From positions 14,898 through 51,852 of the forward strand of contig CAYXFZ010000004.1 in assembly GCA_964464385.1 (NCBI GenBank): 36,955 nucleotides of DNA, written 5' to 3'. Below the pieces are notes generated by a model. That model was not told the DNA's origin, did no database searches, and saw nothing but the letters and a program-made list of their open reading frames with translations. The translations under genes and the position numbers were made by a program. How positions within the stretch are numbered: the first letter of the stretch is position 1; every line of letters starts with the position of its first letter. Of this stretch, positions 1 through 36,955 are shown piece after piece. The stretch is from an uncultured Planctomycetales bacterium. Its GTDB lineage: Bacteria > Planctomycetota > UBA1135.

Positions 1-238
1 GGCAATCTTCCTGGTTGAGTACGTAAAGAAGTGAGAAGGCCTCTTTGGAGGCCGTGTCCCGATACGTGGCCATGAGAGCGGTAGAAAGAGCATCACGGCT
101 CCATTTGCGCGCCTCACGGACCTCCTCAGCCATTTCGCCAAGATTGTGCCCATCTTCTGGGAGACCCACAGCCAGAGCTTCAAGCCTTTCGGCGAAGCCT
201 GGGTCCGTTCTGGGGGGGGTGGTCCGGGTAGAAGACAT
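1..238 (-). CDS. 5' part of a gene running off the window; possible ECF RNA polymerase sigma factor
   Basis: Not in the ORF track. Manual translation from ATG at 238 is open to the window edge: MSSTRTTPPRTDPGFAERLEALAVGLPEDGHNLGEMAEEVREARKWSRDALSTALMATYRDTASKEAFSLLYVLNQEDC. The 'D..LM..Y.....EAF..LY' segment resembles the helix preceding region 2 of ECF sigma factors. Product call is tentative. Confidence 0.45.
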   Translation of the reverse strand, partial: MSSTRTTPPRTDPGFAERLEALAVGLPEDGHNLGEMAEEVREARKWSRDALSTALMATYRDTASKEAFSLLYVLNQEDC

Positions 239-344
239 GGGGGTAGGGTCCCTAAATGTTAACCTAGGATCGGTTACGCTGTTTCTGGGCAGGAATCTTG
301 GTTTTGAGCCATCTTTGGCATGCCCCCTAGTCCCATCCCAAGTC

Positions 345-1400
345 TTGACCGGACAAGAACTTCCGAAGCTCACGGTGGCCAAAAACAAGGCCGCTGAACT
401 CCTCGGGGCCGAAAAGGCCTCCGATTTAGAGATCCTGGCTTGCCTCCCTGCCGGGAAAGTGGATTCTCTGGCGGTGGAGAGGCTCGCCAGTTGGCTGGAC
501 CAGGGCCGCGCCGGCGAAATGGGTTGGCTTGAAAATCAGCGAGAAGTGCTGCCGGATCTTCGCGCCTGGAAGCCTTGGGCCAAAAGTTTTCTCATGATTG
601 CGTTGCCATCGTCACGGCCTGCAGGAGGATTTCGTGAAGGGGGTCGCGTCGCTCGCTATGCCCTGGGCAAGGACTACCACCATGTCATGCGTCGGCGGTT
701 GGAAAAACTTGGCCGCCATTTGCAAAGGAAGGGTTGCATAGAAAGAGCACGGGCTGTCGTGGATGCCGCCCCGGTTCTGGAAAGAGAATGGGCATTGCAG
801 GGCATGCTTGGCTTTCGTGGAAAAAACACCTTAGTCATCCACCCGCATTTCGGCCCCTGGCTGTTGTTGGGAGGCTTGCTGGTGGATCAAGAACTCCCCA
901 CCTTCACTGCCGCCAAACAAACTCCGGAATGCGGAACATGCAACCGATGCGTCCAAGCCTGCCCTACTGGCGCCCTGGATGCCGACTACCAGTTGGATGC
1001 TCGCCGCTGCATCAGTTATCTGACCATCGAACACCGCAGTGCTATCCCTTTGGAAATGCGACCCTTGCTCGGAGACCATGTCTTTGGTTGCGATCTCTGT
1101 CTGGAAGCCTGCCCCTTCGGCGACAAGGCGAAGGACCAACAAGAACTCTGGGGAACCTTGCCCGTTCTCCAAGAATGGCGCCTGGAAGATCTCGTGGTTT
1201 GCTCGGAAGATCAGTTTCAGAAAAAATTCTCTGGCTCCCCAATTCGGCGGGCAGGATGGGAGTGCATGGTTCGCAATGCCTGCGTTGTCCTTGGCAATTT
1301 AAACCGCGGAGAGAAGGTCCTGCAACAAACATTGCAACACCCCTCCGCCCTTGTGAGGGAGCACGCCGCCTGGGCTCTGGATCAAATCCAGGCTCAGTAG
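345..1400 (+). CDS. queG: tRNA epoxyqueuosine(34) reductase
   Basis: Motifs GRVARYALGKDYH, VDAAPVLERE, GFRGKN, CGTCNRCVQACPTGAL, RRCISYLTIE, FGCDLCLEACP and RNACVVLGN, plus a C-terminal HEAT-like VREHAAWAL. The ORF-track start at 45 overlaps the divergent gene; start is more likely TTG 345 or GTG 375 (uncertain). Confidence 0.93.
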   Translation: MTGQELPKLTVAKNKAAELLGAEKASDLEILACLPAGKVDSLAVERLASWLDQGRAGEMGWLENQREVLPDLRAWKPWAKSFLMIALPSSRPAGGFREGGRVARYALGKDYHHVMRRRLEKLGRHLQRKGCIERARAVVDAAPVLEREWALQGMLGFRGKNTLVIHPHFGPWLLLGGLLVDQELPTFTAAKQTPECGTCNRCVQACPTGALDADYQLDARRCISYLTIEHRSAIPLEMRPLLGDHVFGCDLCLEACPFGDKAKDQQELWGTLPVLQEWRLEDLVVCSEDQFQKKFSGSPIRRAGWECMVRNACVVLGNLNRGEKVLQQTLQHPSALVREHAAWALDQIQAQ

Positions 1401-1476
1401 CCCCAATTCCTGCTGATTTTGCGAGTTTCTGGAATTTCATCCGGCAAAGAGGGTTTTCGGGAGGTTTACTCTCTTC

Positions 1477-1683
1477 ATGGACCAGCGCAACTTCTACGCG
1501 GAAACCAAATTCTGCAATCGGTGCCGGGACTATGTCCGCTATCTGCAGAGCCTTGCAGGTGCCTACTGCGTGGAGTGTGGAGCCAAGGTTCGTCTGTTCA
1601 GTCGCCAGGACTTTAATCAGTTCCTGCACTCCTTGGCAAAAAACAAGGGCAAAGCTGCAGGCGACAACAAACAGGTTTCCTGA
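1477..1683 (+). CDS. small zinc-ribbon-like hypothetical protein (68 aa)
   Basis: CNRC...CVEC pair, GGAGG upstream (1460-1464), and it fills the gap between queG and thiE. Confidence 0.7.
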   Translation: MDQRNFYAETKFCNRCRDYVRYLQSLAGAYCVECGAKVRLFSRQDFNQFLHSLAKNKGKAAGDNKQVS

Positions 1684-1718
1684 TTGCTTCCAGGTCGATC
1701 GGGTAGTCTGCCTTATCC

Positions 1719-2327
1719 GTGGCAGAATTCCGCCCTAGGCTTTGTCTCCTCCTGACCCGCGATTTGTGCAGGGCTGATCCGCTGGAAACCGTGATGGAGG
1801 CCATCCGAGGTGGCGCCGATTGCATTCAAGTCCGCGAGAAAACTTGGTCCTCCCGGCAACTGCAGGAATGGGGCGAGGAGTTGCAAGCTCGTTTGTCGGA
1901 TACCGGCACAAAATTGGTGGTGAACGACAACTTGGAGGTCGCCATGGCCCTCAGCGCGGATGGTGTGCACTTGGGCCAGGAGGACATGCTTTTGCAGGAT
2001 GCGCGACGCTTGGCGGGTGAGCAACTCGCCATCGGCATCAGTACCCACGATTTGGAACAACTCGCCGAAGCGGAACAGAACGGCGCCAACTATGTAGGTT
2101 TCGGTCCAATCTTTCCCTCAGCCACCAAGGCTTACTCTCAGGGTCTTGGACTTGCGTCCTTGCAGGAAGCCCGCAGCCAATCTCAACTTCCCATCTTGGC
2201 CATTGGTGGCATCACCCCGAAAAACTCTGGCCAATTGCCAAAGGGGCTGGGGATGGCAGTTTCCTCCGCAATCTGCGCAAGCGAAGATCCGTTTGCAACG
2301 GCCAACGACTTGCTCGCTAGTCGCTAG
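1719..2327 (+). CDS. thiE: thiamine-phosphate synthase
   Basis: QVREK, VVND, DGVHLGQED, IGISTH, GPIFPSATK and AIGGI motifs. Confidence 0.93.
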   Translation: MAEFRPRLCLLLTRDLCRADPLETVMEAIRGGADCIQVREKTWSSRQLQEWGEELQARLSDTGTKLVVNDNLEVAMALSADGVHLGQEDMLLQDARRLAGEQLAIGISTHDLEQLAEAEQNGANYVGFGPIFPSATKAYSQGLGLASLQEARSQSQLPILAIGGITPKNSGQLPKGLGMAVSSAICASEDPFATANDLLASR

Positions 2328-2345
2328 AATCCGGCCTGAAATCTC

Positions 2346-4130
2346 ATGGATTTCCTGCTCGCATCCAGCCTCTTGGCCTTGGCAGCCGGTCCTCTTCTGT
2401 TCCGGCTGGGTCGCAGCTCCCAATTCGCCTTTGCGGGCATGGACGGTTTTGTCCGCGTGGCAGTGGCTGGCCTCTTGCTCTTCCAGGTGCTCCCGTGGGC
2501 CATGGGTCATGGAGGTTGGCTCGCTGCTCCTCTCTTTGCTGTCGGCGTCTTTCTTCCGGCTGTCCTGCACCGCCTGATCTCCGCCCCCACCAAAGGGCCG
2601 TCATGGGAATTGGTCCTCGCCAGCTTCGCCCTGACCTTGCAGGCCTTTCTGGACGGGGCCGGTCGGACTAGCCACGCTGCGGTCAGCGACGCCGTACCCC
2701 ATCTGGCCTTGGCCGTCCTGTTGCACCGGCTGCCCGTAGCCATCGCCCTTTGGCTACTCATTCGCCCGCACTTTGGCCTGCGCCCCGCCTGCCTACTCCT
2801 GGGCACCATGGCCGTGGCCACCATTGCTGGCCACGGGTACAGCGGCCCATTTTTGCAGGGTAGCGGAACCTCTTGGCTAGCCTTTTTCCAATCCTTCATG
2901 GCTGGAATTCTCCTGCATGTTGTCTTGGGCCATTCTTTTTTGCCGGCCCTCCAGCAAACCAAACCCTCCCACTTCGCCGCCTCCGCTCTCGGGGGTGTGC
3001 TCGGAGGAGCTCTGCTGTTCGGCCTCGGCGACTTCCATTCCAGCTCTGACGGGAATGGCCCGGCTGAAGTTTTCTTGCGCTTGGCTCGCGCCAGCGCTCC
3101 GGCCCTCTTGGCCGCGTCTCTCACCATCGCCGCGGTCAAGGCCTTCCTGCCCTCCGGTCTGCGTGGTTTTTTCCACGGCAAAAATTCCCTCTCCCAGGCC
3201 CTTCGGGGCACGGTCGCCGGTCTGCCTGTGCCGATTTGTTCTTGCGGCGTCGTGCCGATGTATCGCAGTCTGGCCCAAGCCGGAACACCCCCGCCCGCGG
3301 CCCTAGCCTTTTTGGTCGCCGCCCCGGAAGTGGGTTGGGCCGCCATCCTGCTTTCCTTGGGACTCCTTGGCCCGGAACTGACCGTGGCCCGTCTGGCTGC
3401 AGCAGCCCTTTTGGCCCTGGTCGTGGGCATGGTCGTGGGCCGGATGATTCCATCTCCAACGCCGCCCAAGGCAAGCGAGCAGGAAGAAGCCATTCCCATT
3501 CCGCAAAGAATCCACCAAGGAGTCCGATACGGCTTCCGCGACGTCGTGGATGACACCGCGCCCTGGATTCTGGTCGGCCTCATCCTCTCCGCTTGGCTGG
3601 AACCGGCCTTGTCCGGTGAGGTGCTGCTGGGTCTGCCACGCGGCCTAGACGTCGTCCTTGCCACCCTCATTGGCATGCCCCTTTATGTCTGCGCTTCGGG
3701 CTCCACGCCGCTGGCTGCGGTCTTGCTGGCTGGTGGGCTTTCCCCGGGTGCCGCCATTGCTTTTCTTTTGACTGGCCCGGCCACCAATGTCACGACCGCG
3801 GGTCTGCTTTCCGGCTTGCACGGCCGCAAAGTGGCGATTGCCTTTGGTGCTTGCATGCTCCTTGCTGCCATTGCCGTGGGCCTATTTTGCAACGCTGTTC
3901 TAGGCAACGTGGCGATCATCGCCACCCCCCATCTTCACGACCAAGGATCCACCCTCGAGAACGCCTCTCTCCTCGGACTGATTGGCCTTTACTTGGCCTC
4001 CCTTTTCCGCCTCGGGGTGCCTGGTTTTCTTTCCCGAGTATTTCGCCCTCACGATGATCCGGAGATGGATCATGATTCCCTCAGTGAGGATCCATCCCCT
4101 CCCGATTCCCATTCCTGCTGCTCCCCATGA
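2346..4130 (+). CDS. ArsP/DUF318-type permease with N-terminal ZIP-like membrane domain
   Basis: Very hydrophobic. C-half has PICSCGVVP and PLYVCASGSTP motifs of ArsP-family (SO_0444-like) permeases. N-half has QAFLDG and HRLP segments reminiscent of ZIP TM4/TM5. His/Asp/Cys-rich tail ends HSCCSP. Confidence 0.8.
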   Translation: MDFLLASSLLALAAGPLLFRLGRSSQFAFAGMDGFVRVAVAGLLLFQVLPWAMGHGGWLAAPLFAVGVFLPAVLHRLISAPTKGPSWELVLASFALTLQAFLDGAGRTSHAAVSDAVPHLALAVLLHRLPVAIALWLLIRPHFGLRPACLLLGTMAVATIAGHGYSGPFLQGSGTSWLAFFQSFMAGILLHVVLGHSFLPALQQTKPSHFAASALGGVLGGALLFGLGDFHSSSDGNGPAEVFLRLARASAPALLAASLTIAAVKAFLPSGLRGFFHGKNSLSQALRGTVAGLPVPICSCGVVPMYRSLAQAGTPPPAALAFLVAAPEVGWAAILLSLGLLGPELTVARLAAAALLALVVGMVVGRMIPSPTPPKASEQEEAIPIPQRIHQGVRYGFRDVVDDTAPWILVGLILSAWLEPALSGEVLLGLPRGLDVVLATLIGMPLYVCASGSTPLAAVLLAGGLSPGAAIAFLLTGPATNVTTAGLLSGLHGRKVAIAFGACMLLAAIAVGLFCNAVLGNVAIIATPHLHDQGSTLENASLLGLIGLYLASLFRLGVPGFLSRVFRPHDDPEMDHDSLSEDPSPPDSHSCCSP

Positions 4131-6955
4131 ACTACGGACACCTTTTCCTTCTCGGGATGTTCGCGGGTCCGTCCTGCGCTACCCCTCAAAACCCCATTCC
4201 TCCGGTTCCTTGGGAACATGAGCAGTCGGATCTGGCCCCAGATCCACGCGTTCATTACGGCGCTCTCGATAATGGACTGCGTTTCGCTTGGGCATCCCAT
4301 CCCGAACCTCAACATCGTGCCTGGTTGCGCCTGCACGTGGATGTGGGAAGCTTGGCCGAAGAAGAAGGAGAGCGGGGAGTCGCTCATTTCTTGGAGCACA
4401 TGGCCTTCAATGGCTCGGAAAATTTCCCAGCCGGCGAACTGATCCCCTGGTTTCAGGAACACGGCATGGCCTTTGGCGCCGATTCCAACGCCCACACTTC
4501 CTTTTCCGAAACCGTTTATCAATTGGACCTTCCGCAAGCGGACGCGGCCTCCCTGCAAGAAGGACTGACTGTGTTGAGCGATTTTGCCGGCCGGCTCCTT
4601 CTTGAAGGAGACGAGATTGAGGCGGAAAAAGGAGTGGTCGATGCCGAGGATCGTGAGCGGGACTCCGCCAGCATGCGGGTCATGCTGGAAGATCTCGCCC
4701 GCCGCTTTGGCGGCACCCGGTACGCCGAACGCTTGCCCATCGGCACGAAAGAGGACCGCGACTCTTTCACTGCGGAGTCCGTGCGCCGGTTTTGGAAACG
4801 TTGGTATCGACCCGACCGCATGACCCTAGTGCTGGTCGGGGATTTGGGGGATCTCGACCCGACCTCCCTCATTCAGAACGCCTTTGCCGATTTGACCAAC
4901 CCACCGACACCCCCATCTGAGGAGCCGGCGATCGGACAACCCCAGCAATGGCAACATGATTTCGCTCTCATGGAGGAAGAGGTTCCTTTTGTGACCATCA
5001 CGCTGGAAAAAATCCTGCCGTGGCAGGATCGAGCCTTCAACCGAACGCGATTGACGAATCAAGTTCCGCTGGATTACGCCAATCGTATGCTGAACCAACG
5101 TCTGACCGAAATGGTCAAAAAAGAGGACACTCCATTCGTGAGTGCCTCCGTGAGTTGGGGCCCTTCTCTAAAAGCTTTCGAGGGACCTAGCCTGAGGATT
5201 TCCTGTGAACCGGCGCGTTGGCAAGAGGCGCTCGCTGCCGCGGAGCAAGAACTCCGGCGCGCCTTGACTCATGGCTTTCTTGACGAAGAGTTGATGGAGG
5301 CCCGTGCCCGGGGATTGCGCCGCTTGCGCGAAGCCGTCGCCCGCCAACCCAAGGCCTCCTCGCTTGGCTTAGCGGAATCCCTCGTCGCCGCGGCCGAAAA
5401 CCGCTTCATTCCGATCTCCGCCAACTTGCGTTTGGAAATCTTGGAACCAGAAGTTTCCGCGCTCACGCCCCAAGATTGCCTTGCCAGTTTGCAAAGTAAG
5501 TGGAAACCCGGCGAGTGGTCTTTGCATTTGTTCGGCAACGTGGATCTCGGTGAAAACTCCGAGGAGCAGCTGGCGGCAGCCCTCGCTCGTAGTCGCGATC
5601 AAGTGGTGGCCCCGTTTGCCCGAGCCTCGGCCGGAAAATTTGCCTATTCCGCAGTGGGCGAAGCGGCGCCAATTTTGGAAACAATCCGTAATGAGGAGTT
5701 TGATTTCTCTAGCGTCCTCTTTGCCAACAGTGTCCGCGTCCATCTCAAGCCCACCGACTTCCGTGAAAACCAAGTTCTCGTGCACTGCGAGTTGGGCGAG
5801 GGTCGCCTGTCCCTCGACAACCAGAAAACACCCCTTTCTTGGGTGGCCGATCAAGTCTTTGCCAGTGGCGGACTGGAAGAGCACAGCATCGAAGACTTGC
5901 AAAGATTGCTTGCTGGCCGCCTGGCCAACTTTGGTTTTAGCGTTGGCGACGATCGTTTCCTGCTGGAGGGCACCACGAGTGGCGAGGATCTGCAGCTGCA
6001 ATGTGAACTCTTGTGCGCCGCAATCGCCCACCCGGGCTTCCGGGAAGAGGGCTTGGTACCCTTGCATCGCATGATCCCGCAAGTCTTTGCCAACTTGCGA
6101 ACCCAGTTGGGCGGGCCGATGGGCTTGGAATTTATGCCCGCCTTGTGGCGCGAGGATCCGCGAGTTGGTTTGCCGGCCCAAGAAGACCTTCTCGCAATCA
6201 CCATGGCTGACATTCGAGCGTGGCTTGGCCCCTTGCTTTCCGAGGCACCCCTGGAAGTCACGATTGTCGGCGACTTTGGCCTGGAGGAGGCGAAAGAGAT
6301 CGTGGCCAAGACCTTTGGCAAACTGTCGAAGCGCCGCCCCCTGAAGGAGTGGCCAGAGCGATTGCAGTGGCCCGAGTGCGCCACTGATTTGCACATGGTT
6401 CGCACTATAGAAACCCGCATCCCAAAATCGCTCGTCGTCGTGGCTTGGCCCATGCCGGACGGCAAGGATGCCACGCGAGCGACCGCCCTCCAGGTCCTGG
6501 AGTCGGTGGTCTCAGATCGCCTGCGCGAACGCCTGCGCGAAGAACTTGGCGCAACGTACTCGCCGGCCACGCAAGGAGCATTCAGCTCGGTCTATCCGGG
6601 CCGAGGGGTTCTTTTTGCCCAGGCCTTTGCTGAACCGGGCCGCGCCCAAGAAGTTTTGGATTCCACCCTCCGCGTAATGAATGATTTTGCAGAAGAAGGC
6701 GCCAGCCAAGAAGAAATCCAGCGCGCCCTGGAGCCCTTGCGCAAGCGCTTACGGGACGCCCAAAGAATGAATGGTTTCTGGGTGAGTGTTCTGAGCGAGT
6801 CGGTGCGCAATCCAGAATCTTTGGTGGATTTGAGGGAAGCTGAAAATCGCCTCAACGCAATTCAACCGGACTCCTTGGCGCCCTTCCTGCCCCTTCTGCG
6901 GGAAAATTTAGCGGCCACCTTGCTGGTGCACCCGCAAACCGAAAGCGACGAGTGA
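4127..6955 (+). CDS. M16 family (insulinase/PqqL-like) zinc protease, probably exported or lipidated
   Basis: HFLEHMAFNGS inverted zinc motif, NAHTSFSETVY, E.GVV..E, C-terminal LREELGATYS. N-terminal hydrophobic stretch followed by Cys17. ATGA overlap with the permease stop. Confidence 0.92.
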   Translation: MNYGHLFLLGMFAGPSCATPQNPIPPVPWEHEQSDLAPDPRVHYGALDNGLRFAWASHPEPQHRAWLRLHVDVGSLAEEEGERGVAHFLEHMAFNGSENFPAGELIPWFQEHGMAFGADSNAHTSFSETVYQLDLPQADAASLQEGLTVLSDFAGRLLLEGDEIEAEKGVVDAEDRERDSASMRVMLEDLARRFGGTRYAERLPIGTKEDRDSFTAESVRRFWKRWYRPDRMTLVLVGDLGDLDPTSLIQNAFADLTNPPTPPSEEPAIGQPQQWQHDFALMEEEVPFVTITLEKILPWQDRAFNRTRLTNQVPLDYANRMLNQRLTEMVKKEDTPFVSASVSWGPSLKAFEGPSLRISCEPARWQEALAAAEQELRRALTHGFLDEELMEARARGLRRLREAVARQPKASSLGLAESLVAAAENRFIPISANLRLEILEPEVSALTPQDCLASLQSKWKPGEWSLHLFGNVDLGENSEEQLAAALARSRDQVVAPFARASAGKFAYSAVGEAAPILETIRNEEFDFSSVLFANSVRVHLKPTDFRENQVLVHCELGEGRLSLDNQKTPLSWVADQVFASGGLEEHSIEDLQRLLAGRLANFGFSVGDDRFLLEGTTSGEDLQLQCELLCAAIAHPGFREEGLVPLHRMIPQVFANLRTQLGGPMGLEFMPALWREDPRVGLPAQEDLLAITMADIRAWLGPLLSEAPLEVTIVGDFGLEEAKEIVAKTFGKLSKRRPLKEWPERLQWPECATDLHMVRTIETRIPKSLVVVAWPMPDGKDATRATALQVLESVVSDRLRERLREELGATYSPATQGAFSSVYPGRGVLFAQAFAEPGRAQEVLDSTLRVMNDFAEEGASQEEIQRALEPLRKRLRDAQRMNGFWVSVLSESVRNPESLVDLREAENRLNAIQPDSLAPFLPLLRENLAATLLVHPQTESDE

Positions 6956-9186
6956 CCAGGAAGCGACGCTCTCGGCTGGGCCTGGCGGCCGGGTGGTCCC
7001 CTTTTGGAATCGGGGCCATCAAACCCGGGCACTTCCGCGAAATGCTAGGCATCGTCTGGCAAAACCGCGACAACTTGCGTTATGCATGGCGCATCCTGAC
7101 GCGCGGTGTTTGTGATGGTTGCGCCCTAGGCACTTCGGGCCTGAAAGATTGGACTGTTGACGGCACGCATCTTTGCCTCGTGCGCTTGAATCTCCTGCGG
7201 CTTAACACCATGGGTCCACTAGACCACGCCTTGCTGAGCAATGTGGCCGACCTCAAGAAGCGAAGTTCGGCGGAACTGCGTGGATTGGGTCGCCTGGCTC
7301 ACCCCATGCGGCGGCGTGTCGGCGAGGCCGGCTTTCAACGCGTTTCCTGGGAAGAGGCCATGGGCGCGATTGCCTCCCGTTGGCAGCAAGCCCACCCAAA
7401 CCACACCGCCGCTTTCGTCACCAGCCGGGGGATCACCAACGAAACCTATTACGCCGCCCAAAAGGCAATGCGCTTCCTCGGTTCGCCGCATGTGGACAAC
7501 AGCGCCCGGCTTTGCCACTCTCCTTCGACCGCCGGTCTCAAGTCCACGATAGGTGTAACCGCCACCACCTGTTCTTACCGGGATTGGTACGATGCGGATC
7601 TTATCGTTTTTTTGGGCAGCAACCCCGCCAACGATCAACCGGTCAGCACCAAATACCTGCTGGAGGCCAAGCGTCGGGGCGCCAGGATCCTGGAAGTGAA
7701 CGCCATGCGGGAGCCCGGCATGAAACGCTATTGGGTTCCCTCCGATCCGGTTTCGGCCGTGTTCGGAACGAAATTGGTGGATCGGAGTTGGCTGGTTCGC
7801 ATTGGCGGCGACCTCGCCTTCCTGCACGCGGTTCAGAAAATTCTCTTGCAGAGAGGGAGTTGGAACCGGGAATTCATCCAAGAGGCCACGGTCGGGTTTG
7901 AGGAATGGCAAGAGGTGCTGGATGCTCAAGATTTGGAATCTTTGCTGGCGCAAGCGGGCAGCACGCGAGAAGAAGCCGAGGCCTTTGCCGAAGAAATTGC
8001 CGCCGCCGACAAAGGGGTCCTGGTTTGGTCCATGGGCATCACCCAACATGTACACGGTGCCGATAGCGTCCGTGCCATTGCCCACTTGGCTCTGATGCAG
8101 GAATGGGTGGGCCGGGACGGCTGTGGCCTGATGCCCATCCGCGGTCATTCCGGTGTGCAAGGCGGGGGTGAAATGGGCGCCTACTCCACTTGCTTCCCCG
8201 GCGGTCTGCCGATCCGGCCGGACACGGCAGAGAAATTTGGCAAACTTTGGGGCTTTGAGGTGCCGGCGGAATCCGGCTGGACAACCGTGGAATATTTGGC
8301 GGCCGCAGGGCGAGGGGAAGTGGAAGCCTTTTGGTGCATCGGCGGCAATTTCCTGGAAACCATGCCCTGTCCGGATCGCGTGGAAAAAGCCTTGGGTCGC
8401 ATTCCCCTGCGAGTGCACACGGATCTGGTGATTTCCTCGCAAATGTTGGTGGATCCCCTGGAAGAGGTTTGGATCCTGCCGGCGCGGACACGCTACGAAC
8501 AGCGTGGGGGTGGCACCGAGACTTCGACCGAAAGAAGGGTGATTTTTTCGCCTGAGATCCCGGGACACCAAGCCGGCGAATGCCGCGAAGACTGGGCCAT
8601 GATTCTGGACTTGGCGCGGCGAGTGCGGCCGGAAGCGGCTGATCTTTTGGGTTGTGCGGACGCGGACGCCATCCGGCAAGAAATTGCCGAAGCCGTTCCC
8701 TTTTACAAGGGTATTGAAAAGCTCAACCAACAAGGGGATCAATTCCAGTGGGGTGGGCCCCAGCTTTGCACGGGCCGAGTCTTTCCGACCGAGGATGGTC
8801 GTGCCCATTTTGTTCCGCTTTCCCCCCCCGAGGAGGAGGTGGTGGGAAAGGGTGCCTTTCAAATGGCCACGCGACGAGGCAAGCAGTTCAATTCCATGGT
8901 GCATGGCTGGCGAGATTCGGTGACAGGCGCTGAGCGAGACCATGTCCTGATCTCGACTGTGGACGCCCAGAGTTTGGGCTTCGTCGCCAACCAAGAGGTG
9001 TGCTTGCGTTCGGACCACGGCGAAATCGACGCCCGTATTTTTCTGGCGGAAGTTGCCCAAGGCACCGTGCAGACCTTCTGGCCCGAATCTAATCCCCTGC
9101 TCCCTCACGATCGCGTAGACCAAGGCGGCGGAGTTCCGGACTACAACGTCAACGTGGACATCCTGCGGCGAACCCAGGAAGTCTGA
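6952..9186 (+). CDS. FdhF/YdeP family molybdopterin oxidoreductase
   Basis: CDGC, DNSARLCHSPS, GSNPANDQP, WSMGITQH, PIRGHSGVQG and TRRGKQFNS, plus a fused C-terminal molybdopterin-binding domain. GTGA overlap with the M16 stop. Confidence 0.9.
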   Translation: MTRKRRSRLGLAAGWSPFGIGAIKPGHFREMLGIVWQNRDNLRYAWRILTRGVCDGCALGTSGLKDWTVDGTHLCLVRLNLLRLNTMGPLDHALLSNVADLKKRSSAELRGLGRLAHPMRRRVGEAGFQRVSWEEAMGAIASRWQQAHPNHTAAFVTSRGITNETYYAAQKAMRFLGSPHVDNSARLCHSPSTAGLKSTIGVTATTCSYRDWYDADLIVFLGSNPANDQPVSTKYLLEAKRRGARILEVNAMREPGMKRYWVPSDPVSAVFGTKLVDRSWLVRIGGDLAFLHAVQKILLQRGSWNREFIQEATVGFEEWQEVLDAQDLESLLAQAGSTREEAEAFAEEIAAADKGVLVWSMGITQHVHGADSVRAIAHLALMQEWVGRDGCGLMPIRGHSGVQGGGEMGAYSTCFPGGLPIRPDTAEKFGKLWGFEVPAESGWTTVEYLAAAGRGEVEAFWCIGGNFLETMPCPDRVEKALGRIPLRVHTDLVISSQMLVDPLEEVWILPARTRYEQRGGGTETSTERRVIFSPEIPGHQAGECREDWAMILDLARRVRPEAADLLGCADADAIRQEIAEAVPFYKGIEKLNQQGDQFQWGGPQLCTGRVFPTEDGRAHFVPLSPPEEEVVGKGAFQMATRRGKQFNSMVHGWRDSVTGAERDHVLISTVDAQSLGFVANQEVCLRSDHGEIDARIFLAEVAQGTVQTFWPESNPLLPHDRVDQGGGVPDYNVNVDILRRTQEV

Positions 9187-9235
9187 GCAGAGTTAGAATC
9201 TGCCTCCGCAAACTGCGGCCAACCCATCTGCAAAG

Positions 9236-10207
9236 ATGAGCGGACCCATCACCGATTTCGTGGATCGGCACTATCGCCACTTCAACGCCGCAGTTGTGCA
9301 GGCGGCCGCCGCGCATTGGGGCACGCACACTGGAGATGGCGGCAAGGTATTGCTCACCATGGCCGGCGCCATGAGCACAGCGGAACTTGGCCTCTCCCTC
9401 GCGGAAATGATCCGCCAGGACCAAGTGCATGCCATCTGCTGCACGGGCGCCAACCTCGAAGAAGATGTTTTCAACTTGGTCGCTCACGATCACTACGAAA
9501 GAATTCCAGAATGGCGCCAACTCACAGCCGCCGATGAAAAGTCCTTGCTTGATCGGCACCTCAATCGCGTCACAGACACCTGCATTCCCGAGGCCGAGGC
9601 CATGCGCAGGATTGAGCGGGCCGTCATGGAAGAGTGGCAGGAAACCAACACTGCCGAAGAGTCGGCTTTCCCGCACCAATTCCTGTATCGGCTTCTGCTC
9701 TCGGGTCGCCTGCAAGAACAGGTGCAAATTCCCCTGGCCGACAGTTGGCTAATGGCGGCCGCGGAGAAGGATCTGCCGATGTTTGTGCCTGGTTGGGAAG
9801 ATTCCACCTTGGGAAACATGTTTGCCGCTGCCTGCCTGCGGGGGGACCTCCGTTCCAGCACCGTGCGCGGTGGTATTCAGGCCATGATGGAGCTCGCTTC
9901 CTGGTATCGAGAGAACGGTGGCGGCAAAGGCCTGGGATTTTTTCAAATTGGGGGCGGCATTGCTGGAGATTTTCCAATCTGCGTCGTGCCCATGCTGCAC
10001 CAAGACTTGCACGAAGAAAAAACTCCACTTTGGTCCTGGTTCTGTCAGATCAGCGACTCAACGACCAGTTACGGATCCTATTCTGGAGCCGTGCCCAATG
10101 AAAAAATCACTTGGGGAAAACTGGCCAAAAACGCACCCAAATTCATGATTGAATCGGATGCCACGATCGTGGCACCTTTGATCTTTGCCCACGTTTTGGG
10201 ATGGTGA
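9236..10207 (+). CDS. deoxyhypusine synthase-like protein (possible homospermidine synthase)
   Basis: AGAMSTAELG, TGANLEED, RVTDTCIPE, QIGGGIAGDFPIC and YGSYSGAVPNEKITWGK (WGK lysine retained), ESDATIVAPL. Confidence 0.9.
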   Translation: MSGPITDFVDRHYRHFNAAVVQAAAAHWGTHTGDGGKVLLTMAGAMSTAELGLSLAEMIRQDQVHAICCTGANLEEDVFNLVAHDHYERIPEWRQLTAADEKSLLDRHLNRVTDTCIPEAEAMRRIERAVMEEWQETNTAEESAFPHQFLYRLLLSGRLQEQVQIPLADSWLMAAAEKDLPMFVPGWEDSTLGNMFAAACLRGDLRSSTVRGGIQAMMELASWYRENGGGKGLGFFQIGGGIAGDFPICVVPMLHQDLHEEKTPLWSWFCQISDSTTSYGSYSGAVPNEKITWGKLAKNAPKFMIESDATIVAPLIFAHVLGW

Positions 10208-10208
10208 A

Positions 10209-11192
10209 ATGACCCAAGATTCTCGCTGGCTGATTACCGGAGGTGCGGGCTTCATTGGCTCGGCCCTTGCCTGGGAACTCAATTGCCGCGGCCAAGAACG
10301 CATCGTGCTCGCCGACCGGCTGGGCGATTCGGACAAGTGGCGTAATCTGGTTCCTTTGCGTTTTGAGGACATTTTGGATGCTGACGATCTCCTGCCTGGA
10401 TTGGAAGAGGACAAATTCGGTGAGTTCACCCATGTCTTGCATATGGGCGCGTGTTCCTCCACCACGGAAACCGATGCGTCATGGCTATTGCGCAATAATT
10501 TCGCCTACTCTTGCCGTCTCGCAGAGTGGGCCGATTTCCGCAAAGTTCGATTTTTGTACGCATCCTCTGCTGCGACCTACGGCGATGGTGAAAATGGTAT
10601 GGAAGATTCTCTGGAGTGCCTCCCCCGATTGCGACCCCTCAATATGTACGGCTACTCCAAGCATATTTTTGATGTTTGGATGGCGAACAGGAACATGCTG
10701 GATACTGCCGTGGGAGTCAAGTTTTTCAACGTCTTCGGCCCCAACGAAGACCACAAGGAGGACATGCGTTCCTTGGCCCACAAGGCCTACCATCAGGTAT
10801 TGAAGGATGGCAAGGTGAGTTTGTTTCGCTCCCACAGACCGGAATGGGAAGATGGCTGCCAAGTAAGGGATTTTCTTTGGATCAAGGATGCTGTAAAAAT
10901 GGTACTGCACTTGGCAGAGTCCAAGAGTTCTGGATTGTTCAATCTTGGGTCCGGTGGCGCTCGCACTTGGAATGATTTGGCGGCAGCCGTCTTCCGGGCC
11001 ATGGACCGAGAGTCCAATATTGAATTCACGGACATGCCGGAAATTTTGCGCGAAAAATATCAGTACCACACCGAAGCCGATGTGGGCCGATTGCGCGACC
11101 AAGGATGGTCGGATGATCCAACTCCCTTGGAAGAGGCCGTGGACGATTATGTGCGCAACTATTTGGTTCCCGACCATCGACTTGGAGATTGA
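10209..11192 (+). CDS. hldD: ADP-L-glycero-D-manno-heptose 6-epimerase
   Basis: ITGGAGFIGS, HMGACSSTTE, YASSAATYG, PLNMYGYSK, FNVFGPNE.HK..M and YQYHTEAD. Start ATG 10209 lies just after the upstream stop. Confidence 0.93.
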   Translation: MTQDSRWLITGGAGFIGSALAWELNCRGQERIVLADRLGDSDKWRNLVPLRFEDILDADDLLPGLEEDKFGEFTHVLHMGACSSTTETDASWLLRNNFAYSCRLAEWADFRKVRFLYASSAATYGDGENGMEDSLECLPRLRPLNMYGYSKHIFDVWMANRNMLDTAVGVKFFNVFGPNEDHKEDMRSLAHKAYHQVLKDGKVSLFRSHRPEWEDGCQVRDFLWIKDAVKMVLHLAESKSSGLFNLGSGGARTWNDLAAAVFRAMDRESNIEFTDMPEILREKYQYHTEADVGRLRDQGWSDDPTPLEEAVDDYVRNYLVPDHRLGD

Positions 11193-11193
11193 A

Positions 11194-12096
11194 ATGCCCG
11201 AGTCCACTGAACTTTTGCCGATTGTTTATGCGCCGCAGGTGTTTCGCCCTCCTTCAGAGGCAGACAGCCTGATTTTTCAGGTCACCTTGGGATGTTCCTG
11301 GAATCGCTGCACCTTTTGCGCTATGTACCGGAATAAGAATTTTCGAGTCAGGCCTTTGGAGGAAGTGAAGAAGGAAATTCGTTGGGCCAAAGAGAATGTA
11401 CCCGAAGTGCGCAAGGTCTTTCTTGGAGACGGGGATGCTTTGATCGCTCGCGCCGATTTCCTCGGCGAAATTTGTGATTTTCTCCAAGAGTGCTTTCCCG
11501 ATCTGCGACGCATCTCCTGCTACGCCTCGCCGCAAGCGCTGCTCTTGCGCTCGGTGGAAGAAATGGCGGAATTGCGCAAACGCGGGCTAAGCCTTTATTA
11601 CTTGGGAGTGGAGAGCGGCGACGATGCCGTGCTGGCGGATTTGGAAAAGGGCGTGGATTCCAAACAAATGATTGCCGCCGGCCAGCGTGCCCATGAAGCC
11701 GGCGTGAAACTGTCCACCATGATTTTGCTGAACGCCGGAGGCCGCGCCTTGTCTCAGCAGCACGCCCGTGGTTCTGCGGAAGTGATCAACGCAATCCAGC
11801 CCAAGTTTGTCTCCACCTTGGTGATGACCCCGACCGAGGGCGCGCCCTTGGCCCAAACGGCAGCCGAGGGGAAATTCGAGGTCTTGTCGCCCGTAGAATT
11901 GGCCGCCGAGTTGCGCGAGTTTTTGTCCCACCTGAATCTCAGCGCCTCCATTTTTCGTTCCAACCACGCCAGCAACTGGCTAGCCTTGGCCGGCAATTTG
12001 CCGCGTGATCGCGAGGCCATGGTCCAGGCCTTGGATCTGGTCTTGGCTGATCCCGAACACGCGCCGTTCCGGCCGGCTTGGGCCCGCGGGCTGTAG
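11194..12096 (+). CDS. uncharacterised radical SAM protein
   Basis: CSWNRCTFC (CxxxCxxC), N-terminal FRPPSEA, FLGDGDA, YLGVESG and FRSNHASN. Start set at ATG 11194 immediately after the hldD stop. Confidence 0.88.
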   Translation: MPESTELLPIVYAPQVFRPPSEADSLIFQVTLGCSWNRCTFCAMYRNKNFRVRPLEEVKKEIRWAKENVPEVRKVFLGDGDALIARADFLGEICDFLQECFPDLRRISCYASPQALLLRSVEEMAELRKRGLSLYYLGVESGDDAVLADLEKGVDSKQMIAAGQRAHEAGVKLSTMILLNAGGRALSQQHARGSAEVINAIQPKFVSTLVMTPTEGAPLAQTAAEGKFEVLSPVELAAELREFLSHLNLSASIFRSNHASNWLALAGNLPRDREAMVQALDLVLADPEHAPFRPAWARGL

Positions 12097-12158
12097 GCAA
12101 AGAGCAGTAACGCCCCGGTGAGGAGGGCGTCTTCCATGGGTAACCCCAAGGAGGTCCC

Positions 12159-12590
12159 ATGCATCCATTGCTCCCGCTTCTCACTTTTTCCCTAGCTTTC
12201 GTCCCTCAAGATCCTGCCACGCCACCCTGCCCAGACTTCGGGGTCACGGATTGGCACCCCGTTGAAATGGACGCCCCCGGGTTTACCGCCTGCAAAGGCG
12301 GGATGACGGAATTTCAGTTCGGCGGAATCCGCATCACTTGGGACGACCCGGTCTGTCCCCTTTTCATCATCATGACTCCCGCTTTTACCGAAACGGGCAA
12401 GAAAATGGGCGCCCGCATTCAGGATGTCCGCTTGGCCCGCGGCCTCAAGTTCAATTTTCACTGCGGCAACAAGGGCACCAGTTGCCACCAATCCAGTTCC
12501 GAGTCCTTCGGCTTCTACCCAGTTCACATCGAAGTGGGTTGTGACCAACCCCCTGCCCCGATCACCATCGAACCCGCGCCTGTCTCATGA
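12159..12590 (+). CDS. hypothetical exported Cys-containing protein (143 aa)
   Basis: Strong SD AAGGAGG just upstream, signal-peptide-like N-terminus, six Cys; no family recognised. Confidence 0.7.
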   Translation: MHPLLPLLTFSLAFVPQDPATPPCPDFGVTDWHPVEMDAPGFTACKGGMTEFQFGGIRITWDDPVCPLFIIMTPAFTETGKKMGARIQDVRLARGLKFNFHCGNKGTSCHQSSSESFGFYPVHIEVGCDQPPAPITIEPAPVS

Positions 12591-13948
12591 AGCCTCTCCT
12601 CCTGCCCTTGGTCGCGGGAAGTTTCGCTACCGCTGCCTTTTTGGTCCCGGTACCACAGGCCGGCCCCTCCGCGCCTGCCCAAGTCTGGAATTCCTCTTCG
12701 CCAAGCTCCTCAATCCTGCCCACCGAAGAGGACAGTCGCATTCCTTTGCGCTCCGACTCCCGACCTCTTGGGTTGGTCCCTCTTTCCGGGGAGGAAGGCG
12801 CACTCTTGGATGCCATCGCCCATGAGTCCACCCGCGGCCAGGTCATTCCGGCGGCCTTGGCCCGCCCCGGCACTGCCATCTGGGTACTCCGCCGCTTAGA
12901 AGAAGCGGATTTCCACACCAGCCAAGCCCGCTCGGTAGGTTGGCTCTTGCGCGGCGTGCTTCTCCTTCGGGATTCGCTCCCAGACGGCCTCCCCCTGCCC
13001 TTGGATTCCTACCTGAGCCGTGTCTTTGGGGCAGGCTCCTTGCATCGCTCGGCCGCCGAGGCCGTGATCTGGGCCTGGCACGGGATTCGGCTCTTGGACA
13101 GCCACCACGAAGAGTTGGTGTCCAACACGCGCCCCTCCTTCCCAGCAGCGTCCGCGTTTCATTCCCGCCTGCACCTTGCATTATTGGAGGATCTTCTGCG
13201 TGCCTTTCTGGAAGAGGGGTCCGGTCAGCGCGTCGAGCAATCCTTGCAGGACCCTTGGCCGGAGGTCCGCTCTTTGGCCCGACGACTTCTCCTGGAGGAC
13301 GGCCGTTCCTGGCAATCCATTGTCGCGGCCTCTTCCTTGGCCACCCCGACCGAAATCCGAGTCTGGGGCAACGCCCTCGCCAAGCAGTTGCCACCACAAG
13401 AGGCCGCCCAGGCCCTATTGCACCTCGAGGCCCTCACTCAGGCAGAGGAGTTGTTTTCCCCTTGGTCTCTCCTGGCCTCCCGCTCCCCAGGTGCCGTAGG
13501 AAAAGCATGGGAAGATCTCTTGGCTACGGCAGCAGTACCGGAAACCGCCCCATCCTTGGATTCCAGCTGGCAAGAGGGCAAGATCCGACAACGGGTACTT
13601 CTGGCCTTGGCGGTCGGAGCCCCGGGCGACCCCACAACCCGCGGCACTTTGGATCGAGCCACCTGGCAAGAACCCAATCCCTTAGTTCGAATCTCGGCTT
13701 GGTCGGCCTTGGCGGAAGCTGCCGACCAAAAATCGCGAAGTCTAGCCCTAGCCAGATTGCAGGCCCCCGACCGGCAGGAAGCTCTTTCTCTGGGATCCTT
13801 GGGCACGGCCCCCCTCGTGGAAGGGCTTCGCGCCCTGGCGCGGACGGCCACCCCCTCCCAACGGAGTGATTTGGTGGCGGTCCTCGGCACCCTGGGCCTG
13901 AATCACGAAATCCAAGCCGAGTTGCGTCACATGCTCACCGGACTCTGA
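12587..13948 (+). CDS. hypothetical exported alpha-helical (HEAT-like) protein
   Basis: ATGA overlap with the upstream gene, hydrophobic N-terminus, Ser/Pro linker, and HEAT-like segments LQDPWPEVRSLA and EPNPLVRISAWSAL. Confidence 0.65.
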   Translation: MKPLLLPLVAGSFATAAFLVPVPQAGPSAPAQVWNSSSPSSSILPTEEDSRIPLRSDSRPLGLVPLSGEEGALLDAIAHESTRGQVIPAALARPGTAIWVLRRLEEADFHTSQARSVGWLLRGVLLLRDSLPDGLPLPLDSYLSRVFGAGSLHRSAAEAVIWAWHGIRLLDSHHEELVSNTRPSFPAASAFHSRLHLALLEDLLRAFLEEGSGQRVEQSLQDPWPEVRSLARRLLLEDGRSWQSIVAASSLATPTEIRVWGNALAKQLPPQEAAQALLHLEALTQAEELFSPWSLLASRSPGAVGKAWEDLLATAAVPETAPSLDSSWQEGKIRQRVLLALAVGAPGDPTTRGTLDRATWQEPNPLVRISAWSALAEAADQKSRSLALARLQAPDRQEALSLGSLGTAPLVEGLRALARTATPSQRSDLVAVLGTLGLNHEIQAELRHMLTGL

Positions 13949-13964
13949 GCTCCGCCGGCCACAA

Positions 13965-13999
13965 GACATGGCCGCAACGTTAGTTTCTCCGGCCATGTC
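13965..13999. repeat. perfect 10-bp inverted repeat over the transporter start
   Basis: GACATGGCCG (13965-13974) and CGGCCATGTC (13990-13999) with a 15-nt spacer containing TAGTTT. Confidence 0.6.
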
Positions 14000-15560
14000 C
14001 AGCCCTCAAGCGCCCGCCCCAAAGGAAACTTTTTTCCAGAGCATTTTCAATTTTCCTGGCACCTTTTGGATTGCCAACGGGATGGAAATCGTCGAGCGCT
14101 TCGCTTACTACGGTCTTCGATCCTTGCTCCCCATCTACATGGTCGTGGCCTACGAGGATGGGGGTCCTCAATTTACCCACATTGAAAAGGGAATTATTTT
14201 CGGTTGGTGGGCGATTGTTCAAAGTTTTATTCCCGTTCTCTCCGGTGGATTTGCCGACCGGTTCGGGTTCAAAAAGAACATTGCAATTGCCACCGCAATC
14301 AAAATTGTGGGCTATCTTCTAATGGGATATGCGATTGAAATCGCTGCTGTACTCAATGGCGGCAATATGGAACTTCAGAAGGGCGCCGCTGGTGGTGATT
14401 ACACCTTCTGGGTCTTCTTCGTTGGCGCTCTCGGCCTGGCCTTTGGCACAGCTATTTTCAAACCCGGCCTGCAAGGCCTGATCGCCCTAAAAATGCCCAA
14501 GCACAAGGCCTCCCTCGGCTGGGCCATTTTTTATCAAATGGTCAATATTGGGGCCTTCGTGGGTCCGTTGATTGGTGGAGTGCTCCGTGTCCTCGACTGG
14601 AAACACGTTTTCCTCATGTGCACCTTTGGCATTGCCCTGAACTTCATTCCGCTTTTGTTTTTCCCAGAACCGGCAAAGAAAGAAGACAAAACGGATACGA
14701 ACCAAGGGGGGCTGGCTGAGGTTCTCACAACAAGCATGGCCATTTTGGTGGACAGCATCCGCGGGTTGCTGCAGTTCCGGGTCTTGGGCTTCACCCTCGC
14801 ATTTGCAGGGTTTTGGTTCATGGCCTATTCCCTCTGGGACTTCCTGCCCAATTTCATTGAGGATTGGGTGGACTCCCGCGGCCTCGCTACATGGTTGCAG
14901 TCCTGGGTCCCCATGGATGTTCCCGTGGTGAGTGGCGGAATGTTGGCGGGGGAATGGATGGTGAACTTCAATGCCTTCTTGATCATGTTCTTGGCCTTTG
15001 CCGTGGGTTGGATTACCGGCAAGATGCGCGCGCTTTCCGCAATTGTCGTCGGCATCGCCATTTCTGCTCTGTCTATCTGGATGCTGAGCCAGTCCATGAA
15101 CGGTTGGTGGTGTCTTCTGGCCATTGGCGTGTTCTCCTTCGGGGAAATGTCGGCCAGCCCAACCAAAATGCGCTATTTGGCCTCCATTGCTCCGCCCGGC
15201 AAAGAAGGTCTCTACATGGGTTACGTCAACATGACGGTGGGCATCGGCTGGTCTGTCCTCAACTTTGCGGGAGGGCATATTTACGAGGACACCGGTGACA
15301 AAGTGAACTTGGCTCGCCGGCACCTTGTGGACGAGCTTGGAATGAATTTAGAAATGGTCACGGCCATCAAAAAAACCGAGGTGATGCCCATGCTCGCGGA
15401 GAAATTAGAGCTCTCGGTAGACGGCGCCAGAGAAATGCTTTGGGACTTTTATGGCCCCTACGAATTTTGGATTTGGTTCGCTGGCGTAGGTGTTGTGTCC
15501 ATGATCGCCATGGTTTTCTACGACCGCTGGTCAAAACGGAACCCGTATCTCGAAGGCTAG
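13995..15560 (+). CDS. MFS transporter, POT/PTR (proton-dependent oligopeptide) family
   Basis: EIVERFAYYG (ExxERFxYY signature), GGFADRFG, GTAIFKP, FYQMVNIGAF and GEMSASP. Start is 13995 or 13968. Confidence 0.87.
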   Translation: MSSPQAPAPKETFFQSIFNFPGTFWIANGMEIVERFAYYGLRSLLPIYMVVAYEDGGPQFTHIEKGIIFGWWAIVQSFIPVLSGGFADRFGFKKNIAIATAIKIVGYLLMGYAIEIAAVLNGGNMELQKGAAGGDYTFWVFFVGALGLAFGTAIFKPGLQGLIALKMPKHKASLGWAIFYQMVNIGAFVGPLIGGVLRVLDWKHVFLMCTFGIALNFIPLLFFPEPAKKEDKTDTNQGGLAEVLTTSMAILVDSIRGLLQFRVLGFTLAFAGFWFMAYSLWDFLPNFIEDWVDSRGLATWLQSWVPMDVPVVSGGMLAGEWMVNFNAFLIMFLAFAVGWITGKMRALSAIVVGIAISALSIWMLSQSMNGWWCLLAIGVFSFGEMSASPTKMRYLASIAPPGKEGLYMGYVNMTVGIGWSVLNFAGGHIYEDTGDKVNLARRHLVDELGMNLEMVTAIKKTEVMPMLAEKLELSVDGAREMLWDFYGPYEFWIWFAGVGVVSMIAMVFYDRWSKRNPYLEG

Positions 15561-15583
15561 GAATTCCCGAATGCCGCGATCGA

Positions 15584-17026
15584 TTAACGTCCTCGGAACA
15601 GGGCGGGGACCGTCTTCAAGAGTATCTTGATGTCCAACCAAAAGGACCACTGGTCAATATAGGCTAGGTCGAGTTTAACCCATTCTTCAAATTCGGAGAT
15701 TTCATTGCGGCCCATGACCTGCCATAGACCGGTGATGCCGGGCTTGACGGAGAGTCGGCGTCGTTGCGTGCGTTCATAAAGATTCACCTCGTTGGGAATC
15801 GGAGGGCGCGGCCCCACTAAGCTCATGTCCCCCTGGATCACATTGAAAAACTGGGGAAATTCATCCAAGGAAAACTTGCGCAGAAACCCGCCCAAGGGGG
15901 TGATCCGCGGGTCTTTCTTGACCTTGAAAACCGGCCCCTCCATCTCGTTGAGATGCGCGACTTCCTCTTTTCGCGATTCAGCGTCCGGCACCATGGACCG
16001 AAACTTGAAACACAAGAAATTTCTTCCGTGGAGGCCCACCCGCTCCTGGCGGAACAGAACCTGACGACGACCCCCTTTCTCGAAGAAAAGGGCCGCGGCC
16101 ACGGGCAACATGATCAAGGGCCCAGAGACCAAAAGAATCAGGCCGGATACCACCACGTCCATCCCGCGCTTTAGGGCTCGTTCAATATCATCCATGGGTG
16201 AGTGGGAAGCGTAAAGCGTCGTGATGTCGCCAAAGGTTTCGAATCGCCAACGCATTCCTGGGAAATAGTTTCGCGGAAGGTTGTAGCGAAGGATGATTCC
16301 TTGGGCCATAGCCGCATCCAAAAAATCACCGATATGAGGGTCATGGCCAGGGAACCCGTCAATCCAAATTTCATCCACCGGATTGTGATCCAGAAAGGCT
16401 TGACCCTCACCGGGCGCCACAAGCCGGAGGCCTTTCTCCTCTTTCGGGGGAGTCCAAGAAGCGTGATCGGGCAGTCTTAGACCCAGAACCCGATATCCCC
16501 AAGTGCGATGCAAACCAATTCGCTCCAATAAAGGGCTTGGATCTCGGTCTGGAGTGGCAACGATGACGAGGTTTCGATAATTGTAACCGCGGCGACGAGC
16601 CAATTTTGCAAAGCTGCGAATCACGGTACGCACCAAACCACCTGTTGCTGTATTGACCAAGGTAAAACCAAGAACCTGCGCCAAGTGTCCTGTTCCCAGT
16701 TTCAGGGAAACGGTAAAGAAAACCAGGACAAGAAAGACCATCAAGTTGACTAAAAACACGCGTGTGATTTCGCCGAACAAGCTTCGCATGCGTTGGCTTT
16801 CGTAAAGACCAAAGACCTTGTAGCCAAGAATGGTCGCCGACAAAGCAAACCCCAACATTCCGAAATGGAGGAATTCTCCGTCTTGAAAGACCGCTTCAGG
16901 GATTTGAAACCAGATCTGCTGAATCGGCTTGTGATAAGCAATCCCCAAGGCGTAGGCCACCAGAACCATAGCGGCATCGAAATACACCAGAACGAGCTGG
17001 ATCAGGATGCGGTGGCGGCGAAGCAT
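15584..17026 (-). CDS. polyprenyl-phosphate priming glycosylphosphotransferase (WcaJ/WbaP/GumD-like)
   Basis: N-terminal TM helices, KRGMD, FRQERVG, KFRSM, DPRIT, SLDEFPQFFNV, GDMSLVGPRP and KPGITGLWQV. Confidence 0.93.
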   Translation of the reverse strand: MLRRHRILIQLVLVYFDAAMVLVAYALGIAYHKPIQQIWFQIPEAVFQDGEFLHFGMLGFALSATILGYKVFGLYESQRMRSLFGEITRVFLVNLMVFLVLVFFTVSLKLGTGHLAQVLGFTLVNTATGGLVRTVIRSFAKLARRRGYNYRNLVIVATPDRDPSPLLERIGLHRTWGYRVLGLRLPDHASWTPPKEEKGLRLVAPGEGQAFLDHNPVDEIWIDGFPGHDPHIGDFLDAAMAQGIILRYNLPRNYFPGMRWRFETFGDITTLYASHSPMDDIERALKRGMDVVVSGLILLVSGPLIMLPVAAALFFEKGGRRQVLFRQERVGLHGRNFLCFKFRSMVPDAESRKEEVAHLNEMEGPVFKVKKDPRITPLGGFLRKFSLDEFPQFFNVIQGDMSLVGPRPPIPNEVNLYERTQRRRLSVKPGITGLWQVMGRNEISEFEEWVKLDLAYIDQWSFWLDIKILLKTVPALFRGR

Positions 17027-17041
17027 GGGAGGTCAGATGCC

Positions 17042-18238
17042 CTACCCGGAAGGAGGGTGCTCAGTTTTGAATTGTAAGCCGGATGGAATCCCCTGCCCGG
17101 CAACCAAAGAGAGGAAAAGGTCTTCACGGGCCCGAATCATGCGTTTGGCACTGTATTGCTCTTCCGCAATTTTCCTGCCCCGAGCCCCCATGGCCCTGGC
17201 GGTATCCCGATCTCGCATCAAGGCCGCAATTCGATCGGCCAAGGAAGACGCATCGTCCACGGGCACCAGGTAACCGGAGACCCCCTCTTGGATCTGTTCG
17301 TCCACAGAGCCCACTTGCGTTGAAACCACGGGCAAACGAGAGGCCATGGCCTCCAGCACACAATTGGGGAAGGTTTCTACCGCGGACTGCGAACAAAGGA
17401 CCAGCAGGTCGGCAGCGGCAAGGATCTCGGGAATGTCCTGGCGACGACCCAAGAAACGGATTGCTTTGGAAATTCCGAGTTCCTTTGCCAGGAATTCGGT
17501 GGCCCCCTGCGTAGGGCCCTCCCCCACCAACAAGAAAACCGCCTCCGGAAAATCGGGCAGCACCTTTTGGGCGGCCTGCAATAGCAGACGGTGGTTTTTT
17601 TCCGGTCGAAAAGCAGCCACATGGGCAACAACGGGGGCCTGCGGGGAAAGATTCAAATCAGCGCGCGCCGCATCCCGCCCAGAACCCTGAAAGGTCTCCA
17701 AGTCCACTCCGTTGGGAATCACCACGATGCGATCGGCGGGGAGATCCTCGTGCTGAATCAAATAACGGGCAGCTCCTTGGGCCACGGCAACATAAGCGTC
17801 ATTGAAAGGAATCAACCAACGGTTTGGGCGATCCAAAATTCGCCCTCCCCGGGGATTCCGGGTGGAATGCAGGGTGGAAACGATGCCCTCCACCCCGGCA
17901 AGGCGGGCAGCAAGACGACCCCAGAACATGCGATCGCCGCCATCTCCGATGGTGCAGACCACCTGAATGCCTCGTTTTCGAATGAGCCGCCAAAGACGCC
18001 ACAACACCAAAAGATCCCACTTGTGGCGCAAAAGACGATCCACCACTTCTACACCGGCCTGGCGAACGACCGGGGCCAGATCACCAGCCTCCTTCAGGCA
18101 AGCAACCGAGGGCCGCATCCGCACCGGATCGCCCTTGGTCACAATTTCCACGACCTTGCGCTCCATGCCACCGACCCGCAGGTCGGTGAGCAAGAAAAGC
18201 ACGGAGACCGGGTTGGGAGAGGGGGCTTCCGAATCCAT
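17042..18238 (-). CDS. GT4 family glycosyltransferase
   Basis: GGMER, IPNGVD, RPEKNH and ETFPNCVLEAMA. Start set to ATG 18238. Confidence 0.92.
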   Translation of the reverse strand: MDSEAPSPNPVSVLFLLTDLRVGGMERKVVEIVTKGDPVRMRPSVACLKEAGDLAPVVRQAGVEVVDRLLRHKWDLLVLWRLWRLIRKRGIQVVCTIGDGGDRMFWGRLAARLAGVEGIVSTLHSTRNPRGGRILDRPNRWLIPFNDAYVAVAQGAARYLIQHEDLPADRIVVIPNGVDLETFQGSGRDAARADLNLSPQAPVVAHVAAFRPEKNHRLLLQAAQKVLPDFPEAVFLLVGEGPTQGATEFLAKELGISKAIRFLGRRQDIPEILAAADLLVLCSQSAVETFPNCVLEAMASRLPVVSTQVGSVDEQIQEGVSGYLVPVDDASSLADRIAALMRDRDTARAMGARGRKIAEEQYSAKRMIRAREDLFLSLVAGQGIPSGLQFKTEHPPSG

Positions 18239-18305
18239 GAGAAGGGGCGGAGTGGGATCAGCCGAGCTTAGACTGTATCTTGCGCCGATTCCCATGGAGA
18301 AAACG

Positions 18306-19475
18306 ATGGTCAAGTCTCGGGTCCTGCAGCTTCTACCTACCCTCGAACTTGGAGGGGCCGAACTCTACGTTCGTAGGCTTTGTCGACACCAAGGAGAAGG
18401 ACGTTGGACACCCAGCGTTTGCTCGATGTTGCGGGGGGGGCCTGTGGAGGAACTCCTGCGGGAGGACGGCACTCCCGTTCAAGTCCTGGGGATTTCTCGT
18501 CACTCCGCCAGTAATCCTATTTTGGCCCTTTGGGATTATTTTCGCCTTTACCGAGGGGTTCTTGCCGTTGCCCGAGAACACACCGTGAATCTCATTCAAA
18601 CGCATCTCTCGGATTGTGACTGGATCGGCATGTTGGTGGCGCGTAAGTTGAAGACCCCCGTTGTCTTAACATTTCACTCCTCCAAACTGGTGCCACCGGA
18701 ACGTGCCTCGGACGAATGGCGCGCACGATTTCGCACCTGGATCCAATCCCGGGTTTACCGCCGAGCCGATGCTCTGATTGCGGTCGGATCCGACGTGGGG
18801 GAAAGTCTGCTGCAATTCCCGGGCGTTCTCCCAGGAAGAGTGCACCTCATTCCCAGCGCCATTGAAATCCCTGCAATCCCGGACCCCCGTAGGCTGGCCG
18901 AGTTGCAGGACCAACACGCTGCCTTGAGGTTGGGCTCTCCCATCTTGGTTGCGGTGGGTCGTTTGGTGGAAAGCAAGGGTCATGACCGACTCCTGGAACT
19001 CATGCCACTCGTGCTGGAAAGACATCCTCAGGCCATTCTCTGGATTTTGGGTGGTGGGCCCGAAAAAGACAAACTGGAAGAGGCCATCTGCCGCCTTGGC
19101 CTGGAACGCCACGTCCTTTTGTTGGGGCCTCAGGACGACATCCACTCCTACCTCGCCTTGGCCGACCTGTTCGTAACTGGCACGCGTCGGGAGGGATTGG
19201 GTTTGGCCCTTGCCGAGGGCATGGCTGCCCACCTTCCAGTCGTGGCATTTCGTGTCCCTGGCGTCGTGGACATCGTCCAAGATGGGAGCAATGGTCGGCT
19301 GGTTGACGACGGGGACGGAACCGCTTTTGCCGAGGAAACGAGCCGCCTGCTGGATGATCCAGAAATGAGGCAACGGATGGGGTCCGTTGGCCGGGAAACC
19401 GCCAAACGTTTCGACATCAAGACCGTGCGAGCACAAACGGAAGCCCTCTACGATACGCTCTTGGACGTTTCCTAG
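18306..19475 (+). CDS. GT4 family glycosyltransferase
   Basis: LELGGAE, VGRLVESKG and EGLGLALAEGMA. Start is 18306 (GGAGA upstream) or 18294. Confidence 0.92.
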   Translation: MVKSRVLQLLPTLELGGAELYVRRLCRHQGEGRWTPSVCSMLRGGPVEELLREDGTPVQVLGISRHSASNPILALWDYFRLYRGVLAVAREHTVNLIQTHLSDCDWIGMLVARKLKTPVVLTFHSSKLVPPERASDEWRARFRTWIQSRVYRRADALIAVGSDVGESLLQFPGVLPGRVHLIPSAIEIPAIPDPRRLAELQDQHAALRLGSPILVAVGRLVESKGHDRLLELMPLVLERHPQAILWILGGGPEKDKLEEAICRLGLERHVLLLGPQDDIHSYLALADLFVTGTRREGLGLALAEGMAAHLPVVAFRVPGVVDIVQDGSNGRLVDDGDGTAFAEETSRLLDDPEMRQRMGSVGRETAKRFDIKTVRAQTEALYDTLLDVS

Positions 19476-19501
19476 CAGGTGCTCCTTCGTTTGACAGAGG
19501 C

Positions 19502-20833
19502 CTAAGGGGAAGGGTTCTTTTTCCGCAACAGCGCCGCGCGCAAAATCGAGAAGTCTTGCCGACGCGGCAAAAGCAAATTGCGGAGTGGGCGGGCGGCGAC
19601 CAAGGACCAGCCCCAGGCCAAGACTAGGCCGTAAACGGAATAACAAATCAGGGAACTGAGGGCCGCGCCCACCATGCCAAAGGCGGGAATCAAAAACCAG
19701 TTCATGCCTAGATTCAGCGCCAAGGCCAGGACTGCGGCACGCACGGACCACTCCGGACGACCGCGGCCGATGAGATCAGCGTTGCAAATCTGGCCAATGT
19801 TTCCAACCACGAGTCCGGGCAGGAAGAGGACGAAGGGCAGGACCGCGCCGACATAACCAGTTCCGTAAAAGAAGGGCACGGCAGGCCAGGCCACCAGGGC
19901 AACAACGAGGGAAATCGGGAGGGAGATCAATACCCAGCAGCGGGTCGCTAGAGGCGTGATGTCTGCAGTTTCTTCTGCCGACCGGCTCATGAGTCGCGGA
20001 ACCATGGCTCGTTCCACGGCATAGCCCAGCAATTGAAACATCAGGGCCAAGGAGGAAGCCACGGCATAGATACCTACCTCAGCCACGGGCCGGAACCATC
20101 GCATGAGGGCAATATCCACTCGAAACAGCAGGAAAAGAGCAAGGGCGGCGGGCCATACCTGCAAGCCAAAACGAAAGGCTCCCTTTGCCAGACCCGAACT
20201 GCAGCGCCGCGGACCCCGCCAAACTCGAGCCAATGCGTAGAACAAAAGGAGATTGCCCAGGGCAAAGGAGGCCAGCCGGGCAGAAATGGCGCTGGCAACA
20301 GTTTCCCCGGAAAAGGAGAAAAGGAGGGGCAAAAAAACGACAAAAGAGGCCGCTTGGATGGCTTTGGCCAAATTTGCTTGCAATATTTTCCCCATTCCAA
20401 TCAAAACGCAGAAAAGGAAGCTATCCAAAACCAAGAGGGGAAGCATGCAAAGGGCCAAACTCAGGCCCAGAGGTAAGTTTTTTGCGGATTCATGCACTCC
20501 GCCTCCCCTTCCTCGCACAAAATCCAAAATTTCTGGAAAAAACAAAAAGAGCGCTCCCGCGCCCACACAACCCACCAAAAGGGCGAAAACCATGGCATTG
20601 AGGCCCACTCGGGCCGATGATTCGGGCTCTCGGGCCACCAAACGGGTGGAAGCAGTGCCGAAACCCAACTGAACCACCATGCGTGCAACTTCAGGAACGA
20701 AAACCAACAACGCAAAAACACCCCGTCCTTCGGGCAATAACGCCCGAGCTATGAGGATTCCCGCCAGGAATTGGCATGCGGCCGAAGCCCCTTGGAAGAC
20801 AACGGAACCACCTGTGTCACGAAGAACGCTCAT
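19502..20833 (-). CDS. wzx: Wzx-type oligosaccharide flippase
   Basis: About 12 TM segments, ARALLPEGRG, RVDI..., EVGIYAVA and LIPAFGMVGAA; polysaccharide locus context. Confidence 0.85.
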   Translation of the reverse strand: MSVLRDTGGSVVFQGASAACQFLAGILIARALLPEGRGVFALLVFVPEVARMVVQLGFGTASTRLVAREPESSARVGLNAMVFALLVGCVGAGALFLFFPEILDFVRGRGGGVHESAKNLPLGLSLALCMLPLLVLDSFLFCVLIGMGKILQANLAKAIQAASFVVFLPLLFSFSGETVASAISARLASFALGNLLLFYALARVWRGPRRCSSGLAKGAFRFGLQVWPAALALFLLFRVDIALMRWFRPVAEVGIYAVASSLALMFQLLGYAVERAMVPRLMSRSAEETADITPLATRCWVLISLPISLVVALVAWPAVPFFYGTGYVGAVLPFVLFLPGLVVGNIGQICNADLIGRGRPEWSVRAAVLALALNLGMNWFLIPAFGMVGAALSSLICYSVYGLVLAWGWSLVAARPLRNLLLPRRQDFSILRAALLRKKNPSP

Positions 20834-20978
20834 GCCCGAGGGGCGAAATGGCCGAAAGAGGTTGGCTCCGACGCCCGTAGCGTCAATCTAGCGCCTTCGA
20901 CCACTCCCTCCCAAACCAAGCCATCGGAACACAAGTGCAATTCTGGACTAAACTTGGGTTCACCCCCAGGGCAGCACC

Positions 20979-21983
20979 GTGAGACTCTTCACCTTCCTCG
21001 CCGCCGCTTCGCTAACCTCGCTTGCCGCGAGTTGCGGCTCGCCTCTTGCACTCGGAGTTCCTGTGGCAATGGGGTCCATTCCCGCCCCGACTCGGGTAAC
21101 CACGGAATACCGGGTTTCCCGAAGCGATGTTCTACTGCTGGAGTTTTCGCGAGAATGGCCCGAGATCGAGGTCTACAAGTTGGGCATAGGGGACAAGATC
21201 CAAATTCTCATCCAGGAGGCGCCGCTTGAGGCAGACCTGGATCTTGAACTTGTTGTCGCTCCCGATGGCAGCATCACATACCCCAAGCTCGGCACCATCA
21301 AAGTTGCTGGACGAACTCCTGCGGATTTGAAGCAAGAAATGCAAGCTGCCTTTGTGGAAATTTTTCCGGGCGCCACCCTGGACGTCATTCTCCTACAAGC
21401 AGACGCACGGACGGATCAGTTTGTTTCTCTTCTTCTGCAAAATCCTTCCGGCTCAACCCGAGAATTGACCGTCAGTCTTTCGGGCCAAATTTCTGTTCCC
21501 GGCGTGGGTCAGGTGGAAGTTCTTGGGCGCACCTTGGCGGAAGCAGAAGAGGACATTAATGCGCTTCTACACAAGAAAATCCCGACCCTTTCCGTCTCCT
21601 TGAATTCCATCTCCATCCCCAGCCTCAACTTTACCGTGGTCGGGGAGGTCATCAAGCCAGGCACCTTCCCCATTCTGGGCAACATCACTTTGGTGGAAGC
21701 CCTGGCCACCGCCGGCTGGGCCTCAGAATACGCTGACTTTCAACACATCGTCGTCATCAGTCGCGCCGGCGACCGTTTGCAGGATGGGCTGGTGGACTGG
21801 CGCGTTTACGACGTGGAGACTTTCTTAGAACACGGCCACAGTCTTGCAGGAATCCAACTTCGCCCCCGTGATGTTGTCCTCGTGCCGCACACGGGCATTC
21901 GGGATGTGAACCGCTTTGTGGCCCAGTACATCCAACGAAACATGCCTGTTAATCTCGGCGCTGGCTTCCGCATCAATCCCTAA
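20979..21983 (+). CDS. wza: Wza-like polysaccharide export lipoprotein (OPX)
   Basis: Lipobox LAASC, YKLGIGD...VAPDGSITYPKLG.I.VAG.T export domain, SLBB VVGEV.KPG, LRPRDVVLVP and an amphipathic C-terminal helix. Confidence 0.87.
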   Translation: MRLFTFLAAASLTSLAASCGSPLALGVPVAMGSIPAPTRVTTEYRVSRSDVLLLEFSREWPEIEVYKLGIGDKIQILIQEAPLEADLDLELVVAPDGSITYPKLGTIKVAGRTPADLKQEMQAAFVEIFPGATLDVILLQADARTDQFVSLLLQNPSGSTRELTVSLSGQISVPGVGQVEVLGRTLAEAEEDINALLHKKIPTLSVSLNSISIPSLNFTVVGEVIKPGTFPILGNITLVEALATAGWASEYADFQHIVVISRAGDRLQDGLVDWRVYDVETFLEHGHSLAGIQLRPRDVVLVPHTGIRDVNRFVAQYIQRNMPVNLGAGFRINP

Positions 21984-21995
21984 GGCAAGCCTTTC

Positions 21996-24155
21996 ATGGA
22001 TACCCCCGCCCCGAATACCCGCAGCACGGACACCCCGCGGCGAATCCTTCGCGCCATCTTTGAATGGCGGTGGTCGGCGATCGGATTTTTTATCACGTTT
22101 TTCACGTTTTTGATGTTCATCGCGTATTTTTGGCCTCCCTCTTACACGGCGAAGGCCTCCGTGTTGGTCAAGGCCGGGCGAGAAAATGCTCCTGAGGGCA
22201 CGACTCAGTCCACCGAGGGCCTCCGGCTTTCCTCAACTGCCGAGGATGTGATTTCAGAAATCAACGTCATGTTGGCGCGACCCGTGCTGGACAACGTGGC
22301 CACCCGGCTTGAGGAGCAGCAGAAAGAAAAGAAAAAGAAGAAAGGATTTGGCAAAGTTATGGAAGGGTTTCGTGATTGGTGCGTAAGCATCGGGCTACAA
22401 CCCTCGGTTGAAGATCACGAGCGGCTGATTGGCAAGCTGTCCAATAAGATCAAAGTCGAGCTCGAACCCGCGACCAATGTTCTTCTTCTTGCCTATGAGG
22501 ACAAGAGTCCAGCCACAGCCCAAAAGACGCTCCAGTATCTTCTGGAAGATTATCTGGATTTCCACATCAAGATCCACGCAAATGGCCGGTGGAATGCAGC
22601 TACGGAATCCTACGATCTCACTGCAGCCAAGTTTTTCAACCGGGAAGCGGAACAATATCTGGATAAACTCCAGATCCAGCAGGAGATGCTAACCAAGTTT
22701 CGACAAACCAACTTGGGTGGTGAATTTGAAAAGAAACGCGATCTCCTCGTGCAGGAGCTAGTCACCACGGAACAAGCACTGGTGACCCTCAAGGCCTCCT
22801 CACCGGAAGAGATCGTTATTGGGGCGATTGCTGAAACTCCAGAAATCTCCTACAACCATCAGCGGCTCCTGGATCTGAATATCGAATTGCTGGAAATGGA
22901 ACAACAGCTGAGGGGCTTGGACGTTCCAACGCAGGGGCAAGAGCAGTTTGCCTCTGGCAATTTGTCGGACTCCCCGGAGATCTCCTTTTATAACCAGCGG
23001 CTTTTGGACTTGAGCCTTCAACTTGCCGAAAAGGTAGGTCAATACAGCGACCCGGACTCCTCCGTGGAAGTGCGCAATCTCCGCAACCAAATCGCGGCCA
23101 CGAGAAGCGCTCTGGTAGAGCAAATTGGACTCAAGAGAGCCTACTTGGAGCGACGTCGCCAAGCCCTCTTGTTCTCCGTCGAAACCGTGAAAACGGACCA
23201 GAGAAAACTCCTGGAACAAAAACAAAACTACTTGGAGCGCCAAGTTGGTTCCCTGAAATCCTCCGTTCGGGAGGTAGAGCAAAATCAGGCAGAGTTGGAA
23301 AAAATCCTCCGCGAGCGGGATCGTCTTGAAGCCGCATACCTCAAGTACAAGGACAAGGCTGACGAAGAGCGCATCAGCGAAGCTTTGGACGCCGCGAGCC
23401 TGACCAACGTCAAGGTTTTGGAGTGGCCATCCCTGCCTCCAAAACCTTCCTTCCCCAACCGATTCATGATGGCCCTACTGGCCATTTTTCTAGGCATCCC
23501 CGCCTCCATTGCGGTCGCCCTCCTGCGCGCCTACTTCCACGGCCGGGTTGCCACGGTGCAAGATGTGGAAGAAATCCTTGGCGTCCCGGTCCTGGCCTCC
23601 GTCCCTGCCATGAATGCCCGCGAACACGCCAAGGCCTTCCTCAATGGCATGCCCGATTCGGTCATGAATGCTGCACGACTTTCCCTTGCCTCCGCGCGAG
23701 CGCGAGGACACAAAGTAATCCATGTTGCTTCATCCACGTCACTAGAGGGAGCGGGCACCCTTGCTGCAGCCATGTGTTTGCGGGCCTCGGAAGAAGGAAT
23801 CCACGTCGCCTTTGCCACCCCCTCCGGCTTCCCTGAGGAACTCTCCGAAATCGAAGGCGTTGACATTCTGCAATTGAAAGATCGGACTCCGGAAGATCAG
23901 GAAAAAGACCTCAACTTGGCCCGAGAATCCTATGACCTCATTGTCCTCTCTGGCACTCCATTGGCAGCAACCGATGGTGGTTTGATGTCTTCTCTTGCGG
24001 ACTCCTCCGTCTTTGTCGTGAGCGGAACTGGAGTTCACTTTGAAATTGCCCGACGCGGTGTGGCCATGCTTCGACGCTACAGTTCCGAAGTCCTGGGTGC
24101 CGTTTTGACCCGGCGGCGGAACCCCGTTCCCAGCTTTTTCTACAAGCGCATCTGA
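21996..24155 (+). CDS. Wzc/GumC-like polysaccharide co-polymerase with degenerate kinase domain
   Basis: TM1 followed by PSYTAKASVLV, long coiled coil, PSLPPKPSFP before TM2, DVEEILGVPVLASVP, and a C-terminal P-loop-like domain ending VLGAVLT. Confidence 0.87.
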   Translation: MDTPAPNTRSTDTPRRILRAIFEWRWSAIGFFITFFTFLMFIAYFWPPSYTAKASVLVKAGRENAPEGTTQSTEGLRLSSTAEDVISEINVMLARPVLDNVATRLEEQQKEKKKKKGFGKVMEGFRDWCVSIGLQPSVEDHERLIGKLSNKIKVELEPATNVLLLAYEDKSPATAQKTLQYLLEDYLDFHIKIHANGRWNAATESYDLTAAKFFNREAEQYLDKLQIQQEMLTKFRQTNLGGEFEKKRDLLVQELVTTEQALVTLKASSPEEIVIGAIAETPEISYNHQRLLDLNIELLEMEQQLRGLDVPTQGQEQFASGNLSDSPEISFYNQRLLDLSLQLAEKVGQYSDPDSSVEVRNLRNQIAATRSALVEQIGLKRAYLERRRQALLFSVETVKTDQRKLLEQKQNYLERQVGSLKSSVREVEQNQAELEKILRERDRLEAAYLKYKDKADEERISEALDAASLTNVKVLEWPSLPPKPSFPNRFMMALLAIFLGIPASIAVALLRAYFHGRVATVQDVEEILGVPVLASVPAMNAREHAKAFLNGMPDSVMNAARLSLASARARGHKVIHVASSTSLEGAGTLAAAMCLRASEEGIHVAFATPSGFPEELSEIEGVDILQLKDRTPEDQEKDLNLARESYDLIVLSGTPLAATDGGLMSSLADSSVFVVSGTGVHFEIARRGVAMLRRYSSEVLGAVLTRRRNPVPSFFYKRI
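22833..23030 (+). repeat. internal diverged duplication in wzc (135-bp period)
   Basis: ETPEISYNHQRLLDLNIELLE (from 22833) versus DSPEISFYNQRLLDLSLQLAE (from 22968); similarity is also visible at DNA level. Confidence 0.8.
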
Positions 24156-24167
24156 TCGAGGCAAGGG

Positions 24168-25682
24168 ATGGCACCCCGCCAAAACCTCGACCTGGACGGA
24201 ATGGCCGGAGGTAATCTTCGGCCTAGCTGGATTCCAACCACTCTGACCTTCCTCGGGGCCATGCTTGCAGCCGTTGGCGCCGCCCTGACCCACTACGGGG
24301 GGGCGCGCTGGCAGGCCGTAATCATGGCGGCTCTCCTCATCGGGGTTTCGCTGATTGCTTGGGTTTATATCCGACGACAGTTTATTGAACTGGTCACTTT
24401 TGTCCTGACGTTTACTATGCCCATTGCACTGAACATTGAGTTGTTCGTGATCACAGGAGAACCCAGTCCATCGGGAGCGCCCAGCAACGTGACCCTTTGG
24501 GACAAGGATTTTTTGATGTTGATCTTGGGTGCCAATTGGTTGGTGGACCTTGTATTGCGGCGAGAAAAACCGACGGCATCATTGGGAGCTGCGGGTTGGT
24601 GGATGGCCTTCCTCACCTTTTGGATTCTTTCTTTCCCCATCAACAGCGTTTGCCCAACGCGCTCGTTCGTTGCCTGGCTGGAATGGACTCGCTTGGTTTT
24701 GATCTTCGTTTACCTCGCCAAGAAGGTGGACAGTAGGCGCATGCTGATGTGGATCGTCCAAGGCATCATGGTCCAAATCTGGGTAGAGAGCATGGTTGCC
24801 CTGGCCCAGTTTGCAACGGGTGGGAAATTGGGACTCAAATTTTTGGGAGAGGTTCGAGTCAAGGAAATGGAAATGCCAGGTGGCGCCCTGATTCGGACGG
24901 GCGGGCTGATGGGCCATCCCAATGCCCTGGCTTTATGGCTCTGCATGATTACCCCACTGCCACTTGCCTTGGCCCTCAATCCCAAGGAAATACTCAGGAT
25001 GCGGCTCTGGTATGCCGCGACCTACGTCATGGCCCAAGGAGTTTTGATCATGACTTTTTCTCGGGCCGGTTGGGTTTGTGGTGTCATCGACCTCTTTCTG
25101 GTCTTCCACATTGCGCAAAAGCGATTCGGCAAACCAGCCGTGATTTCTCTTTGGTTCCCCGCCATGGGGTTTGTCCTCTTTGCCGCCATCTTATGGATGG
25201 TCTCTCCGGAAATTCGACATCGAGTTGGCGGCCCCGACACCGGCTCCACTTTTGCTCGGATCCCGCAAATGATGACGGCCCTCAACATCATTGCCCATTT
25301 GCCGTTCGTCGGCACGGGAATTGGCTCCTACGCCCCCTACATCCTCCCCTATGCGGACTTTGACGGACGCTACCTCTCCGCCCTTTTCTACCGGGTTCAC
25401 AATGGATTTCTCCTCTTCACGGCCGAGGGAGGAATCCCGGCCGGCTTGGGATATCTCGCGTTTTGGTTTGCCGTAATCCGGAAAGGTTGGGGGATTTGGC
25501 GGGTCAAGGATGACCACTTGGCTCTCATTGGCTTGGCGGTCATGGTTGGACTTCTGTCTTGGTGGCTGAAGAGCATGTACAACATCCACCATCCCGTCAT
25601 GGAAAGGACCATTTTCCTGCAATGGGCCCTCGTGTTCATCGTCTGGAATGTCCACCACAAGGAGAAGAAAAAGCAGGAATGA
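24168..25682 (+). CDS. Wzy polymerase / O-antigen ligase family protein
   Basis: Multi-TM protein with GLMGHPNALA, TFSRAGW, PFVGTGIG and VHNGFL..TAEGG. Confidence 0.87.
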   Translation: MAPRQNLDLDGMAGGNLRPSWIPTTLTFLGAMLAAVGAALTHYGGARWQAVIMAALLIGVSLIAWVYIRRQFIELVTFVLTFTMPIALNIELFVITGEPSPSGAPSNVTLWDKDFLMLILGANWLVDLVLRREKPTASLGAAGWWMAFLTFWILSFPINSVCPTRSFVAWLEWTRLVLIFVYLAKKVDSRRMLMWIVQGIMVQIWVESMVALAQFATGGKLGLKFLGEVRVKEMEMPGGALIRTGGLMGHPNALALWLCMITPLPLALALNPKEILRMRLWYAATYVMAQGVLIMTFSRAGWVCGVIDLFLVFHIAQKRFGKPAVISLWFPAMGFVLFAAILWMVSPEIRHRVGGPDTGSTFARIPQMMTALNIIAHLPFVGTGIGSYAPYILPYADFDGRYLSALFYRVHNGFLLFTAEGGIPAGLGYLAFWFAVIRKGWGIWRVKDDHLALIGLAVMVGLLSWWLKSMYNIHHPVMERTIFLQWALVFIVWNVHHKEKKKQE

Positions 25683-26338
25683 GCAACAAGAATCCAGTCG
25701 CTAGGATCGTGGCTCGCTTTCGCAAAGGTGGCATCCGTGGAATTCTGGAAGTGCTTAAGTGGAAGCTCTTCCGCTGGAAAAACATGGTCGTGACCATTCG
25801 CGATGTTGGCGCTCCCTTAGCCGAGGTTCCTCGCCACCGCAGCCATTCGGTGGTTTTTCGCTTGGCCACCCTGCATGATCTGGACGCCATGTCGTTCAAC
25901 TTTCCGGAAAAACGAACTTGGTACAAACAACGCTTGGAAACTCCGGGGTATTGGTGCGACCTAGGCCTGGAAGGGGATGTGGTGGTGGCCCACAATTGGT
26001 TTTGCACCGTCCCCCACTTAGACCCTGAAATGGACTGTTGGGTTCGCCCCAAGGAAGGCCAAGCGTATTGGTTTGAGGGCTGGTGCCTGCCTGAATGGCG
26101 CAATCGTGGCGTGAGCAATCGTGGCGTAAAACACTGCTTCGAGGACTTGTTTCCGGAAATGGGAATCCGAGAAGTCATGACCTTACTGGAAGAAGACAAT
26201 CAATCCACGCGACGCTTGCACGCCCGCTATGACTTCCGCGATGTCGGCCGTCAAGTACATTTGCGACTGGGCCCCTTCCGCTTCAACTCGCCCGTTCTCT
26301 CCCTGCGCAAATCCAAAGATTCGCGTTCGCAATCATGA
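25679..26338 (+). CDS. GNAT family N-acetyltransferase
   Basis: PEWRNRGVS acetyl-CoA-binding motif A, N..TRRLH..YDF motif B. ATGA overlap with wzy. Confidence 0.75.
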   Translation: MSNKNPVARIVARFRKGGIRGILEVLKWKLFRWKNMVVTIRDVGAPLAEVPRHRSHSVVFRLATLHDLDAMSFNFPEKRTWYKQRLETPGYWCDLGLEGDVVVAHNWFCTVPHLDPEMDCWVRPKEGQAYWFEGWCLPEWRNRGVSNRGVKHCFEDLFPEMGIREVMTLLEEDNQSTRRLHARYDFRDVGRQVHLRLGPFRFNSPVLSLRKSKDSRSQS

Positions 26339-28215
26339 CCATTCTGACTCGGTTCCTGGCTCCCGGAATTCTGGCCGGGTGGTGCCTAGGCGCCCTGGAA
26401 TCCTTTTTGGTGGCAGCAAGTACTGGGCTCACCTTCGACCAGCCATTGCGCGACACTTTGGAAGTATCCCTCCAGTCCGGCGCTCTGGGAGGGTTGCTGA
26501 GTTTGCTTTTTTTCTGTTTTCCGCGCCCGCTCCGCCCGACCGCCCCATTGCATTGCTTTGCTTGGGTGTCCGGCTTGCTTCTATTTACGGTTGGCAGTGG
26601 TTGGATCCACATCCGTCTCTTCGTTGGAATTTCGCCTTGGCAATGGGTTCCTCTGGCGAGTAATCTGCTGGCGGGTTTCCTGTGTTTTCTACTGGCCCGC
26701 TGGATCTCCCGCAAAGATGAATTTCTTCGGGCAGCTTTATTGATTGCCTTTGTAGGCCATTTGGGTGCATGGATCTCTTCCGGCCGCGATGCTGAGGTTT
26801 CGCAAGTCGCCGCTCATTCTGCCGTCGCCAACGCACCCAATGTTCTAGTTCTCTTGGTGGACACCTTGCGCGCGGACCATCTCTCCTGCTACGGCTATGA
26901 ACAAAAGACCTCGCCACGGCTGGATGCTTTTGCCGACCAAAGTATTCGCTTTAACCAAGCGTATGCCCAAGCCACCTGGACGCGCCCATCGGTTGCCTCC
27001 TTGATGACTTCGCTCTATCCGGCCAGTCACAGAACCAACAAACTCGAGGTTCGCATCCCAGAATCCTTGACCACCATGGCCGAAATGTTTGCTGCAGGTG
27101 GTTATGAGACAGCTGGGTTTTCGGCCAACCGTAATGTTTCTCGGATCTTTGGCTTCGCTCAGGGCTTTCACTCATTCTGGAGCCGTGGGTCGGAAGAACG
27201 GAATACCATGCTTCGTTTCACAGTGATGGACAAGGTTCGAGACCTTTTCGCCAAACGAACCGGGCAGGGCCGAAAAAAATCCGCTACGCCGGAAACTCGA
27301 GCCGACATCTTAAATCAGGAAGTGCTGCGCTGGGCTGATGCGCGCAAAGCAGGTGCTCCTTGGTTCGCTTATGTGCAATACATTGACCCGCACGGGCCCT
27401 ATGCCCCTCCCCAGGAATTCCTCGACGAACTGGGCGTTCCTCTCGTTGCCAAGGAAGTTCTCCGTAGCATCGGTGATGTCGGCAAGGAGCCGCCGTGGCC
27501 CTTTGGTAGCCGCGACCCCGTGGATCCCGACTTGCTGGCCCAAGTGATCCGTCTCTACGACGCGGAAATTCAATACTGCGATCGCGAAATTGGCCGCCTT
27601 CTGGACGCACTGGAACAAAGAGGGTTGCTTGAAAACACATGGATCGTGATCACTTCCGACCATGGTGAAGAATTTTTCGAGCACCAACAATTTGGGCATG
27701 GTCAATCCGGCTTTGATGAGCTGGCGCGCATTCCACTCTTGGTTTCCGGCCCCGGCCTGAAGCCTGGAATCTCCAATCAGCCCGTGGAACTGGTGGATCT
27801 TCTTCCCACCATGGCCGTCTGGGCGGGCCAATCCATTTCCTTTCCGGTGCATGGTTCCCCCATTCCCTCTTTGCTGGGGGCGGCCGAAACTCCCGGCAAG
27901 AGCGCCTTTTTGCAAAACATCAAAGGACATCGCCTCGACGCCATGATCCAAGATGGCTACAAAATCGTCCGCGTCCTTTACCAAGAGGAAGAGCGGTGGT
28001 TGCTTTACGACCTCGGGAGTGACCCCGGGGAAACGAAAAACCTTGCCGCAACCCAACCCGATCGACTTGCTTCCTTGCAAGCAGCCTTGCGCATGTCGGT
28101 CACTGTGGCCGCCCAATTGCGAGTGGATCAAATTGATACCGTTGCCATCCAAGGAGATGTCCGCCAGGATTTGTATTCCTTGGGCTATATCGGAGACGAA
28201 GAGGAAGAAGAATGA
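26335..28215 (+). CDS. membrane-anchored sulfatase-like hydrolase/transferase (Thr at nucleophile position)
   Basis: N-terminal TM bundle, PNVLVLLVDTLRADH, WTRPSVASLMTSLYP, DPHGPY, TSDHGEEF and LYDL..DPGE; ends SLGYIGDEEEEE. Confidence 0.88.
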   Translation: MTILTRFLAPGILAGWCLGALESFLVAASTGLTFDQPLRDTLEVSLQSGALGGLLSLLFFCFPRPLRPTAPLHCFAWVSGLLLFTVGSGWIHIRLFVGISPWQWVPLASNLLAGFLCFLLARWISRKDEFLRAALLIAFVGHLGAWISSGRDAEVSQVAAHSAVANAPNVLVLLVDTLRADHLSCYGYEQKTSPRLDAFADQSIRFNQAYAQATWTRPSVASLMTSLYPASHRTNKLEVRIPESLTTMAEMFAAGGYETAGFSANRNVSRIFGFAQGFHSFWSRGSEERNTMLRFTVMDKVRDLFAKRTGQGRKKSATPETRADILNQEVLRWADARKAGAPWFAYVQYIDPHGPYAPPQEFLDELGVPLVAKEVLRSIGDVGKEPPWPFGSRDPVDPDLLAQVIRLYDAEIQYCDREIGRLLDALEQRGLLENTWIVITSDHGEEFFEHQQFGHGQSGFDELARIPLLVSGPGLKPGISNQPVELVDLLPTMAVWAGQSISFPVHGSPIPSLLGAAETPGKSAFLQNIKGHRLDAMIQDGYKIVRVLYQEEERWLLYDLGSDPGETKNLAATQPDRLASLQAALRMSVTVAAQLRVDQIDTVAIQGDVRQDLYSLGYIGDEEEEE

Positions 28216-29384
28216 CCTCATCTCGATTGCTCGTCTTCGAAGGCAACTCAGTCTTTTCGGATCATGCGACCTCTTGGAACGATCTTCTCAAACGATCCGA
28301 CTCTCCTTCATTTTTTCTTCGCTCCGACTGGTTGGATCTTTGGGCCCGGCATTGGGGCCAAGATCACCGCCTCTTTCTCGTCGTCTGCGAAGAAGATGGG
28401 CAATGGATCGGCGGGGCTCCGCTTGCCTTGGGCAGGGGCCGCGTCGGCGGCCGCTGGCCGGTGCGCAAATTGGAATTCGCCGGCATGCCCTGGTTCGACC
28501 GAATGGAAATTCCAGCGATTTCCGCCGCCGCCTGTAAACAGACTTTGCAGGCCATTCTTTATTGGGCCAAGACGGATCTCTGCGCTTGGACCGCCTTCGC
28601 CCTGCAAGAGGTTCCCAACGGATCGGATACCTTGCACGCCTTGCAAACTCTGAGCAAAGAACAAGTGTTTCCTCTGCACTCCGTCCTTGCCTCCGAAGCG
28701 CCCATGGTAGATCTTCTCTCGGGCGGCAACACCTCCAGCAAATACCGCCGACAACTTCGGCAGTCCATGGAACAACTTCAGGAACTGGGCCAAGTGGATG
28801 TGGATTTCTGCGTGGTCCCCGCCGCAAGAGTCGAAGAATGGATGATCGAGTGCGCAGAAGTGGAAGCAGCTTCTTGGAAAGGAAAGGATGAGGTTGGGGT
28901 ATTTCGCGATTCCTCCCATCGCGCATTCATGGCTGAAATTTGGACTGCACTTGCGCCAGAAAAAGGGGTTGCTCTCTGCACCATTCGCTTGGATGGAAGG
29001 CTTCTGATTTACCACTGGGGATTTCGCCACCTCAATCGCTTTCTTTCCTACAACTTGGCCCAGCGTCCGGAGACGAATGCCTTACGCGGTGGCTCCTTGG
29101 CCCTGAAACATATGGTGCAACATGGGTCGGATCTGGGCTTTACGGCCATAGACGCCTCTCGTGGATCCTTGACCAGCCCCAACATCATCGGTCGCTACCA
29201 CGGCCCTGTCCGTTGCCACGCAAACGCCGTTCTTTATGGACCCAACGCCGCTGGCAGTGCCCTGGCAACCCTTCGGGGATCCTGGATTCCAGCTGGTCGC
29301 CGCCTGCTTGGAAAAGCAGCGCGACGCAAACTTCCGCCCTGTGATACTGTTCCCGATTTGCCATGCACCGACGCGTCTGTCTAG
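28212..29384 (+). CDS. CelD/BcsL-like (Acetyltransf_6) double-GNAT protein
   Basis: WNDLL....SFFL..DWL..W, IGGAPL, EAASWKG and IRLDGRLL....GF. ATGA overlap with the sulfatase-like gene. Confidence 0.8.
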   Translation: MTSSRLLVFEGNSVFSDHATSWNDLLKRSDSPSFFLRSDWLDLWARHWGQDHRLFLVVCEEDGQWIGGAPLALGRGRVGGRWPVRKLEFAGMPWFDRMEIPAISAAACKQTLQAILYWAKTDLCAWTAFALQEVPNGSDTLHALQTLSKEQVFPLHSVLASEAPMVDLLSGGNTSSKYRRQLRQSMEQLQELGQVDVDFCVVPAARVEEWMIECAEVEAASWKGKDEVGVFRDSSHRAFMAEIWTALAPEKGVALCTIRLDGRLLIYHWGFRHLNRFLSYNLAQRPETNALRGGSLALKHMVQHGSDLGFTAIDASRGSLTSPNIIGRYHGPVRCHANAVLYGPNAAGSALATLRGSWIPAGRRLLGKAARRKLPPCDTVPDLPCTDASV

Positions 29385-30574
29385 GCAAGATCCCGGTCCT
29401 CACGTTGCATAGCGTGCGACGGCACGTTACCGAGAACTTGGGAGACCTCACTCTCCCGGACGATGTGTTTGAATTGTTGCTGCAATCCCTGCAGGCGGCC
29501 GGCTACCAATCGATTCGCTGTTCCGAACTCCTGGCCCACTTGGATCACGATGCCCCCCTGCCCCAGCGATCGGTGTTGCTGACCTTCGACGACGGTTATC
29601 TGGATAATCACACCGTTGCTGCTCCGTTGCTGCGCAAGTATGGTTTTTTTGCAACCGTATTTGTTGCCACTTCCATGCTGCATCCTGAGGAAGTGGTTCG
29701 CCCCACTACCGACGACACCGATTCCCCGCTCGAAACGGGATTCTTGTCGGCAACGGAAATCTTTTCCCTGGAAAAGGATGGGGTCTTCGAATTTCAATCC
29801 CACTCCCACGGCCACGACCGCGTGGCCATTTCCGCGGAGGTCGTGGATTTTCATCGCCCCGATGCGCCCTGCTGGTGGCTGTTACGTCAGCGATCGAAGC
29901 TGGAAGACCGCGCCCTGGAAGAAGAGCGTAGGAACAAGGCCGAACGAGTGCCTTGGGGCGTTCCTGTCCGAAAATCCGCTTGGGCTTGCGAAGCGGCCGC
30001 ATTTCATGCCCAAGAGAATCAGGAAAACTTATTGACTACTCATGTAGCCAGCCATGGCGGAGCCGCATTCTTTAAGCAAAACGACTGGCGAGCGCAACTG
30101 CAAGAAATTGTGGAATCCACCCCGGCTCAGGGCATGTTGGAAACAACGGAAGAAAGGAAGAAACGAGTCCTCATTGAATTGAAGCAAAGCAAGGAAATCC
30201 TCGAGGACATGCTCGGCCGTACTGTCCCCTATCTTGCTTGGCCGGGTGGCGGAATCGAGGCGCAAGCCCTGCGGTGGGCTTTGCAAGATGCCGGCTACGA
30301 AGCAACCTTTGGCACCAACCGCTCTTGCCATGGCGTAACTCCAAACCGCGATGCCATCCCTCGCGCTTACTTTCGCCAAAACTACCGCGGCCATTTCGAC
30401 CGCTCCCTGCGGGTCCAGCTTGCTCGGGGGATTTTGGACTGGGAAGCGGGTCGCATTTCAGGCTACCTCCGAAGTGCCGCCGTCCGCCGCCTCATGGGCT
30501 TATGCAAAAACCCTGCTTTCCCAAATCAACCGCGAACCAGGCCGGGCAAACCTCATTCTTCGTCGCCCACATAA
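29363..30574 (+). CDS. CE4 polysaccharide deacetylase with a large insertion
   Basis: IPVLTLH, LLTFDDGY, QSHSHGH and YLAWPGG. Start position uncertain. Confidence 0.87.
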   Translation: MHRRVCLGKIPVLTLHSVRRHVTENLGDLTLPDDVFELLLQSLQAAGYQSIRCSELLAHLDHDAPLPQRSVLLTFDDGYLDNHTVAAPLLRKYGFFATVFVATSMLHPEEVVRPTTDDTDSPLETGFLSATEIFSLEKDGVFEFQSHSHGHDRVAISAEVVDFHRPDAPCWWLLRQRSKLEDRALEEERRNKAERVPWGVPVRKSAWACEAAAFHAQENQENLLTTHVASHGGAAFFKQNDWRAQLQEIVESTPAQGMLETTEERKKRVLIELKQSKEILEDMLGRTVPYLAWPGGGIEAQALRWALQDAGYEATFGTNRSCHGVTPNRDAIPRAYFRQNYRGHFDRSLRVQLARGILDWEAGRISGYLRSAAVRRLMGLCKNPAFPNQPRTRPGKPHSSSPT

Positions 30575-32418
30575 CCCAAAGATGCCAAGTTTGCCTCCTC
30601 TTCGGCAGTGGGGCCACTGACCGGATCCGGTGTTTCAATGTTGGCCAAAAAAGTGTTCAATTCCGCGCGCATTTTCGCCAAGCGCTCAGGCTCAGCCGAA
30701 GCCTGATTGACCTCGATCCCCTGATTCAAGGGATAGAGTGCTTCCATCCCGGCCAAAGAGCGAACGTATTTCCAATTGGAACGCCACCATCCCTCCAACC
30801 TCAAATCTCCCAAGTTGCGTTGATAGGCCTCCATATAAATCCCGCGATCAGGCAAAACCCCGCCCACCAAGGCAGGGCCGAGATCCACACCTTGAAGGCC
30901 CTCAGGTAAGGCGAGACCTGCGAGGGAAAGCAGGGTCGGCATCAGATCCACTTGGCTAGCAGGAGAACCCACCCGCCGGCCCTTTTCCAGTCCGCCCGCG
31001 GGACGGATGGCGCAAACTACTTTTTGGGTCGCATCCCACAAGCTGTAGTGATGATTCAATGTGTATTGAAAGTCGGGATCGAAGTGGGCAGTTTCACCAA
31101 AACATTCACCATGGTCGGTCACAAGAACAACGATTGTATTTTTCAGTCCAGGATCCTTTTCCTCCACGGAAGACAAAAGTTCCCCCAGGAGGCCATCCAG
31201 TCGTTCAATTTCACCGCGCTGCAAGACCCATTCTTCTTCGACGGAAACGTCCGGCGCACGAGGACCCTCCGAGGCACGGGCAAGTACTCGATTGCGCACG
31301 GCATCCGGCGGAACATAAGGATGGTGGGCGTCGTAGAAATGAACCCACGAGAAGACAGGGCGATCGGAAACCTGGGAACGCCAACGGAGTGCTCGCGCCA
31401 AGGTGATTTCACCTGGAATGTATTTGCTGTTGGGGAGAAGGTCGCGAGGCAGAAGGCGTTCGGCAAGTTTGCTGCTGAAAGTCAGACCGGCCAGCAAAAC
31501 CGTGCCGGGAGAGGCGACCGGTCGGTCATCAAAGACCTGAAAACCACGGTCGAAATCGAACTGGCCGCGCAAAGCGTAGCCGGAAACAAAGCCGCCGGTG
31601 ACATAGCCCGCCATCTCTAAAACTTCAGGAAGGCGGGGAAGATTCAATTTGGGAGCGCGAAATCCGTTGCTTCTTTGGCCGTGGGTGGGTGGATAAAGTC
31701 CGCTCAAAATGGAAGCATGAGCGGGCCCGGTAATGGAAGAAACCGCACGAAAATCATCAAAGAACCATCCCTTGGCGGCAATGCGATCTAGGTTGGGTGT
31801 GTCCAAACCGCCCCCACCAAAGAGGGGCAAGGTGTCGGCACGAACCGTATCCCAAGTCACCAACACGATGTCCGGAAGACCTTCCGCAGAAAGCGGGTGG
31901 ATGGGGGCACGGGAAAGAAGGTCGGTTTCCGTGCCGCGCAGGGAATACATGCCAAAAAGCAGAGGGAAGACGGCAAGAGATGCGAAAAAACCTGCTCGCA
32001 CTTGGTCGACCGTTCCCTGGCCTCCGGCAACGATGCGTAAGGCCAGGCTTCCTAGCCATAGCCACAAAAAAGTACCGACCACGGCCCACCCCCACCAAAC
32101 CCCGGCCGTGGCAACGGGCATGCTCCAGTGCCATGGCGCCAAACCACCCAAAACGCGCAGGGCAACCAGAGTGAAGGCGCCGCCGACCAAGAGAGACTTG
32201 AGAGGAAGGGCGATGCCAAACCGCATGAAAGCCAAGCCCAAGAGGAGGCCACACCAGCCATAGAGCACCATGGGGGCCAACGGACCCACCAACCAAAACA
32301 TCGGGTCCACGATGACCGCCTTTTTCAAGGAAAAGACGAGGCCGGCTTCAAACAAACCGAGGGCCCAACCGGTGGCAAGCCCCGCGCAAGCTTCATGGGT
32401 GGTCCAGAGGCGCTTCAT
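30553..32418 (-). CDS. membrane-anchored sulfatase-like hydrolase/transferase (Thr at nucleophile position)
   Basis: TM N-terminus, VLVTWDTVRAD, SITGPAHASILSGLYP, HFYDAHHPY and TDHGECFGE; ends ASLGYVGDEE. Confidence 0.88.
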   Translation of the reverse strand: MKRLWTTHEACAGLATGWALGLFEAGLVFSLKKAVIVDPMFWLVGPLAPMVLYGWCGLLLGLAFMRFGIALPLKSLLVGGAFTLVALRVLGGLAPWHWSMPVATAGVWWGWAVVGTFLWLWLGSLALRIVAGGQGTVDQVRAGFFASLAVFPLLFGMYSLRGTETDLLSRAPIHPLSAEGLPDIVLVTWDTVRADTLPLFGGGGLDTPNLDRIAAKGWFFDDFRAVSSITGPAHASILSGLYPPTHGQRSNGFRAPKLNLPRLPEVLEMAGYVTGGFVSGYALRGQFDFDRGFQVFDDRPVASPGTVLLAGLTFSSKLAERLLPRDLLPNSKYIPGEITLARALRWRSQVSDRPVFSWVHFYDAHHPYVPPDAVRNRVLARASEGPRAPDVSVEEEWVLQRGEIERLDGLLGELLSSVEEKDPGLKNTIVVLVTDHGECFGETAHFDPDFQYTLNHHYSLWDATQKVVCAIRPAGGLEKGRRVGSPASQVDLMPTLLSLAGLALPEGLQGVDLGPALVGGVLPDRGIYMEAYQRNLGDLRLEGWWRSNWKYVRSLAGMEALYPLNQGIEVNQASAEPERLAKMRAELNTFLANIETPDPVSGPTAEEEANLASLGYVGDEE

Positions 32419-32430
32419 TCGGGCGGAATC

Positions 32431-34227
32431 TTACTCTTCTTCCTCGTCCACGTAGCCCAAAGACTGGAGAGTTGCCTGAGTGGCCGAGTCGAGATCAAAT
32501 TCTTCAGCCTTGCGAATTGGAATGGACGACCACCACCGCTGGAGTGCCAAGGACATGGCCCGTGCCCGAGCTGGATCCCGAATCAACCAATTGTCCGTTT
32601 CGAGAAAATTTCCATCTGCGGAGCCCCTGCGAAACAGCCACTCTTCTCCAGCCTGGGAGCGAATGTACTTCCAATCTCCTTGCACCCACCCCTGAAGCCT
32701 CTGGTCCCGCAAGCGCTTCTGCCAAGCCTCCATATAACGACCACGGTTGGCATCTACCGGTTGCAAAATATTTATCCCTTGCACACCTTCGGGCAAGGGA
32801 AGGCTTAAGACTGCACACAACATCGGCAGAACATCAACCTGCGTCGCCGGAACCTGGCTGCGATCTCCCCGCGTTCCCTTGCTTCCAGGCAAACGCAAAA
32901 TAGCGGGAACTTTTTGAGTGGCCTCGAACAAGCTTGGTTCGTGGGCCTGATGAATTCCGCCTTCACCAAAGCACTCGCCATGATCCGCGAGAAGAAGGAT
33001 CACCGTTTGCTCCAACCCAGGGTCTCGGTCATTCAAAAATTCCAGGAGTTTGCCCAAAGCGGAATCGAGCGCCATGATCTCACCACGTTGCAAGATCAGG
33101 GCTTCCTCATCGGCAGGGTCGAAAGCATGCGGCCCCTGGTCTGCACCCTTCTTGGCCACGGCTAGCATTTCGGAAGAGGGTTCATAGGGTGCATGTGCAT
33201 CAAAGAAATGGAGCCAAGCGAAGGTCGGCCGAGTCTGCTGCTCCATCCATTCGGTTGCTCTCTGCAAAACAGTTTCGCCGCGAATCATGCGCCGGGTGCC
33301 GCGCAAATCCGGCAAGAAGAGGCGAGCAAAAGAAGACGCGTATCCCCAGGATTGAAGAATGCGGCGCGTGGGAGTGGCCTCACTCCGATCGTCAAAGTAT
33401 TGGAATCCTTTGGCAAAACCAAATTGGGAATGGACAGGAAGAGCAGCCACAAAGGCACCGGTTGCCCAGCCGGCGGAATGTAAAATTTCCGGCAAGCGGG
33501 GCATTTCCAATTGCGGAGATTTCTCTCCATTTGCCCGCAAGCCATGACTTGGCGGAGTGAGTCCTGACAATATGGACGCGTGGGCGGGACCTGTAAGAGG
33601 AGCAACGGACAGAAAATCGTCGAACACGAGACCCTCCGCAGCCAATTGATCCAGGGCCGGAGTGGACACGCCGCCACCGCCAAACAGGGAAAGACTGTCC
33701 GCACGCACGGTATCCCAAGTCACTAAAACGACACTGATCGCATCTGCGGGGGCGGTTTGGCGAGATGCGACCGACTCCTTGGCTTGATCTCGGTGACCGT
33801 AAAAATATAGCCAGAAAACCCCCGGGGTCAAACAACAGAGAACACCGGCTCCAGCAAGCCAGCGCGGCAACTGGGGCCGCAATGAAAACTTGAACAGCAC
33901 TAGAGAGGAGACGGATCCCAATGCTGTCCATCCCAAGCCCGACATCTCAGGAAGGCCGCGGCGAATGCAAAGAAATCCAAGAAACAAGCAACCCAGAAAA
34001 TACAAAAACGTCCAAGGAAGTTGGCGTTTTCGTCCAAGAGCCATCGCAGCCAACCAACCCAAAATCCCATAGAAACAGCAATTCGTCACCGGAACAGCCA
34101 AATAAATCGAAGCGTCACCCAAGGATCCGGCACCACTCAAGACCACGCCTGCCTCAAACAAACCCAAGGCCCAACCCAAAAGTAGTCCACGCCGCTCCGA
34201 CGAGCCAGGATTCATAACCTCTTTCAT
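32431..34227 (-). CDS. membrane-anchored sulfatase-like hydrolase/transferase (Thr at nucleophile position), paralogue of the adjacent gene
   Basis: VLVTWDTVRAD, PLTGPAHASILSGLTP, HFFDAHAPY and ADHGECFGE; ends QSLGYVDEEEE. Start is ATG 34227 (ATGA overlap with the M20 stop) or 34215. Confidence 0.88.
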   Translation of the reverse strand: MKEVMNPGSSERRGLLLGWALGLFEAGVVLSGAGSLGDASIYLAVPVTNCCFYGILGWLAAMALGRKRQLPWTFLYFLGCLFLGFLCIRRGLPEMSGLGWTALGSVSSLVLFKFSLRPQLPRWLAGAGVLCCLTPGVFWLYFYGHRDQAKESVASRQTAPADAISVVLVTWDTVRADSLSLFGGGGVSTPALDQLAAEGLVFDDFLSVAPLTGPAHASILSGLTPPSHGLRANGEKSPQLEMPRLPEILHSAGWATGAFVAALPVHSQFGFAKGFQYFDDRSEATPTRRILQSWGYASSFARLFLPDLRGTRRMIRGETVLQRATEWMEQQTRPTFAWLHFFDAHAPYEPSSEMLAVAKKGADQGPHAFDPADEEALILQRGEIMALDSALGKLLEFLNDRDPGLEQTVILLLADHGECFGEGGIHQAHEPSLFEATQKVPAILRLPGSKGTRGDRSQVPATQVDVLPMLCAVLSLPLPEGVQGINILQPVDANRGRYMEAWQKRLRDQRLQGWVQGDWKYIRSQAGEEWLFRRGSADGNFLETDNWLIRDPARARAMSLALQRWWSSIPIRKAEEFDLDSATQATLQSLGYVDEEEE

Positions 34228-35648
34228 GTGCGAACGTGAGCGTCCAAAATAAGGGCCACGCTGGCCGTCAAACGCTTGCCCGTAGGAATATGCAGGAATT
34301 CGTTTGGACCATGTGCATTGGCTTCCGGCCCAAGAACTCCTGTAACAAGAAATTGCGCTTCTGGAAAGCGTTCCCCCAACATGCCCATGAAGGGGATCGT
34401 GCCGCCTTCTCCCATCCATGCCGGTGGCTCGCCAAAAAATTGGTGCGAAGCCTGAGCAACGGCATTTTGCAGCCATGGCGCGAGCGGCGGGGCATCCCAA
34501 CCATTGGCGCCCTTCTCTGCCTGAAATTCAACCCGGGCGCCACAAGGCGGATCCGTTTCCAAAAGGAGTTTCAATTCCTCGTTGGCGGATTTCCAGTCCG
34601 CCGTCGGCGCAAGACGCAAGGACAACTTGACCGAGGTGCGGGGACGCAAGACGTTGCCGGCATCGCCAAGATCGGGCAGACCGCCAGCACCCGTCACCGA
34701 AAGAGAAGGGCGCCAAGTGCGTTGCAGAACGGCTTCCGCCGGGTCATTCGCCATGGACTGAACTCCTTCGGCGAAGGGGAATCGGCCCCAAACTGCTTCG
34801 CCAAGAATTTCGCCTGATTCGCGCGCCTGGCTTTTGCGCTCTTCCGAGATCTCGGCATGACATCCCTCCACCAAGACTCGCCCCGTATTGGAATCTTCCA
34901 ATCGATCCAAAAGCTGGCGTAGAACTCGAAAGGAGGAGGGAACAATGCCGCTGGCATCGCCGGAATGCACACCTTCTTGCAACACATCAATCACCAAATT
35001 CCCGCCAATCATGCCGCGTAGGGATGTCGTCCCCCAAAGCCGATCGTAATCTCCGGCACCGGAATCCAGACAGATCACCAAATTAATCTGGCCAATCCGA
35101 TCCGCTAAATGTTCGACATAGTGGGGCAAATCCGGAGAACCACTTTCTTCGCTGCATTCGATGAGGATGGAACAACGGCGATGCCGACCGCCATGCAAAC
35201 GAAGGCCCTCGATGGCGGCCAAGGAGGCGAATGCCGCGTACCCATCATCCGCGCCACCCCGCCCATAGAGGCGATCACCCTTGCGAACGGGTTTCCACGG
35301 CCCAAGATCCTCGCGCCAGCCCTCCATTTCGGGTTGTTTGTCGAGGTGGCCATATAGCAGAACTCCATCGCCTGGTTCGCCGGGGACTTCCATGAACAAG
35401 AGTGGCGTGCGTCCAGGAAGACGCACCACCTCGATCGCTACACCATCCACTTGGCGGGAACGGCACCACGCCTCGGCTTGGGCAACGGCTTCGTTCAAAA
35501 ACCCGTGCTCCTCCCACTTGGGATCAAAGAGTGGAGATTTGCACGGATTGGCAATGTAGGTCGTCAGTTGGGGCAAGATTTCCTCTTCCCAGATCTGATC
35601 TGTCCAGACCATCAATTGGCCTGGATCAAGACTCGTAGCGGATTCCAT
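34224..35648 (-). CDS. M20 family metallopeptidase/dipeptidase-like
   Basis: YGHLDKQP, LYGRGGADDG, EESGS, GVHSG, GEGGTIPF and NAHGPNE. Start ATG 35648 preceded by GGAG. Confidence 0.92.
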   Translation of the reverse strand: MESATSLDPGQLMVWTDQIWEEEILPQLTTYIANPCKSPLFDPKWEEHGFLNEAVAQAEAWCRSRQVDGVAIEVVRLPGRTPLLFMEVPGEPGDGVLLYGHLDKQPEMEGWREDLGPWKPVRKGDRLYGRGGADDGYAAFASLAAIEGLRLHGGRHRRCSILIECSEESGSPDLPHYVEHLADRIGQINLVICLDSGAGDYDRLWGTTSLRGMIGGNLVIDVLQEGVHSGDASGIVPSSFRVLRQLLDRLEDSNTGRVLVEGCHAEISEERKSQARESGEILGEAVWGRFPFAEGVQSMANDPAEAVLQRTWRPSLSVTGAGGLPDLGDAGNVLRPRTSVKLSLRLAPTADWKSANEELKLLLETDPPCGARVEFQAEKGANGWDAPPLAPWLQNAVAQASHQFFGEPPAWMGEGGTIPFMGMLGERFPEAQFLVTGVLGPEANAHGPNEFLHIPTGKRLTASVALILDAHVRT

Positions 35649-35705
35649 CTTCTCCAGGATACGCCCTCCGAGCACCCCCCCCTCGGCGGCGTTTAGGATG
35701 CGTCC

Positions 35706-36266
35706 ATGGAGGAATCGGAGGGACGCAATCGGTTTTGCTTGGGGACCGGCATCGGTTGTTTTGCTGTTACTCTCGTCCTTTTCGGGTTAGCTTGGAAAAT
35801 CCGAGATTTTGTCTCCGGAACCGTCACCACCGAACCCGAAAAAATCGCGGCCATTGTTGGATCCCTCGTTCCTATAGATCCCCCTTCAGGATGGCTTTGG
35901 TCCTCGGCCGCCAGCGTCGACAACGCAAAAATAGCTTGGCTCACTGCCGAGGATTCAGGCCCGGACGACCCCTTGGTCATCGCCTACAGTTACCCCGCCG
36001 ATGGTGGCCGTGGCAAGGATCGACTTTGGCTCGAAGGATTCGAAATAAGCCGCCGCCGGGACGACCGCGGCCGCATGGTGGGCGAAGTGCCCTTCACTCT
36101 GGGAGGCGAGGGTGTTTCCGCCATAGAAACCCTCTTTGACGATGAATTTCGAGATTACACCCTGATCCTGCCACGAGGAGACGACACCGTATTTTTGGTG
36201 TTCTATGGCCCGACCAGCCAAGTTGACCCGGCGTGGGTCCAGACTCTTCTCAATCGAGCGCCTTAA
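35706..36266 (+). CDS. hypothetical single-TM protein
   Basis: N-terminal TM (CLGTGIGCFAVTLVLFGL) followed by a soluble domain; divergent from the M20 gene. Confidence 0.6.
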   Translation: MEESEGRNRFCLGTGIGCFAVTLVLFGLAWKIRDFVSGTVTTEPEKIAAIVGSLVPIDPPSGWLWSSAASVDNAKIAWLTAEDSGPDDPLVIAYSYPADGGRGKDRLWLEGFEISRRRDDRGRMVGEVPFTLGGEGVSAIETLFDDEFRDYTLILPRGDDTVFLVFYGPTSQVDPAWVQTLLNRAP

Positions 36267-36955
36267 GTCCTTGCTCCAATTGACGCCGAATTCCGGAGTT
36301 TGGCTCCACCTGCAAGCGCGCGGTCATGGCCTTGGCGAACATCTTGGGGCGCTTAACGGCAACGGAAGTCGCCGCACGGCGCAATGGAACCCCAGAAGAC
36401 ATCATGGCACGGGCGACGACCATGCGGGTGGAGGGGAAGTCGTCCAAATAGGGGAAGAGGTGAACAATGGCGTCGGCACGAACGGCCCAAGGTCGCCCTC
36501 GAGAAGCCAAGTTGGTGAGCAAGGCCAAGGTGCGGGAATCGGGGAGGCGATCCACCACCACATCCAAGGCTGCCCTCCGCTCAGGCGAAGGAGAGGAGAG
36601 GTCCAGAAGCCAAGGGCGCAAAAAACCAGGAAGATCCTTTTCCGAGATCCGTTTTCCTGCCGTTCGAATTGCGATGGCTCGTAGAGTTGCCGGTGCCGCA
36701 CTGGTGGCCAGAAGATCTGCTTCCAAGGAAAGAAAATCCGGATGATCGGGTTGTTGCAATACGAGGCGCACCTGGGCTTGATCAAACGGATTCAAGCCAT
36801 CGTCCAACTGCCGCGGCCGACGAGCTAGATTGGGGACGGCACGCAAAACCTCGGCACGCAAAGAGGGGTGGGCTGAAGTATCGGCCAGAACCTCAGCCAA
36901 AACATTCGAGCCGGGAAGGATGTTCAAGAACAACAAGCGGCGCAATGCGAGTTGC
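36250..36955 (-). CDS. 3' part of a HEAT-repeat-like protein (start outside window)
   Basis: Frame is open to the window edge; repeated helical units HPSLRAEVL, PATLRAIAI, SPERRAAL, WAVRADAI, VPLRRAA and EPNSGIRRQL. Confidence 0.6.
   Translation of the reverse strand, partial: QLALRRLLFLNILPGSNVLAEVLADTSAHPSLRAEVLRAVPNLARRPRQLDDGLNPFDQAQVRLVLQQPDHPDFLSLEADLLATSAAPATLRAIAIRTAGKRISEKDLPGFLRPWLLDLSSPSPERRAALDVVVDRLPDSRTLALLTNLASRGRPWAVRADAIVHLFPYLDDFPSTRMVVARAMMSSGVPLRRAATSVAVKRPKMFAKAMTARLQVEPNSGIRRQLEQGLKALD

Follow-up and report, generated by a model that had tools for sequence, protein, structure and literature searches.

Three membrane-anchored proteins encoded in and beside a polysaccharide synthesis locus, here termed S1, S2 and S3, have in our estimation an even chance of being periplasmic Thr-nucleophile phosphoester enzymes tied to envelope glycan synthesis that pass a group to a polymer or to water, a reading built on their sequences. 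The window analyzed is a stretch of 36,955 nucleotides in which a preliminary description had placed three membrane-anchored "sulfatases", each with an N-terminal transmembrane (TM) bundle. Open reading frames for all three were found there:

26335-28215, + strand: S1, 626 aa, "WTRPS"-type paralogue (ORF; PF00884 E 1.3e-50; AF2 model)
30553-32418, - strand: S2, 621 aa, "TGPAH"-type paralogue (ORF; PF00884 E 4.2e-28; AF2 model)
32431-34227, - strand: S3, 598 aa, a paralogue of S2 (ORF; PF00884 E 7.2e-32)

S3 (P0041) is 40% identical to S2. Its mechanical ORF extends to 34500, but we placed its start at the ATG at 34227, which shares an ATGA overlap with the stop codon of the M20 gene upstream and yields an N-terminus that runs parallel with the one in S2. 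All three proteins match PF00884 (Sulfatase) in Pfam and also pass the PF01663 (Phosphodiest) cut-off, with PF00884 scoring higher in each and the best PF01663 stretch in S1 and S2 covering only part of the model. Five N-terminal helices were confidently predicted by AF2 (pLDDT of 92.3 for S1 and 91.0 for S2) at residues 2-30, 37-60, 71-94, 104-125 and 130-150 of S1, followed by the catalytic domain (~165-600), and at residues 5-35, 41-66, 73-93, 109-130 and 134-161 of S2. Five hydrophobic segments lie within residues 1-142 of S3, whose N-terminus aligns with that of S2, and the bundle described earlier is present in all three proteins. On direct reading of the sequence, Arg/Lys residues cluster at the N-terminus as well as in the loops following helices 2 and 4. 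We infer that S1-S3 are inner-membrane proteins with a five-helix anchor, the N-terminus facing the cytoplasm and the domain the periplasm. Both S1 and S2 carry an LGY motif at the C-terminus, with an additional acidic tail in S1.

The Wzy polysaccharide locus of the preliminary description is real. It includes an initiating transferase, two GT4 genes, and flippase, export, co-polymerase and polymerase genes, listed here with the other genes flanking S1-S3:

15584-17026, - strand: initiating polyprenyl-phosphate sugar-phosphate transferase (Bac_transf E 1.2e-65; TIGR03025, 357 bits, above the cut-off of 295.55)
17042-18313, - strand: GT4 glycosyltransferase (Pfam)
17967-19475, + strand: GT4 glycosyltransferase (Pfam, NCBIfam; domain at residues 129-477)
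19502-20833, - strand: Wzx-type flippase (Pfam Polysacc_synt)
20979-21983, + strand: Wza-like outer-membrane polysaccharide export protein (Pfam Poly_export, SLBB)
21996-24155, + strand: polysaccharide co-polymerase, Wzz/GNVR, Wzc-like (below gathering cut-offs for PF02706, 24.2 vs 25.5 bits, and PF13807, 23.4 vs 27.7 bits; NCBIfam TIGR03007, 126.6 bits, below cut-off)
24168-25682, + strand: Wzy_C / O-antigen-ligase-like polymerase (PF04932)
25559-26338, + strand: GNAT acetyltransferase immediately 5' of S1 (PF00583 E 1.2e-06)
28212-29384, + strand: Acetyltransf_6 (FemAB-like GNAT) protein immediately 3' of S1 (PF13480 E 1.3e-18; Atlas score 0.98)
29363-30574, + strand: polysaccharide deacetylase with PgaB/IcaB-like N-terminal domain, closing the + operon (PF01522; below cut-off for the NCBIfam PgaB models)
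34224-35675, - strand: M20/M25/M40 metallopeptidase-family protein, first in the M20-S3-S2 operon (PF01546, PF07687; NCBIfam PRK07907, 226 bits, below the cut-off of 300)

The true start of the GT4 gene at 17967-19475 is probably downstream of 17967, as its domain covers residues 129-477. The start of S1 overlaps the GNAT stop and its own stop overlaps the start of the following gene; S1 is translationally coupled within a Wza/Wzc/Wzy-type operon. All three genes had been placed inside the Wzy locus, which holds for S1 but not for S2 and S3, as these sit in a convergent downstream operon behind the M20 peptidase gene. A single radical SAM gene is present in the window, with weak matches to families other than those of sulfatase maturation.

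The motifs quoted in the preliminary description were all located: DTLRAD in S1 and DTVRAD in S2 and S3; DPHGPY, DAHHPY and DAHAPY in S1, S2 and S3, respectively; SDHGE, TDHGE and ADHGE in the same order; and the three putative nucleophile motifs, whose Thr codons are as follows:

26980-26982, + strand: S1 Thr216, at the formylglycine/nucleophile position (WTRPSVAS)
31729-31731, - strand: S2 Thr230 (TGPAHAS)
33592-33594, - strand: S3 Thr212 (TGPAHAS)

This Thr falls on the formylglycine position in phmmer alignments to the solved sulfatases 4upi, 7oz8 and 5g2v, in a MAFFT alignment that included YidJ (Cys), AslA and YdeN (both Ser) from E. coli, and in an hhalign comparison with YidJ. In E. 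coli EptA its counterpart is a Thr that we take to be the catalytic one, and its earlier assignment to the nucleophile position is borne out by all four independent comparisons. The residue is conserved in 119 of 120 S1-type and all 120 S2-type homologues, hence not a chance feature. The core residues are D176, T177, T216, N265, D351, H353, D442, H443 and H455 in S1 and D190, T191, T230, D363, H365, D435, H436 and H456 in S2, and in both families the putative metal and nucleophile residues show little or no variation.

Neither S1-S3 nor any of the 240 homologues matches the catalytic-site or second-signature pattern of formylglycine sulfatases taken from the available text of PMC5066984, while the controls AslA, YidJ and YdeN each match both. 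According to that text, Thr is unable to yield formylglycine, and by its definitions S1-S3 have other residues in place of the sulfate-holding set, namely the +4 Arg (conserved in 99% of true sulfatases), the G-K-x-H signature (Lys113/His115) and the distal Lys. Judged by sequence, S1-S3 cannot be formylglycine sulfatases, because Thr replaces the key residue, in agreement with the earlier view that they are not degradative sulfatases. The distal Lys of YidJ aligns with His in S1-S3 as well as in EptA and EptB, and S1 D176-T177, T216, H353, D442-H443 and H455 align on the E-T, T, H, D-H and H of these two enzymes. The site lists for MCR-1 and EptA in the accessible part of PMC7576196 describe the same kind of residue set, and the residue order and D-H-to-H spacing of 12 in MCR-1 equal those of S1. 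It is very unlikely that S1-S3 act on sulfate esters after all, as sulfatases or as sulfate editors of a sulfated exopolysaccharide through Thr or another route. Their fold and best sequence matches are those of sulfatases, but besides the replaced residues the window holds no formylglycine-generating enzyme, no anaerobic sulfatase-maturating enzyme and no sulfotransferase identified by Pfam. Sulfotransfer_3 genes do lie beside S1-type genes in L003 and L054, both of them related glycan loci, so context alone leaves some probability to sulfate chemistry.

The preliminary description had also likened the TM and Thr-nucleophile architecture to that of LtaS and EptA. The family profiles scored YidJ at 194 (S1-type) and 189 (S2-type) bits and EptA at 53 and 45 bits, with hhalign probabilities of 99.9% for YidJ and 65.8% for EptA, the latter match being to the catalytic domain alone. 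Among the Foldseek matches listed, all were sulfatases or phosphonate monoester hydrolases. Pfam detected no EptA_B_N domain in S1-S3, profile comparison found no detectable likeness between their TM domain and that of EptA, the NCBIfam LtaS model reached 20.7 bits (cut-off, 970), and E. coli OpgB scored ~2 bits with both family profiles. By profile and predicted fold the catalytic domains thus appear far nearer to true sulfatases than to LtaS or EptA, and the proteins are best described as having a predicted type I sulfatase fold with its active site rebuilt to an EptA-type residue set. The proposed likeness stands for the layout of five TM helices with a periplasmic Thr domain and for the core residues, but not for the domain as a whole or the TM region.

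With hydrolases as the nearest characterized kin by profile and fold, it is possible, though we consider it doubtful, that S1-S3 are membrane-tethered periplasmic phosphodiesterases or phosphatases that only hydrolyze, i.e., trim phospho-substituents, free material from a lipid carrier or scavenge phosphate, with the helices as an anchor. Their passing of the PF01663 (phosphodiesterase/nucleotide pyrophosphatase) cut-off fits this, but the conserved five-helix bundle, homologous between S1-type and S2-type proteins along its entire length, exceeds the needs of a simple anchor. The same five-TM and periplasmic-domain layout is found in LapC, which scored 64.5 bits with the S1-type profile and 38.1 bits with the S2-type profile; a non-catalytic LapC/YejM-like sensor or scaffold is nevertheless highly improbable, as LapC lacks the D-H pair in the alignment and the metal and nucleophile residues are kept in both families.

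Neighborhoods of 78 related loci were surveyed, with homologues of Wza, Wzc or Wzy sought by phmmer and found in only one locus. L001, from the Planctomycetes group UBA1135, repeats the operon with Wza, Wzz, flippase, Wzy, deacetylase, two GT4 and two S1-type genes, and genes for glycan synthesis are likewise present in L002, L003, L054 and L074. The sole widely recurrent neighbor was a glycosyltransferase cluster (40 ORFs) present in 21 of the 78 loci and absent from the other 57; in 14 of these 21 a member lies no more than two genes from an S1-type gene. Thr-type domains are also fused to GT4 (P0234), GT2 (P0271), PMT_2, a GT-C family (P0244 and P0246), and, for an S1-type domain, the lipid-flippase-type LPG_synthase_TM (PF03706; P0109), which together with the biosynthetic operon of S1 point to synthesis rather than hydrolysis alone. 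Hydrolysis is favored by L044, a locus of catabolic appearance in which GH39, GHL15 and heparinase II/III-like (lyase) genes accompany four S1-type paralogues, by L074, where an S1-type gene lies among three PF01663 genes, and by the many relatives of 445-520 aa with only a signal-peptide-like segment in place of the TM bundle, whose existence means that lipid-donor transfer cannot be the family-wide function. Glycan-gene synteny is a feature of the closest relatives within Planctomycetota and of several further ones, not of the whole, partly soluble family. The expected association with polysaccharide loci is evident for S1 and those closest relatives, and glycosyltransferase genes are recurrent neighbors, but in most of the 78 loci the screen detected no such genes.

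The S1-type and Acetyltransf_6 pair recurs in five of the 78 loci, all from Planctomycetota (L002, L003, L005, L006 and L008), and no glycan-synthesis genes were found near it in L006 and L008. This pattern and the P0109 fusion would suit a pair whose substrate is a membrane lipid or a lipid-linked precursor instead of the finished polysaccharide (e.g., remodeling a modified phospholipid head group) with the polysaccharide locus as a mere neighbor. We regard this as unlikely, since glycan genes surround the pair, or the S1-type genes, in L001-L003 as they do in the window, the window has no identified lipid-synthesis gene, and the Acetyltransf_6 protein next to S1 matches no NCBIfam model.

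For phosphoester enzymes tied to glycan synthesis, as favored here, a metal-dependent alkaline-phosphatase-superfamily domain would be held on the periplasmic side by the five-helix anchor, and Thr would attack a phosphoester, most likely a membrane-lipid head group or lipid-linked intermediate. A covalent phospho-Thr intermediate would form, from which the group would move either to water or to a hydroxyl on the polysaccharide that the neighboring Wzx/Wzy pathway produces. The chemistry would be phosphoryl and not sulfuryl, with the polymer as the presumed target, and the group might be transferred rather than hydrolyzed. S1-S3 may act on the exported polymer as one set, as the preliminary description proposed. 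Thr conservation, the failed sulfatase patterns, the EptA-type residues, the anchor, the S1 operon, synteny, fusions and the precedent of GacH (see below) favor this explanation; it is weakened by the closeness of hydrolase kin, the TM-less relatives, thin neighborhood support, L044, the position of S2 and S3 outside the polysaccharide operon, and the sulfotransferases of L003 and L054.

Compared with known systems, S1-S3 share with PF01663 nucleotide pyrophosphatases/phosphodiesterases a passed model cut-off and, in S2 and S3, a T-x-P-x-H...G-L-Y-P..H-G stretch that presumably resembles the NPP nucleophile motif, but model coverage is partial in S1 and S2 and PF00884 scores higher. Type I sulfatases and phosphonate monoester hydrolases (SulfAtlas S1; choline sulfatase, YidJ) give the best sequence and fold matches and have the same overall domain, including an SGSH_C-like C-terminal part and the P-H and D-H-G motifs; S1-S3 differ in having Thr for Cys/Ser, no +4 Arg, no G-K-x-H, His for the distal Lys, a five-helix membrane domain and no maturation enzyme gene nearby. 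LtaS, LtaP and GacH belong to the same superfamily and combine a membrane anchor with an extracytoplasmic Thr-nucleophile domain, although the LtaS model and OpgB give very low scores with S1-S3 and their family profiles, respectively, and GacH has eleven TM helices rather than five. The gene for GacH, like that for S1, lies in a polysaccharide locus, and this LtaS-like Thr enzyme decorates the polymer of that locus with glycerol phosphate from phosphatidylglycerol, as described in the available text of 10.1101/337519. EptA, EptB and MCR-1 (and BcsG and OpgE) are related to S1-S3 only weakly by profile and differ in their EptA_B_N domain, whereas in S1-S3 the first ligand is Asp instead of Glu, the C-terminal subdomain is large and of the sulfatase type, and an LGY motif stands at the C-terminus. 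They nevertheless share five N-terminal TM helices, a periplasmic PF00884 domain with a Thr nucleophile, and the series of an acidic residue-Thr, His, Asp-His and a further His, 12 residues on in S1 (sites as given in the accessible part of PMC7576196). Some members of this group decorate glycans, BcsG being annotated in E. coli K-12 as a cellulose phosphoethanolamine transferase.

The window carries a Wzx/Wzy-type polysaccharide locus in which an initiating transferase, glycosyltransferases, a flippase, a polymerase, a co-polymerase and an outer-membrane exporter are all present. Three predicted sulfatase-like proteins, S1 (626 aa), S2 (621 aa) and S3 (598 aa), are encoded in this region.

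Genes of the polysaccharide locus and of the converging operon.
15584-17026, minus strand: initiating sugar-phosphate transferase (Bac_transf; TIGR03025, 357 bits, above cut-off)
17042-18313, minus strand: GT4 glycosyltransferase
within 17967-19475, plus strand: second GT4 glycosyltransferase
19502-20833, minus strand: flippase
20979-21983, plus strand: Wza-like exporter
21996-24155, plus strand: Wzz/GNVR co-polymerase (PF02706 and PF13807, both just below gathering cut-offs)
24168-25682, plus strand: Wzy_C polymerase/ligase-like protein
25559-26338, plus strand: GNAT
26335-28215, plus strand: S1 (PF00884)
28212-29384, plus strand: Acetyltransf_6 protein
29363-30574, plus strand: polysaccharide deacetylase
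30553-32418, minus strand: S2
32431-34227, minus strand: S3, its ATG overlapping the M20 stop
34224-35675, minus strand: M20-family peptidase (M20/M25/M40), head of the operon with S3 and S2

The plus-strand genes from the Wza-like exporter to the deacetylase (20979-30574) form a tightly packed run, within which S1 overlaps both flanking genes by four bases. The minus-strand operon M20-S3-S2, whose first gene is translationally coupled to S3 via an ATGA overlap, converges on this run. The preliminary description had placed all three proteins inside the Wzy locus, which holds for S1 as a member of the packed operon, whereas S2 and S3 lie in the separate convergent operon. Assignment to an XrtA/PEP-CTERM polysaccharide system was dropped: several NCBIfam models of this type matched below their cut-offs, the FemAB-like Acetyltransf_6 protein matched none of the NCBIfam models, and the window yielded no exosortase. 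The co-polymerase (21996-24155, plus strand) bears a Lys run (KEKKKKKG) and matched a tyrosine-autokinase domain model only marginally (TIGR01007, E 2e-4), so its kinase part may be degenerate. Elsewhere in the window, an ADP-glyceromanno-heptose 6-epimerase gene (10185-11192, plus strand; TIGR02197, 362 bits, above cut-off) precedes a radical SAM gene with no clear family assignment (10945-12096, plus strand), which probably starts later than 10945 since the mechanically called ORF overlaps the epimerase gene. ORFs of 143, 453, 186, 159 and 234 aa at 12159-13948 (plus), 35706-36684 (plus) and 36250-36954 (minus) have no Pfam match, and an NCBIfam scan of the first two (143 and 453 aa) returned no matches.

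S1, S2 and S3 all match PF00884 and all exceed the PF01663 cut-off, and no NCBIfam model reached its cut-off against them, the top one being an arylsulfatase model (140 bits versus 481). S2 and S3 share 40% identity; identity between S1 and either of them is 27-28%, and S1 and S2 match over nearly their full length. The closest homologues come from uncultured Planctomycetota, and the nearest S1 relative in a species-representative genome set is just 36-37% identical. Alignments of the S1-type and S2-type families were homologous across 580 columns, membrane domain and C-terminal tail included (hhalign E 6.9e-78). AlphaFold models of S1 and S2 from 86 and 73 sequences (pLDDT 92.3 and 91.0; pTM 0.91 and 0.90) each present five long N-terminal helices followed by an alpha/beta domain. 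Arg and Lys residues mark the N-terminus and the loops that follow helices 2 and 4, a distribution that, by the positive-inside rule only, would place the N-terminus inside and the catalytic domain outside. A G-W-x-L-G-x-x-E motif (GWCLGALE in S1, GWALGLFE in S2 and S3; regions 26335-26430, 32320-32418 and 34130-34227, respectively) gives the first predicted membrane helix a conserved Glu. Both families, and most of the relatives from the related loci surveyed here (L001-L078), also carry an L-x-x-L-G-Y motif a few residues before the end (regions 28171-28215, 30553-30600 and 32431-32480 for S1, S2 and S3), with L613, G617 and Y618 conserved in 113, 119 and 119 of 120 S1-type sequences and L614, G615 and Y616 in 118, 115 and 116 of 120 S2-type sequences. 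The motif is followed by an acidic tail (DEEEEE in S1, DEE in S2, DEEEE in S3), and soluble and fused relatives end in the same L-x-x-L-G-Y motif.

In phmmer alignments, Thr216 of S1 and Thr230 of S2 fall on the formylglycine position of solved sulfatases. The same placement was obtained with MAFFT against the E. coli sulfatases YidJ (Cys), AslA and YdeN (Ser), and in an hhalign comparison with YidJ. As this Thr is kept in 119/120 S1-type and 120/120 S2-type homologues and the three alignments agree, the earlier proposal that Thr replaces the formylglycine residue is confirmed. Among 4058 true sulfatases, the nucleophile is reported as Cys (78.9%) or Ser (21.1%), with Arg55 (99%), Lys113 (94%), His115 (81%), His211 (99%) and Asp317 (99%) conserved, and oxidation of Thr would yield a ketone, not formylglycine (PMC5066984). 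The same source gives a catalytic pattern for formylglycine sulfatases, [SAPG]-[LIVMSTPAR]-[CS]-x-[PA]-x-R..., and a second signature that includes Lys113 and His115, G-Y-x-[TSCV]-x(3)-G-K-...-[HLGN]. Neither pattern matched any of the 240 homologues or S1-S3, whereas the controls AslA, YidJ and YdeN matched both; EptA, EptB, OpgB, BcsG and LapC, the other E. coli proteins compared, matched neither. The window yielded no candidate for sulfatase maturation, neither an FGE nor an anaerobic sulfatase-maturating enzyme, and the radical SAM gene at 10945-12096, matched weakly by HpnJ-like models, is not supported as such an enzyme. Given their residue pattern and how widely it is conserved, S1-S3 very probably lack sulfatase activity, in line with the earlier suggestion that they are not degradative sulfatases.

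The scaffold and the active site of these proteins point to different relatives. Every match listed by Foldseek against the PDB is a sulfatase, a choline sulfatase or a phosphonate monoester hydrolase (best E 6.6e-25 and 8.5e-23; TM-score on target 0.6-0.7). Hhalign gave a probability of 99.9% for YidJ versus 65.8% for EptA, the latter over the catalytic domain only. Together with the family profiles, these comparisons place the catalytic domain with true sulfatases.

Scores of E. coli proteins against the S1-type and S2-type profiles (bits).
YidJ: 194 and 189
AslA: 91 and 77
YdeN: 87 and 133
LapC: 64 and 38
EptB: 55 and 52
EptA: 53 and 45
OpgB: about 2 and about 2
BcsG: about 1 and about 2

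In a column-by-column alignment, however, the residues of S1 and S2 at the core positions follow EptA and EptB.

Residues at core positions.
First metal ligand pair: S1 D176-T177; S2 D190-T191; EptA/EptB E-T; AslA and YdeN D-D, YidJ D-T
Nucleophile: S1 T216; S2 T230; EptA/EptB T; sulfatases C or S
Residue at +4: S1 V; S2 H; sulfatases R
Signature-II Lys: S1 N265; S2 no conserved residue; sulfatases K (in YidJ, K opposite Asn265)
Mid-domain His: S1 H353; S2 H365; EptA/EptB H; sulfatases H
Asp-His pair: S1 D442-H443; S2 D435-H436; EptA/EptB D-H; sulfatases D-N, YidJ D-H
Distal residue: S1 H455; S2 H456; EptA/EptB H; YidJ K

The site listed for MCR-1 (Glu31, Thr32, Thr70, His180, Asp250, His251 and His263) and that of EptA are of the same kind as the aligned set of S1, and MCR-1 agrees with S1 in order and in having its last His 12 residues beyond the Asp-His pair (PMC7576196). 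A quick tree, which offers weak support only and from which no direction of evolution was drawn, set the S1-type and S2-type groups each to one side of a branch (support 88 and 75), joined the E. coli sulfatases to the S2-type side (support 89) and left EptA, EptB, LapC and BcsG on very long branches. By residue pattern and conservation, the chemistry of S1-S3 is probably phosphoryl transfer through a phospho-Thr intermediate.

Gene neighborhoods were surveyed for S1-type genes. A search with this family scored 8000 candidates and recovered 3748 relatives; when genomes were scanned with the S1-type alignment, at least 601 were confirmed and 78 loci were kept. The sole neighbor family common to many loci was a glycosyltransferase cluster (40 ORFs in 21/78 loci, at most two genes from the S1-type gene in 14 of the 21, as raw counts), into which single-linkage clustering had merged GT4 and GT2 (representative GT4, some members GT2 by Pfam). 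A phmmer screen of the window's polysaccharide proteins against the 78 loci had low sensitivity; in L006 and L008 it overlooked Acetyltransf_6 genes later detected with Pfam, and its second GT4 query (from 18280) was out of frame and void. Pfam analysis covered every long ORF (149) of the 15 loci with a predicted multi-helix N-terminus, plus three re-checked ORFs.

Gene content around S1-type genes.
L001: the window's layout repeated, with Wza, Wzz, flippase, Wzy, deacetylase, two GT4 and two S1-type genes
L002: two S1-type genes, Acetyltransf_6, glycosyltransferases
L003: two S1-type genes, Acetyltransf_6, glycosyltransferases, sulfotransferase
L054: glycan locus with CapD-like, GT4, epimerase, MurJ-like, sulfotransferase, Bac_transf and DegT genes
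L074: glycan locus in which three PF01663 genes adjoin the S1-type gene
L062: adjoining PMT_2 gene
L005, L006, L008: Acetyltransf_6 as the only neighbor in common
L044: GH39, GHL15 and heparinase II/III-like genes around four S1-type paralogues

The expected association with polysaccharide genes was thus seen in L001-L003, L054 and L074, but L004, L010, L011, L024 and L041 held no related genes by Pfam, the contigs of L010, L011 and L024 being shorter than 7 kb. By profile search, Acetyltransf_6 proteins occur in 5/78 loci, all from Planctomycetota. The S1-type and Acetyltransf_6 pair lies at 26335-29384 in the window and at L002:1-5494, L003:2-4603, L005:4958-9359, L006:9356-13492 and L008:9146-12462, the last belonging to Engelhardtia mirabilis Pla133, which is in culture. 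Between the two genes, L005 and L006 encode a protein of ~332 aa (65% identical, without Pfam match). Several relatives have S1-type and S2-type genes on one contig, judging from equal lengths of the longest contig and from consecutive locus tags in the source names. Sulfotransfer_3 (PF13469) genes at L003:6698-7612 and L054:15639-16805, in glycan-synthesis loci with S1-type genes, hint at sulfated polysaccharides in these relatives; the window itself yielded no sulfotransferase. In L074, a Binatia polysaccharide-synthesis locus, the three PF01663 (NPP-type) genes flank the S1-type gene (5943-12975), giving four alkaline-phosphatase-superfamily genes in a row.

The four S1-type paralogues of L044 (50-18195) form a tandem array interspersed with GH39, methyltransferase, GHL15/Golvesin_C and heparinase II/III-like lyase genes, which looks like a degradative context, unlike that of the window. 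This setting keeps alive the alternative that S1-S3 hydrolyze rather than transfer, which is also favored by the hydrolases among their relatives and by the existence of soluble family members; many relatives outside Planctomycetota have just a signal-peptide-like segment or other N-terminal regions. Fusions bring other partners to the Thr-type domain: GT4 (P0234), LPG_synthase_TM (P0109) and PMT_2 (P0244), with the Thr confirmed by pattern in each of these proteins, and PMT_2 (P0246) and GT2 (P0271), where the Thr pattern was not matched. SAM methyltransferase fusions (4/33 long relatives, Thr confirmed by pattern), TPR-repeat fusions (7/33) and second copies of the Thr-type domain within one protein also occur. 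The fusion partners include PMT_2/YfhO, and P0251-P0253 and P0257 are further fusion proteins.

For S1, a role in envelope glycan synthesis is the most likely one, although we hold it with only about even confidence. It is suggested by the five-helix domain common to both types, the position of S1 in a polysaccharide operon, synteny in near relatives, glycosyltransferase fusions of Thr-type domains and the precedent of GacH (10.1101/337519). The link is weaker for S2 and S3, since their genes sit behind the M20 gene. A more far-reaching proposal, improbable when its parts are taken jointly, is that S1-S3 belong to a very large, unstudied branch of "sulfatases" that exchanged formylglycine for Thr and would hold a phosphoethanolamine-transferase-like site on a sulfatase scaffold; that this branch spans Planctomycetota, Acidobacteriota, Myxococcota, Hydrogenedentota and other phyla; that its five-helix forms in Planctomycetota work with the FemAB-like Acetyltransf_6 partner; and that both put a new phospho-linked, possibly aminoacylated, membrane-lipid substituent on the Wzy-made exopolysaccharide. 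Part of the "sulfatase" count in those phyla would then be envelope-building transferases, not degradative enzymes.

Genome surveys treat PF00884 matches as sulfatases and infer degradation of sulfated polysaccharides from them, especially in Planctomycetota and their relatives. The Thr family would inflate such counts: the S1-type search alone recovered 3748 relatives among the 8000 candidates scored, and none of the 240 homologues checked can make formylglycine. PF00884 has already been reported to include non-sulfatase proteins with Thr (PMC5066984); the novelty lies not in this principle but in the present family, with its pattern of residues and its gene context. Full-text literature searches yielded no paper on this Thr family, on its connection with polysaccharide loci, on EptA-like residues set in a sulfatase scaffold or on the Acetyltransf_6 pairing.

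Compared with known systems, S1-S3 share the fold, PF00884, and the P-H and D-[NHQ]-G motifs with formylglycine sulfatases but fail the catalytic-pattern and second-signature tests. Sequence alignment gives them the EptA/MCR set of Thr nucleophile, acidic-Thr pair, His, Asp-His and His; at the family level they fall below the NCBIfam cut-offs and have no PF08019 (EptA_B_N) match. Models for EptA, CptA, MCR and LtaS gave S1 19-40 bits versus cut-offs of 404-1250 and did not match S2 or S3. Hhalign of the S1-type family with EptA left the membrane domain unaligned, and an Atlas search with the S1 TM domain (residues 1-160) scored 0.87 at best and 0.82 for the EptA_B_N cluster, both within the range of shuffled proteins and thus no evidence either way. 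With LtaS and GacH, S1 shares a membrane anchor, a predicted extracytoplasmic Thr-nucleophile domain and encoding with a glycopolymer pathway, yet the LtaS model scored 20.7 bits (cut-off 970) and OpgB reached about 2 bits against both family profiles. Of the LtaS/EptA architecture ascribed to these proteins, the TM anchor, the Thr and the EptA-type residue set therefore stand, whereas family-level models and TM-domain alignment do not bear it out. Overall, S1-S3 appear on paper to resemble EptA, LtaS, GacH and BcsG while failing family-level membership of each. If S1-S3 do add phospho-substituents to an exopolysaccharide, they would provide a way to probe how biofilm polymers of little-studied phyla are charged and built, and would represent a second, independently built answer to the job done by LtaS, GacH, EptA and BcsG.
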